Translations under genes and position numbers: made by a program | Notes under the pieces: model-generated | The model's input: only the letters and a program-made list of their open reading frames with translations | Database searches by the model: none | What the model was told of the DNA's origin: nothing | Shown here: piece after piece, positions 1 through 64,000 of the stretch | How the letters are laid out: each line of letters begins with the position of its first letter | How positions within the stretch are numbered: position 1 is the stretch's first letter | From: Pelagibacteraceae bacterium AG-337-I02 | GTDB lineage: Bacteria > Pseudomonadota > Alphaproteobacteria > HIMB59 > GCA-002718135 | DNA: 64,000 nucleotides | Reading direction: 5' to 3' | NCBI GenBank assembly: GCA_003282155.1 | Contig: QBZY01000003.1 | Coordinates: forward strand, 27,115 to 91,114

Positions 1-312
1 ATCATTTTTATTTAGGTAAGCCTTTATTGCTTCTACTACCCAATTTTCATAACCATAATCATTTGAAAAACATGTTATTAAATTTACATTATTAAAAGTA
101 GACGAATTAACTCTAGCTACTTTTGCAAAGTCTACGCTAACATGACTAGCTATTGAAGAGCTACCACCATTACCAACTATATAAACTTTTCCTTTTTGCT
201 TTTGTGTTTTTTTTATCAAATTAATTGATTTTCCAAATAATTTATCATCAGTATTTAATAGCAAATTAAAAATGGACTTACTGTAATTATTAAATTGCTC
301 TCTATGTTTCAT
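1..312 (-). CDS. SIS-domain sugar-phosphate isomerase, GmhA/DiaA-like (5' end complete, 3' end cut by window edge)
   Basis: Not in the ORF track because it runs off the window. My translation from the ATG at 310-312 (minus) gives MKHREQFNNYSKSIF...KGKVYIVGNGGSSSIASHVSVDFAKV...TCFSNDYGYENWVVEAIKAY. The GNGGS-x5-H-x3-DF and NDYGYE stretches match the phosphoheptose-isomerase family pattern. Confidence 0.6.
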   Translation of the reverse strand, partial: MKHREQFNNYSKSIFNLLLNTDDKLFGKSINLIKKTQKQKGKVYIVGNGGSSSIASHVSVDFAKVARVNSSTFNNVNLITCFSNDYGYENWVVEAIKAYLNKND

Positions 313-646
313 TATTTTTAATATTATCTATTTTTGCAGCTAAAATAAAATCATTTATTGATAATCCATTTATAGCATGTGTATGAACCATTATTAAACA
401 ATACCCCCAACCAATAGATATATCAGGGTGGTGACCTTCTGTTTCTGCAATTTCTCCTACTTTATTTGCAAATGATATTGCTTTATTGAAATTACTAAAT
501 TTAAATTTTTTGAAAATCATTTCTTGATTATCATTTACTGACCATTCATTGAGTTCAGATAAAAATTTACTAATTTCTTGATAATCTAATTTAGGAGTAT
601 TCCCATTACATGGTTCACACTTCTCAGAAAATAAAGGTTTATTCAT
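302..646 (-). CDS. pterin-4a-carbinolamine dehydratase (PCD/DCoH family)
   Basis: Track ORF is 302..676, but its first codon is TTG. The first ATG (644-646) leaves only an 8-nt overlap with the upstream gene. Motif AETEGHHPD...VHTHAINGLSINDF is the PCD signature. Confidence 0.8.
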   Translation of the reverse strand: MNKPLFSEKCEPCNGNTPKLDYQEISKFLSELNEWSVNDNQEMIFKKFKFSNFNKAISFANKVGEIAETEGHHPDISIGWGYCLIMVHTHAINGLSINDFILAAKIDNIKNNET

Positions 647-1592
647 AAAATCTGGCACCTTGTTGATTGAGTTCAATGGAATATAAACTAGTTGTGGCTG
701 TTATGTACAAAATACTTCCTTCCACTCCTCCAAATTCTAAATTTGATACTAATTCAGGGATAATAAGTTGCCCAATTAATTCTTTTTGCGGATTAAAACA
801 TTTAATTGCTTTTCCCGCACTTGTCCAAACATTACCATCCTTGTCACATCTGAAACCATCGGAGAAAAAGGGTTTAAAATCATAAATTAATTTTCTATTC
901 ATGGGTAATCCTTCAATCATATCATAAACATACAAATGTTTGATATTTTCTCCAGTATCTGCAACATATAATTTTTTTTCGTCTGGGGAAATCGCTATAC
1001 CATTTGGTCTATCAAGATCGTCAATCATAACTTTTAAAGTATTTAATTTAGGATCAAAAGAAAACACATTACAGCCACCATATTCTTGCTCGCCAGGATA
1101 TCCTTCATAATCTGATAAAATACCGTAAGGTGGATCTGTAAACCAAATTGTATCATCCGATTTAACAAATAGGTCGTTTGGAGAGTTAAGTTTCTTACCA
1201 TTATAACTATCAACTAAGACTTTTACTTCTAAATTATCGTTAGTTTTATAGATACATCTTCCTCCATGTGAACAAGAAATTACATTTTCTTCTTTATCAA
1301 TAGTATTTCCATTACAATAGTTTGAGGGATTTTTATATTCAGATACTAAACCATTTGACAACTTTAGCATCCTGTTATTTGGTATATCGCTCCAAACTAA
1401 TGTATCTAAATGAGGAATATAAGCTGGTCCTTCTCCCCATAACATTCCAGAAAAAACTTTTTTAAGTTCAGTAGACTTTAGATAATTATTAAATTGATCA
1501 GTATTTTCTACATGTTCATTATATTTGTTTTTGTAAGCAAAACTTGGATTTCTTGGATCTAATTCAGCAGGTAATAATTTTTTATCTGTCAT
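639..1592 (-). CDS. SMP-30/gluconolactonase/LRE-family lactonase
   Basis: Track ORF is 639..1631. The internal ATG at 1590-1592 removes the overlap with the upstream gene. Propeller-type motifs: EGPAY, NSPNDLFV, TDPPYG, RPNGIAISPDEKKLYVADTG, DGFRCDKDGNVW. Confidence 0.75.
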   Translation of the reverse strand: MTDKKLLPAELDPRNPSFAYKNKYNEHVENTDQFNNYLKSTELKKVFSGMLWGEGPAYIPHLDTLVWSDIPNNRMLKLSNGLVSEYKNPSNYCNGNTIDKEENVISCSHGGRCIYKTNDNLEVKVLVDSYNGKKLNSPNDLFVKSDDTIWFTDPPYGILSDYEGYPGEQEYGGCNVFSFDPKLNTLKVMIDDLDRPNGIAISPDEKKLYVADTGENIKHLYVYDMIEGLPMNRKLIYDFKPFFSDGFRCDKDGNVWTSAGKAIKCFNPQKELIGQLIIPELVSNLEFGGVEGSILYITATTSLYSIELNQQGARFYE

Positions 1593-1593
1593 A

Positions 1594-2529
1594 TTATACC
1601 TGTACACCTTTTTGTTTTTTTTGTTCATCAATTAATTGTCTAGGAAAATTTTTTGCTCTTAATTTAATTTTTGCATCTTTTTCAATTAATTTAACAATAC
1701 CAGTACTAAATGACCTTTCGCCTAAAATTTTCATACCTAGTTTAAATTTTTTACTTAGATAATTTCCCAGTTCTAATTTTATATTTTTTCCAAGTTTATT
1801 AAAAAGATTAATATCTTTATTAACTAGATCCATTGTAAATCCCACATCATAACTACCCCCTAGTATTACTTTTGTTTCAGTTTCATTAACAAAACTATTT
1901 CCAGAGCTTATTTTTATAGCTTTATATGTTAAGCCTAAATTAATTTTATTTTTCTTTGCAACGCTTAGAGCTTCGCCTATACCTAATAAATGTAATGATG
2001 CTAAATAATTTGTAATTACTTTTAATATTGAGGCATTTCCTATTTTTCCACAATATAAAATTTCATGACCAAGTAATGATAAAATAGAGAATGAATTATT
2101 AAAAGTTGATTTATTACCTGCTACAAAAATTGATATATTTCCTGATTTGGCTCTGTGTTCACCTCCAGTTATTGGACACTCTAATACCCTAGCACCTTTA
2201 GAATTTACTTTTTTTGATAACCTAATCATTTCATCTTTATCTGTAGTACTCATTTCAATCCAAATATGTTTTTTTGTTAAATATTTTAATAAAGTTTCTA
2301 CAACATTTTTCACTGCTATGGGAGAAGGCAGACATGTTATTATTATATTACTTTTTTCCGCTAATTCTTTTAAAGTTTTACAGGGTTTGTTTTTTAATTT
2401 TTTTAATCTTGAATAAGATTTATTATTTTTATCATAAACAAATAAATTATTATCTGATTTTAATAAATTATTTGCAAGGTTAAAACCAACGTTTCCAATT
2501 CCTATGAAACCAATAGATTCTGATTTCAT
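1594..2529 (-). CDS. NAD(P)-dependent beta-hydroxyacid dehydrogenase (3-hydroxyisobutyrate / 6-phosphogluconate dehydrogenase-like family)
   Basis: N-terminal Rossmann motif GFIGIGNVG. Central motif GNASILKVITNYL is typical of the HIBADH family. Length is 311 aa. Confidence 0.75.
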   Translation of the reverse strand: MKSESIGFIGIGNVGFNLANNLLKSDNNLFVYDKNNKSYSRLKKLKNKPCKTLKELAEKSNIIITCLPSPIAVKNVVETLLKYLTKKHIWIEMSTTDKDEMIRLSKKVNSKGARVLECPITGGEHRAKSGNISIFVAGNKSTFNNSFSILSLLGHEILYCGKIGNASILKVITNYLASLHLLGIGEALSVAKKNKINLGLTYKAIKISSGNSFVNETETKVILGGSYDVGFTMDLVNKDINLFNKLGKNIKLELGNYLSKKFKLGMKILGERSFSTGIVKLIEKDAKIKLRAKNFPRQLIDEQKKQKGVQV

Positions 2530-3278
2530 ATGTTAATAATCATACCATCATATCCAGGCATAACATTTGGTGGGCATTTATCCTTCAGTTGCTTTTCATC
2601 AAGAAGTGCTGTCATATGAGTAAAAACCGTTTTTTTTGGTTTAATATAATTTACAAATTCCAAAACTTGCTCAAATCCTGCATGAGCTGGATGAGTATCT
2701 TCTCTTAATAAACCAACAATCCATAAATCTAGATTTTTTAATTTATCAATATCTTGATTATAAAATTTTTTTAAATCTGTAGAGTAAGCAAAATTTCCAA
2801 TCTTGTATGTTTGAACATCAATTGAACCATGATTATGTTTAAATGTTTCTATATAAGTTCCTTTAATAGAAAAATTATTTACTAAGTTTTCAATTTTCAT
2901 AAACGGCAAATAATCTTTATCACCTTTAAATATATATTTATAAAAAACTTCCATTTTGGATTTCATTTCTTCTGGCATGTAGGCAGGTATTATTTTTTGA
3001 TTTATTAAAGACATTGCACGCATATCAGGTAAACCAGATGTGTGATCTGAATGTTCATGAGTATATAAAACTGCATCTATATTTGTGCACTTAGTATTAT
3101 AGAGTTGTTGCCTTAAATCTGGACTTGTATCAATTAATATATTGTTATTATTATCTTCAATGAGGACTGATGACCTAGTTCTAAAATTTCTTTTATTATT
3201 AAGATCAATATTACCATGTCTATTCCATGCTAAAGGAGATCCAAAAGATCCTCCACAACCTAAGATAGTTATTTTCAT
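2526..3278 (-). CDS. MBL-fold metallo-hydrolase (PhnP-like)
   Basis: HxHxDH motif (YTHEHSDHTSG). N-terminal ILGCGGSFGSP. Sits in the metG-tatD-MBL arrangement common in Alphaproteobacteria. Confidence 0.7.
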   Translation of the reverse strand: MKITILGCGGSFGSPLAWNRHGNIDLNNKRNFRTRSSVLIEDNNNNILIDTSPDLRQQLYNTKCTNIDAVLYTHEHSDHTSGLPDMRAMSLINQKIIPAYMPEEMKSKMEVFYKYIFKGDKDYLPFMKIENLVNNFSIKGTYIETFKHNHGSIDVQTYKIGNFAYSTDLKKFYNQDIDKLKNLDLWIVGLLREDTHPAHAGFEQVLEFVNYIKPKKTVFTHMTALLDEKQLKDKCPPNVMPGYDGMIINI

Positions 3279-4060
3279 TATAAATAATTATCTCTTTTAG
3301 CTCTCGTAAACAAATTAAAAAAATTATTATCGGTAATTTTTTCAAATTCTTCTAGGGATATATTAAAAAAACTTGATAAATACTCTGCTGTATATTTGAC
3401 ATAAGAGGGTTCATTAATTTTACCTCTCATAGGTTCAGGGGCTAAAAATGGGCTATCAGTTTCAATAAGAATAGACTTTAAAGGTGCATTCTTAATTACA
3501 TCTCTTAGATTTGATGCATTTTTAAATGTAATTATCCCAGAAAGTGAGATGTAGTAATTGTTGTCTAAACAAAAATTTAATAATTGATGTGAACCAGTAA
3601 AACAATGAAAAACAAGTTTTAGATTATTTGATTTATAATGTTTCAAAATATCTATTATTTCTTTTTCAGAATTTCTTTGGTGGATGATTAAGGGTAATGA
3701 ATGTTTTATTGATGCTTGAATATGAGTTTCAAATACTTGTGTTTGTTCATTAAGTTGATTATGACTATGATATAAGTCGATTCCTGTCTCCCCTATTGCT
3801 ATAACTTTTTCATTTTTACAAGCTATATCAAAATTTTGTAATTGAATTTGATTAAATAACTCAACCTTATCAGGATGTAGACCAAATGAAAGGTAGATAA
3901 AATTATAATTCTTTATTAAATTTAAATGATCTTCAAAGTCTTTAGGATCAGTATTAATAGTTAACATCGAAGTTATATTATTTAGTTTTGAGTTATTAAT
4001 TATATTCTGAAAATTTTCAGATAATTCTTTAAAATTTAAATGACAATGTGAGTCAATCAT
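3278..4060 (-). CDS. TatD-family metal-dependent hydrolase/DNase
   Basis: N-terminal IDSHCHL, GETGIDLY, IETDSPFLAP motifs. Overlaps the metG stop by 8 nt. Confidence 0.85.
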   Translation of the reverse strand: MIDSHCHLNFKELSENFQNIINNSKLNNITSMLTINTDPKDFEDHLNLIKNYNFIYLSFGLHPDKVELFNQIQLQNFDIACKNEKVIAIGETGIDLYHSHNQLNEQTQVFETHIQASIKHSLPLIIHQRNSEKEIIDILKHYKSNNLKLVFHCFTGSHQLLNFCLDNNYYISLSGIITFKNASNLRDVIKNAPLKSILIETDSPFLAPEPMRGKINEPSYVKYTAEYLSSFFNISLEEFEKITDNNFFNLFTRAKRDNYL

Positions 4061-5573
4061 TCAATATTCTTGGAAATATTGGTTCTGGATTATTTATTTT
4101 TATATTTTGATTTATTAGTTTAGTAAAATTCTCAAATTTATTTTTGTCCATATTGTAGTTAAAAATATTAAGAATTTTTTTAGAACTATTTGGTATTATT
4201 GGATAGAGCATAATAGCTGATTTAATAATTATGTTTGTAACAATATATAAAACTTCTTCCATTCTAATTTTATTTGTTTTTTTAAGTGACCAAGGCGCTT
4301 GAGTGTCAACATATACGTTACCTGCAGATATTAACTCCAAGACAGACTTAATTGCTCTATCAATTTGTTGATTATCCATAAATTTACAATATTCATCAAA
4401 TTTATTTTGAAGAATATTAATTAAAGCCTGATCTTCATTAGTTAAATTTTCTGCTGGTTTTAGTAAAGAATTATTATTTTTTACAGCAAATGATGAAATC
4501 CTTTGTACTAAATTACCAAAATTATTAGATAAATCTGCGTTAATTCTATTTGCAATTGCTTTTTTTGAAAAATCTCCATCATTTCCAAATGGTACTTCTC
4601 TGAATAAAAAAAACCTAATTTGATCCAACCCATATTCATTAATAATTTCGTAAGGATCGATGACATTACCAAGTGATTTAGAAATTTTTTGCCCTTCATT
4701 GGTCCACCAACCATGAGCAAATATTCTTTTAGGTGGCTCGATACCCGAAGCCATTAAAAAAGCTGGCCAATACACTGCATGAAATCTTAGTATATCTTTT
4801 CCTACAATGTGTGTTGCTGGCCAAAATTGCTTATAATTTTTATTATTTATATCTGGATAACCAATAGCAGTTAAGTAGTTACATAATGCATCAATCCAAA
4901 CATACATAACATGCTTAGAATTATTTGGAACTGGTACTCCCCAGTTAAAAGTTGTTCTTGAAATAGACAGGTCTTTTAATCCACCTTTAATAAAACTTAA
5001 GACTTCGTTATATCTTGTTTTTGGTAAAATTGATTCTGGATTTTTTTCATAATAATTTATTAGCTTATCTTGCCATTCTGAAAGTTTAAAAAAATAACTT
5101 TCCTCTTTAACCCACTCTACAGGCGATCCATTATCGGTAACATAATTACCATCAATCTTTTTTAATTCATTTTCTAAATAAAATGCTTCATCTCTAACAG
5201 AGTACCAACCTTCATAATTTGAAAGATATATTTGATTATTTTTTTCTAATTGCTTCCAAAGTTCTTGTGAAGATTTAATATGTCTTTCTTCAGTAGTTCT
5301 TATAAAATCATCAATTTCACATCCTAAGAAAGGAATTAAATTAATGAAATTAACTGAAAGTTTATCAACAAATTCTTTAGGTTTTAAGTTTGAATTAATA
5401 GCTGCTTTTTCTACTTTTTGCCCATGTTCATCCGTTCCTGTTAAAAAAAATACATTGTTACCTAATAATTTATTATATCGAGCAAAAATATCACAAGCAA
5501 TGCTTGTATAAGCATGACCTATATGAGGAATATCATTAGTGTAGTAAATTGGTGTAGTTATATAAAAATTCAT
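4053..5573 (-). CDS. metG: methionine--tRNA ligase
   Basis: HIGH motif (PHIGHAYT) and KMSKS motif (KISKSLGN). 506 aa, class I synthetase architecture. Confidence 0.95.
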   Translation of the reverse strand: MNFYITTPIYYTNDIPHIGHAYTSIACDIFARYNKLLGNNVFFLTGTDEHGQKVEKAAINSNLKPKEFVDKLSVNFINLIPFLGCEIDDFIRTTEERHIKSSQELWKQLEKNNQIYLSNYEGWYSVRDEAFYLENELKKIDGNYVTDNGSPVEWVKEESYFFKLSEWQDKLINYYEKNPESILPKTRYNEVLSFIKGGLKDLSISRTTFNWGVPVPNNSKHVMYVWIDALCNYLTAIGYPDINNKNYKQFWPATHIVGKDILRFHAVYWPAFLMASGIEPPKRIFAHGWWTNEGQKISKSLGNVIDPYEIINEYGLDQIRFFLFREVPFGNDGDFSKKAIANRINADLSNNFGNLVQRISSFAVKNNNSLLKPAENLTNEDQALINILQNKFDEYCKFMDNQQIDRAIKSVLELISAGNVYVDTQAPWSLKKTNKIRMEEVLYIVTNIIIKSAIMLYPIIPNSSKKILNIFNYNMDKNKFENFTKLINQNIKINNPEPIFPRILND

Positions 5574-5574
5574 T

Positions 5575-6558
5575 TTATTGAGTTAAAAAATTTAATATAA
5601 ATATTTTCTTATCAAGATTTAAACTTAATAATTCTTTTTGGTTATTAGTTAAATAATCAAATCTATCAATAAGATTTTTTTTGGTAAGATTTGAAGATAA
5701 AGACTCTAGTTCTTGATAATTTGGCATATTCATTAAGCTTTTATCATTTCTGTTTGTTTTCAATTTATTAGCAAGAATTAAGATAAATTTAAGCATTGAT
5801 AAATAATTGCTAAATTCATCATTAGTAAGTTTTGACAAAATATTTGATAAATTTATTTTATCATCATCTAGATCATTTGATAAAAGACATTTAATTGATA
5901 ATTGGAAAATATCTAAGAAATAATTATTATAATAAAGAATAGTTGTACCTGGTGATCCATACGTTAATTCAAAGTAAAAATTTATTTCCTCATTAGATAA
6001 TTCATCAATATTATCTTTAATGATATTAGTAAAATTAGTTAAATTATGGCTATTTAATTTAATTTTTAAACATCTCGATCTGATTGTTGCTAAAAGTAAC
6101 GAAATTTGGTTTGATAATAAAAAAATATATGTATTTTCTTTTGGTTCTTCTAGAATCTTAAGCATACTATTTGCAGAACTGATGTTTAAATAATCAGCAG
6201 AATCAACTATAACTATTTTAGAGGAATTTTTTATTATTGATGTTGAATTTAAAAATGTTCTTAATTTTCTTATTTGGTCAATAGTTATATTAGATTTGAT
6301 TTTTCCATTTTTGTTATCAATTTCTTTCTCAATTATTTTTATATTTGGATGAGTATTATTTTTAAATAAATTTAAATGATGATCAAAATTATTATTTTTA
6401 AATTCATAATTTAGAATATCTTTAACTAATTTGTTAAGAAAAGTTCTTTTACCAATACCACTCAATCCATGAATTAAAATTGAATTTGGAAGATTATTTG
6501 ATCTAAATTTATTAATAAGATCGTTATATTCTTTATCAAAACCAATTAATTTAGTCAT
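5575..6558 (-). CDS. holB: DNA polymerase III subunit delta'
   Basis: P-loop-like HGLSGIGKRTF and SRC sensor motif (TIRSRCLKI). Conserved position between tmk and metG. Confidence 0.8.
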   Translation of the reverse strand: MTKLIGFDKEYNDLINKFRSNNLPNSILIHGLSGIGKRTFLNKLVKDILNYEFKNNNFDHHLNLFKNNTHPNIKIIEKEIDNKNGKIKSNITIDQIRKLRTFLNSTSIIKNSSKIVIVDSADYLNISSANSMLKILEEPKENTYIFLLSNQISLLLATIRSRCLKIKLNSHNLTNFTNIIKDNIDELSNEEINFYFELTYGSPGTTILYYNNYFLDIFQLSIKCLLSNDLDDDKINLSNILSKLTNDEFSNYLSMLKFILILANKLKTNRNDKSLMNMPNYQELESLSSNLTKKNLIDRFDYLTNNQKELLSLNLDKKIFILNFLTQ

Positions 6559-6561
6559 TAA

Positions 6562-7173
6562 TTATATATTTAATTTTTTAATAATATTTTTATGAATAAT
6601 GTCTTTAGATAAAGATGCATCGACGGTTATGTATCTTTTTGCATTGGAAATTTTTTTGTAGCCTTGAATTACTCTTTGATGAAATAATAAGTTAGATTTA
6701 TCATATTTATTTTTAATTTTTCTTTGTTTTAGTCGTTTTATTATTTCTTTTGGGTCAATTTTGAAAATAAAAGTATAATCAGGGAAGAAGTTATTTAAGA
6801 GCTCCTTATGGAGTTTTTGAGCTTTTTTAATGCCAAATTTATTTACATATCCTTGATAAACAAAAGAGGAATCTGCATATCTATCTGAAATAACTATTTT
6901 ACCTTTATTGAGATTAGGAATAATTACTTTATTAATATGATTTGACCTAGCTGCCATAAGAAGAAGTAATTCTTCTAAATTATTAATCTTAGATTTATTA
7001 TCTAAAATTGATTTTCTTAATTTTTCTGCAAAATCAGTTCCACCAGGTTCTCTAGAGACAATAAAAGGAATTTTATTTTTTTTTAAATATTTAGATAAAA
7101 GTAATATTTGAGATGACTTTCCGCTAGCTTCTGGTCCTTCAAAACTGATAAATAAACCTTTATTTGATTTCAT
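6562..7173 (-). CDS. tmk: dTMP (thymidylate) kinase
   Basis: P-loop FISFEGPEASGKSSQ, SREPGGT, DRYADSS motifs. Confidence 0.9.
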   Translation of the reverse strand: MKSNKGLFISFEGPEASGKSSQILLLSKYLKKNKIPFIVSREPGGTDFAEKLRKSILDNKSKINNLEELLLLMAARSNHINKVIIPNLNKGKIVISDRYADSSFVYQGYVNKFGIKKAQKLHKELLNNFFPDYTFIFKIDPKEIIKRLKQRKIKNKYDKSNLLFHQRVIQGYKKISNAKRYITVDASLSKDIIHKNIIKKLNI

Positions 7174-8293
7174 CTAAACTTCTTCCAAAAATTAAGTATT
7201 TTGCTGCAGCAAAAATTTTAAATAAAGGATTTATTTCAGATACATCTTTTTCGGAAATAAGCGGTATTTCTATTTTTGGCTTTCCATCAATATTTATTGT
7301 TAATTTTCCTATTACATCACCTTTTTTGATTGGAGCAGATATAGGTTTTGTATATGTAATAGATGAGTTCATTAATTGAATTTGATCAAATGATAATGTT
7401 GATACTAATTTTTGTGCGCTTACTAAATTAATACTATTCTCACTACCCAGCCATACATCTACTTCTTTAATAAATTGGTCTTTCTCAACTAAAGTTTGTT
7501 GCGAAGTTTGATTAAAAGCCCAATTTATTAAATTAGAAGATTCATTTAATCTTGATCTAGAACTGTTTGTACCATTTATAACAACTGTAATCCTTCTTTC
7601 ATCCCTTAACGCTGAAGCAGCTATTCCCCAACCAGATTCTTTTGTAAAACCTGTTTTTAATCCATCAGCTCCTTGAACTTGATATAAAAGTTTATTTCTA
7701 TTTGGTTGAGTAATGTCGTTATAAGTAAATTCTTCCATTTTGAAATATGAATAGAGCTGAGGAAAATCTTTAACTAGTGCATTCGATAGAATTCCGAGAT
7801 CATAAACACTGGAATAGTGATTATCATCTGGCCATCCAGATGAATTAATAAAGTTTGTATTTGTCATGCCTAAGCGCTTTGCATAAACATTCATAAGTTT
7901 AGCAAAATCTTCTTCAGTACCACCTAAACATTCTGCTAAAGCTATAGAAGCATCATTTCCAGATTGAACAATTATACCCTTTAACAAATCATCAACTGTT
8001 ACATTATCATCTATCTCTAAAAATGTTCTAGAACCTCCCATTTTATATGCTTTAGGCGAAACTCTACATTCATTAGAAATTGAAAAATTGGTATTATTTA
8101 TTCTATCAAATGCAACATAAACAGTCATGATCTTAGTCATTGAAGCAGGTATAACTTTTGCATTAGAATTTTTGTCAAAAAGAACTTCATTTGTATCAAA
8201 ATCAATAACAACTGCCTGCTCTGCTTTTGTATCAATAGCGTAAAGTTTCAAAGAAATTATAAAAAATAAAAGAAAGCTAGAGATTTTTACCAT
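7160..8293 (-). CDS. D-alanyl-D-alanine carboxypeptidase (low-MW PBP, PBP5/6 type)
   Basis: Signal peptide plus SxxK (ASMTK), SxN (QSGND) and KTG (LKTGFT) motifs. Confidence 0.85.
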   Translation of the reverse strand: MVKISSFLLFFIISLKLYAIDTKAEQAVVIDFDTNEVLFDKNSNAKVIPASMTKIMTVYVAFDRINNTNFSISNECRVSPKAYKMGGSRTFLEIDDNVTVDDLLKGIIVQSGNDASIALAECLGGTEEDFAKLMNVYAKRLGMTNTNFINSSGWPDDNHYSSVYDLGILSNALVKDFPQLYSYFKMEEFTYNDITQPNRNKLLYQVQGADGLKTGFTKESGWGIAASALRDERRITVVINGTNSSRSRLNESSNLINWAFNQTSQQTLVEKDQFIKEVDVWLGSENSINLVSAQKLVSTLSFDQIQLMNSSITYTKPISAPIKKGDVIGKLTINIDGKPKIEIPLISEKDVSEINPLFKIFAAAKYLIFGRSLDEIK

Positions 8294-8328
8294 AAATATT
8301 AATAATTCTTAATTATGACCTTTATTTG

Positions 8329-9261
8329 TTATTCAATAAGAATTTTATTTTCCTTATAACCTTTTGAGATAAAGTATGAAACCAAATTATTTACTTCTGT
8401 ATTTTCTAAAGGGCCAATAATTACATCATATTTGGAATTATTTTTTTCAGAAGTATATTTTAGATTATTTTCATAATTATGTAATACTGATCGAATACTC
8501 TCATAATTTTCAAACCCTATTACTCTTAAATATAATTTAAAATCGGTTATTTTTTCTGATTTTAACTCAATTGGTTTCTCTATAATTGTGATAGTATCAT
8601 CAGTTTCTAAAATTTCTTCAATTTCTTCAATAGATACAATATCTGTTGGTGCAGAAGAGATGGTTTCGTCAAAATTTTCTTCATTCAATGAATTTGCAAC
8701 ACTCTTCCATTGCTTACTGGCGTCTAAAAGTATTTCTACTTTTACTGTAGCTATTTTAGCTTTATAAAACCCAAGAAGTTGAGCTACTTTTCTTGAAACC
8801 TGAATAACAACTGCATTATCATCATGTCTATCTATTATTTTAACATTTAAAGAAAGTCCATTATCCAAGTTAGTGACCTTGACCATACTTGGAATAGGAA
8901 GAGTTTTATGTCTACCAAGTAATTCTGTAACTTTATTTGAATCATTATTTACAGTTTTAATATTGTGTAACTCCTTTCCATAAAAAGAAGAAAGTCCAAT
9001 TTCTGAGTAATTATAATTTTCCTCTGGGGTATAACTAACCCCTTCAATAAAATAGGGTTCACCAACATAATAAAAAATATTATCTTTTGTTTGTTTATTG
9101 TTTGATTGATTTTTTTCTTTTTTAACTTCTTTTTTATTATCGATTATTTCTTCAATTTTATTAGTACTATTTTCTACAACATCAGTAACATTATCAAGAT
9201 ATAATTCATTACAAGAAAATACAAATAAAAGAAAAATTAAACTAATTAGATATTTTATCAC
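8329..9261 (-). CDS. rlpA: septal-ring lytic transglycosylase RlpA-family lipoprotein with C-terminal SPOR domain
   Basis: Lipobox (LFVFSC). DPBB core: GLSSFYGKELHN...RHKTLPIPSMVKVTNLDNGLSLNVKIIDR. SPOR-like C-terminus. The start codon at 9259-9261 is GTG. Confidence 0.8.
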   Translation of the reverse strand: MIKYLISLIFLLFVFSCNELYLDNVTDVVENSTNKIEEIIDNKKEVKKEKNQSNNKQTKDNIFYYVGEPYFIEGVSYTPEENYNYSEIGLSSFYGKELHNIKTVNNDSNKVTELLGRHKTLPIPSMVKVTNLDNGLSLNVKIIDRHDDNAVVIQVSRKVAQLLGFYKAKIATVKVEILLDASKQWKSVANSLNEENFDETISSAPTDIVSIEEIEEILETDDTITIIEKPIELKSEKITDFKLYLRVIGFENYESIRSVLHNYENNLKYTSEKNNSKYDVIIGPLENTEVNNLVSYFISKGYKENKILIE

Positions 9262-10279
9262 TTAGAAGACCTACTGATACAGCGTAATATGATGAACAAT
9301 TATAATAAAGAATATTTTTATAATTAGGATATACTATGAACATTCTTCCATCTATCCCATCTGGCATTATTAATCTAGCTTCTAAATCATTCCTGATTGG
9401 TAAAGGATCTCCATTGATTTTTGTAAATCCTAATTTTGACCATTCTGATAGTTTTTTTGGAATTGATCTACGTTTAACTGCACCACAACCTTTGGGATTT
9501 ATTTGTTTTATAGAATCAAAAAATGATGAAGAAATATTTTTTGTAGGGAGTACTTCTCTTCCCCAAGTACTATCATTAGACCATGGATTTTTATCTAAAG
9601 AAGTTAAATAATTTGCAGTACTTGCAAAAGCATCTGCATAACTATTCCATATATCAATTCCATCACCGTCCCAGTCATATGCAGTTTCTAAAAAGGTTGT
9701 TGGTATCATTTGGGTCATACCCACTGCACCACCCCAACTCCCTTTTAATTCCCCACTAGGAGCAAGATTTTTATCTAAAATTTCAAGAGCTGCAAATAAT
9801 TGTTTTTTATAAAAATCACTTCTTCTTCTATCAAATGCAAGAGTTGTGATTGCAATTATTGAATTTATTTTTCCTTGATTTCTTCCATAATAACTTTCCA
9901 TACCTAATACAGCTACAATAAATCTGGGTTGTATTTTAAAATACTCTCCAATTTCTTTTAATATATCTTTATGTTTTTTAAAAAAATTTTTTCCAGCAAA
10001 TATTTTATCTTTGGTAATGGTATAAAATAAATATTCATCTAAAGTCATTGTTGATGTTGGCTGACAACGATCACGCATAATAATTTTACTTTGTGGCTTA
10101 ACATTATTTAAATGCTTTGAGATAGTATTTTGACTTATACCTATATCTAAAGCTTCTTTTTTAATAGTTGAAAGCCAGCTACTCCACTCATAATCAGTTG
10201 GCATTTTTGGTTTTTCACAATCAGTTGAATAGGCGTTAAATGATATAAATAAAAATATTAATACAAACCTAAAAATCAT
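9242..10279 (-). CDS. lytic murein transglycosylase (MltB/SLT_2 family)
   Basis: Signal peptide. Motifs GMESYYG and GAVGMTQMIPTTF are typical of MltB-like transglycosylases. Confidence 0.85.
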   Translation of the reverse strand: MIFRFVLIFLFISFNAYSTDCEKPKMPTDYEWSSWLSTIKKEALDIGISQNTISKHLNNVKPQSKIIMRDRCQPTSTMTLDEYLFYTITKDKIFAGKNFFKKHKDILKEIGEYFKIQPRFIVAVLGMESYYGRNQGKINSIIAITTLAFDRRRSDFYKKQLFAALEILDKNLAPSGELKGSWGGAVGMTQMIPTTFLETAYDWDGDGIDIWNSYADAFASTANYLTSLDKNPWSNDSTWGREVLPTKNISSSFFDSIKQINPKGCGAVKRRSIPKKLSEWSKLGFTKINGDPLPIRNDLEARLIMPDGIDGRMFIVYPNYKNILYYNCSSYYAVSVGLLSDKISN

Positions 10280-10333
10280 TATATAAAATTACCAAAACTA
10301 TCGTTAATTAGGAAACAATATATAGTTAATATT

Positions 10334-10360
10334 TTGACTTTTTTATGTTGAAACTATAGT
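10334..10360 (+). promoter_or_regulatory. possible sigma-70-type promoter for tRNA-Ser
   Basis: TTGACT (10334-10339) and TATAGT (10355-10360) lie 12 nt upstream of the tRNA 5' end. The spacer is only 15 nt, so the call is tentative. Confidence 0.3.
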
Positions 10361-10372
10361 AAGCATTTAAGC

Positions 10373-10462
10373 GGAGAGATGGCTGAGCGGTTGAAAGCAC
10401 CGGTCTTGAAAACCGGCAACGGGGCAACTCGTTCGTGAGTTCGAATCTCACTCTCTCCGCCA
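10373..10462 (+). tRNA. tRNA-Ser (anticodon UGA)
   Basis: Acceptor stem GGAGAGA/TCTCTCC. Anticodon stem CCGGT/ACCGG with loop CTTGAAA. Long variable arm. T-arm GTGAG-TTCGAAT-CTCAC. CCA is encoded. Forms a GC-rich island in AT-rich DNA. Confidence 0.9.
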
Positions 10463-10494
10463 AAATTCCTCAAAAATCTTAAAATTAATAAAAA

Positions 10495-10611
10495 TTAATT
10501 TTTATCTTCAAGTTTATCAACTCTTTTTTTTAAATCTTGAACTATAAAATAAATATATACGATTGGTCCCATTATCATAACACCAACTAAAAAAGCTAAA
10601 AATTCAAACAT
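10495..10611 (-). CDS. possible 38-aa single-pass membrane peptide (unannotated small ORF)
   Basis: My translation: MFEFLAFLVGVMIMGPIVYIYFIVQDLKKRVDKLEDKN. It has a hydrophobic helix followed by a charged tail. It is below the ORF-track cutoff and has no homology support. Confidence 0.25.
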   Translation of the reverse strand: MFEFLAFLVGVMIMGPIVYIYFIVQDLKKRVDKLEDKN

Positions 10612-10658
10612 ATAATTACTATAAATCAAAAAGAATATTTCTCAAACACATGAAAATG

Positions 10659-11756
10659 TTATTTTTTTTCAAATTTCCATAATTTATCTTGAGCTAAAAA
10701 GAAAATTTTACCACTTTCTGGATGAATTTTAATATCTCTTATTCTTCCTATTTCATTCTTAAAAATAATATCTTCTTCTACATTATCTAAATTTGAAAAA
10801 TCTAATGAGCGTAAAGATTGATCTTTTAAAGATGTTACAAGTGCTAATCCTTTAAATTCTGGAAATTCTTCTCCATCATATATTGTGATTGCACTAACAG
10901 CAATTGAAGGTACCCAGTAATGAATTGCTTTTGTATAACCTGGTAACCATTTAGGTCCTATTTTTGTATTATTATAATTTGTACCGCCCCAACCAAGTAT
11001 TTTCCATCCGTAGTTTTCTCCTTTTTTTACTTCACCAAACCAATCACCACCTTTAGCACCGTGATTACTAATGTATAATTTATTATCAAAAGAAGAGATT
11101 GCCATTCCTTGAGGATTTCTAACGCCAATTTGAAAAATTTCAGGAAGCCATAAAGGTTGATCTTTAAAATGTGGATTATCTTTTGGTACTGAACCATCTA
11201 AATTAATTCTAATAATACTTCCAGGATGTTTATCTACTTCTTGAGCAATCATTCCTTTTCCTCTTTCACCTAAAGAGGCAAATAAATAACTATCTTTAAT
11301 TACTATTCTAGAACCAAAATGATAAGGTGATCTTATTGGAGGTTCAGATCTAAATATATTATTAAAATTAAGTTTTTCTCTATTGAATTTAGCTTTTGCA
11401 ATTGACGTAGATGATGGTCCATATAATTTAAATTTACCTCTTTTCTCAGAGTAGCTAATATAAACATGATCATCGTGATATAAAATTTCTAGCAAACCAC
11501 CTTGTGAGTTTTTATCCTCAATAAAACTTAAATTATGATTTATCTCAATAATACTTCCATTGATTTGATTTAATAATTTAATTTTTCCTGTTTTTTCACT
11601 AATCAATATTTCATTTTTATTAATAAATGAAATACTCCAAGGTTGATCTAGATCTTTTTTTAATATTGATAATTTATAATCATTACTTAATGAATAAACA
11701 TTTTTATTTAATATTAAGAAAATAATTAAAATAGATAAAGATATAAATAATCTCAT
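10659..11756 (-). CDS. PQQ-dependent soluble sugar (aldose) dehydrogenase, YliI/sGDH family
   Basis: Signal peptide. Motifs GGLLEILYH, HFGSRIVI, GSIIRINLDGSVPKDNPHF and GVRNPQGMA are typical of the beta-propeller sGDH family. Confidence 0.8.
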   Translation of the reverse strand: MRLFISLSILIIFLILNKNVYSLSNDYKLSILKKDLDQPWSISFINKNEILISEKTGKIKLLNQINGSIIEINHNLSFIEDKNSQGGLLEILYHDDHVYISYSEKRGKFKLYGPSSTSIAKAKFNREKLNFNNIFRSEPPIRSPYHFGSRIVIKDSYLFASLGERGKGMIAQEVDKHPGSIIRINLDGSVPKDNPHFKDQPLWLPEIFQIGVRNPQGMAISSFDNKLYISNHGAKGGDWFGEVKKGENYGWKILGWGGTNYNNTKIGPKWLPGYTKAIHYWVPSIAVSAITIYDGEEFPEFKGLALVTSLKDQSLRSLDFSNLDNVEEDIIFKNEIGRIRDIKIHPESGKIFFLAQDKLWKFEKK

Positions 11757-14700
11757 TTTATTAATTTAATAATTTTTTTTGATAATTCAAATCTATCACC
11801 AATTAAATTACCACCAAAATCATAAAATATTTTTTGATCCGGTCTTAATATTAGAGAATTTTTATTAGATAATGAAAGTTGTAATAATTTTTCTGGATTT
11901 TTTGGTTTATTTTGAAAAAAACTAATTAAAATACCTTTTCTACTGAACTCAAATTTTTCAATATTATTTTTTAAACAAATGATTTTAATTTCTACTAATT
12001 TTAATAAATTAATTAATTGAATAGGTAATTTGCCAAATCTGTCTATTAATTCTATTTTTATATCTACAATTTCTTTATTATTATTTATATTTGAGATTCT
12101 TTTATAAATGGATAATCTTAGATCAACATCATTTATAAAATCTTCAGGTATATAAATTTCGACAGGGATTTTTATAATTGGCTGAAAACGATCTTTTTTT
12201 ACAAAGTTAGAATTAATTTTACTTTTTTGTAAATTTATCTCTTCTTCAAGCATTTGATGGTAAAGCTCAGTTCCAATTTCTTTGATAAAACCACTTTGCT
12301 CTTCACCTATGATAGAACCACCTCCTCGCAGATCTAAGTCTTGAGATGCAATGTTAAAACCTGCCCCAAGATGATCAGAAGAATTAATAATAGATAATCT
12401 TTTTCTACCATTAACTTTTAATTCATTTTCTTTGTATGTAATGTACGCATATCCACGTTTAGAAGATCTACCTACCCTCCCTTTCAATTGATATAAAGCA
12501 GCTAAAGAGAAAATATTGGATCGGTAAACTATAATTGTATTTACATGAGGTAAATCCAAACCATTTTCAATAATATTTGTACTTAGCATTAAAGGGACTT
12601 CTTGATTATAGAATTTTGATATTCTACTTTCTAATAATTTAGGACTAAGTTGACCGTGAGTAATTACATATTTTATTTCTGGTAAATTATCATTTAAAAA
12701 TTGTTCGACAAAAGGTAAATCTTTTTTTCTTGGGACAACAAAGTAAACACCATTTTTTCTTCCAAATATCTCTCTTTTTATAGCTTCTGTAATGGTCAAA
12801 GAATCAAAAGGTGAAACATAAGTCCTCACTGCCATTCTTTCAAATGGTGCTGTAAGTATTATACTAAGATCTCTTATCCCTGACAGAGACATACTTAAAG
12901 TTCTTGGAATAGGTGTTGCACTTAATGAGATACAATGCGCTTTTGGAGCTATTTCTTTAAATTTTTCTTTTTGAATTGTTCCTAGTTTTTGCTCTTCATC
13001 GTAAATAATAAGACCAAGTCTGCTAAATTTTAACTTATCATTTAATAAAGCATGAGTACCAACTAATACATCTATATTACCATTATTGCATTTTTCAAAA
13101 ATTTCTTTTTTATCTTTTAAAGATACTAATCTAGAAATTTGTGCAATGTTAATACCAAATATAGATAATCTTTTTTTGAAATTAATAAAATGCTGTCTAG
13201 ATAAAATTGTAGTTGGAACTAAAACCACAGATTGTAAATTTGATTTTGCAGCAAGAAAAATAGCTCTCAAAATTACTTCTGTTTTACCAAATGCTACATC
13301 TCCTACAATTAATCTATCAGATGGTATCATTTTAGAAAAATCATTAATCACATCTTGAATTGCACTCAATTGATCATCAGTTTCAACATATGGGAAAGTA
13401 CTAACAAATTTATCGTATTCAGGGATATTTATATTAATTTCATAAGATTGAGATTGAAGTCTCTTAGAAGCTATTGAGATGAGTTTTTTTGCAGCATCCC
13501 TAATTTTCTTTTTTGCTTCTGCTTTTCTTTTTTGCCAATGCGAAGCACCGAGTTTATCTAAAATAATATTTCCATCAGTATCATCACTGTATTTTGATAC
13601 ATAACTTAAATTTTCAACTGGTAAAAAAAGTTTTTGATTTTCAAAAAATTCTAGTTCTAAACACTCATGAATTGAGTCATTTAATTCAATTTTTCTTATA
13701 TTATTAAACTTACAAAGGCCATACTCAGAATGAACCAGAATAGAATCAATTGATAACTTATTTAATTCTTCAAAAAATATAGTTTGTTTACGTGATTTAG
13801 ATATTTGTGTATTAAAAAAATAACCAAATAAGGATTTTTCATTAATAAAAATATATTTATTAAATTTTAGTGACTCCTCAATATCAAGAATTGTTAAAAA
13901 AATATTATCTGAAAGCAAATGATTAAAGTTTGTTACATTATTTAAATTTAAGTTTAAATTATTTTGTAATATTTTAGATACTCTCTCTAAACTTCCTTTA
14001 CTACGACAACATATATAAATTATATTATCTTTAGAATTTGTTGTAAAAAATTGATTTATAAAACTAAAATCTATTTCTTTTTTAATAGATGATAAATTAT
14101 GAATAATATTCACATCTATATTAATATGGTTATTTTTATCAAAAGTATTAAAGTAAAAATGCTCATTATTATCTAAATATTTTTTAAAATTTTCTCTATT
14201 CAGGTAAAAATATTCAGGTGATAGAAAGAAACTTTCTTTGTTATTTTTTCTTGCTAAATAAAAATCATTAATATTTTCTAATCTATTTTCAAATAAATTT
14301 TTAAAATCGTCGTTTAATAATATTGTGTATTCATCAATATAATCAAACAATGTTTCAACATTATTGTAAAATAAAGGCAAAAATTGTTCACCACCAGATG
14401 GAATAATTTTGTCAGAAAAGATTTTGTAAACTTGACTATTCCTATAGTCTGAAAATATTTCTCTAAAATTTTTTCTAAATAGATTTAAATTATATTCATT
14501 AAGTATTAATTCATTAATAATGTTAAACTCTAAATCACAATTAATTTCTTTTAATCTTTTTTGAGTAATTGGATCAAATTCAAAAATCGTCTCTATTTCT
14601 TCATCAAAAAAATCTATTCTTATTGGTTTAGATCTATCATTTGGAAAAATATCTAAAATTGATCCTCTTACAGAAAATTCTGATTTATCACGCACTAGAG

Positions 14701-15130
14701 AAGTTCTTTGGAAGCCTAAAAGCACCAGGTTATTTATAAGATCTTCAAATTTAAATTTTTTATTTTTTGAAATTTTAAAAAGTTGTGAATTAATAATTGA
14801 TTTAGGAATTATTTTTTGAGTTATTGAATTAATTGTAGTTAGTATTATTCTTTTTGAATTGGAATTTGATAAATTTTTAAGTGTTTTTAATCTTTCGATT
14901 TGAACTTCTTTTGAAGGAGAGACATTATCATAGGGTATTTGATCCCAAGATTTAAATAATAAAATCTCAACATCTGGTAATAACCATTTAATTTTTTGTT
15001 CCATGGATGATATTTCTCTCTCATCCTTTCCAATGTATAAAATTGATTTATTAGAATTTTGATAGAACTGCGAAATGAAAAAGGGTTCAACATTGTGTAT
15101 TGATGGACCGATTGTATTTTTATTCTTCAT
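11753..15130 (-). CDS. mfd: transcription-repair coupling factor
   Basis: 1125 aa. SF2 helicase motifs GDVAFGKTEV and DEEQKLG. UvrB-homology N-terminal region and a C-terminal TRG-type region. Confidence 0.95.
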   Translation of the reverse strand: MKNKNTIGPSIHNVEPFFISQFYQNSNKSILYIGKDEREISSMEQKIKWLLPDVEILLFKSWDQIPYDNVSPSKEVQIERLKTLKNLSNSNSKRIILTTINSITQKIIPKSIINSQLFKISKNKKFKFEDLINNLVLLGFQRTSLVRDKSEFSVRGSILDIFPNDRSKPIRIDFFDEEIETIFEFDPITQKRLKEINCDLEFNIINELILNEYNLNLFRKNFREIFSDYRNSQVYKIFSDKIIPSGGEQFLPLFYNNVETLFDYIDEYTILLNDDFKNLFENRLENINDFYLARKNNKESFFLSPEYFYLNRENFKKYLDNNEHFYFNTFDKNNHINIDVNIIHNLSSIKKEIDFSFINQFFTTNSKDNIIYICCRSKGSLERVSKILQNNLNLNLNNVTNFNHLLSDNIFLTILDIEESLKFNKYIFINEKSLFGYFFNTQISKSRKQTIFFEELNKLSIDSILVHSEYGLCKFNNIRKIELNDSIHECLELEFFENQKLFLPVENLSYVSKYSDDTDGNIILDKLGASHWQKRKAEAKKKIRDAAKKLISIASKRLQSQSYEININIPEYDKFVSTFPYVETDDQLSAIQDVINDFSKMIPSDRLIVGDVAFGKTEVILRAIFLAAKSNLQSVVLVPTTILSRQHFINFKKRLSIFGINIAQISRLVSLKDKKEIFEKCNNGNIDVLVGTHALLNDKLKFSRLGLIIYDEEQKLGTIQKEKFKEIAPKAHCISLSATPIPRTLSMSLSGIRDLSIILTAPFERMAVRTYVSPFDSLTITEAIKREIFGRKNGVYFVVPRKKDLPFVEQFLNDNLPEIKYVITHGQLSPKLLESRISKFYNQEVPLMLSTNIIENGLDLPHVNTIIVYRSNIFSLAALYQLKGRVGRSSKRGYAYITYKENELKVNGRKRLSIINSSDHLGAGFNIASQDLDLRGGGSIIGEEQSGFIKEIGTELYHQMLEEEINLQKSKINSNFVKKDRFQPIIKIPVEIYIPEDFINDVDLRLSIYKRISNINNNKEIVDIKIELIDRFGKLPIQLINLLKLVEIKIICLKNNIEKFEFSRKGILISFFQNKPKNPEKLLQLSLSNKNSLILRPDQKIFYDFGGNLIGDRFELSKKIIKLIK

Positions 15131-15368
15131 TAAGTATTTTATTAAATATTCCCTTAAATTTTAATGGAATAGCTACCTTAGAAGTGAGCAAATCATAAAT
15201 CTCATTATCGGAGAATTGATTAAATATCGATTTAATATCCTCAAGATCTTTTTCGCTAAATTTATCTAACTGATTTATAAAATATCTTTTGTATAAAATA
15301 TCTGTCTCTTTTGTGCCAGAGTAAGAAACCCTATATTTTACAGTTTTTTTAAGTGAATTGAATGACAT
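15120..15368 (-). CDS. sdhE: succinate dehydrogenase FAD assembly factor SdhE (SDHAF2/DUF339 family)
   Basis: 82 aa. YSGTKETDIL aligns with the RGxxE(L/T)D motif region. Conserved position immediately upstream of mfd and divergent from recG in Alphaproteobacteria. Confidence 0.65.
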   Translation of the reverse strand: MSFNSLKKTVKYRVSYSGTKETDILYKRYFINQLDKFSEKDLEDIKSIFNQFSDNEIYDLLTSKVAIPLKFKGIFNKILNEE

Positions 15369-15411
15369 ATAAATTGAATATAGAATATAGTTTATAATTT
15401 TATAAAAATCT

Positions 15412-17493
15412 ATGAGACCAGAAAAATTAAATTACATATTATCATCAATATCTTCTCTCAAAGGAGTTGGTCCAAAGTTAGAACAAATTATTAATAAATT
15501 AGGTATATATAAGAATATTCATTTTGTTTGGAACATACCAAATAACATTCTTGAAAGAAAATTCTATGAAAATATTCATGATGCTGAAATTAATTCTTTA
15601 GTAACATTAAATTTAAAAATAATTAAACATGAGCCTTCAAGGTTTAAAAGACAGCCATACAAAATTAAATGTATCTGTGGAGATACAAATATTGATTTAG
15701 TATATTTTAATGCAAGACATCCTATGTTGAGACAAATGCTTCCAACAAATGAAAATAGATTAATATCTGGAAAATTAGAATATTTTAGAAACACATTTCA
15801 AATAACGCACCCTAGTCATGTAAGTGCTTTAAACAATAATAAAATAATCAAAAGTAAAGAGGCAGTTTACAGTTTAACTAGTGGTCTCAATCAAAAAATA
15901 ATGAATAAATTAACCGATCAAATATTAAATAATTTACCAAATTTTAATGAATGGATAGAAACTTCAATATTAAATAAATATAAATTTAAACAATGGAATG
16001 AAGTAGTTAAAAATCTTCATAATCCAGGTGATAATAATATAAAAAATAAAAATTTGCTCAGAAGAAGACTCGCATTTGATGAATTATTATCTCATCAATT
16101 AGCTATAGGAATTATGAGAAATTTTAATCAAAAGAAAAAAGGTCTTAAAATTACTAGTGAAAATAAAACATTAAATAAATTTTATATTAATTTAGATTTT
16201 CAACTCACAAATTCACAAAATAATGTAATCAAAGAAATACTTCAGGACCTAGAAAGTTCTAATCAAATGATCAGATTGTTGCAAGGAGATGTTGGGTCAG
16301 GAAAAACTATTGTAGCTTTAATATCAATGATAAAGGTATTTGAAAGTAATTTTCAATCTGCTTTAATGGTGCCTACTACAATTCTTGCATTTCAGCATTA
16401 TGAAAATATTCTCAATTTATTAAAAGATTCAAAAATAAATGTGCTTGTTCTTACAGGAAAGGATAAGGGCAAGGAAAGGAAAGAAAAATTAGATGAAATT
16501 GCAAAGGGAAAAGCAGATATTATAATTGGGACACATGCTTTAATACAAGATACCGTAAAATTTAATAATTTAGGTTTAGCAGTTATTGATGAACAGCATA
16601 GATTTGGAGTTTATCAAAGAATGGTATTTAACCATAAAAATCATAAACCAAATATTTTAGTTATGAGTGCGACTCCCATTCCAAGAACATTAACTTTAGC
16701 AGCATATGGAGATATGAAAGAAAGTAAATTAATTGAAAAACCTTTAGGTCGTAAACCAATTATAACTAGCTCTTTGTCATTAAAAAAAGAAAATCAACTT
16801 ATTGATAGAATAAAAGAAAAAATAAAAAATTCATCATCCAAATTTTACTGGGTATGCCCTTTAATAGAGGAATCTGAAGAGTTAGATCTAAAAGCTGCAG
16901 AAGAAAGATACAAAATTTTAAAAAAATATTTTAAAAATAAAGTTCTTTTAATGCATGGACGTTTAAGTGAAATAGAAAAAGAAGAAATAATGACAAAGTT
17001 TAAAAATGAGGATTATAAAATTTTAGTTTCAACAACTGTTATTGAAGTTGGTGTAGATATTCCTTCTGCAACAACAATTGTAATTGAACATGCAGAAAGA
17101 TTCGGTTTAGCTCAACTTCATCAATTGAGAGGTCGTGTTGGTAGAAATGACATTCAATCATATTGTATACTTTTACATAAAGATAATATTGGGGAAATTT
17201 CGAAACAAAGAATTGATATAATGAAGCAAACAAATGATGGTTTTAGAATCGCTGAAGAGGATCTAAAAATAAGAGGTCCAGGAGAAATTTTAGGAAAAAA
17301 ACAATCTGGCAGCCCATCTTTTTATGTAGCTGATCTTAGTTGTGATTACGATCTATTAGAAGATGCTAAAATTATGGTAGAAGATATATTATCTAAAAAT
17401 CCAAAATTGGAAAACATAGAAGGAGAAAATCTTCGCAACTTATTGTATCTTCAAGAAAGAGATGCAGCAATTTTAACACTTACTGCGGGATAA
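15412..17493 (+). CDS. recG: ATP-dependent DNA helicase RecG
   Basis: 693 aa. Wedge-domain N-terminus and helicase motifs GDVGSGKT, DEQHRFG, QLRGRVGR. Confidence 0.95.
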   Translation: MRPEKLNYILSSISSLKGVGPKLEQIINKLGIYKNIHFVWNIPNNILERKFYENIHDAEINSLVTLNLKIIKHEPSRFKRQPYKIKCICGDTNIDLVYFNARHPMLRQMLPTNENRLISGKLEYFRNTFQITHPSHVSALNNNKIIKSKEAVYSLTSGLNQKIMNKLTDQILNNLPNFNEWIETSILNKYKFKQWNEVVKNLHNPGDNNIKNKNLLRRRLAFDELLSHQLAIGIMRNFNQKKKGLKITSENKTLNKFYINLDFQLTNSQNNVIKEILQDLESSNQMIRLLQGDVGSGKTIVALISMIKVFESNFQSALMVPTTILAFQHYENILNLLKDSKINVLVLTGKDKGKERKEKLDEIAKGKADIIIGTHALIQDTVKFNNLGLAVIDEQHRFGVYQRMVFNHKNHKPNILVMSATPIPRTLTLAAYGDMKESKLIEKPLGRKPIITSSLSLKKENQLIDRIKEKIKNSSSKFYWVCPLIEESEELDLKAAEERYKILKKYFKNKVLLMHGRLSEIEKEEIMTKFKNEDYKILVSTTVIEVGVDIPSATTIVIEHAERFGLAQLHQLRGRVGRNDIQSYCILLHKDNIGEISKQRIDIMKQTNDGFRIAEEDLKIRGPGEILGKKQSGSPSFYVADLSCDYDLLEDAKIMVEDILSKNPKLENIEGENLRNLLYLQERDAAILTLTAG

Positions 17494-17498
17494 TAGTT

Positions 17499-17936
17499 AT
17501 GGATATAGAAAAAGGTATTAGATTTGAATGCCAAAGTTCTGGAAATTGTTGTGTTTCAAGAGGTGCCTATGGTTTTGTTTATTTAAGTAAGAAAGATATT
17601 AAAAAATTGTCAGATGGATTTAAAATAACAGAACAAAAATTTGTAAAAAACTATTGTCAAAAAACTGATGGTTTTATTCACTTAAAGGAACTAAAAAAAA
17701 ATAATGGAAATTGCATATTTTTGAAAGATAACAAATGCACTGTTTATAAATCGAGACCTATACAATGTAGAACTTGGCCTTTTTGGCCTGAAAATATGAA
17801 TACAAAAACTTGGAATAACGATATTGCTAAAAATTGCCCTGGTGTAGGTAAAGGTAAAGTAAGAACAAAGAAAGAAATTTTAAAGCAAGTAAAAATTGAT
17901 CATGAAAACGAATTAAATATTAAGAATAAAAATTAA
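17499..17936 (+). CDS. YkgJ-family cysteine-cluster protein (UPF0153, putative Fe-S/zinc protein)
   Basis: N-terminal CQSSGNCC cluster. Second cluster CIFLKDNKCTVYKSRPIQCRTWPFWP. Confidence 0.7.
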   Translation: MDIEKGIRFECQSSGNCCVSRGAYGFVYLSKKDIKKLSDGFKITEQKFVKNYCQKTDGFIHLKELKKNNGNCIFLKDNKCTVYKSRPIQCRTWPFWPENMNTKTWNNDIAKNCPGVGKGKVRTKKEILKQVKIDHENELNIKNKN

Positions 17937-18115
17937 CCGTCAGATTCAAATTCCATTTCTTTAAAATATCCAATATATTTATTAGTTTTTTTCTTGAGTA
18001 AAATCTTTATTGTTGTTCCCTCAAGAACTACTTCAAGGATGTTATCATTTATTCTTAAAATATCACAATTTTTCTCAATACCGGATGAAATATTTTTAAT
18101 TTTTACTTTCTTCAT
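17933..18115 (-). CDS. hypothetical 60-aa protein
   Basis: ATG-initiated ORF starting 6 nt downstream of the tRNA-Lys 3' end on the same strand. I recognise no motif. Its stop shares a TTAA with the stop of the convergent ykgJ-like gene. Confidence 0.35.
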   Translation of the reverse strand: MKKVKIKNISSGIEKNCDILRINDNILEVVLEGTTIKILLKKKTNKYIGYFKEMEFESDG

Positions 18116-18121
18116 TTTGGA

Positions 18122-18197
<76 letters not shown>

Positions 18198-18247
18198 ATC
18201 AAATTTGTATTCTATATAGTTCAAATATTGTAAGCGCAAGTGATTAA

Positions 18248-18739
18248 CTAAGAGTTTTTTTTATTAAGTTGTTCTAAAGTATTTTTAGAAACAAAATTTG
18301 AAACATCTCCACCTAGTTTATGGACTTCTTTGACAAAATTAGATGAAATGAATGAGTTTTTTTCAGAAGTCATAAGAAATATTGTCTCAATATCGGGATT
18401 AAGTTGGTAGTTCATACCTGTCATTTGAAATTCATACTCAAAATCGGATACTGCTCTTAAGCCCCGTATTATACATGTGGCATTTTGATCTTTAGCAAAT
18501 GTTGTAAGTAATCCTGATAATTCAATAACATCAATTTTCAAATTTAATTCATTTACAGAACTGATATCACTTTTAATAATATTTATTCTTTCTTGAACAT
18601 TAAATAATGAGTGCTTATTAATATTATTAGCGACAGCTATTACTAAATTATCTACTATTCTTAATGATCTTTTAATTATGTCCATATGACCAGCAGTCAT
18701 AGGGTCAAATGTGCCTGGATATATTCCAATTTTATTCAT
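18248..18739 (-). CDS. coaD: pantetheine-phosphate adenylyltransferase
   Basis: [16 protein letters not shown] motif. The track ORF extends to 18784. The ATG at 18737-18739 ([13 protein letters not shown]) gives the canonical N-terminus and avoids overlap with gyrA. The ATG at 18748 is an alternative. Confidence 0.9.
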
Positions 18740-21422
18740 TGTCTTCATAATCTTGTATTCTAGAAACTGAGACAATTCTATCACTTTCTGGTATCTTAAA
18801 AATACTTACACCCTTTGTTGATCTTCCAGCTATTCTTATTTGATTTACATTTACTCTAATTATTTGACCTTTATCACTTACAAGAATGATCTCATCATTA
18901 TCTTTAACGACAAAACAGTCAACAACTTCACCATTTTTTTTAGATGTTAATATTCCCGTAATTCCTTTACCTCCTCTATTTGAAATTCTATACTCATAAG
19001 CAGATGATCTTTTGCCAAAACCTTTTGATGTAATAGCTAAAAGAAATTCTTCATTTTTATTTAATTCTTCAAAACCATTTTTAAGAGAAGATGTTTCTTT
19101 TCTACTTTCAGATGCTGCTCTTAAGTATTCTTGTCGTATACTCATATCAATTAATGAGTGTTTTAAAATTGCTAGAGAAATAATATCGTTGCCCTTGTCT
19201 AACTTTATGCCTCTAACACCAGAAGAATTTAAACCAGAAAATAATCTTAATTTTTCAACTGGAAAACGTAAACATTTTCCATTTGATGAAGAGAGTAAAA
19301 TATCATCATTTATAGTACAAAGTTTGACACCAATTAATTCATCTTTTTCATCAAGCTTAATTGATAACTTACCTGAATCACGTAATTCTCTTTTTCCACT
19401 TTTAGCAACATCGATTAATTTATTTTTTCTTACCATTCCATTTTTTGTTGCAAAAATAACATAGCACTTATCCCATTGATTTTCATCCAAAGGCAATGGA
19501 AGAAAAGTAGATATTTTTTCATTAGATTTAAAAGGTAGTAAATTTACTATTGGCTTTCCCCTAGCCTTTAAGCTGGCCTCAGGAACATCATGCGATTTAA
19601 GTGAATATACTTTACCTAATGATGAAAAGACTAAAAGTTTAGTATGAGTATCTGCAAAGTGTATTTCTTTTACAAAATCTTCTTCTCTTGTTGACATACC
19701 AGTTTTACCTTTACCTCCTCTATTTTGGGAACGATAATTAGATAAAAGTGATCTTTTGATATATCCATTATTGGAAATTGTTAAAACTATATCCTCTTGT
19801 TGAATATATTTTAAATCATCTACTTGTTCATATTCTTGATCAATAATTTCACTTCGTCTATCAGTGGCAAATTCTTTTTTTATTTCAGTTAATTCATTCT
19901 CTATTTCTTTTAAAAGAATATCCCTTGAATTAAGTATTGATAAGTAATTTTTTATTTCTAAAATTAAAGCTTCTAAGTCTTTTTGTATATCTTCTCTTTC
20001 TAAAGCAGTTAATTTTTGCAATCTTAATTCTAGAATAGCTTTAGCCTGTGCATCAGAGAAATAGAAAATATTGCTTTTTAATTCTATTGTATCATCCTCA
20101 ACTAATTTAATAAAATTAAGATTTTGTTTAGATACTTTCCATTTCTTTTTAATTAATTTTTCTTTTGCTTCTTTGGAATCTTTTGAACTTTTTATTAATT
20201 CTATAATTTCATCAATATGTTCATTAGTAACAACTAATCCAACTAAAATATGAGCCTTTTCTCTAGCTTTATTAAGATCAAAAAGTGTTCTTTTTATTAT
20301 TACTTCTTCTCTAAAATCTAAAAATGAAGATAAAATTTCTTTTAAATTCATTTGTTCTGGCTTACCTTTATTTAAAGCAAGCATATTAGAATTAAATGTT
20401 GTTTGGATTAATGTATGTTTATATAATTGATTGAGAATAATTTTTGAATCTACATCTTTTTTTAATTCAATAACTACTCTAACACCATTTCTATCTGACT
20501 CATCTCTTAAATCTGATATACCTTCTACAATTCCATTTTTTACAATTTCCGCAATTCTTTCGAGTAATTTTGATTTATTTACTTGGTAAGGAATCTCGTG
20601 AAGAATTATTGCTTCTCGATCTTTTTTAAAATTTTCAATACTAGTTTTTGATCTTACAACACAACTACCTTTTCCAGTTTCAAATGCTTCAGTTATGCCT
20701 TTTTTTCCAATTATTTGCCCTCCTGTAGGAAAATCAGGACCAAAAATATATTTTTGAAGATCAATTATATTACAATTTGGATTTTTAATTAGAAACAATG
20801 ATGCATCTATTATTTCTCCTAAATTGTGTGGAGCAATATTTGTCGCCATTCCAACTGCAATTCCTGATGCACCATTAACTAAAAGATTTGGAAATTGAGA
20901 TGGCAGAACTGAGGGTTCTTTTGTTGTGTCATCATAATTAGGCTGAAAAGTTACGGTATTTTTATCAATATCTTCAACAAGTTTTTCTGATACCTTAGCA
21001 AGTCTTGCTTCAGTGTATCTCATTGCTGCAGGAGGGTCTCCGTCTAAAGATCCAAAATTTCCTTGACCATCAACTAACTCTAATCGCATAGAAAAATCTT
21101 GTGCCATTCTAACCATAGAATTGTAAATAGCTGAGTCTCCGTGAGGATGATATTTACCCATTACATCACCGACTATTCTTGCAGATTTTTTATATGGTTT
21201 ATTAAAATTGTACCCTGACTCGCTCATAGAGTATAATATTCTCCTATGAACTGGCTTTAAGCCATCTCTACAGTCTGGAAGTGCCCTACTAACTATTACA
21301 GACATTGCATAATCCAGGTAGGATTTTTGCATTTCTTGCTCTAAACTTACTGATGGTATATTAGTAGTTTCTTGATTGTCGTTATTTGATGTATCTTTAT
21401 CTTCAGGCACTAAAAAATCCAA
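18732..21422 (-). CDS. gyrA: DNA gyrase subunit A
   Basis: [24 protein letters not shown], active-site Tyr region [10 protein letters not shown], and C-terminal beta-pinwheel repeats. No in-frame ATG lies upstream of the conserved N-terminus, so the start must be TTG (21422) or GTG (21410). Confidence 0.97.
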
Positions 21423-21551
21423 GTTTTCTAAGAAAAATTAAGTATTTTTTATATCAAAAAGCACAATTTAAACCAATATAAATAAAAAATTAAATTATAT
21501 AATAAAAACTATATTATTCAGTAATTAAATTATAGTATCTAATATAAATAT

Positions 21552-22025
21552 TTAAAAAGGTATATCTTCATCTAAATCATCAGAATCACCTGATTGATTT
21601 CCAAAAGAATTATCTTCAATTGGCTTAGATTGATCTATTTCTTGAGAATTATCAGATATCTGAGAATTACTATTTCTGCTATCTAAGAGAGTTAAATTAC
21701 AATTATAACCCTGTAAAATGACTTCTGTAGTGTATCTATCATTTCCATCTTTATCTTGCCATTTCCTTGTTTGAAGCTCTCCTTCAATATAAATTTTAGA
21801 TCCTTTTTTTACATATTTTTCTACTATATCAACTAACCCGTCTCCAAATACTACTATGTTATGCCAAGATGTTTTTTCTTTTTGTTCTTGTGTGTTTCTA
21901 TCTTTCCATCTTTTTGATGTTGCTATTGAAAATGAAGCCATTTTAGCTCCAGACTGCATAGATCTAATCTCAGGGTCTCTTCCCAAGTTTCCTAATAAAA
22001 TTGTTTTATTAACACTACCAACCAT
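21552..22025 (-). CDS. ssb: single-stranded DNA-binding protein
   Basis: OB-fold N-terminus MVGSVNKTILLGNLGRDPE and acidic tail ending DEDIPF. The track ORF extends to 22046. The ATG at 22025 matches the family N-terminus. Confidence 0.95.
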   Translation of the reverse strand: MVGSVNKTILLGNLGRDPEIRSMQSGAKMASFSIATSKRWKDRNTQEQKEKTSWHNIVVFGDGLVDIVEKYVKKGSKIYIEGELQTRKWQDKDGNDRYTTEVILQGYNCNLTLLDSRNSNSQISDNSQEIDQSKPIEDNSFGNQSGDSDDLDEDIPF

Positions 22026-22082
22026 AAGAATACTATATATATCCATATAACATATTAAAGTTATTAGATAACACTAATATTC

Positions 22083-24887
22083 ATGAATTTAGATAAAATT
22101 GTTATAAAAGGTGCGAGAGAGCACAATCTTAAAAACATAAACTTAGAAATACCAAAGAATAAACTCGTAGTAATAACTGGTGTAAGTGGCTCAGGAAAAT
22201 CGACGTTAGCATTTGATACAATTTATTCTGAGGGACAAAGAAAATATGTTGAAAGTCTTTCTGCATATGCAAGACAATTTCTTCAAATGATGAATAAGCC
22301 TGATGTAGATAGTATTGACGGTCTATCACCAGCTATTTCTATTGAACAAAAAACAACACAAAAAAATCCAAGAAGCACCGTTGGAACTGTTACTGAAATT
22401 TATGACTACCTTAGAGTTTTATATGCTAGAGTTGGCGTTCCATACTCTCCAACAACAGGTAAACCAATTAAATCACAATCAGTAAGTGAAATGACTGATC
22501 TCATAATTAAAAATAATATTGATAAAAGAATTTATATTTTATCTCCAATAGTTAGAGATAGAAAAGGTGAATATCGAAAAGAAATAGAAGATTTAAAAAA
22601 AAGAGGTTATCAACGTCTCAAAGTAGATAATGTTGTTTATGATATAGATGAAGTACCTTCACTTAAAAAGAATTTCAAACACAATATTCATGTTGTAATT
22701 GATCGACTTGTTGTAAAAAAAAACATTCAACAAAGACTGAGTGAAAGTATAGAAGTTGCGTTAACACTCTCTGATGGTTTATTGTATTTAGAGAATCTAG
22801 ATACAAATAAAATATCGATATTTTCATCAAAATTTGCATGCCCTGTATCTGGATTTAGTATTGAAGAAATTGAACCTAGGTTATTTAGTTTTAATGCTCC
22901 ACAAGGTGCCTGTTCTGAATGTGATGGACTAGGGGTTGAAAAATATTTTGATGAAAACAAAATTGTGCCCGATGAAACAAGATCAATATCCGATGGAGCT
23001 ATTAAGCCATGGGAAACGAAGGTATTTGGTTATCAAAAAAAATATTTTGTTGAAACAATAGATAAAATTTTAAAACAATTTAAAGTTAAAAGAAATGTTC
23101 CATGGAGTCAAATTCCAAAAAAAGTAAAAAATATTATTCTTTATGGAGATGAGAACAGTGAATTAAATTTTTTATTTGATTTTGAGGGTATAATTAACTT
23201 TATTGATAGAAAATATGAAGAAACTGAGAGATGGTGGCTTCAATATGAACTAGAAAAATATTTATCTGAAAGAGACTGTGAAGTTTGTAAAGGTTACCGC
23301 CTTAATGAGAAAGCTTTAGCTGTAAGAATTGATGAAAATCATATTGGTAACATTACAAAAAAATCAATTAGTGAGTGTTTAAGTTGGTTTTCATCACTTG
23401 AGGGTAAACTTGACAAAAATAATAAAAAAATTGCAGAGGGAGTAATTAAAGAAATTAAGGATAGATTAGTTTTTTTAAATAGAGTCGGTTTAGATTATCT
23501 ATCATTGGCAAGAGCTAGCAAAACTTTATCTGGAGGTGAAAGTCAAAGAATTAGATTAGCAAGTCAAATTGGTTCTGGTTTAACAGGAGTTTTGTATGTT
23601 TTGGATGAACCTTCTATTGGATTACATCAAAAAGATAATCAACAACTTATAGAAACATTATTTAGATTAAGAGATTTGGGGAATACAGTAATTGTTGTTG
23701 AACATGATGAAGACGCAATTAGACAATCAGATCATATTATTGATATTGGTGTTAAGGCAGGAGTTAATGGAGGTCATATAATTGCAGAGGGAGGACTAAA
23801 AAAAATACTTAAAAATAATAAAAGTTTGACAGCAAAATATTTAAATAAATCCTTAGAAATAGAAGTTCCAAAAAATAGAAGAAAATTTAATAAAAATAAA
23901 GTTTTCAAACTTAATAAAATAAAAACAAACAATTTAGATAATCTTGATATCACTTTACCTTTAGGTAATTTTATTTCTGTGACAGGTGTATCCGGAAGTG
24001 GTAAATCTTCATTAATTATTGATACATTGTATCAAAGATTAGATGAATATTTCAATAAATCTTTAAATAAAGATGAGGGTCGTTTTAACTTTAAAGGTAT
24101 CAATCATATTGATAAAGTAATTGATATTGATCAATCTCCTATTGGAAGAACGCCAAGATCAAACCCAGCAACATATACAGGATGTTTTACTCCAATAAGA
24201 GATTGGTTTGCAAACTTAAATGAGTCTAGTGCTAGAGGTTATAAACCAGGTCGTTTTTCATTCAACGTTAAGGGAGGTAGATGTGAGTCATGCGAAGGGG
24301 ATGGTGTAAAAAAAATAGAAATGCATTTTTTAGCTGATGTTTATGTCGAGTGTGATATTTGCAAAGGTAAAAGGTATAATAGAGAGACTTTAGAAGTAAA
24401 ATATAAGGATAAATCTATTTCTGATGTTTTAGAAATGACAGTCGAGGAAGGTTATAAATTTTTCGATAAAATTCCTGCGATAAAACAAAAATTACAAACT
24501 TTAATGGATGTCGGATTAGATTATATAAAAATAGGTCAATCAGCTACTACTTTGTCAGGTGGCGAAGCACAAAGAATAAAATTATCCAAAGAATTATCAA
24601 AAAGATCAACAGGAAAAACATTGTATATTCTAGATGAACCAACAACCGGTCTTCATTTTGATGATGTCAAAAAATTACTTAAGATACTTCATACACTTGT
24701 TGATGAAGGTAATACTGTAATCGTTATTGAGCATAATCTTGATGTTATTAAAACATCTGATCATATAATTGATCTGGGTCCTCTAGGAGGTGTAAATGGT
24801 GGTAAAATTGTTGGAACTGGAACACCTGAAGATATTGCAAATAATAAAAAAAGCTTTACAGGTAAATTTTTAAAGAAAATTTTATAA
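22083..24887 (+). CDS. uvrA: excinuclease ABC subunit A
   Basis: 934 aa. Two ABC modules (GVSGSGKS twice; LSGGESQR and LSGGEAQR). CxxC zinc modules. Confidence 0.97.
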
Positions 24888-24902
24888 ATCAAAGGAAATA
24901 AA

Positions 24903-25499
24903 ATGATAAATCTAGAGTTACCAGATCTAACCTACAGTAAAGATGCTCTAATGCCGTATATGTCGGCTGAAACTTTAGAGTTGCATCATGATAAGCATCA
25001 TATGGCTTACATTACTAATGGAAATAAGTTTATTAAAGAACAAAACATAGCGGATGATAATGTTAATGATATAGTAATCAACTCTTATCAAAAAAATGCT
25101 CCAGTTTTCAACAATGTAGCACAACATATAAATCATGTTCATTTTTGGGAAGTAATGAAAAATAATCCAGATGGTAAAATTCCCTCTGAGCTTGAAAATA
25201 AGATTGTCTCAGATATTGGTTCAGTTGAAAAAATGAAAGAAGATTTTATAAATGCAGGTATTGGTCAATTTGGATCAGGTTGGTGTTGGTTAGTTTTAAA
25301 TAATGGAAAATTAGAAATTACTAAAACACCTAATGGAGAAAACCCAATTGTACATGGTCACACTCCTCTACTTGGATGTGATGTTTGGGAACATTCATAT
25401 TATGTTGATTATAGAAACAGAAGACCTGATTATTTAAAAGCTTTTATTGATAATTTGGTTAATTGGGAAAAAGTTACAGAGAATTTAAACAACGTTTAG
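24903..25499 (+). CDS. sodB: Fe/Mn superoxide dismutase
   Basis: LELHHDKHH and DVWEHSYY motifs. 198 aa. Confidence 0.9.
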   Translation: MINLELPDLTYSKDALMPYMSAETLELHHDKHHMAYITNGNKFIKEQNIADDNVNDIVINSYQKNAPVFNNVAQHINHVHFWEVMKNNPDGKIPSELENKIVSDIGSVEKMKEDFINAGIGQFGSGWCWLVLNNGKLEITKTPNGENPIVHGHTPLLGCDVWEHSYYVDYRNRRPDYLKAFIDNLVNWEKVTENLNNV

Positions 25500-26395
25500 T
25501 CATTTTCATCTTGCGGTCTAAACTTAAAAATTAATAAAGTTGGGACCGCAATGAAAACTGATGAGTAAGTACCAATTATTACACCAATAATCATTGTTAA
25601 AGCAAAGGGTCTAATAACCTCTCCACCAAATATAAACAAAGATACCAATGCAAGAAGTGTAGTTAAACTTGTCATTATAGTTCTAGATAAAGTGTTATTA
25701 ATTGATAAGTTAAATAATTCTACTAAATCGAGTTTTTTATATTTTCTTAAATTTTCACGAACCCTATCAAATATTACTACTGTATCGTTAATGGAATAAC
25801 CAGCAATTGTAAGAATTGCTGCTATTGTTGCGAGAGAAAATTCAACATTTAAGATAGAGAGCAATCCAAGAGTGAACAATACATCATGAGTTAATGCAAC
25901 AACTGCTCCAAAGCCAAATTGCCATTCAAAGCGCAACCAAATATAAATTAAAATAGCAATTAATGCAAAAGAGACGGCCTGAAATCCTCTATACAAAAGC
26001 TCAGAACTTATTGTGGGGCCTACAAATTCAGACCTTCTAAACTCAACTACTTTATCTTGAATTAAATTTTTAACAGAATTTACTGTTTCAATACTTTCTT
26101 GATTACTTTTATTCTGAAGCCTAATTAAAATAATATTTTCATCACCAAATTCTTGTAAAGATACATCGCTATAAGAAGAAGATAAAATTTCTCTTAATTC
26201 ACCAATTGAAGTATTTTTTGTACTTACTTCGATTAATGTACCTCCTTTGAAATCAATACCAAGGTTTAAACCTTTTATACTTATTAAACAAATTGAAATT
26301 AAAATTGCTAAAATAGAAAAAATTAAGAAATTTCTTCTTAAACCTAAAAAATTAATATTCGGTTCAAACGGAATAATTTTATTTAAACCGAACAT
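25496..26395 (-). CDS. secF: protein translocase subunit SecF
   Basis: Six-TM SecDF-type protein with GLNLGIDFKGGT. Its start overlaps the secD stop by 1 nt. Confidence 0.93.
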   Translation of the reverse strand: MFGLNKIIPFEPNINFLGLRRNFLIFSILAILISICLISIKGLNLGIDFKGGTLIEVSTKNTSIGELREILSSSYSDVSLQEFGDENIILIRLQNKSNQESIETVNSVKNLIQDKVVEFRRSEFVGPTISSELLYRGFQAVSFALIAILIYIWLRFEWQFGFGAVVALTHDVLFTLGLLSILNVEFSLATIAAILTIAGYSINDTVVIFDRVRENLRKYKKLDLVELFNLSINNTLSRTIMTSLTTLLALVSLFIFGGEVIRPFALTMIIGVIIGTYSSVFIAVPTLLIFKFRPQDEND

Positions 26396-27945
26396 TATAG
26401 TTTTAATTCCTTTTTATTTGCAAATGATAAATACATATATACTAAAAAATTTGTAAGCATTAAAGCGGTGAACATTGATGCTATTACACCCAAAGATAGT
26501 GTGATGGAAAAACCTCTTATTGGGCCAGAGCCAAAAGCAAACAGTAAAACTGCAGCAATTAATGTAGTGATATTTGCATCAAGTATAGTTGACATAGCTC
26601 TATCGAAACCATTTTTTACAATCTGAAAAACTTTTGTTTGTTTTAAGCTCTCTTCTTTAATTCTTTCAAATATTAGAACATTTGCATCAACTGCCATTCC
26701 AATTGTTAAAACAATTCCTGCTATACCAGGCAATGTTAATGTTGCACCAATTGTTCCTAGTAATGAGATAATAATAAATAAATTTACTATTAATGAAACA
26801 TTAGCAAGAGCTCCAAAAGCTCCATATATGAGTATCATAAATATGCATACTAATACCATACCAATAATTGCAGCTATTTGACCAGCAGCTATGGAGTCAG
26901 CTCCCAAACCAGCCCCAACTGATCTTTCTTCAACTATTTCTAAAGGTGCAGGTAAGGCACCAGATCTTAATAATACTGCAAGATCAGCCGCTTCTTGAGC
27001 ATCAAAGTCACCTGTTATAATTCCAGACCCACCCGTAATTGCACTATTAATTCTTGGTGCAGTAATCACAACTCCATCCAAGATTACAGCCATTCTTTTT
27101 CCAACATTATTTGTTGTTACTTTTCCAAATTTTTGAGCACCTTCAGTATCAAAACGAAATGATACAGCATGACCTTCAGTTTGATCAAACGATCCTTTTG
27201 CATCAATTAAGTTTTCGCCGCCAACAGCTGATTTTTTATCTAATAAATATTTGATATTGATATCATACATATCAGAAACAATAATTTTACCAAAAGGAGC
27301 TAAATTATTTTGTAAAGCTGACGTATTTTCATCATCAACAATATGGAACGTAAGTTTAGCTGTTTTACCTAATAAATCTTTTATTCTTTCAGGGTCTTTG
27401 ACTCCTGGCAATTGTAAAAGAATTCTTTTTTTACCAGATCTTTGTATTAGCGGTTCTTTCGTTCCAGTTTCATCTATTCTTTTCCTCACAATTTCAAGTG
27501 ATTGCTTAATTGCTGAATCTTGTATATTTTTTTTATAATCATCATTTAGTTTTATGATAAGTTTATTGCTATTAATTTGTAAAAATAACCCTCTATACAT
27601 TTGAAAAAAACTATCCCTAATTTCTTTTATTTTATTATTATCATTAAAAGAAACAATTAAACCATTTTCTTCCAATGAAATATTTTCAATTTTTGTAGAT
27701 TTATCTCTTGAAATTAAACGAATACTATCAGCAAAATTGTCTAATTCTTCTTTATATAGTACATCAAGCTGAACTTCTAATAATAAATATGAACCACCTT
27801 GTAAATCTAAACCTAAATTAATCTTATTTTTTAAAAACCAATTTTCTGAATTTTCATCATAAATAATTGAAGGAATTGCAAAAATTATTCCTAATAAAAC
27901 TAATGATATTACAGTAAATGATTTCCAGATGGGATAATTTTTCAT
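26395..27945 (-). CDS. secD: protein translocase subunit SecD
   Basis: 516 aa. LGLDLQGGSYLLLEV periplasmic-domain motif and the C-terminal SecDF TM bundle. Confidence 0.95.
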   Translation of the reverse strand: MKNYPIWKSFTVISLVLLGIIFAIPSIIYDENSENWFLKNKINLGLDLQGGSYLLLEVQLDVLYKEELDNFADSIRLISRDKSTKIENISLEENGLIVSFNDNNKIKEIRDSFFQMYRGLFLQINSNKLIIKLNDDYKKNIQDSAIKQSLEIVRKRIDETGTKEPLIQRSGKKRILLQLPGVKDPERIKDLLGKTAKLTFHIVDDENTSALQNNLAPFGKIIVSDMYDINIKYLLDKKSAVGGENLIDAKGSFDQTEGHAVSFRFDTEGAQKFGKVTTNNVGKRMAVILDGVVITAPRINSAITGGSGIITGDFDAQEAADLAVLLRSGALPAPLEIVEERSVGAGLGADSIAAGQIAAIIGMVLVCIFMILIYGAFGALANVSLIVNLFIIISLLGTIGATLTLPGIAGIVLTIGMAVDANVLIFERIKEESLKQTKVFQIVKNGFDRAMSTILDANITTLIAAVLLFAFGSGPIRGFSITLSLGVIASMFTALMLTNFLVYMYLSFANKKELKL

Positions 27946-27957
27946 TAATAAAAAATT

Positions 27958-28299
27958 TTATTTTTTTTTAGAAAATAAAGAGAAGCCAGATTTACTTTTA
28001 TTCTCTTCTTTTAGTGGTTCTTTTTTTTGAACTTCTGGCATTGAATATAAATCTGCTACCATTCCTGATGCAATTTTTATTTCAACATTTTCAGCAACTT
28101 CTAAGGTTAATTCCCTATTATCAGCTACCTTATTTATAGTTCCTATAATTCCACCTGAAGTTACTATTTTATCTCCTCTTTTGAGATTTGATAGCATTTC
28201 TTTGTGCTGTTTAACTTTTCTTTGTTGTGGTCTAATTAGTAAAAAATAAAAAACTACAAATATTAATATAAGTGGTAAAAATGTTCCAAATGCTTCCAT
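27958..28299 (-). CDS. yajC: preprotein translocase subunit YajC
   Basis: Single TM followed by IRPQQRK...GDKIVTSGGIIGTI. Immediately upstream of secD. Confidence 0.85.
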   Translation of the reverse strand: MEAFGTFLPLILIFVVFYFLLIRPQQRKVKQHKEMLSNLKRGDKIVTSGGIIGTINKVADNRELTLEVAENVEIKIASGMVADLYSMPEVQKKEPLKEENKSKSGFSLFSKKK

Positions 28300-28374
28300 A
28301 ATAGTACCTATGATAATTTAATTTGAGAGATTTATTATACTGTGTAATAAGAAAAATCAAATAAAGTATTTATC

Positions 28375-29178
28375 ATGTTTTTAAGCAATTTATTATCAAA
28401 TTATACACTCTCAAGAGGAAATGCATTTATATGGGATAGCAAAATAAAAAACCTTAAAATAATCACTCATTTTAGATTTATAGATCTTGATCTTTTAATT
28501 GGAATAGAAAGACAAAAGAAAACAATGTATGATAATACGATAAATTTTGCAAAAGGAAATTTTACAAATAATGCCTTATTATGGGGATCTAGGGGTAATG
28601 GTAAAAGTTCACTAATTAAATCAGTTTTTTATGAGATAAATAAAAAAAATAAAAATTTAAAATTAATACAATTAAATAAAAATAATATTTTTGATATTGA
28701 AATTATTTATGAAAAATATGCAAATTTAAAGAATTATAATTTTATAATTTTTATTGATGATTTGTCATTTGAAAAGATAGATAGTGATTACAAAATAATT
28801 AAATCTACTTTAGATGGAAGTATACAAAATCAGCCTAAAAATATTGTTCTTTATGTAACTTCTAATAGAAGACATTTAATGCCTAGAGATATGATAGAAA
28901 ATGAAAGATCTTCTGCTATTCATACAGATGAAAGTGTTGAAGAAAAAATAAGTTTAAGTGATCGTTTTGGTTTATGGATTGGCTTTCATAATATTTCTCA
29001 AAATGATTTTGTTAAAATAATTTTTAAGTATTGTGGTAAATTTAAACTTCCTTTTAATGAAAAGACTGAAAAAGAAGCAATTAAATGGAGTTTACAAAGG
29101 GGTAATAGAACAGGTAGATCAGCATGGCAATTTATTATTAATTATGCGGCTGAGAATAATAAAAAAATAGATTTTTAA
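28375..29178 (+). CDS. DUF815-type AAA/P-loop ATPase
   Basis: P-loop GSRGNGKSSL and Walker B-like FIIFIDDLSF. Divergent from yajC, as in many Alphaproteobacteria. Confidence 0.65.
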   Translation: MFLSNLLSNYTLSRGNAFIWDSKIKNLKIITHFRFIDLDLLIGIERQKKTMYDNTINFAKGNFTNNALLWGSRGNGKSSLIKSVFYEINKKNKNLKLIQLNKNNIFDIEIIYEKYANLKNYNFIIFIDDLSFEKIDSDYKIIKSTLDGSIQNQPKNIVLYVTSNRRHLMPRDMIENERSSAIHTDESVEEKISLSDRFGLWIGFHNISQNDFVKIIFKYCGKFKLPFNEKTEKEAIKWSLQRGNRTGRSAWQFIINYAAENNKKIDF

Positions 29179-29179
29179 T

Positions 29180-29902
29180 TTATTCAAAATTAAATTTTAT
29201 TTTTTCTAAACCTGATACACCGTCCTTTAAGTGATAAATATTTACTTGATTTAGCTGTTCAACAAATCCATTAGCTAAAATTGAAGATATTTCTCCTTTT
29301 TGGCTTATAAAAATAACTTTCTCTCCTATTTGAACATTTTCTTTATACTTTTCAAAAAAATCTGGAAAAAAATTCCCATATTTATCAAATGCTGTTATCT
29401 GTATTGCTCCTGGTATTTTATTTTTATTATTTATTTGATCTTCATCTCTAATATCTATTATTTTAAAATCATCAGTCATCGCTAGTTTTAATTGGTTACC
29501 ATCTATTTCCTTATACCCAGGTGGAATTACTTTTATTACTTCAATATCAAAAATAAGATTTGATTTTGGAGGAATTAAATTTCCTGCACCAATTTCTCCA
29601 TAAGCCAATTGATAAGGAATTAATATTGTTCTTTTTCCACCCTCTCTCATACCAAGTAAACCAGTTTCCCAACCTAGGATTACTTTTCTTACACCTATTT
29701 GAAAATCAAAAAATTGACCCCTATCATATGAACTATCAAAAACAGTATTGTCTTCTAGTCTACCAATATAATGAACAGATAATTTTGAATGATTTTTTAC
29801 TTCTAAACCATTGCCAATGGTTTCATTTAAGATCTTAACTTCGGTAGAAAAAGATTTATAACTAAAAAAGAAAAGAAATAGAAATAGAAAAATTTTATAC
29901 AT
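29180..29902 (-). CDS. secreted FKBP-type peptidyl-prolyl isomerase fused to a rhodanese-homology domain
   Basis: Signal peptide. FKBP core: VHYIGRLEDNTVFDSSYDRGQFFDFQIGVRKVILGWETGLLGMREGGKRTILIP...LIFDIEVIKV. C-terminal rhodanese-like segment: IIDIRDEDQ...IPGAIQI...VIFISQKGEISS. Confidence 0.75.
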   Translation of the reverse strand: MYKIFLFLFLFFFSYKSFSTEVKILNETIGNGLEVKNHSKLSVHYIGRLEDNTVFDSSYDRGQFFDFQIGVRKVILGWETGLLGMREGGKRTILIPYQLAYGEIGAGNLIPPKSNLIFDIEVIKVIPPGYKEIDGNQLKLAMTDDFKIIDIRDEDQINNKNKIPGAIQITAFDKYGNFFPDFFEKYKENVQIGEKVIFISQKGEISSILANGFVEQLNQVNIYHLKDGVSGLEKIKFNFE

Positions 29903-30780
29903 TAATTTGCTTCCTTTAGTTGTTTTATTTGTGAAGGTAATGAAACAATTCCGCTAAAAACAATAAAAACTGCTCCTATATAAGCATATAAATTCATATA
30001 TTCATTAAATACAAATATTCCAACTAATGATGACCACAATACCTGAAGATAAACTAAACTAAATACTGACGCATAATGTTTTTGAGCGATCTTAAAAGCA
30101 GTTGTTGCAAAAAACATTGCAGAATTAATAAATAATGCGGCAGTTGATATTAAAAAAAACTCAAAAAAAGTTACTTTTAATGGTTTCATTAAAAATAAAG
30201 GTATTGAAACAAAGTGAACAAAAAAACCACCATACAAGAAATAACCAATATTTGTTGTTACGTAACTATATTTATTTACAATAAAAGTTGTCACTGTGAT
30301 TAAGAATACTCCAATGAGGACAATTGTATAATAAATATTAAAACTTTCAAATCCCGGTTGGATAACAAATAAAACTCCTAAAAAACCAATAAACAAGGAC
30401 AGATAGGTCAAAAAATTTAATTTTTCATTTAATAAAAAAATTGCAAATATTGTTCCCATTAATGGCGCAGTCATATTTAAGGTTGTAAATTCTGGAAGTT
30501 TAATATGTTCAAGTGTTATAAAAGCTATGAACGGTAGGGGTATATTTAAAAAACCTCTAATAATAGGTGGAAAATAGTTAGTGCATTTTATATGTTTTTT
30601 TAAAGATCCATTAATTAAAAAATAAAACGGAAAACATAAAAAAATAGGTATTCCATAAAAAATGAAATGATAAAATTTTACATCTGTTTGAGATAAATAA
30701 TTTATTATTGCATCATTTGTTACAAAAAAAATACCTGCAAAAAATAATAAAATTGATGAATAAACAATACTTTTTTTCAT
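29902..30780 (-). CDS. DMT-superfamily (EamA-like) transporter
   Basis: Ten predicted hydrophobic segments, 292 aa. Paralog of the adjacent gene. Confidence 0.7.
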   Translation of the reverse strand: MKKSIVYSSILLFFAGIFFVTNDAIINYLSQTDVKFYHFIFYGIPIFLCFPFYFLINGSLKKHIKCTNYFPPIIRGFLNIPLPFIAFITLEHIKLPEFTTLNMTAPLMGTIFAIFLLNEKLNFLTYLSLFIGFLGVLFVIQPGFESFNIYYTIVLIGVFLITVTTFIVNKYSYVTTNIGYFLYGGFFVHFVSIPLFLMKPLKVTFFEFFLISTAALFINSAMFFATTAFKIAQKHYASVFSLVYLQVLWSSLVGIFVFNEYMNLYAYIGAVFIVFSGIVSLPSQIKQLKEAN

Positions 30781-30810
30781 TACATTAATAATTTAAATTA
30801 GATAATATCA

Positions 30811-31686
30811 TTAATAATCATTTAATTGTTTCTTTTGAGCTTGAAGAGATAATAAACCGCTAATAATAATGAATGACGCTCCTAAAATTACAATTATATT
30901 TTGATGTTCATTAAAAATAAATATACTAATTATAAAAGACCAAAATATTTGTAAATATAATAGACCAAAAACAGATGAAAAATGTTTCTGTGAATTTTGA
31001 AGAGCATAAGTAAAACAATAAAATCCAATAAATACAATAAAATTAGCAAACATAGATAATTTAATTAATTCAAAATCAATTAAAGGATCATAGTAAAATA
31101 ATATAAAGGACAATAAGTTAACGGGTAATACTCCGTATATAAAAAAACCCAAAGTAGAACATATGTTATAAAATTTGTTGGCTAAGAAACTTTGTAAGGC
31201 CAAAGTAAAAGCTCCAAACAATGGACCTAAGTAATATATATTAAAATTACTAAATCCTGGCTGAAGAATAAATAGAACACCTATAAAACCTAAGGTTATC
31301 GAAATTACTGTGAATAAATTAATTTTTTCTTTCAAAAAAATTATAGCCAAAATCATTCCTAAAATTGGTGATAACATATTTAATGTTGTCCATTCTGCTA
31401 AAGAAATATTTTGTAAACTTACAAATAATATAAATGGTATAGGTAAAAAAATTGTACCTCTTATAATTAAGATTGTGTAATTTGATGATGAAAGATATTT
31501 TTTTAAATTTCCTGAAAAGAATAAATATATAAATAATATAAATAATAATGGACTCCCAAAAACAACATGATGATAAAATTTAAAATTTAAATAAGATAAA
31601 TGATCAATAATTGCATCATGAATAACAAAAAATAAACCGCCACAAATTATTCCTGATGAACAGTATATTATTTGCTTATTCAACAT
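30811..31686 (-). CDS. DMT-superfamily (EamA-like) transporter, tandem paralog
   Basis: 291 aa. Colinear similarity by eye with 29902..30780, for example TTLNM.(A/S)P(L/I)(M/L)G and GF(L/I)GVLF(V/I)(I/L)QPGF(E/S)(S/N)FNIYY. Confidence 0.7.
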   Translation of the reverse strand: MLNKQIIYCSSGIICGGLFFVIHDAIIDHLSYLNFKFYHHVVFGSPLLFILFIYLFFSGNLKKYLSSSNYTILIIRGTIFLPIPFILFVSLQNISLAEWTTLNMLSPILGMILAIIFLKEKINLFTVISITLGFIGVLFILQPGFSNFNIYYLGPLFGAFTLALQSFLANKFYNICSTLGFFIYGVLPVNLLSFILFYYDPLIDFELIKLSMFANFIVFIGFYCFTYALQNSQKHFSSVFGLLYLQIFWSFIISIFIFNEHQNIIVILGASFIIISGLLSLQAQKKQLNDY

Positions 31687-31742
31687 ATTTTAAATAAAAA
31701 TTAGGATTGTATGTATAAAAAATTACTTATATTGTTAATCTC

Positions 31743-32039
31743 ATGAATACAAATGAAATAAAAACTTATCGCTTAATAATTAAAGGAAAAGTTCAAGGAG
31801 TTGGATTTAGACATTGGTTTAGTGATTTAGCAATCTCTTTAGGATTAAACGGTTATATTCAAAATAAAGAAAGTAAAGATGAGGTTGAAGCAATTATTCA
31901 AGGAGATATGCAAAGTATACTATCTATTACTGAAAAAGCGAAAGATGGTCCATCACTAGCTCTAGTTGAAGGAGTTATTCCAAATAGTATCATTAGTAAT
32001 GTTAAGTATTCAGGTTTTATAGTTAAATACGAAACTTAA
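31743..32039 (+). CDS. acyP: acylphosphatase
   Basis: 98 aa. Signature GKVQGVGFR and the second motif GYIQNKESKDEVEAIIQG. Confidence 0.8.
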   Translation: MNTNEIKTYRLIIKGKVQGVGFRHWFSDLAISLGLNGYIQNKESKDEVEAIIQGDMQSILSITEKAKDGPSLALVEGVIPNSIISNVKYSGFIVKYET

Positions 32040-33370
32040 TTAAAAACTTGTTTTATAGTTTTATGAAGCGAGTCAAATATTTCATCAATCTGATTTTTAG
32101 TAATTATAAACTGAGGACACAAAACAATTGCAGGACCTAAAGGTCTGCAAATTAATCCATTATCAATTGATAAATTAGCAACTTTATCCCCCATATTAAG
32201 ATGACCTTCAAATGGTTCTTTTGTATCTTTATTTTTTACCATTTCTAATGCAGCCATAAGACCTATACCTCTAGTTTCTCCAATGTGTTCAAAATCATTA
32301 AATTCATTTAATCTTTCAAAAAAATAGGGTTCCATCAACTTTACATTATCTAATAAACCCTCATTCATAATTACATCTATTGCTTTCAAAGCAATTGCAC
32401 ATCCAACAGGATGACCACCAGCTGTAAAACCATGTGGAAACTCTTCTGCCTCTTCTGATACTGCAACAAATTTATCTGAAAATTCTTTATTAACTATAAC
32501 TGCACCCATAGGAAAATATCCAGCTGTTAAACATTTAGATGAGATAATTATATCTGGTTTGATATTGTAGGTTTCACAACCCCATAAATTTCCAGTTCTA
32601 CCAAATCCACAAATTACTTCATCTGCAATAAAAGGAATATTATATTTTTTTAATATAGGCTGAACTAAATCAAAATATGATTTTGAAGGAGGTATACAAC
32701 CTCCGGCACCTTGAACAGGTTCTGCAACAAAACCTGCAATAGTTTCTGGATCCTCTTTGATGATTTTTTCTTCTAAATTTTTGGCCATTCTAAGAGAAAA
32801 TTCTTCTTCCGTTTCATTCTCTAATCCATATTTCCAATAATGAGGACATTCAATATGAATAAATTCTTCAGATGGTAAACCAAACTCTTTATTATATGGT
32901 TTAGCTGTCATTGAAGAAGCTCCTAATGTAACGCCATGATATCCATTAATTCTTGTTATAATTTTTCGTCTATTTGGCTTTCCAATTCTTGAATTTAACA
33001 TCCATAACATTTTGACGATGGTGTCATTTGCTTCAGATCCTGAATTACAAAAGAATACACGACCTTGGTCAAAAGGTGATACTTCAATAATTTTTTCAGA
33101 AAGCTGCAGCGTTTCTTCAGACAATCTTCCAAATAAAGAATGGTAACCAGCAAATTTTTCATACTGTTTTTTTGCAACTTCAATTAATCCAGGATGATCA
33201 AAACCAGCACACTGATTCCATAGACCAGAATTCCCATCTAGATATTTATTACCTTTAGTATCGTAAACATATATTCCTTTTCCATAAGAAATAACTAGAG
33301 GACCTCTTTCATTTAATGACTTTAAGTCAGTGAATCCATATAAATGTGTGAAAGTGTTTCTTTGTAACAT
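32036..33370 (-). CDS. class-III PLP-dependent aminotransferase (omega-amino acid:pyruvate type; substrate unknown)
   Basis: NSGSEAND, DEVICGFGRTG, and the PLP lysine in ISSKCLTAGYFPMG. 444 aa. Confidence 0.85.
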   Translation of the reverse strand: MLQRNTFTHLYGFTDLKSLNERGPLVISYGKGIYVYDTKGNKYLDGNSGLWNQCAGFDHPGLIEVAKKQYEKFAGYHSLFGRLSEETLQLSEKIIEVSPFDQGRVFFCNSGSEANDTIVKMLWMLNSRIGKPNRRKIITRINGYHGVTLGASSMTAKPYNKEFGLPSEEFIHIECPHYWKYGLENETEEEFSLRMAKNLEEKIIKEDPETIAGFVAEPVQGAGGCIPPSKSYFDLVQPILKKYNIPFIADEVICGFGRTGNLWGCETYNIKPDIIISSKCLTAGYFPMGAVIVNKEFSDKFVAVSEEAEEFPHGFTAGGHPVGCAIALKAIDVIMNEGLLDNVKLMEPYFFERLNEFNDFEHIGETRGIGLMAALEMVKNKDTKEPFEGHLNMGDKVANLSIDNGLICRPLGPAIVLCPQFIITKNQIDEIFDSLHKTIKQVFN

Positions 33371-33394
33371 TTCATTTAAATATTTTTTTTTATT

Positions 33395-34288
33395 ATGAAA
33401 AGCAAGATTTTATTTTCAGTTGGGACGATAGGTGTACTTTTTATGATGGCTGGCCAATTATCATTCTCTATAAATGATAGTTATGTCAAACTTGTTGTAA
33501 AAAATATAGGTGATGACAATTCATTATTTTGTGTAATTTTTTTAAGAGGTTTAGTAACATCAAGTCTATTAGGTTTATATTTAATTTTTTTCGAAAAAAA
33601 GAATTTAATTAAAATACTATCAATCAAAAGTTTTCATATAAGAGGATTGTATGAAGTTTTAACAGCGTTATTTTTTTTGGTTGGATTAATATTACTTCCA
33701 ATATCTGAGGTTTATACACTTTTAATGACTAATCCTTTCTTTGTCACGATATTTGCTTTTCTTTTTTTGGGAGAGAAGGTTGGAATAAGAAGATGGTGTG
33801 CGGTTATTATTGGGTTCTTAGGTGTGCTAGTAGTTGTAAATCCACAAAATTTTCAATTTAATTATCTTTTAGTGTTACCAATTTTAGCTGCTATTTTTTT
33901 AACTATTAGAGATATTGCTACAAAAAGTTTAGCAACTAAATCAAATAGTGTTGAAATTACATTTGTGACAGCATTATTAATAACTGGGTTTGCAGGGTTG
34001 GGTTCAATTATTTTTGGTTATCAAGTAAGCGGTGAAGATGTAAATTATATTCTTGCTTCTAGTATATTTGTTTTATTCGGATATTTATTTTCAGTATTAA
34101 CAGTTTTTTATGCACCACTCTCATTAACGGCTTCTGCAAGATACAGTGTAATTATATTTGGCATGATTTTTGGGTATTTAATACTAGGTGAAACTCCAAC
34201 TTATAATATGATTATTGGTGCAATAATTATTACATTAAGTGGTTTATTTGTAATTAAAAGAGAAAAAGAAACAGGTAAAATTAAATAA
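33395..34288 (+). CDS. DMT-superfamily (EamA-like) transporter
   Basis: 297 aa, ten hydrophobic segments. Divergent from the aminotransferase with a 24-nt spacer. Confidence 0.75.
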   Translation: MKSKILFSVGTIGVLFMMAGQLSFSINDSYVKLVVKNIGDDNSLFCVIFLRGLVTSSLLGLYLIFFEKKNLIKILSIKSFHIRGLYEVLTALFFLVGLILLPISEVYTLLMTNPFFVTIFAFLFLGEKVGIRRWCAVIIGFLGVLVVVNPQNFQFNYLLVLPILAAIFLTIRDIATKSLATKSNSVEITFVTALLITGFAGLGSIIFGYQVSGEDVNYILASSIFVLFGYLFSVLTVFYAPLSLTASARYSVIIFGMIFGYLILGETPTYNMIIGAIIITLSGLFVIKREKETGKIK

Positions 34289-34292
34289 AAAT

Positions 34293-34736
34293 TTACTGAT
34301 CCTTACAAAAATTATAAACTTCTTCAACATGACCTTTAACTTTGACTTTATTCCAAGAATTTAAAATTTTTCCATTTTTATCCATTACAAATGTAGATCT
34401 ATCTATCCCAAAATATTTCCTACCGTACATAGATTTTTCTATCCAAATACCCAGTTTATCACAATTTTTTCCTTCATCTGAACCAAGTGGGTATTTCAAT
34501 TTATACTTATCTGAAAATTTTTTATTCCGATCAACAGGATCTTTAGAAGCTCCTATTACATCAAAGCCAATTTTATTAAATTTTGTTAAATATTTCTGAA
34601 AGTCTGCAACTTCTACTGAGCATCCACCAGTTAACGCCTTAGGGTAAAAGAATAAAACTGTTTTATTCTTTAATTTAGATGAATCAAACTCATTGTCGTT
34701 TGTTAATAGAAGTTTTATCTTAGGAATTTTTTTCAT
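34293..34736 (-). CDS. bcp: thioredoxin-dependent thiol peroxidase (Bcp-type peroxiredoxin)
   Basis: Aligns along its length by eye with E. coli Bcp: VLFFYPKALTGGCSVE vs VLVYFYPKAMTPGCTVQ, DVIGASKD, GIDRSTFVMDKNGKI. Confidence 0.85.
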   Translation of the reverse strand: MKKIPKIKLLLTNDNEFDSSKLKNKTVLFFYPKALTGGCSVEVADFQKYLTKFNKIGFDVIGASKDPVDRNKKFSDKYKLKYPLGSDEGKNCDKLGIWIEKSMYGRKYFGIDRSTFVMDKNGKILNSWNKVKVKGHVEEVYNFCKDQ

Positions 34737-34738
34737 AA

Positions 34739-35860
34739 TTATACTACTAGTTTAAGACCGTAACCAGCTTTTTTAACTCTTGTTTTAAAATAATTTTTAT
34801 TAAATTTATTCAAGGTTGGCTTTGTATTTATTTGATTTTCGACTTTAATTCCAGCTTTCTTAATTGAATTAATTTTATTTTTATTATTTGTAATAAGATT
34901 AACTTTATTTATTTTTAATAATTTAAGTATTCTAGCTGCAATATTAAAATCTCTCTCATCATCTAAAAAACCAATATTATGATCGGCGTCTATTGTATCC
35001 ATACCTCTTGCTTGAAGAGAATAGGCTCTCATTTTATTAGCTAATCCTATTCCCCTACCTTCTTGTTCTAAATATAATATAATTCCACCATTATTTCTAA
35101 CCATGTAATTGATTGATTGATTTAATTGTTCACCACAATCACATTTTAAAGAATGAAAAATATCACCTGTAAAACAAGCTGAATGTATTCTTAAATTAAC
35201 AGATTTTTTATTTATTTTTTTTGGATTAACAATTATCGCTACATGTTTATCAGATCCAATATATGATTTAAATATTTTAAAATTAGAATTTTCATTTTTT
35301 GGTAATGGAACTTTTGCACTAGAAACTAATTTGATACTTTCACAAATTAATTCATTTTGCTTCAATAAATCTTTATAATCGAATATTAAAATTCCATTTT
35401 TAAATCCAAATTCATTTATATTTTTGTAATATTTTTTATTAATTTTTTTAAAAACTAGCGATGGTATCATTTTAGCATTTTTGGAAAGATCAATACAAAC
35501 ATTATGAAAATTTTTAGGTTTGAATTTTTTAATATTGGTAAATTTAATTACTTTATTATTGCTAAGAGGATTGACAAATAAATTTATTATTTGATTTACA
35601 TCTGTATTGGGATTTATCTCAAAATAAATATTGCTTTTAATATTCTTATTAAAAATTGATTGAGCTTTTTGTTTAGTAATAAGTAGATATTTTTCGTTAA
35701 TTAAGTGCTTATTGAATTGATTAAAAATTTTACTTTGGGAATGCTCTATATTAAAGAACATCCAATATTCCTTATTATTCTGAATTATTAACGGTCTTCC
35801 AGTCCTGAGTTCGTTAATTGCCCTATCTATTATAGTTCCTGTATTAGATTTGAAACTCAT
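34739..35860 (-). CDS. GTP cyclohydrolase II with a degenerate RibB-like N-terminal domain
   Basis: C-terminal half: RIHSACFTGDIFHSLKCDCG (Zn cysteines), LEQEGRGIGLANKMRAYSLQ, ITNNKNK. N-terminal half begins IDRAINELRTGRPLII but lacks the acidic DHBP-synthase active-site motif. The track start at 35896 is TTG. The first ATG is at 35858-35860. Confidence 0.8.
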   Translation of the reverse strand: MSFKSNTGTIIDRAINELRTGRPLIIQNNKEYWMFFNIEHSQSKIFNQFNKHLINEKYLLITKQKAQSIFNKNIKSNIYFEINPNTDVNQIINLFVNPLSNNKVIKFTNIKKFKPKNFHNVCIDLSKNAKMIPSLVFKKINKKYYKNINEFGFKNGILIFDYKDLLKQNELICESIKLVSSAKVPLPKNENSNFKIFKSYIGSDKHVAIIVNPKKINKKSVNLRIHSACFTGDIFHSLKCDCGEQLNQSINYMVRNNGGIILYLEQEGRGIGLANKMRAYSLQARGMDTIDADHNIGFLDDERDFNIAARILKLLKINKVNLITNNKNKINSIKKAGIKVENQINTKPTLNKFNKNYFKTRVKKAGYGLKLVV

Positions 35861-35896
35861 TGAAACTTTATATAGATATAATTGAAATAAAAACAA

Positions 35897-36730
35897 ATGA
35901 TTACATCAAAAAATATAGGAATTTTACTAGATTTTATAAATAATTCTAAAAAGAATAGTGATTTATATTTATTAGTTAAAAAAAATAGTATTTCTTTATC
36001 ATCAATAAGAAAAAGTAACTTTTACATAAAAAATAATAATCTGGAATCTAAAATTAAAATAAGTAAATTTTATCAATCAATCTTAAATATCCTTCTCCCG
36101 ATATTAAGAAAAAACAAAAAATTAGTTATAGCTCAGATAGGACAAAGTATAGATGGTAGAATTGCATTAAATAATGGAAATTCACATTACATAAATAATC
36201 CCAAGAGTATTATTTATCTACATTGTTTACGAAGTATCAGTGATGCAATTATTGTAGGCTCTAATACAATTAAAAAAGACGATCCCCTATTAACAACAAG
36301 AAAAATAAAGGGAACAAATCCAAAAAGAATTATTATCGATGGCAGTCTTTCGCTAAATAACAAATATAAAATATTTAATGACGGTAATGAAAATATAATT
36401 TTTACAAAAAGTAATAAAAATATTAGATTGAATAATTCAACAATAATAAGATTAAAAGAAAAAAATTTTACTAAAAACTTAATTACGCAAATAAAAAAAC
36501 TTAAATATAAAAATATTTTAGTGGAGGGAGGATCAAAAACTATTTCAGAGTTAATAAATAATAAATATATTGATATTCTTCAATTCATGATTGCCCCAAT
36601 ATTAATAGGTTCCGGAATTAATTCATTAAATTTAAAAGAAATTTCAAATCTCAATAAAGCTATGAGACCAAAACATAATTTTAATAAATTAGAAAATGAA
36701 ATTATTGTTAATTTATTTCTTAATAGCTAA
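35897..36730 (+). CDS. RibD C-terminal-domain (diaminohydroxyphosphoribosylaminopyrimidine-type) NADPH reductase homolog, no deaminase domain
   Basis: IAQIGQSIDGRIA, LHCLRSISDAIIVGSNTIKKDDPLLTTR, ILVEGGSKTISELI. About 70 aa of N-terminal extension with no motif I recognise. Confidence 0.7.
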   Translation: MITSKNIGILLDFINNSKKNSDLYLLVKKNSISLSSIRKSNFYIKNNNLESKIKISKFYQSILNILLPILRKNKKLVIAQIGQSIDGRIALNNGNSHYINNPKSIIYLHCLRSISDAIIVGSNTIKKDDPLLTTRKIKGTNPKRIIIDGSLSLNNKYKIFNDGNENIIFTKSNKNIRLNNSTIIRLKEKNFTKNLITQIKKLKYKNILVEGGSKTISELINNKYIDILQFMIAPILIGSGINSLNLKEISNLNKAMRPKHNFNKLENEIIVNLFLNS

Positions 36731-37501
36731 AAAATCTGTATTATTTAAAATAAATCTAGATTTTTTTTCTTTAATACATTTTAAACGAAATTTTAACCAA
36801 TCATCAAAGTTAAGTTTATTTTTTTGAATAATTTCTCTACAAAAATTTAAGAAATAAATTTGAAATTCAAAATTTTTACTAACATTCCATGTAGAGTCAA
36901 AAACATATGTTTTGTGAGTCCTTTTAAATACTTTATTTATTAATTCAGTGCAATTTGGGCCAACGGCCACTTCCCCTATTCCTTTGTCAGATTTTTGATC
37001 TTTATTAAAAATATTAAGAATTTTTTTATCATCCTTGTGTTTTGGAAAAAATTTAAAATTACCGTTATAATTTAAGGTAAAGTAGACAATTTCTGTATCA
37101 ACATTTAACTTATGAAAATTTTTAAACCATTTTTCTGGAATAATATCTAAAAAAGCAGATCCTGTAACTAAATTATAATCATTAAAACTTATTTTTTCTA
37201 GATTATTAATTACATCAACAATTTTAAAATTAGTTTTTTTAATTTTAGATGATAATTTAATATTTTTTTTAAAATAATTTGTTGATTGATGTGATATATC
37301 TACAAAAGACCAATATTGATAATTTGATAATCGTGACTTAAGAAATCTATAATTAGATCCAGCACCTGAACCTAAGTCAACTATTCTAATTTTTTTTTTA
37401 TTTTTAAAAAATTTATTAATTAAATATAATATTCTTTTGTTTCGTGAATTTCTATCGACACTTTCTCTAAGATTTAACCATTTATTTTGAAATTCATGCA
37501 T
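36713..37501 (-). CDS. class I SAM-dependent methyltransferase
   Basis: Motif I IVDLGSGAGSNY and post-I acidic residue (FVDIS). 262 aa. Confidence 0.7.
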   Translation of the reverse strand: MHEFQNKWLNLRESVDRNSRNKRILYLINKFFKNKKKIRIVDLGSGAGSNYRFLKSRLSNYQYWSFVDISHQSTNYFKKNIKLSSKIKKTNFKIVDVINNLEKISFNDYNLVTGSAFLDIIPEKWFKNFHKLNVDTEIVYFTLNYNGNFKFFPKHKDDKKILNIFNKDQKSDKGIGEVAVGPNCTELINKVFKRTHKTYVFDSTWNVSKNFEFQIYFLNFCREIIQKNKLNFDDWLKFRLKCIKEKKSRFILNNTDFLAIKK

Positions 37502-37502
37502 A

Positions 37503-38567
37503 TTAAATTAATTTAACAAATTTCTTAGCTGACTCTTGAGGAGTAAGAAGATATCTTTTATTTTTATGAATATTAATATTTAGTTTTTTAAAATTTTTTT
37601 TATTTAATATATTTTTAATAATTATATTTCTAAGATCATTTACTTCAAATTTTTTAAAATAAATAACACCCTTTTTTCCTAGTGTATTTAAGATAGTATT
37701 AGTAAAAAAGGTTATGATTGGCTTTTTAATTATTAATGCATTTGCTAAAGACATACCAAAACCTTCATATTTACTTACCGAAATGTAACAATCTGTTTTA
37801 GAATATAATTTAGCTAATTTTGTATCTGAAATAGTACCATGGAATTTTATTTTTCTGTTCATTGAATTTTTAGAAATAAATTTTTTGAGTTTTTTGTAAT
37901 AACCTATATCTCTTGTAGTATCACCAACAATTTCTAAAATAAAATGATCCAAAGGCTTTAAAACTTTTAATAAAAAAAAATAATTTTTTCTATTTATAAT
38001 ACTTCCACATGTTAAAAAATTAATTTTACTATTATTCTTAAAATTATATTTTACAAGTCTCTCTATACCAGGTTCAACTACAGAAATTTTATTATTTAGT
38101 ACCTTAAATTCATTTATTAATAAATTTTTTGTATTTTTAGATGTCACAATAAATTTGTTTATTTTTTTGAAATTTTCTTTTTCTAATCTTAAGAATTTTT
38201 TTGACCTTTGACCTTTAAATTCAAGATATAAAGGATGATGTATTAGCGCGATAACATTATAAGTTAGTATTTTTTTAAAAATTGAATACATTCCTTCTAA
38301 AGCTAATCCATCTATAATAATTTTTGAGTCAGGATCAATTTTATCTAAAATTTTTAAAAAATATTTTATATCGTTATTTGAAGGAAAAGGATAATTTTCA
38401 CTTAGAGCAATTGGTCTAATATCTATATCTCTTTTCTTTGCATATTCTAGGATATTTTTTTCATAAATGTATCCTCCAGTTTTTGCATTAATATTTCCTG
38501 GATATACAAAATAAATATAGGATTTATTTTTAGATAACCTCTTGTTCATATGATGCCCATGCAACAT
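37503..38567 (-). CDS. glycosyltransferase, GT4 (group 1) family
   Basis: C-terminal EGFGMSLANALIIKKPIITF (E-x7-E region) and GT-B-like length. An alternative ATG at 38549 is possible. Either start overlaps the upstream PTPS-like gene. Confidence 0.75.
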   Translation of the reverse strand: MLHGHHMNKRLSKNKSYIYFVYPGNINAKTGGYIYEKNILEYAKKRDIDIRPIALSENYPFPSNNDIKYFLKILDKIDPDSKIIIDGLALEGMYSIFKKILTYNVIALIHHPLYLEFKGQRSKKFLRLEKENFKKINKFIVTSKNTKNLLINEFKVLNNKISVVEPGIERLVKYNFKNNSKINFLTCGSIINRKNYFFLLKVLKPLDHFILEIVGDTTRDIGYYKKLKKFISKNSMNRKIKFHGTISDTKLAKLYSKTDCYISVSKYEGFGMSLANALIIKKPIITFFTNTILNTLGKKGVIYFKKFEVNDLRNIIIKNILNKKNFKKLNINIHKNKRYLLTPQESAKKFVKLI

Positions 38568-38928
38568 TTGATTCTTGCAAGGTTATTTTAATTTTTTTTA
38601 GAGATTTGTAATCATCAGAGAATTCATTTTTTAGTCTATTCAAGATCTTATTGCAAATATCCTCTGCTAAAAACTCTGTTGAGGTAATTTTTCCCTTAAA
38701 TTCATCAATTTCATCTAAATTTTGATAATTATATATTTTAAGAATATCTTTTAAAGTCGTGGACACTATTCCTAAATCCATAATTATATTGTATTTATTA
38801 AGTTTATCAGTGAAAAATTCAGCATCTACTAGATATGTAGCTCCATGCATATTTTGGGCAGGTCCAAATACTTCTCCAGGTAAAGAATGAGCTATTAGAA
38901 TATTTTCTCTTACTTTTATCGAATACAT
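38530..38928 (-). CDS. 6-pyruvoyl-tetrahydropterin synthase / QueD-fold protein, divergent active site
   Basis: By-eye alignment to E. coli QueD: IAHSLP vs AAHRLP, NMHGATYLV vs RLHGHSFMV, TSTEFLAEDI vs PTSEVLAKWI, ITLQESNVAWASY vs VMVKETCTAGCIY. Confidence 0.65.
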   Translation of the reverse strand: MYSIKVRENILIAHSLPGEVFGPAQNMHGATYLVDAEFFTDKLNKYNIIMDLGIVSTTLKDILKIYNYQNLDEIDEFKGKITSTEFLAEDICNKILNRLKNEFSDDYKSLKKIKITLQESNVAWASYEQEVI

Positions 38929-38930
38929 AA

Positions 38931-39890
38931 TTAATATTTAACTAAATGCATTATTGTATCCTTATTTTGAAGGATTTTATAGTAATCTTTTTCTAAATCA
39001 AAAAAATTACTTTCACTAGTAATTAATTTTTCTAATTTTGAATTTTTTAAAGATTTAATTGCTAATTTTAATCTCCCCTCAAAATCATATTTATTTTTCA
39101 TGTATTTTGGTATTTTAGATACCTGTGAGCTAATAATTTTTAATCTTTTAGAATGAAAATACCCGCCTAAGGCAACTTCTCCTTTATTTTTACCATACCA
39201 ACTAGCTTCTACTATTTTTCCTTCGATAGATAATTTTTCCATTAAAGAATTTAAAACTGTATAATTCGCTGTGGTGTTTATTGCTACATCTATTTTCTCA
39301 ATATTTCTTATATCAATAAAATTTAATCCTAAGTAATTGGCAATTTTTCTTTTATTTTTATTATTATCAAAAACATAAACATTTTTATATCCATTGATTT
39401 TAAAAAAAAATGCAGTTAATAATCCTACAGAGCCAAGCCCTACAATCAGAATTTCGTTATTACTTTTAGATTGAGCGTCCCAAAAGATATTAATTGCTGT
39501 TTCCATATTTGCAGTTAGAATGTATTTTCGCAAATTGCCTTTTGGTAGAAAAATTAAATTTTGAATAGAAATTTCATATAAATCCTGATGAGGATACAGA
39601 CTGAATATTTTTTTGTTTATATATTTATTTGGACCATCGATAATATTCCCAACATTTATATAACCGTATTTTATAGGTAAATTAAAAGAACCCTCTTGAA
39701 AAGGAGCTTTCATTAATTCAAATTGATCCTGACTTACGCTTTTAGATGAAACTAATTTTTCAGTTCCCTTGCTAATACCTGAGTATATAGTTTTAACTAA
39801 AACTGTTTTGTTATTTTTATTGTATACAAGTTTTTTTTGATAAATTTTAGCTTGTTTTTTTTTATCAATCCATAAAGAATAAGATTTCAT
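38931..39890 (-). CDS. medium-chain dehydrogenase/reductase (BchC-like subgroup, no catalytic-zinc ligands)
   Basis: SGISKGTEKL occupies the place of GxCGSDxH. Rossmann motif ILIVGLGSVGLL. 319 aa. Confidence 0.65.
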   Translation of the reverse strand: MKSYSLWIDKKKQAKIYQKKLVYNKNNKTVLVKTIYSGISKGTEKLVSSKSVSQDQFELMKAPFQEGSFNLPIKYGYINVGNIIDGPNKYINKKIFSLYPHQDLYEISIQNLIFLPKGNLRKYILTANMETAINIFWDAQSKSNNEILIVGLGSVGLLTAFFFKINGYKNVYVFDNNKNKRKIANYLGLNFIDIRNIEKIDVAINTTANYTVLNSLMEKLSIEGKIVEASWYGKNKGEVALGGYFHSKRLKIISSQVSKIPKYMKNKYDFEGRLKLAIKSLKNSKLEKLITSESNFFDLEKDYYKILQNKDTIMHLVKY

Positions 39891-39903
39891 AATTCACTTA
39901 TAA

Positions 39904-40671
39904 ATGTATAATAAAAAAATGCTAACAAACTTTTGGGAAGAATTAACAACAAATGAAATTAAAAAAATAAATAGAAAAACAGTTTTAATTTTCCCATTTT
40001 CATCAATAGAACAACATGGTCCTCATCTTCCATTAAATACTGATAAAAAAATTCTTGAAGGAATATTATTAGAATTCAATAAAAAATATAATTCAAATAA
40101 ATATTTAATTATGCCTGAAATATATTTTGGTTCAGCTGCTGAACATACTGATTTTGATGGAACTATAAGTATTGATTCATTGGAATTTATATCGCACTCT
40201 TTATCAATTTTAGAAAATGTATGTAAATTGAAATTTAAAAATATATTACTTTTAAATAGTCATGGTGGACAAATAAGCCATATGGATATTATTGCTAAAG
40301 AATTGAAATCAGAATTTAAGATAAATATTGTAAAAGGCACTTATTTTTTATTTGATCAATTTAAAGGAATTATATCAAGTAAAGAAAAAGATTTTGGTTA
40401 CCATGGTGGAGAATTTGAAACATCTATTATGTTATATTTATTTCCAAACCTTGTTAGGGAATCTAAAATTTCTAAACATAGATTATCTCCTGATTATTTA
40501 TCATCTAAAACCATTTCTTATGAGAAAAATATTAAGAAAGCTTGGACTAGTAAAGAATTAAGTAAAAGTGGAATTATTGGAGATCCTAGAAAATCCAATG
40601 CGCAAATAGGAAAAAAAATAATTGATAGACTAACACAAAAATTAAATAAAATAATAAATGAGATGTTTTAG
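39904..40671 (+). CDS. creatininase-family metal-dependent amidohydrolase (family includes archaeal ArfB formamide hydrolase and MftE)
   Basis: PFSSIEQHGPHLPLNTD, LLLNSHGGQ, GYHGGEFETS motifs. An alternative start at 39919 is possible. Confidence 0.75.
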   Translation: MYNKKMLTNFWEELTTNEIKKINRKTVLIFPFSSIEQHGPHLPLNTDKKILEGILLEFNKKYNSNKYLIMPEIYFGSAAEHTDFDGTISIDSLEFISHSLSILENVCKLKFKNILLLNSHGGQISHMDIIAKELKSEFKINIVKGTYFLFDQFKGIISSKEKDFGYHGGEFETSIMLYLFPNLVRESKISKHRLSPDYLSSKTISYEKNIKKAWTSKELSKSGIIGDPRKSNAQIGKKIIDRLTQKLNKIINEMF

Positions 40672-40694
40672 ATTTTATTTTTAAAAAAATTAAA

Positions 40695-41258
40695 TTAAAA
40701 AAATTTTTCGTACACATCGTTGTATTCACAATCATATACTTCACAGTTATCCAACATATATTCAGTTATTTGACTTAAGAATGTCCCATGACTAACTAAT
40801 ACAATTTTTTGTAAATTAAGTTTTTTGATTGATAGTAGAAAAGATTTTAATCTGATTTTAATATCATTATGAGACTCTTGTATAATTTTTTTTTCATTTA
40901 TAGGTTTGTTATTATTCCACCAAAAATCATTTAAATTATTAAAATCAAAATCATTAAAGTCTTTTTTTAATTTTTTTGGTTGCCTTCCTACATCACATGA
41001 GTGGTATAAATGCTCTCTTATTAATGGTTCAATTACAGGATTTTTAGATGGAAAAACAATAGAGAATGTCTCTAATGTTCTTGTTAAGGGGGAAGAAAAA
41101 TATTTATCAAATTTAAGATTTTTAATTCTACTATTTAATTTTTTTGCTTGCTCAACTCCTCTTTGAGTAATTCTTGCGTCATAATAATAAGTTGGATTAT
41201 CTAAATCTGATGCTGCATTAGCTTCTGACTCAGCGTGTCTAATAAGATATAATTTCAT
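40695..41258 (-). CDS. histidine phosphatase family protein (PGAM-like)
   Basis: N-terminal LYLIRHAESEAN (RHG-type motif), SSPLTRTLET, and the distal VLVSHGTFL histidine. Confidence 0.8.
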   Translation of the reverse strand: MKLYLIRHAESEANAASDLDNPTYYYDARITQRGVEQAKKLNSRIKNLKFDKYFSSPLTRTLETFSIVFPSKNPVIEPLIREHLYHSCDVGRQPKKLKKDFNDFDFNNLNDFWWNNNKPINEKKIIQESHNDIKIRLKSFLLSIKKLNLQKIVLVSHGTFLSQITEYMLDNCEVYDCEYNDVYEKFF

Positions 41259-41309
41259 TTTTTAAATATCAATATGATAAACATGAATCAGTAAGTATTA
41301 AACTTAGCT

Positions 41310-41447
41310 TTATTTACGTGAAGAAACAGCTAATAGAAGTGGCACAATCATAACTAATGTTGTTAATACTGATGGATTAAATAACCAATAAAGAACACCT
41401 AAAGAGAATATTAACATCCAAAATTCATTTTTATATAAAAATTTCAT
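41310..41447 (-). CDS. possible 45-aa two-helix membrane peptide (unannotated small ORF)
   Basis: My translation: MKFLYKNEFWMLIFSLGVLYWLFNPSVLTTLVMIVPLLLAVSSRK. It fills most of the roughly 200-nt gap between the CoA-ligase alpha subunit and the phosphatase gene. No homology support. Confidence 0.25.
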   Translation of the reverse strand: MKFLYKNEFWMLIFSLGVLYWLFNPSVLTTLVMIVPLLLAVSSRK

Positions 41448-41462
41448 TATTTTTTAATTATA

Positions 41463-42359
41463 TTAATACAAATTATTTTCTACTAATACTTTTTTTACAG
41501 TTTCACCCATTACAGAAGGGTTTTTGGAAATTGTAACTCCACACTCTTTAAGAAGTTCAACTTTTTCTATTGCGCTTTCACCATAAGCTGAAACAATGGC
41601 ACCAGCATGCCCCATTACACGACCTTTAGGTGCAGTTAGTCCTGCTATATACGCAATTACTGGTTTACTCATATTTTCTTTAGCAAATTGTCCAGCTTCA
41701 ACTTCTTGTGGACCACCTATTTCACCTATCATTAAGACTGCAATAGTTTCATCATCATTTTCAAACTTTTCAATTATATCTCTAAAAGAACTTCCATTTA
41801 TAGGATCGCCTCCTATACCTACACTTGTTGAAACACCAATTTCCAAATCTTTAAGTTGTTGTGCAGCTTCATATCCCAATGTACCAGATCTACTAACTAT
41901 TCCTATTTTACCCTCTTTGTAAATATGACCAGGCATAATACCTAACATAGATTTACCAGGACTAATTATTCCTGCACAATTTGGACCGACTAATCCCATT
42001 TTTTTATCTTTTGGATATCTTCTCATATATCTTTTTATTTTAACCATATCATGAGAAGGAATGCCGTCAGTAATAGCAACACAAGTTTTAATACCCGCAT
42101 CAGCCGCTTCCATAGCAGAGTCTGCTGCAAATGCTGGAGGAACAAATAAAATTGATGTTGATGCACCTGTTTTATCTACAGCCTCTTTAACAGTATTAAA
42201 AACAGGAAGATTTAAATGAGTCATACCACCTTTACCAGGTGTTACCCCACCAACAACGTTTGAACCATACTTAATCATTTCTTCAGCATGAAAGCTTCCA
42301 ATTTTTCCAGTAAAACCTTGCACTAAAATCTTTGTATTTTTGTGAATTATTATAGACAT
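41463..42359 (-). CDS. mtkB: CoA ligase alpha subunit of the SucD family; by context malate--CoA ligase (malate thiokinase) alpha subunit
   Basis: SRSGTLGYEA and the phosphohistidine loop MGHAGAIV. 298 aa. Third gene of an overlapping mcl / beta subunit / alpha subunit string. Confidence 0.8.
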   Translation of the reverse strand: MSIIIHKNTKILVQGFTGKIGSFHAEEMIKYGSNVVGGVTPGKGGMTHLNLPVFNTVKEAVDKTGASTSILFVPPAFAADSAMEAADAGIKTCVAITDGIPSHDMVKIKRYMRRYPKDKKMGLVGPNCAGIISPGKSMLGIMPGHIYKEGKIGIVSRSGTLGYEAAQQLKDLEIGVSTSVGIGGDPINGSSFRDIIEKFENDDETIAVLMIGEIGGPQEVEAGQFAKENMSKPVIAYIAGLTAPKGRVMGHAGAIVSAYGESAIEKVELLKECGVTISKNPSVMGETVKKVLVENNLY

Positions 42360-42361
42360 TA

Positions 42362-43522
42362 TTATCCAAGAGCTTTTACTGCTTTATTCGCTGCATCTTC
42401 TAAAGTTGATGCTTCAATATAATTAATATTACTTTTTTTGAGTATTTCATTTCCTTTTTCAACATTAGTACCAGCTAAACGTATAACTAAAGGATGTTTG
42501 ATTTCAATTTTTGATAAAGCTTGAACAATTCCTTCTGCAACCCAATCACATCTGTTTATTCCTGCAAAAATATTAACTAAAATTACCTTAACTTTTGTGT
42601 CCATAGAGATTAATTTAAAAGCTTTAACTATTTTCTCAGGAGTTGCACCTCCGCCAACATCTAAAAAGTTTGCAGGCTCACCGCCAGCAAGTTTTATCAT
42701 GTCCATTGAAGCCATTGCTAAGCCTGCACCGTTAATAATATTACCAATATTTCCATCTAGGCTTACATAATTCATTCCTCTGTCAGAAGCATAAACTTCA
42801 TTTGAATTTTCTTGTGTTTTATCTCTAAGTTCTGCAATTTCATCTCTTCTAAACATTGCATTATTATCAAAACTCATTTTACAATCTAATGCTAATATTT
42901 CATCTTGTTGTGATACAACCAATGGATTAACTTCAACCATTGTTGCATCAAGCTCACTAAAGGCTTTATAGCAACCAATAATTGTATTTGCAGCTCTTGA
43001 AATCAATTTGGATTCAATTCCTAAACCAAAAGCTATTTCTCTTGCTTGAAATTGTTGAATACCAACTGCTACCTCTATTTTAGATCTTATAATTGTTTCA
43101 GGCTTTTCTTTTGAAATCTCTTCGACACTCATTCCACCTTCTGTTGAAGCTACAACCATTATACTTTCTGAAGATCTATCAAACACTAAGCCTAAATATA
43201 ATTCATGTTTGATATCTGTTGCTTCTTCAATATAAATTCTATTTATTATCTTACCTTCTGGACCAGTTTGGTTTGTAATTAATTTTTTACCTAACAATTT
43301 ATCAGTTGCATCAGCAACTTCTAACGGAGAATTACATATAATAATTCCTCCCGCTTTACCTCTAGCACCAGAGTGAACTTGCGCTTTTACAACCCATTTT
43401 GAACCACCAATTTCTCTTGCTTTATTTTCTGCATTTTCTGGACTATAAACAATACCACCAGTCGGAATTTTAACACCAAAATCAGACAATATTTTTTTTG
43501 CTTGATATTCATGTATATCCAT
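42362..43522 (-). CDS. mtkA: CoA ligase beta subunit of the SucC family (ATP-grasp); by context malate--CoA ligase beta subunit
   Basis: MDIHEYQAK, GGEPANFLDVGGGA. NIFAGINRCDWVAEGI differs from E. coli SucC (NIFGGIVRCDLIADGI) and matches my recollection of methylotroph MtkA. The start overlaps the stop of the malyl-CoA lyase gene by 1 nt. Confidence 0.75.
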   Translation of the reverse strand: MDIHEYQAKKILSDFGVKIPTGGIVYSPENAENKAREIGGSKWVVKAQVHSGARGKAGGIIICNSPLEVADATDKLLGKKLITNQTGPEGKIINRIYIEEATDIKHELYLGLVFDRSSESIMVVASTEGGMSVEEISKEKPETIIRSKIEVAVGIQQFQAREIAFGLGIESKLISRAANTIIGCYKAFSELDATMVEVNPLVVSQQDEILALDCKMSFDNNAMFRRDEIAELRDKTQENSNEVYASDRGMNYVSLDGNIGNIINGAGLAMASMDMIKLAGGEPANFLDVGGGATPEKIVKAFKLISMDTKVKVILVNIFAGINRCDWVAEGIVQALSKIEIKHPLVIRLAGTNVEKGNEILKKSNINYIEASTLEDAANKAVKALG

Positions 43523-44460
43523 TACTTGCTCTCAATTAGTTTATTTATATTTACAATATTTTCAGCCATTCTTGCAGATGCTGCATCGATCATTCTTCCA
43601 TCAAGCTGAGCAGCACCCTTTCCTTCAGCGGCTGCTTTTTCTAATTCTAATAATATTCTTTTTGCTTTATCTATTTCTTCTTTGGGAGGAGAAAAAACTT
43701 CATTAGCAAGATCTATTTGCGATGGATGTATTGCCCATTTACCTTCAAAACCAATTGCTGCAGCTCTTTTTGCTGCATCAAGATATCCTTCTTTGTCATT
43801 AAAATCACCAAAAGGTCCGTCTATTGCTCTTAAGCCATATGATCTACAAGTCATTACTAAAGTTGATAAGCCATGATGCCATTGATCACCAGGGTAATCA
43901 GGATTTAAACCTCCTATGACAACAGTTCTTGCTCGCATACTTGCTGCATAATCTGCAACTCCAAAGTGTAATGCCTCTAGTCTTGAACTTGATGTTGCGA
44001 TTGATTGAATATTAGACATTCCTAGTGCTGTTTCAATTAAACATTCTAAACCTATTCTATTTTCAAATTTTTTATTTTGTTCAATTTGATTAAGCATACA
44101 ATCAACCATATATACATCAGATGATGAGCCTACCTTTGGAATTAATAATGTATCAACCCTATCGCCGACTTCTTCTACAATTTCAATCACATCACGATAC
44201 ATATAGTGTGTATCCAAGCCGTTAATTCTTATAGAAATTGTTTTACCTTCTTCTCTCCAATTATATTCTTTTATTGCATTAATAACATTTTTTCTTGCAT
44301 AAATTTTATCATTTGGGGATACTGCATCTTCTAAATCTAAAAAAATATAATCAGCATTTGATTTTAATGCTTTTTCAAACATCTTTGGATTAGAGCCAGG
44401 AACTGCCAATTCACTTCTGTGTAATCTAGATTTAGCAGGTTTATAAAATAAATGGCTCAT
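43522..44460 (-). CDS. mcl: L-malyl-CoA / beta-methylmalyl-CoA lyase (HpcH/HpaI-CitE family)
   Basis: Long colinear identity by eye with methylotroph Mcl: RLHRSELAVPGSNP, IFLDLEDAV, IRINGLDTHYMYRDV, LIETALGM, FGVADYAAS, IDGPFGDF, GFEGKWAIHPSQIDLANEVF. Confidence 0.85.
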   Translation of the reverse strand: MSHLFYKPAKSRLHRSELAVPGSNPKMFEKALKSNADYIFLDLEDAVSPNDKIYARKNVINAIKEYNWREEGKTISIRINGLDTHYMYRDVIEIVEEVGDRVDTLLIPKVGSSSDVYMVDCMLNQIEQNKKFENRIGLECLIETALGMSNIQSIATSSSRLEALHFGVADYAASMRARTVVIGGLNPDYPGDQWHHGLSTLVMTCRSYGLRAIDGPFGDFNDKEGYLDAAKRAAAIGFEGKWAIHPSQIDLANEVFSPPKEEIDKAKRILLELEKAAAEGKGAAQLDGRMIDAASARMAENIVNINKLIESK

Positions 44461-44517
44461 TTAAAAAAAATTTATATATTTGATTAATATTATAAAAGCG
44501 ATAAAAAAATTTAAATA

Positions 44518-45174
44518 TTATAAAGATATTTCTTTAAGGCAATTTTCATCATTATTTTTTGGATTATTTACAATTTTTGATACTGGATAAAAGTCTAAAT
44601 CATCCTCGATAACACTTTTGTTATTATTTAGAAATTCATTTTCACTATCATGAAGAAAATCAAGACCCTCATTATGAGACATAATAAGTGGCATTCTATT
44701 ATGTATAAAGGAAAGCTTTTCATTTGCTTCCTTAGTAATGATACATGCAACATTCATTTTTTTATTATCTCTGATTTCTTCTCTCCAGACTCCACCAAAA
44801 AATAATAATTCATTTTTTGGAATTGATATTAAATATGGTTGTTTTTGATTATTTATATTTTTCCACTCATAGTATCCATTTGCAATAATAAGACATTTTC
44901 TTTTGGTAAATGATTCTTTAAATAAATATTTATCGTTAATCGTTTCAATTCTTGCATTAATAACAAATTGAGTAACATTATTTTGTTTACTAAAAAAACT
45001 ATAACTCCAAATAAAAGTATCTATTAAAAGCTTATGGTTATTTTCATAAATAATATTAACGATATTAGAAGGTGATATATTGTAGGACTTATGTGAGTAA
45101 TTTAAGGCTTCAATGTTAGGAAATAATTTTATAATTTTTTCTTTATCTTCAGTACTTGTAAATCTTCCGCACAC
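44518..45174 (-). CDS. SOS-response-associated peptidase (SRAP/YedK) abasic-site processing protein
   Basis: Invariant N-terminus MCGRF. The start codon is GTG (45172-45174), overlapping the upstream TAG by 1 nt. Family-typical YYEW and NRMPLI motifs. Confidence 0.85.
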   Translation of the reverse strand: MCGRFTSTEDKEKIIKLFPNIEALNYSHKSYNISPSNIVNIIYENNHKLLIDTFIWSYSFFSKQNNVTQFVINARIETINDKYLFKESFTKRKCLIIANGYYEWKNINNQKQPYLISIPKNELLFFGGVWREEIRDNKKMNVACIITKEANEKLSFIHNRMPLIMSHNEGLDFLHDSENEFLNNNKSVIEDDLDFYPVSKIVNNPKNNDENCLKEISL

Positions 45175-45632
45175 TATGATGCTTGTGATAAAGGCATTGG
45201 TCTAGAAACACCAACGGTCATCCAACAATCTTTAAACTCACCGATTTGCTCCACTTTTTCTACTGTCCATTCAAAGCCAAATTTTTTTCCATTACTATCC
45301 GTTAGTTCTACAAAATAATATGAACTTTTTTCTTGTTCCTGAACAGGAATTATATTGTGTTCTAAATGGTCAATCATCATTGCATATGAAGGATTCTTAA
45401 TCATTCTTATAAAATTATCTAGAGGACCAGTGTACATTCTATTATTTGGATGTGCAAATTCCCAAGTTTGCTCTATTCCAGCATCGTCAAATGGTAAATT
45501 ATTTTTTTGAAGTGCTTTTAATTGAATTGAAATAACTTCTTTTGGGCCAATTGAAGGATCTGGTTTTATCATTTCCCCATAAACATTACTCGATAATATT
45601 ATAAATAAACTAAAAAATATAATTTTGTGCAT
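45174..45632 (-). CDS. secreted hypothetical protein (possibly DUF4864-like)
   Basis: Signal peptide MHKIIFFSLFIILSSNVYG. ISIQLKALQKNN...WEFAHPNNR...FIRMIKNPSYAMMI loosely resembles DUF4864. Confidence 0.4.
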   Translation of the reverse strand: MHKIIFFSLFIILSSNVYGEMIKPDPSIGPKEVISIQLKALQKNNLPFDDAGIEQTWEFAHPNNRMYTGPLDNFIRMIKNPSYAMMIDHLEHNIIPVQEQEKSSYYFVELTDSNGKKFGFEWTVEKVEQIGEFKDCWMTVGVSRPMPLSQAS

Positions 45633-45667
45633 AATTTTAAAATAGTGTAATTAGAATTTAAGGCAAT

Positions 45668-46267
45668 ATGTATATTTATGATTTTATCCAAGGATTAATA
45701 ATTGGAGGAACATTAATAATTGCTATAGGACCTCAAAATTTATTCGTAATACAACAAGGGCTTAAGAAATCTTATGTTTTTACAGTTACCTTATTTTGCA
45801 GTCTATCAGACAGTTTACTTATAGTAACCGGAATATATATATCTAATTATATTGTCCAAATTAATCCAAGTATCATAGGAATAATAAAAGTATTAGGTGG
45901 AATTTGGCTTATATTTTATGGTTTAAATAAAGTTAGAAAATTAAATCAAATTAAAGATATGAATAAAGAATTAAAAATAATTAATGAATTCGGAAAAGTA
46001 TTAATTACCTTATTCCTTATTACATACGCAAATCCTCATGTTTTTTTAGATACAGTTATTTTAATTGGATCATTATCAACAAATTTTAATGATCAATTTT
46101 CATTTGGTATTGGAGCGATTGCAGCTAGTTTTTCGTTTTTCTTTTTTTTGGGATATATGTCAAAGTTTTTATCAAAATATATTTATTCAAATAAAACTTG
46201 GTTTTGGATTGATCTAATTATTGGTCTGCTAATGATTAGTTATGGAATATATTTTATAATTTTCTAA
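45668..46267 (+). CDS. LysE/ArgO-family basic amino-acid exporter
   Basis: Colinear with E. coli ArgO by eye: FIQGLIIGGTLIIAIGPQNLFVIQQG vs [26 protein letters not shown], and NPHVFLDTVILIGSLS vs NPHVYLDTFVVLGSLG. Confidence 0.8.
   Translation: MYIYDFIQGLIIGGTLIIAIGPQNLFVIQQGLKKSYVFTVTLFCSLSDSLLIVTGIYISNYIVQINPSIIGIIKVLGGIWLIFYGLNKVRKLNQIKDMNKELKIINEFGKVLITLFLITYANPHVFLDTVILIGSLSTNFNDQFSFGIGAIAASFSFFFFLGYMSKFLSKYIYSNKTWFWIDLIIGLLMISYGIYFIIF

Positions 46268-64000: not shown

Follow-up and report, generated by a model that had tools for sequence, protein, structure and literature searches.

An eight-gene locus in Pelagibacteraceae bacterium AG-337-I02 (SAR11, abundant in the ocean; assembly GCA_003282155.1, contig QBZY01000003.1) is probably an orphan biosynthetic cluster of the SCO6650 type, which would have its branch point at the first riboflavin-type intermediate formed from GTP and lead to a product, pterin-like or an open pyrimidine, that keeps a 2-amino-4-oxo-pyrimidine face. 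Most likely, this product is made from GTP and is a methylated compound of pterin or pyrimidine type that bears a sugar. The cluster itself is already on record, its Streptomyces copy having yielded PDB entry 3D7J. The preliminary description had found no characterised pathway that fits these genes, and a full-text literature search likewise returned no paper on the cluster's product. All eight open reading frames of that description were recovered within the window, the 64 kb stretch of DNA that was analysed, and the Pfam families agree with those listed earlier:

34739–35320, minus strand: GTP cyclohydrolase II (GCHII) catalytic domain, C-terminal half of a 373/385-aa protein (PF00925, 164.7 bits)
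35321–35860, minus strand: degenerate RibB-like (DHBP synthase-like) N-terminal domain of the same protein (family profile against DHBP synthases)
35897–36730, plus strand: stand-alone RibD_C-type NADPH pyrimidine reductase (PF01872, 109 bits)
36713–37501, minus strand: class I SAM-dependent methyltransferase (MT) with a family-specific C-terminal half (weak Pfam/NCBIfam matches)
37503–38567, minus strand: GT4-family glycosyltransferase (PF00534, 65.4 bits; PF13692, PF13439; Glycos_transf_1 / Glyco_transf_4)
38530–38928, minus strand: PTPS-fold (T-fold) protein, assigned as SCO6650 orthologue (PF01242, 74.6 bits)
38931–39890, minus strand: cysteine-free MDR-fold dehydrogenase (weak ADH_zinc_N / Glu_dehyd_C / BchC matches)
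39904–40671, plus strand: creatininase-family metal amidohydrolase (PF02633, 187.8 bits)
40695–41258, minus strand: histidine phosphatase (branch 1), His_Phos_1 (PF00300, 80 bits)

The measured gaps and overlaps bear out the tight packing noted before. The GCHII and RibD_C genes are separated by 0–36 nt, and RibD_C converges on the methyltransferase gene with an overlap of 18 nt. Successive junctions in the MT-GT4-PTPS-MDR run are a 1 nt gap, a 38-nt overlap and a 2 nt gap. The MDR and creatininase genes diverge, 13 nt apart, and the creatininase and phosphatase genes converge, 23 nt apart. Gene orientation alternates in five blocks along the locus, so the eight genes do not form one operon. 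An Rfam search of the window between 30 and 46 kb gave no FMN riboswitch or other match, and neither lumazine synthase nor riboflavin synthase is among the genes annotated there.

The GCHII domain matches PF00925 over residues 193–356, and its family profile matches E. coli RibA (2bz0) with an E-value of 2.9e-76. As described previously, the zinc site, the EGRGIG motif and the RAY tyrosine are intact, all three zinc cysteines included; these residues, together with Arg/Glu, are kept in 46/46 cluster-linked GCHII homologues. All proteobacterial and SAR11 homologues carry an N-terminal extension of 165–190 aa. This domain gave no Pfam match in the SAR11 protein even at E ≤ 5, and a profile of 20 homologues matches solved DHBP synthases (6mnz, E 1.7e-6; 3h07, E 4e-4). 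The RibB 'LRxGRPV' start is kept in the alignment and the acidic loop is then lost, so profile match and alignment both uphold the view of a RibB-like domain that lacks the acidic active-site motif. The reading frame extends upstream of the ATG at 35860 to a TTG at 35896; the ATG is most likely the start, because the resulting 373-aa form is the one in public collections.

The RibD_C protein is a stand-alone reductase domain, in which the Pfam scan found no deaminase domain. A lysine in bacterial RibD selects the deaminated substrate (PMC3631187). The SAR11 protein has a glutamine that aligns with this lysine (2hxv, 9no2) and with an asparagine of the archaeal reductases (2azn, 6p8c) that act on 2,5-diamino-6-ribosylamino-4(3H)-pyrimidinone 5'-phosphate (DAROPP). 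Across 64 cluster homologues this site is Gln in 56, His in 6 and Arg in 2, and never Lys. Given the glutamine in place of the AROPP-selecting lysine, and no deaminase, the reductase is predicted to take the 2-amino substrate without deamination, converting DAROPP to DARIPP. In one homologue (P0214), RibD_C is naturally fused to the MDR protein.

In the PDB, the PTPS-like protein matches 3D7J, 'Uncharacterized protein SCO6650' (E 1.7e-33, full length), and by sequence comparison it is the orthologue of this Streptomyces coelicolor protein. The catalytic cysteine and the third zinc histidine are missing, and P-x4-HGA stands for C-x3-HGH in 75 of 78 loci. We take this subfamily to be PTPS-V in the naming of the de Crecy-Lagard group. 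According to a 2016 review, the function of PTPS-V 'is still unclear'; the paralogues PTPS-III and PTPS-VI work in folate synthesis.

The translated MDR protein contains zero cysteines and therefore lacks the classical zinc ligands, in line with the earlier observation. A sequence search of the PDB gave no match for it. We used its AF2 model (pLDDT 96.6) for Foldseek, whose top matches (TM 0.72–0.80) were glucose, butanediol, sorbitol, xylitol and arabinitol dehydrogenases and the ribulose-5-P reductase TarJ; as modelled, the protein resembles polyol dehydrogenases. The family has 126 representatives at E<1e-30; GxGxxG and the following Asp175 are invariant. The MDR is probably NAD-dependent, since an aspartate after GxGxxG points to NAD(H) by the general rule for Rossmann folds. 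The methyltransferase matches class I SAM models solely below their gathering scores, through the SAM-binding motif (DLGxGxG), and its orthologues match Methyltransf_25. In non-SAR11 loci the GT4 gene lies directly downstream of the PTPS-like gene, and GT4 and methyltransferase are fused in Vreelandella (locus L056).

The creatininase-family protein falls short of the model cutoffs for MftE, creatininase and ArfB and is a candidate formamide or amide hydrolase. Its gene is linked to the cluster in 18/18 SAR11 loci and 18/65 non-SAR11 loci, and is confined to some lineages. Proteobacterial and SAR11 GCHII proteins retain the tyrosine that reportedly allows full deformylation; because of this, the SAR11 creatininase has no obvious substrate. 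The GCHII of the Streptomyces cluster has a Tyr-to-Met change, and its gene adjoins that of the creatininase. BrbF provides a precedent for a creatininase-family formamidase (PMC9478397); S. meliloti and Brucella cannot make riboflavin without such an enzyme. The histidine phosphatase, linked in 12/18 SAR11 loci and 0/65 others, is a SAR11-specific addition.

We compared the locus with 65 non-SAR11 loci retrieved via the MDR protein, which is encoded in at least 596 species genomes. Within 10 kb of the MDR gene, PTPS was found in 64/65, MT in 60/65, GT4 in 58/65, RibD_C in 53/65 and GCHII in 33/65, and MDR-PTPS-GT4-MT are colinear on one strand in 47/65. This association is far beyond chance, and the RibA-like and RibD_C genes are co-conserved with the remaining six, contrary to the refuting case set out in the preliminary description. 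All eight genes recur in another genomic context in a SAR11 relative (58% identity between the MDR proteins), where the phosphatase lies on the opposite side of the cluster, adjoining GCHII. Methylosinus and Streptomyces plasmids carry the cluster as well. A Haloarcula plasmid combines the MDR, PTPS-like, MT, CDP-OH-transferase and GT4 genes with a GTP cyclohydrolase III (GCH_III; PF05165, 272 bits), which takes the place of GCHII. Neither the Streptomyces nor the Haloarcula cluster showed a RibD_C gene. Judged from these neighbourhoods, the cluster occurs in hundreds of bacterial species and in some archaea, and the SAR11 version is a trimmed copy rather than a SAR11 oddity. In SAR11, the cluster is surrounded by core genes in a streamlined genome, and it turns up very often in marine metagenomes.

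The intact GCHII, and its replacement by GCH_III in Haloarcula, point to GTP as the starting compound. The 2-amino group is probably retained, since there is no deaminase, the reductase has Gln and never Lys, and the T-fold partner is an SCO6650 orthologue. We propose a route in which every step after the first is inferred. GCHII would open GTP to DAROPP, as its catalytic residues suggest. RibD_C would reduce DAROPP to DARIPP, the ribityl form, with no deamination beforehand, consistent with its specificity residue and the missing deaminase. The MDR may then oxidise one of the secondary alcohols in the ribityl chain, the weakest step. Oxidation at C2' would give an Amadori-type ketone that closes onto the 5-amino group, forming a 7,8-dihydroneopterin-phosphate-like pterin, and the zinc-less T-fold protein could bind and process the ring-closure intermediate. 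The histidine phosphatase would remove the 5'-phosphate in SAR11, GT4 would attach a sugar and the methyltransferase would methylate the sugar or the heterocycle. The creatininase-family enzyme might cleave a formamide or other amide, most plausibly as a FAPy deformylase where the cyclohydrolase halts at the formyl stage. Reduction followed by re-oxidation toward an Amadori product is roundabout, and organisms with FolE already produce dihydroneopterin. Both points speak against this route, as do the presence of GCHII near just 33 of the 65 non-SAR11 MDR genes and the Streptomyces and Haloarcula clusters in which no RibD_C was seen.

The product may differ between lineages. CDP-OH phosphatidyltransferase (36/65), flippase-like protein (27/65) and FkbM methyltransferase (29/65) genes accompany the non-SAR11 loci, and the CDP-alcohol transferases of Streptomyces, Vreelandella and Agrobacterium are mutually 43–48% identical. 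The cluster-specific transferase and flippase-like protein suggest that the product of most other lineages is attached to a membrane lipid. Neither gene is present in the 18 SAR11 loci or the 64-kb window, and SAR11 probably makes a soluble form. The SAR11 product could instead be a membrane lipid with a GTP-derived glycoside head group, as elsewhere, with phosphatidyl transfer by an enzyme encoded elsewhere in the genome. In Proteobacteria, Actinomycetota and a haloarchaeon, both lipid genes are conserved alongside the core; a PAP2 phosphatase lies close to the Haloarcula cluster, and GT4 enzymes often use lipid acceptors. However, SAR11 lacks both genes nearby and has a soluble-type histidine phosphatase instead, and 29/65 non-SAR11 loci have no transferase within 10 kb, so we regard a lipid in SAR11 as unlikely.

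An open-ring pyrimidine glycoside resembling vicine, or a toxoflavin-like antimetabolite, would involve no pterin. In toxoflavin clusters, GCHII occurs together with a RibD homologue and methyltransferases, and plants feed the pyrimidine glucoside vicine from a GCHII paralogue fused to RibB. Yet, going by what ToxC and ToxD look like, the families of the eight proteins include no candidate for either, and an N-glycosidase that could release the pyrimidine is absent as well. The T-fold partner suggests that the ligand is bicyclic and resembles a pterin or purine, and a core-gene setting with such metagenome abundance is unusual for a toxin; we consider this outcome quite improbable. Still harder to accept is a FolE-independent dihydroneopterin route for folate, in which GCHII, reductase and dehydrogenase stand in for GTP cyclohydrolase I, with the PTPS-like protein in the role of FolB, comparable to the PTPS-III bypass and the RibA/TrpF bypass of FolE in Chlamydia. 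C1' reduction with C2' oxidation would amount to an Amadori rearrangement to dihydroneopterin phosphate, and other PTPS paralogues do act in folate synthesis; Chlamydia gets around FolE by means of RibA (PMC4161248). But the PTPS-like protein lacks catalytic residues, and GT4, methyltransferase, CDP-alcohol transferase and flippase-like protein would be useless for folate. Moreover, Agrobacterium, Halomonas relatives and Streptomyces have FolE as well as the cluster. We give least credence to a riboflavin-supply module in which GCHII, a BrbF-like formamidase, RibD_C and phosphatase feed riboflavin beside four unrelated neighbours (MDR, PTPS-like, GT4, MT). GCHII, the creatininase-family protein, RibD_C and the phosphatase each come from a family that has members in the riboflavin pathway, among them the formamidase essential in S. 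meliloti and Brucella. However, the supposedly unrelated genes are the cluster's most conserved part across phyla, RibD_C is fused to MDR in P0214, and deaminase and specificity lysine are missing. The 30–46 kb region holds no riboswitch or other Rfam match, lumazine synthase or riboflavin synthase, and the Haloarcula cluster has its own GCH_III adjoining lipid enzymes.

Co-conservation, the fusions, the GCH_III replacement and the reductase without lysine thus favour what the preliminary description put forward, a dedicated pathway for a pyrimidine or pteridine that is methylated and glycosylated; its lumazine (2-oxo) variant is unlikely because the cluster has no deaminating enzyme. Relative to bacterial RibD, the reductase lacks the deaminase half and carries glutamine at the specificity lysine, while the PTPS-like protein lacks the cysteine and one zinc histidine of catalytic PTPS enzymes. 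The Haloarcula cluster differs from that of SAR11 in using a non-homologous GTP cyclohydrolase, and SAR11 has a histidine phosphatase where other lineages usually have the CDP-alcohol transferase and flippase-like protein.

Translation of the open reading frames and searches with Pfam and NCBIfam models recovered all eight genes of the cluster (34739-41258) at the positions proposed in the preliminary description, each with the domain ascribed to it there:

34739-35896, minus strand, GTP cyclohydrolase II (GCHII; PF00925 at residues 193-356)
35897-36730, plus strand, RibD_C reductase, deaminase half missing
36713-37501, minus strand, class I SAM methyltransferase (MT), weak model matches only
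37503-38567, minus strand, GT4 glycosyltransferase
38530-38928, minus strand, PTPS-fold protein
38931-39890, minus strand, MDR-fold dehydrogenase
39904-40671, plus strand, creatininase-family hydrolase
40695-41258, minus strand, histidine phosphatase

The genes are as tightly packed as first described, with overlaps or intergenic gaps of 0-36 nt, in a window that is AT-rich (GC 0.21-0.34). They run in five alternating directions and therefore form a cluster and not a single operon. The longest GCHII reading frame starts at a TTG (35896) that abuts the divergent RibD_C start codon; an ATG 36 nt downstream (35860) is probably the translation start, giving the 373-aa form found in public collections. 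With either start the divergent promoter region between GCHII and RibD_C is at most 36 nt, and the divergent spacer between MDR and creatininase is 13 nt.

Ordinary core genes flank the cluster, encoding a PrxQ/Bcp peroxiredoxin, EamA transporters, an aminotransferase and malate-CoA ligase, together with mfd, recG, uvrA and gyrA. The DNA-repair/topology run (mfd, recG, gyrA, uvrA) at 11753-24887 places the cluster in a core-genome region and not in a variable island. The PrxQ/Bcp-type thiol peroxidase gene (34293-34736, minus strand) begins 2 nt past the GCHII stop and, given the shared strand and the 2-nt gap, is probably co-transcribed with it. Only the closest SAR11 relatives (7 loci) share this adjacency; the SAR11 groups at 58-62% identity do not. 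Adjoining the cluster at 41463-44460 (minus strand) are genes for the alpha and beta subunits of a succinate/malate-CoA ligase and a CitE/malyl-CoA-lyase-like HpcH protein. The beta subunit passes the malate--CoA ligase equivalog model (624 bits, cutoff 604), and the three genes look like a malyl-CoA (glyoxylate-handling) module, for which no linkage to the cluster was found in other SAR11 contexts. The peroxiredoxin, malate-CoA ligase and citE-like lyase were ruled out as members, since they are not co-conserved in those contexts. Further along, at 46254-49304 (minus strand), a 1016-aa protein ends in a class-III aminotransferase domain (residues ~590-1015) preceded by a long N-terminal part, and scores 1019 bits against NCBIfam PRK06148, a 'hypothetical protein' model, just below the cutoff of 1128.

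The GCHII domain is clear (PF00925, 164.7 bits, cutoff 23.3; RibA subfamily model NF001591, 216.7 bits, cutoff 148). All ten residues checked are identical to E. coli RibA, and the three zinc Cys, the Arg/Glu and the RAY tyrosine are intact, likewise in 46 of 46 cluster-linked homologues. The N-terminal domain had been described as a degenerate RibB-like domain, and a remote profile similarity bears this out. Pfam returned nothing useful on the isolated 199 residues, with no PF00926 match even at E<=5; positions 17-140 of a profile built from 20 family members, however, matched DHBP synthases of known structure (6mnz, E 1.7e-6; 3h07, E 4e-4). In the alignment the RibB-type "LRxGRPV" start is present and the acidic loop that comes next in RibB is absent. 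Scores of 170-210 bits against RibBA equivalog models, with cutoffs of 486-764, do not mark it as an active DHBP synthase domain. The Streptomyces fungicidicus plasmid p1 copy (ribA, 14569-15228 of locus L085) is without the RibB-like domain and has RAM in place of RAY; Tyr is kept in all proteobacterial and SAR11 copies, Met occurring only in the Streptomyces copy. Spoonamore & Bandarian reportedly found in 2008 that, with this Tyr-to-Met change, the S. coelicolor GCHII paralogue SCO6655 gets no further than the formyl intermediate.

The reductase is a stand-alone RibD_C domain (residues 77-249) without a CMP/dCMP-type deaminase domain, as had been noticed at the outset, and scores 115 bits against TIGR00326 (cutoff 156). 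In bacterial RibD a lysine (EcRibD K152, BsRibG K151) favours the deaminated substrate AROPP, while the equivalent site is Thr in yeast Rib7 and Asn in archaea, and a T35K change flips the substrate preference (PMC3631187). Aligned with HMMER, the window reductase has a Gln where 2hxv and 9no2 have the specificity Lys and where 2azn and 6p8c have the Asn. Across 64 cluster-linked reductases this site is Q in 56, H in six, R in two and K in none. Since the specificity Lys is absent and the deaminase missing, we predict that the enzyme acts on DAROPP, the 2-amino ring-opened GTP product, to give its ribityl form DARIPP. A methylated, glycosylated pyrimidine-, pteridine- or lumazine-type product had been proposed. 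The predicted retention of the 2-amino-4-oxo face argues against the lumazine-type (2-oxo) option and leaves the other two standing.

We then compared the cluster across genomes. A SAR11 relative whose MDR is 58% identical carries the same eight genes among entirely different neighbours, with the phosphatase at the opposite cluster end. A HMMER search against 1.8 billion representatives gave 126 MDR family members at E<1e-30, and a scan of one genome per species with a 9-sequence alignment found the MDR in at least 596 genomes. The best 80 of these include SAR11 single-cell genomes, Agrobacterium, Rhizobium, Martelella, Paracoccus, Roseovarius, Rhodobacter, Marinobacter, Vreelandella/Halomonas, Chromohalobacter, Thioalkalivibrio, Vicinamibacterales, Gemmatimonadota and Neomarinimicrobiota. 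Many hosts of the non-SAR11 clusters are marine or halophilic.

Cluster genes within 10 kb in the 65 non-SAR11 loci found via the MDR protein (tblastn with the window proteins).
PTPS-like protein, 64/65
Methyltransferase, 60/65
GT4 glycosyltransferase, 58/65
RibD_C reductase, 53/65
GCHII, 33/65
Creatininase, 18/65
Histidine phosphatase, 0/65 (occurs only in SAR11)

MDR, PTPS, GT4 and MT genes are colinear on one strand in 47 of the 65 loci, and the gene set also occurs on plasmids of Methylosinus trichosporium OB3b and S. fungicidicus. Natural fusions of RibD_C to MDR (P0214, 648 aa) and of GT4 to MT (Vreelandella, 11393-13327 of locus L056) tie neighbouring cluster genes together. A plasmid of the archaeon Haloarcula halophila (3463-11637 of locus L086) carries, in this order, genes for GT4, a Gfo/Idh/MocA oxidoreductase of 579 aa, a CDP-alcohol phosphatidyltransferase, GTP cyclohydrolase III (GCH III; PF05165, 272 bits), MDR, PTPS-like protein and methyltransferase, with a PAP2 phosphatase nearby. 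The MDR there is 40% identical to that of Streptomyces, and in the PTPS-like protein H-S-H-H stands in place of HGA. Here GCHII is replaced by the unrelated GCH III, which likewise opens GTP and served in one study to make the formyl intermediate AFRPP (PMC9478397). This swap is the strongest evidence that the pathway begins at ring-opened GTP. The normal riboflavin route of archaea has the 2-amino intermediate as the substrate of its reduction step (PMC3631187), which would explain why the archaeal cluster is without a reductase of its own, while bacteria would need one because their RibD deaminates first.

The MDR protein contains no cysteine at all, so the classical zinc site is absent, in keeping with the earlier remark on missing zinc ligands. 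It falls below the cutoffs for Pfam ADH_zinc_N (23.9 bits, cutoff 31.8) and BchC (49 bits, cutoff 291) and has no ADH_N match. Its AF2 model (pLDDT 96.6) nevertheless has the MDR fold, with Foldseek matches to MDR polyol dehydrogenases at E 5.7e-20 to 1e-15 and TM of about 0.72-0.80. Among solved structures it lies nearest to glucose, butanediol, sorbitol, xylitol and arabinitol dehydrogenases, to L-idonate 5-dehydrogenase and to TarJ, a ribulose-5-phosphate/ribitol-5-phosphate enzyme. In the Rossmann GxGxxG motif G151, G153 and G156 are invariant, and the invariant Asp that comes after it suggests, by the general Rossmann-fold rule, that the enzyme uses NAD(H) and hence would work in the oxidative direction.

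The PTPS-like protein has a single solved relative, 3D7J, "Uncharacterized protein SCO6650", which it matches over its full length (residues 1-129, E 1.7e-33). The catalytic C-x3-HGH of PTPS/QueD is replaced by P-x4-HGA (P-A-Q-N-M-H-G-A in the window) in 75 of 78 cluster homologues, and the score against the QueD model is 37 bits (cutoff 89). By contrast, full-length orthology, an HGAT motif and the neighbourhood are all held in common with the Streptomyces protein. SCO6650 is said, in the 3D7J paper by Spoonamore et al. in 2008, to be without zinc and without PTPS activity and to keep the pterin-binding residues. We take it to belong to the PTPS-V subfamily, whose function a 2016 review calls "still unclear", and the conserved C-terminal Glu of the cluster protein to be the pterin-anchoring residue.

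The creatininase-family protein matches PF02633 over its full length (187.8 bits), and its EQHGPHLPLNTD, NSHGG and GGEFE motifs carry the metal-binding E-x-H...D...H...E pattern of the fold. At 31.6 bits against the ArfB equivalog (cutoff 180) it is not an ArfB member. Another member of the family, BrbF, is a proven AFRPP formamidase (PMC9478397). The Streptomyces creatininase gene adjoins the Met-type GCHII, and by analogy with BrbF and from its place beside a cyclohydrolase of the reportedly formyl-stopping type, its role is most likely deformylation. This explanation does not extend to SAR11 and Proteobacteria, where the GCHII tyrosine is kept. We had considered that Tyr or Met in GCHII tracks the presence of creatininase, and rejected this for Proteobacteria and SAR11, which have Tyr throughout. 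Likewise rejected was the cluster as the missing GTP cyclohydrolase source of the S. meliloti BrbF pathway, as the Sinorhizobium plasmid MDR matches are at E>1e-20 and are not orthologues. The methyltransferase profile matched PDB entries only over the SAM-binding motif, ToxA being a marginal match (E 0.013), and the GT4 matches were equally generic.

Outside SAR11 the cluster is associated with lipid-type enzymes. A CDP-alcohol phosphatidyltransferase gene is present in 36 of the 65 non-SAR11 loci, mostly directly upstream of MDR, and also in Streptomyces and Haloarcula; a flippase-like LPG_synthase_TM (MprF TM-type) protein is encoded in 27 and an FkbM methyltransferase in 29. Examples among loci L019-L083 lie at 8973-9713, 13331-14299 and 17169-17960 of the Vreelandella locus and at 7046-8676 of L060. 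The transferases of Streptomyces, Vreelandella and Agrobacterium are mutually 43-48% identical, which marks them as a family specific to the cluster; their resemblance to PgsA and PIP synthases is distant and falls below the cutoffs of those models. Neither the window as a whole nor any SAR11 locus contains a CDP-alcohol transferase, flippase-like or FkbM gene. The complementary distribution of transferase and histidine phosphatase suggests that most lineages attach a phosphorylated ribityl intermediate to a lipid, whereas SAR11 only removes its phosphate.

The sequence shows a GCHII that is intact, a reductase lacking the Lys that selects AROPP, a zinc-less T-fold (PTPS-like) protein, a polyol-dehydrogenase-like MDR (reductase-fused in one relative), a GT4, a methyltransferase, a metal amidohydrolase and a phosphatase. 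We consider it fairly probable that together they turn GTP into a modified pterin-like or open pyrimidine compound. We propose a route in which GTP would be converted to DAROPP and DARIPP, and a hydroxyl of the ribityl chain would then be oxidised. Oxidation at C2' would give an Amadori-type ketone able to cyclise with the 5-amino group to a dihydroneopterin-phosphate-like pterin; this specific step is less likely than not. The T-fold protein may handle the ketone or pterin intermediate, and dephosphorylation, glycosylation and methylation would come last. A bolder and rather unlikely reading makes the product the head group of an undescribed membrane lipid, a GTP-derived ribityl-linked pterin or aminopyrimidine glycoside, common to Bacteria and haloarchaea. 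The dedicated CDP-alcohol phosphatidyltransferase would join the head group to CDP-diacylglycerol (or CDP-archaeol), the flippase-like protein would move the lipid across the membrane, and SAR11, with a phosphatase in place of the transferase, would retain only the head-group part as a soluble metabolite. That SAR11 itself also makes such a lipid is unlikely and would call for a transferase encoded elsewhere in its genome.

A module that merely supplies riboflavin conflicts with how well the "extra" genes are conserved, with the fusions, and with the lack of the deaminase and the specificity Lys. Neither RibH nor RibE was found among the eight cluster genes and ten flanking genes, which agrees with the first observation that lumazine synthase and riboflavin synthase are missing, and the 30-46 kb interval has no FMN riboswitch or other Rfam match at E<=1. 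A bypass of FolE for folate is chemically possible, but would leave the GT4, methyltransferase and lipid enzymes unaccounted for and would call on a T-fold protein without catalytic residues. An open pyrimidine glycoside of the vicine kind has precedent in a plant pathway, whereas the N-glycosidase of that pathway is missing here. The toxoflavin cluster is similar in using a paralogue of GCHII, a homologue of RibD and SAM methyltransferases to work on a pyrimidine derived from GTP; however, the eight proteins are confined to the families listed, with no ToxC or ToxD candidate and no RibD deaminase half, and include a GT4, an MDR, a T-fold protein and a creatininase that set the cluster apart from tox.

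Cluster genes abound in the ocean: at 90% identity their proteins fall into clusters of 400-1100 sequences each, and individual sequences are seen on 692 to >1000 contigs. The product probably matters to the SAR11 cell, because the genes sit among core genes of a streamlined genome. The core occurs in at least 596 species, including Agrobacterium, Halomonas relatives, Marinobacter, Streptomyces, Acidobacteriota, Gemmatimonadota and haloarchaea. Our literature search found no paper on the product, and the SCO6650 crystal structure has been labelled 'uncharacterized' since 2008. The cluster is real, conserved and uncharacterised, a known unknown previously glimpsed via the SCO6650 structure and SCO6655 enzymology. 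What is new is how widely the cluster is distributed, with SAR11 and haloarchaea among its hosts, together with the exchange of GCHII for GCH III, the DAROPP-type reductase signature, the RibD_C-MDR fusion and the lipid-enzyme association that is swapped for a phosphatase in SAR11. The analysis adds a testable route of DAROPP-specific reduction, polyol oxidation and ring closure, connects the cluster outside SAR11 with enzymes for lipid head groups, and offers a choice of genetically tractable hosts. Solving the pathway would give a function to the SCO6650-type PTPS branch and to one branch of GTP cyclohydrolase II, and could reveal a new pterin-type metabolite or lipid.

Finally, we compared the cluster with known systems. 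In GTP ring opening and putative creatininase-family formamide hydrolysis it resembles ArfA/ArfB/ArfC, Rib7 and BrbF, and its reductase is like ArfA/ArfB/ArfC and Rib7 in that the 2-amino DAROPP would be reduced before any deamination. It differs from the archaeal and fungal riboflavin steps in having no deaminase, lumazine synthase or riboflavin synthase and a Gln, not Asn or Thr, in the reductase, and in the later steps, for which it has a dehydrogenase, a T-fold protein, and glycosyl- and methyltransferases. COG0720 PTPS-I (QueD), PTPS-II and PTPS-III share the T-fold (PF01242) and the conserved C-terminal Glu, but have a catalytic Cys and a third zinc His where the cluster protein has P-x4-HGA. 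The faba bean vicine/convicine pathway uses a RibB-RibA-type GCHII paralogue to divert DAROPP from riboflavin to a glycosylated 2-amino-pyrimidine; it is a plant pathway in which an N-glycosidase removes the ribosyl, and is without reductase, MDR, T-fold protein or methyltransferase. The relatives' clusters follow the logic of phosphatidylinositol-phosphate synthase, PIP phosphatase and PimA (GT4) in combining a transferase, a polyol-phosphate-type acceptor, a phosphatase and a GT4, whereas the acceptor would be a GTP-derived ribityl compound and not inositol or glycerol phosphate, and SAR11 is without the transferase. In Streptomyces coelicolor SCO6650-SCO6655 (3D7J) the PTPS-like protein is orthologous to that of SAR11. 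The Streptomyces locus includes genes for a CDP-alcohol phosphatidyltransferase and a flippase-like protein but neither RibD_C nor histidine phosphatase in its vicinity, and its GCHII is without the RibB-like domain and has Met for the RAY tyrosine, where SAR11 has both domain and Tyr. The S. fungicidicus copy keeps MDR, PTPS-like, GT4, MT, creatininase and ribA genes in the same order, with proteins 22-47% identical.

Follow-up and report, generated by a model that had tools for sequence, protein, structure and literature searches.

Three genes on the minus strand occupy positions 41463–44460 of the window, the 64-kb stretch of DNA analysed here, which comes from a SAR11 (Pelagibacteraceae) genome. 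The first, mcl (43522–44460, 312 aa), encodes a predicted malyl-CoA lyase recognised through the Pfam HpcH_HpaI family and Mcl structures. It is followed by mtkA (42362–43522, 386 aa), assigned by NCBIfam NF010647 to the β subunit of malate–CoA ligase (malate thiokinase), and by mtkB (41463–42359, 298 aa), the predicted α subunit, composed of Pfam CoA_binding and Ligase_CoA domains. At the mcl/mtkA junction (...AAG TAATG GAT...), one base is common to the TAA stop of mcl and the ATG start of mtkA, and a 2-nt gap separates mtkA from mtkB (...GGA TAA TA ATG...). This arrangement, a three-gene block with a 1-nt overlap and then a 2-nt gap, had been described in the sequence-only reading and is seen in both the ORFs and the sequence. 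Gaps of −4 to +5 nt are present in 18 of the 39 same-strand neighbour pairs in the window, and a 1-nt overlap as in mcl/mtkA in 6 of the 39. Because close packing is common in the window, the operon reading rests on the conserved mcl-mtkA-mtkB order, which is kept in most related loci, both SAR11 and non-SAR11.

In the window, the module is surrounded by genes for an SRAP peptidase, a DUF4864 protein, a histidine phosphatase, and a pterin-like cluster; homologues of tdm, gmaS, ppc, and sga are absent from all 64 kb, as are Hpr, glycerate kinase, and Mdh. Exact-protein matches, by which the window might have been extended, led only to short Logan contigs from the same sample. The spacer 5′ of mcl measures 57 nt. 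Because SAR11 malate synthase carries a glycine riboswitch, an RNA element was sought here too with Rfam, whose matches in the window are two tRNAs only. With no Rfam match and so short a spacer, a riboswitch or other RNA element 5′ of mcl was rejected. A promoter/terminator scan found promoter-like sites to be rarer than in shuffled sequences.

The block had also been noted as richer in GC than its neighbours, which holds numerically: mcl, mtkA, and mtkB have GC contents of 0.32–0.35, whereas genes of the window average 0.265 (sd 0.038). As a sign of distinct origin, the difference does not stand. GC3 of the three genes (0.134–0.150) is at the background level (mean 0.145), confining the excess to codon positions 1 and 2, and other conserved genes of the window are comparably GC-rich (TrpB-like, 0.347; M20 peptidase, 0.332; serC, 0.326). 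The higher GC of the module therefore reflects amino-acid composition and not foreign origin, and horizontal transfer was rejected as its explanation.

Mcl aligns end to end with the Methylobacterium extorquens malyl-CoA lyase (PDB 5ugr; E=1.1e-115, 63% identity), bearing out the long colinear identity with the methylotroph enzyme noticed earlier, and matches Rhodobacter sphaeroides Mcl1 (PDB 4l9y; E=4.3e-84, 47% identity) as well as HpcH_HpaI (PF03328; 1.3e-38). The roles of five catalytic residues are established in malyl-CoA lyase (Asp42, Arg76, Glu141, Asp168, and Asp299; PMC3832036), and all five are kept here, with D42, R78, E143, D170, and D292 of Mcl aligned with D42, R76, E141, D168, and D299 of MCLR (R. 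sphaeroides numbering). Across 22 aligned sequences these columns do not vary; the one exception is a gap at the lid column in a truncated sequence. The lid position is Asp and not the Glu that marks a thioesterase (PMC3832036). Against L007, one of the related loci, mcl has a dN/dS of 0.05. A deletion of ~14 residues relative to the M. extorquens enzyme is not peculiar to SAR11, the short loop being present also in Hyphomicrobium, Aminobacter, Mesorhizobium, and others.

For the lyase, the sole Mcl model in NCBIfam, NF041626, is haloarchaeal (139.6 bits; cut-off 500) and no bacterial Mcl model gave a match, the best NCBIfam matches are the sub-threshold RipC (188 bits; cut-off 375) and CitE (175 bits; cut-off 443), and the JGI name is citrate lyase beta subunit. 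Together with the promiscuity of malyl-CoA lyases (PMC3832036), these matches would suit a pair that acts on β-methylmalyl-CoA or citramalyl-CoA from another dicarboxylate, serving a route of the propionyl-CoA/glyoxylate or itaconate type instead of malate cleavage. We regard such a role as very unlikely, since the RipC and CitE matches are distant in comparison with the 63% identity to a serine-cycle Mcl, serine-cycle clusters pair the lyase with a ligase of the Mtk type, and genes of the ethylmalonyl-CoA, methylaspartate, and 3-hydroxypropionate pathways are absent from every locus examined.

MtkA scores 624.1 bits on NF010647, the malate–CoA ligase beta equivalog (cut-off 604), and 519.9 bits on the SucC model NF001913, 104 bits lower although also above the cut-off of 370. 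It shares 61–65% identity with orthologues from Hyphomicrobium, Aminobacter, and Ruegeria and 47% with E. coli SucC, and the identical protein is named malate–CoA ligase subunit beta at both NCBI (PGAP) and JGI. The dN/dS of mtkA is 0.004. A search against 1.84 billion representatives returned a single full-length one at 60% identity and 513 bits, after which the score drops to 401 bits (48% identity); the representatives ranked next, where named by their source, are called succinyl-CoA synthetase. In a neighbour-joining tree of 67 sequences (387 columns), which includes no characterised MtkA such as that of M. extorquens AM1, the Mtk clade and a SAR11 subclade each receive 100/100 bootstrap support, with named SucC outside the Mtk clade. 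Members of this clade are encoded in serine-cycle clusters, with sga-like (serine-glyoxylate-aminotransferase-like) and hpr-like flanking genes and, in a gammaproteobacterial locus, ppc. As for the phylogenetic placement suggested as a check in the sequence-only reading, the β subunit groups with ligases of serine-cycle clusters and apart from named SucC.

The NIFAGINRCDWVAEGI motif, spanning MtkA residues 317–332 (42527–42574, minus strand), is replaced by NIFGGIVRCDLIADGI at the aligned position in E. coli SucC, a difference that had drawn attention at the outset and that is specific to Mtk-type sequences among the representatives. Of 87 translated MtkA-type sequences, 86 contain N[IV]FAGINRCDW, the exception (L059) being a truncated read-out, and among 150 representatives this pattern is limited to Mtk-type ones; those SucC representatives of the same 150 that give a match carry N[IV]FGGIx[RKN][CT][DET]. 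A literature search for succinate-binding residues, by which the FAGIN motif might be placed structurally, gave nothing usable. The α subunit, MtkB, keeps the phosphohistidine loop GHAGA (MGHAGAI, His251) in alignment with the SucD loop, and is 66–77% identical to the α subunits beside MtkA in non-SAR11 loci and 54–55% identical to solved SucD. Its best NCBIfam match is the SucD model, NCBIfam having no separate Mtk alpha model, and the PDB relatives of MtkAB are of the SucCD type only.

The SucC score above cut-off, the SucD model as best match of the α subunit, and the finding that neither the window nor 88 related loci (~1.4 Mb) contain a SucC/D paralogue are all compatible with a divergent succinyl-CoA synthetase serving, or also serving, the TCA cycle, in which case adjacency to a lyase would say little about the substrate. 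An AT-rich representative (P0128), considered as SAR11's own SucC, proved to belong to Rhodobiaceae/Hyphomicrobiales. A TCA-cycle role is nevertheless extremely improbable in view of the 104-bit preference for the Mtk model, the fully supported clade apart from named SucC, the clade-specific FAGINRCDW, and the absence of mdh and sucAB from the 64-kb window. Moreover, the first freshwater SAR11 (LD12) isolate is described as having a complete TCA cycle (PMC6018831), yet in our scan only ~50 SAR11 species representatives carried the module and no named isolate did, so a standard sucCD is expected elsewhere in the genome. Family model, bootstrapped tree, motif, and neighbourhoods in other taxa support the sequence-only reading in predicting a malyl-CoA lyase with a malate thiokinase-type ligase rather than the TCA enzyme. 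The module belongs to these families, has intact catalytic residues and a conserved gene order, and is under strong purifying selection.

A literature search found no published description of an mcl-mtkAB module in SAR11, where it is found in three or more unrelated contexts. One of these, seen in about a dozen related SAR11 genomes, is the methylated-amine island: in at least eight species representatives, gmaS/mgs/soxB-like genes flank the module on one side and orf115-tdm-tmoX on the other, and three further short contigs (L038, L041, and L047) show one flank only. In three of these loci (L029, L037, and L049), ppc abuts mtkB, and L049 also carries an sga-like gene upstream, flanking mcl. 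Model scores identify Tdm (1168 bits; cut-off 1100) and Ppc (944 bits; cut-off 815). In Hyphomicrobium, Mesorhizobium, and gammaproteobacterial loci, mcl-mtkA-mtkB has a gene for an sga-like aminotransferase on one side and one for an hpr-like reductase on the other, with ppc after the reductase in the gammaproteobacterial case. Neither Hpr nor glycerate kinase (gck) was seen in any SAR11 locus examined.

We propose that the Mcl-MtkAB operon probably converts malate to glyoxylate and acetyl-CoA, and in this way would regenerate glyoxylate for a serine-cycle-like route. MtkAB would form (S)-malyl-CoA from malate, ATP, and CoA via a phospho-histidine on the α subunit, and Mcl would cleave malyl-CoA to glyoxylate and acetyl-CoA. 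The glyoxylate so supplied may be transaminated to glycine, which would act as acceptor of methylene-tetrahydrofolate in the serine hydroxymethyltransferase reaction, and it is this step that would make the module the glyoxylate-regenerating arm; isocitrate lyase and the TCA cycle could recycle the acetyl-CoA. Direct evidence connecting the module with C1 units comes only from related SAR11 genomes and not from the window. In those relatives, ppc, the sga-like gene, and the methylated-amine C1 island are the context of an ATP-consuming, glyoxylate-producing direction. Since the SAR11 contexts are unrelated, placement in the C1 island could be incidental, and since marine SAR11 outside subclade III normally carry ppc (PMC5029164), the adjacency of this gene may be partly historical.

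The sequence-only reading had instead run the module in reverse, as an ATP-yielding substitute for malate synthase in which Mcl joins acetyl-CoA to glyoxylate (derived, for example, from glycolate) and MtkAB releases malate and ATP. Either reaction can in principle run both ways, Mcl being described as reversible (PMC3832036), and a rough subtraction of textbook free energies makes the net reverse reaction slightly exergonic at standard conditions. One ATP would be saved per glyoxylate, which suits an energy-limited oligotroph, and the window holds no serine-cycle partner that would argue locally against reversal. With glyoxylate at micromolar levels and the ATP/ADP ratios of living cells, however, we estimate that the reverse run would be endergonic. 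In M. extorquens, Mtk is used only in the malate-consuming direction, in a reaction called energetically demanding, and malate is obtained from malyl-CoA by a thioesterase (PMC2948502). Malate synthase G and isocitrate lyase are reported in marine SAR11 outside subclade III (PMC6018831; PMC5029164), leaving no gap for a reversed module to fill, and the gene contexts of the relatives fit the forward direction. The malate synthase substitute is not supported as a role, and we consider it unlikely.

A broader, less likely proposal is that some SAR11, possibly including this one, combine Mcl-MtkAB with Ppc, GlyA, isocitrate lyase, and an aminotransferase of the serine-glyoxylate type into a serine cycle that might assimilate, rather than only oxidise, C1 units released from methylated osmolytes such as TMAO and methylamine. 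SAR11, the most abundant ocean heterotroph, is not known to have a serine cycle. Mcl and malate thiokinase are a known enzyme pair, and their occurrence in SAR11 makes C1 assimilation by some members testable, for which the module, fused in some genomes into the TMAO/methylamine island together with ppc and an sga-like gene, would provide a genetic basis. If true, such assimilation would alter the budgeting of methylated-osmolyte carbon, and a serine cycle would make these SAR11 facultative methylotrophs rather than 'methylovores'; a lesser alternative would be self-supply of glyoxylate/glycine in part of SAR11. For annotation, the SucCD-like pair in module-bearing SAR11 genomes is better not taken for the TCA enzyme, nor the adjoining 'citrate lyase beta' for anything but a predicted malyl-CoA lyase.

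The module shares both enzyme families with MtkAB and MclA of the M. extorquens AM1 serine cycle (EC 6.2.1.9 and EC 4.1.3.24), including the catalytic residues of the lyase, the β-subunit ligase equivalog, and the phosphohistidine loop of the α subunit. It differs in having no adjoining sga, hpr, ppc, mtdA, or fch in the window, and in its host, an oligotroph with a streamlined genome. SAR11 of subgroup Ia in culture are described as oxidising C1 and methyl groups for energy without a pathway for assimilation into biomass (PMC3160333). The mcl-mtkA-mtkB order and the short DYPGDQW loop of Mcl, common to the window, Hyphomicrobium, Aminobacter, and Mesorhizobium, are not found in AM1 or roseobacters. 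With SucCD (E. coli 1jkj and Francisella 6mgg), the ligase has in common the fold, the two subunits with ATP-grasp and CoA-ligase domains, and the phosphohistidine mechanism, at 47% (β) and 54–55% (α) identity. It is set apart by its separate clade, by FAGINRCDW where SucC has FGGI[VMLT][RK]CD, and by linkage to a lyase rather than to mdh/sucAB.

The known natural case of Mcl in the condensing direction is the 'apparent malate synthase' formed by R. sphaeroides Mcl1/Mcl2, and the window lyase has the same active site as Mcl1 at 47% identity. There, an irreversible thioesterase with a lid Glu gives the pull, whereas the SAR11 module has no thioesterase paralogue and its lyase carries a lid Asp. 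Among known systems, the sga-mcl-mtkA-mtkB-hpr(-ppc) clusters of Hyphomicrobium, Mesorhizobium/Aminobacter, and gammaproteobacterial MAGs also contain the mcl-mtkA-mtkB unit with a short-loop Mcl. The SAR11 unit is without hpr everywhere examined and keeps ppc and/or sga in a minority of genomes, and its Mcl, MtkA, and MtkB are 61–77% identical to their counterparts in these serine-cycle clusters.

The mcl-mtkA-mtkB module lies on the reverse strand at 41463–44460 and comprises open reading frames for malyl-CoA lyase (mcl, 44460..43522, 312 aa) and the beta (mtkA, 43522..42362, 386 aa) and alpha (mtkB, 42359..41463, 298 aa) subunits of malate-CoA ligase (malate thiokinase, MtkAB), all full length against their family profiles. 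The one-base overlap and two-base gap described in the sequence-only reading are read directly in the junctions TAATG (mcl/mtkA) and TAA-TA-ATG (mtkA/mtkB). Such coupling alone carries little weight because tight spacing is the norm across the window, which is 96% coding, with gaps of -4 to +5 nt in 18 of its 39 same-strand neighbour pairs and a one-base overlap in six of the 39. The operon reading is supported by the recurrent gene order, repeated in most related loci, including those of Hyphomicrobium, Mesorhizobium, Aminobacter and gammaproteobacterial MAGs.

The first gene encodes an HpcH/CitE-type protein that shares 63% identity with the Methylobacterium extorquens malyl-CoA lyase structure 5ugr (E=1e-115) and 47% with R. 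sphaeroides Mcl1 (4l9y). The catalytic and Mg-binding residues described by Zarzycki and Kerfeld (Asp42, Arg76, Glu141, Asp168 and Asp299; PMC3832036) correspond to D42, R78, E143, D170 and D292. In the malyl-CoA thioesterase cluster the last of these five positions is occupied by Glu (PMC3832036); the residue set of the window protein, with Asp there, fits a lyase, not a thioesterase. In contrast to M. extorquens Mcl, the window protein lacks a loop of roughly 14 residues; this short-loop form is common to the Hyphomicrobium, Aminobacter and Mesorhizobium enzymes and is therefore a subfamily trait. The JGI label, "citrate lyase beta subunit", is a mislabel.

On the NCBIfam malate-CoA ligase beta model NF010647 (cut-off 604) the beta subunit reaches 624.1 bits, compared with 519.9 bits on the equivalog for SucC, of the TCA-cycle succinyl-CoA synthetase SucCD. 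Its best HMMER match among 1.84 billion cluster representatives is one full-length protein (60% identity, 513 bits), below which scores drop to 401 bits and 48% identity; of the seven representatives ranked next, the four with a source name are all called succinyl-CoA synthetase. A neighbour-joining tree of 67 beta subunits (100 bootstraps) places the window sequence in a single Mtk-type clade (100/100), apart from E. coli, Francisella, Campylobacter and database-named SucC. Further members of this clade come from other SAR11, Hyphomicrobium, Aminobacter, Mesorhizobium, Ruegeria, Sulfitobacter and several MAGs, and within it the SAR11 copies group together with 100/100 support. Gene context and the curated NCBI model provide the link to Mtk biochemistry. 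The motif N[IV]FAGINRCDW, singled out earlier as differing from E. coli SucC, occurs in 86 of 87 translated Mtk-type sequences (the exception, in locus L059, is a truncated read-out), the invariance of the NRCDWVAE stretch being partly ascertainment because that string was one scan pattern. Among cluster representatives the motif is confined to Mtk-type ones, and at this site the pattern-matching SucC representatives read N[IV]FGGIx[RKN][CT][DET]. The alpha subunit retains the GHAGA phosphohistidine loop and is 66–77% identical to MtkA-adjacent alpha subunits elsewhere versus 54–55% to solved SucD. The proposed assignment as malyl-CoA lyase with an Mtk-type ligase, not the TCA-cycle enzyme, is supported by the 5ugr identity, the NF010647 score, the separate clade, the motif and gene neighbourhoods in other taxa. 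No SucC/D paralogue is present in the window or any fetched locus. An identical beta-subunit protein appears on 44 contigs under the NCBI name [quoted passage not shown], with the same JGI function, and single-cell genomes from the surface ocean (AG-/AH- series) hold near-identical module loci; both place the window in SAR11.

The module was also noted as more GC-rich than its neighbours, and its GC content is indeed higher (0.32–0.35 versus a window gene mean of 0.265, sd 0.038). Third-position GC (0.134–0.150) matches the window mean (0.145); codon positions 1 and 2 therefore account for the whole excess, which reflects amino-acid composition. Foreign DNA as its cause is ruled out by this background third-position GC and by the equal GC values of other conserved window enzymes (TrpB-like, M20 peptidase and serC). 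Relative to L007, a locus from a close relative (dS about 0.22–0.25), mcl has a dN/dS of 0.05, mtkA 0.004 and mtkB 0.011, with flanking genes at 0.025–0.13; by these ratios the module genes are functional and tightly constrained.

Elsewhere the window carries housekeeping genes (gyrA, ssb, uvrA, sodB, secDF, metG, mfd, recG, htpG, serA-like/serC), and mdh, sucAB, glcDEF, glcB, aceA, sga, hpr and glycerate kinase are absent from the 64 kb. A block beside the module (34739–40671), conserved in all window-type loci, encodes GTP cyclohydrolase II-like, RibD_C-only reductase, methyltransferase-like, GT4 glycosyltransferase, PTPS/QueD-like, Zn-ADH-like and creatininase/ArfB-like hydrolase proteins. 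The GTP cyclohydrolase II-like protein reaches the RibA subfamily model NF001591 (216.7 bits, cut-off 148), no other protein of the block reaches a model cut-off, and the gene content of the block suggests a pathway for a cofactor of pterin or flavin type, possibly glycosylated. A 1016-aa fusion of an aminoglycoside-phosphotransferase-type kinase, Peptidase_M23 and a class-III aminotransferase (46254–49304, reverse strand) is 93–97% conserved in closely related window-type loci and 76% in locus L024. At 49285–52880, genes resembling pseudouridine kinase (PfkB) and pseudouridine-5'-phosphate glycosidase (Indigoidine_A) adjoin those for a nucleoside hydrolase and PhyH-family dioxygenase; together they may form a small nucleoside-salvage cluster. 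A four-gene run (58666–63382, reverse strand) encodes a serA-like dehydrogenase that is short (323 aa), has no ACT domain and stays below its cut-off (323.5 versus 454 bits), together with serC (584.8 bits, above its cut-off of 477), DUF1015 and a TrpB-like PLP enzyme (698.9 versus 366 bits), and suggests phosphorylated-pathway serine synthesis. The SAR11 clade is known for glycine and serine dependence.

Among the matches listed, at least about 53 species representatives are SAR11-type, in four placements, and none is a named SAR11 isolate. In type A, the window's own (at least 24 loci), the module lies between SRAP-DUF4864 and a histidine phosphatase with the pterin-like cluster. In type B (at least about 20 loci) it lies between hisE and a HIT-family gene, as in L035 (8785–9992), with the mcl start overlapping the hisE stop by 4 nt, an overlap that probably makes it part of the histidine-operon transcript. 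In type C it sits inside a methylated-amine island, between mgsA-gmaS-soxB-like genes upstream and orf115-tdm-tmoX downstream, with both flanks in at least 8 loci and one flank on 3 short contigs. This arrangement spans 4429–15291 in L049 and 1226–18488 in L029 and recurs in L025, L026, L037, L042, L043 and L045, all single-cell or MAG contigs. PEP carboxylase (ppc; 944 bits, cut-off 815) directly follows mtkB in L029, L037 and L049; L049 also carries a serine-glyoxylate aminotransferase (sga)-like gene divergently upstream of mcl, and its Tdm scores 1168 bits (cut-off 1100). In type D (at least 3 loci), mtkAB directly follows a TauD-family dioxygenase gene, with mcl absent within 10 kb; in L053 (9060–12059), L055 and L052, of SAR11-type lineage (GC about 0.34, mtkAB 83% identical to the window), the ligase may work with a different partner or substrate. 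A concatenated three-protein neighbour-joining tree, which carries no support values, fits one old acquisition followed by relocation, because the window type branches deeply and separately and types B and C are interspersed with each other. L038 (labelled Dokdonia sp. MAG) and L052 (labelled Gammaproteobacteria MAG) have SAR11-type mtkA (88% and 83% identity); with SAR11-type mcl, mtkB and orf115 alongside in L038, and low GC (0.345) and a position inside the SAR11 clade for L052, both are probably SAR11 contigs mis-binned in public MAGs.

In the established chemistry of the family, MtkAB spends ATP to convert malate to malyl-CoA, which Mcl cleaves to glyoxylate and acetyl-CoA. Three loci outside SAR11, L069 (Hyphomicrobium), L074 (Mesorhizobium) and L071 (a gammaproteobacterial MAG), have a serine-glyoxylate-type AGXT-family aminotransferase gene ahead of the module. 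L071 and L074 have a glyoxylate/hydroxypyruvate reductase-like gene after it, with PEP carboxylase next in L071; these surroundings are the classical serine-cycle neighbourhood (enzymes listed in PMC2948502). We infer that the malate-consuming direction is favoured in SAR11, because every informative neighbourhood, including the SAR11 loci with ppc, the sga-like gene and the C1 island, represents the glyoxylate-regenerating arm of the serine cycle; this context is seen in relatives only, the window lineage's own neighbours being uninformative. The sequence-only reading had proposed ATP-yielding reverse operation as a malate synthase substitute. That proposal is not supported by these contexts, nor by M. 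extorquens, which has both enzymes and makes malate from malyl-CoA through an up-regulated thioesterase, not by reversing Mtk; the authors of that study call the Mtk reaction energetically demanding (PMC2948502). Isocitrate lyase, ppc and malate synthase G have been reported from marine SAR11 outside subclade III (PMC6018831, PMC5029164), so no malate synthase gap would need filling. A rough estimate from textbook free energies likewise makes the ATP-yielding direction unfavourable at cellular ATP/ADP and micromolar glyoxylate. The thioesterase route, the malate synthase and this estimate each add to the case for malate consumption.

In the malate-consuming direction, glyoxylate would be transaminated to glycine, which would accept methylene-tetrahydrofolate to give serine, and glycine/serine supply is a plausible pay-off of the module. 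A pangenome study places an agxt-type transaminase, tied to glycine/serine supply, among the differentially distributed, strongly selected genes of offshore SAR11 genera (PMC12636525); subgroup Ia isolates are without C1-assimilation pathways according to Sun et al. (PMC3160333). No mention of an mcl-mtkAB module in SAR11 was found in the open-access papers and preprints searched. Mcl and MtkAB are a known enzyme pair, the ligase already correctly named by annotation pipelines; the added interest is the C1-island/ppc/sga arrangement in related SAR11 genomes, which opens serine-cycle-type C1 assimilation by some SAR11 to testing.
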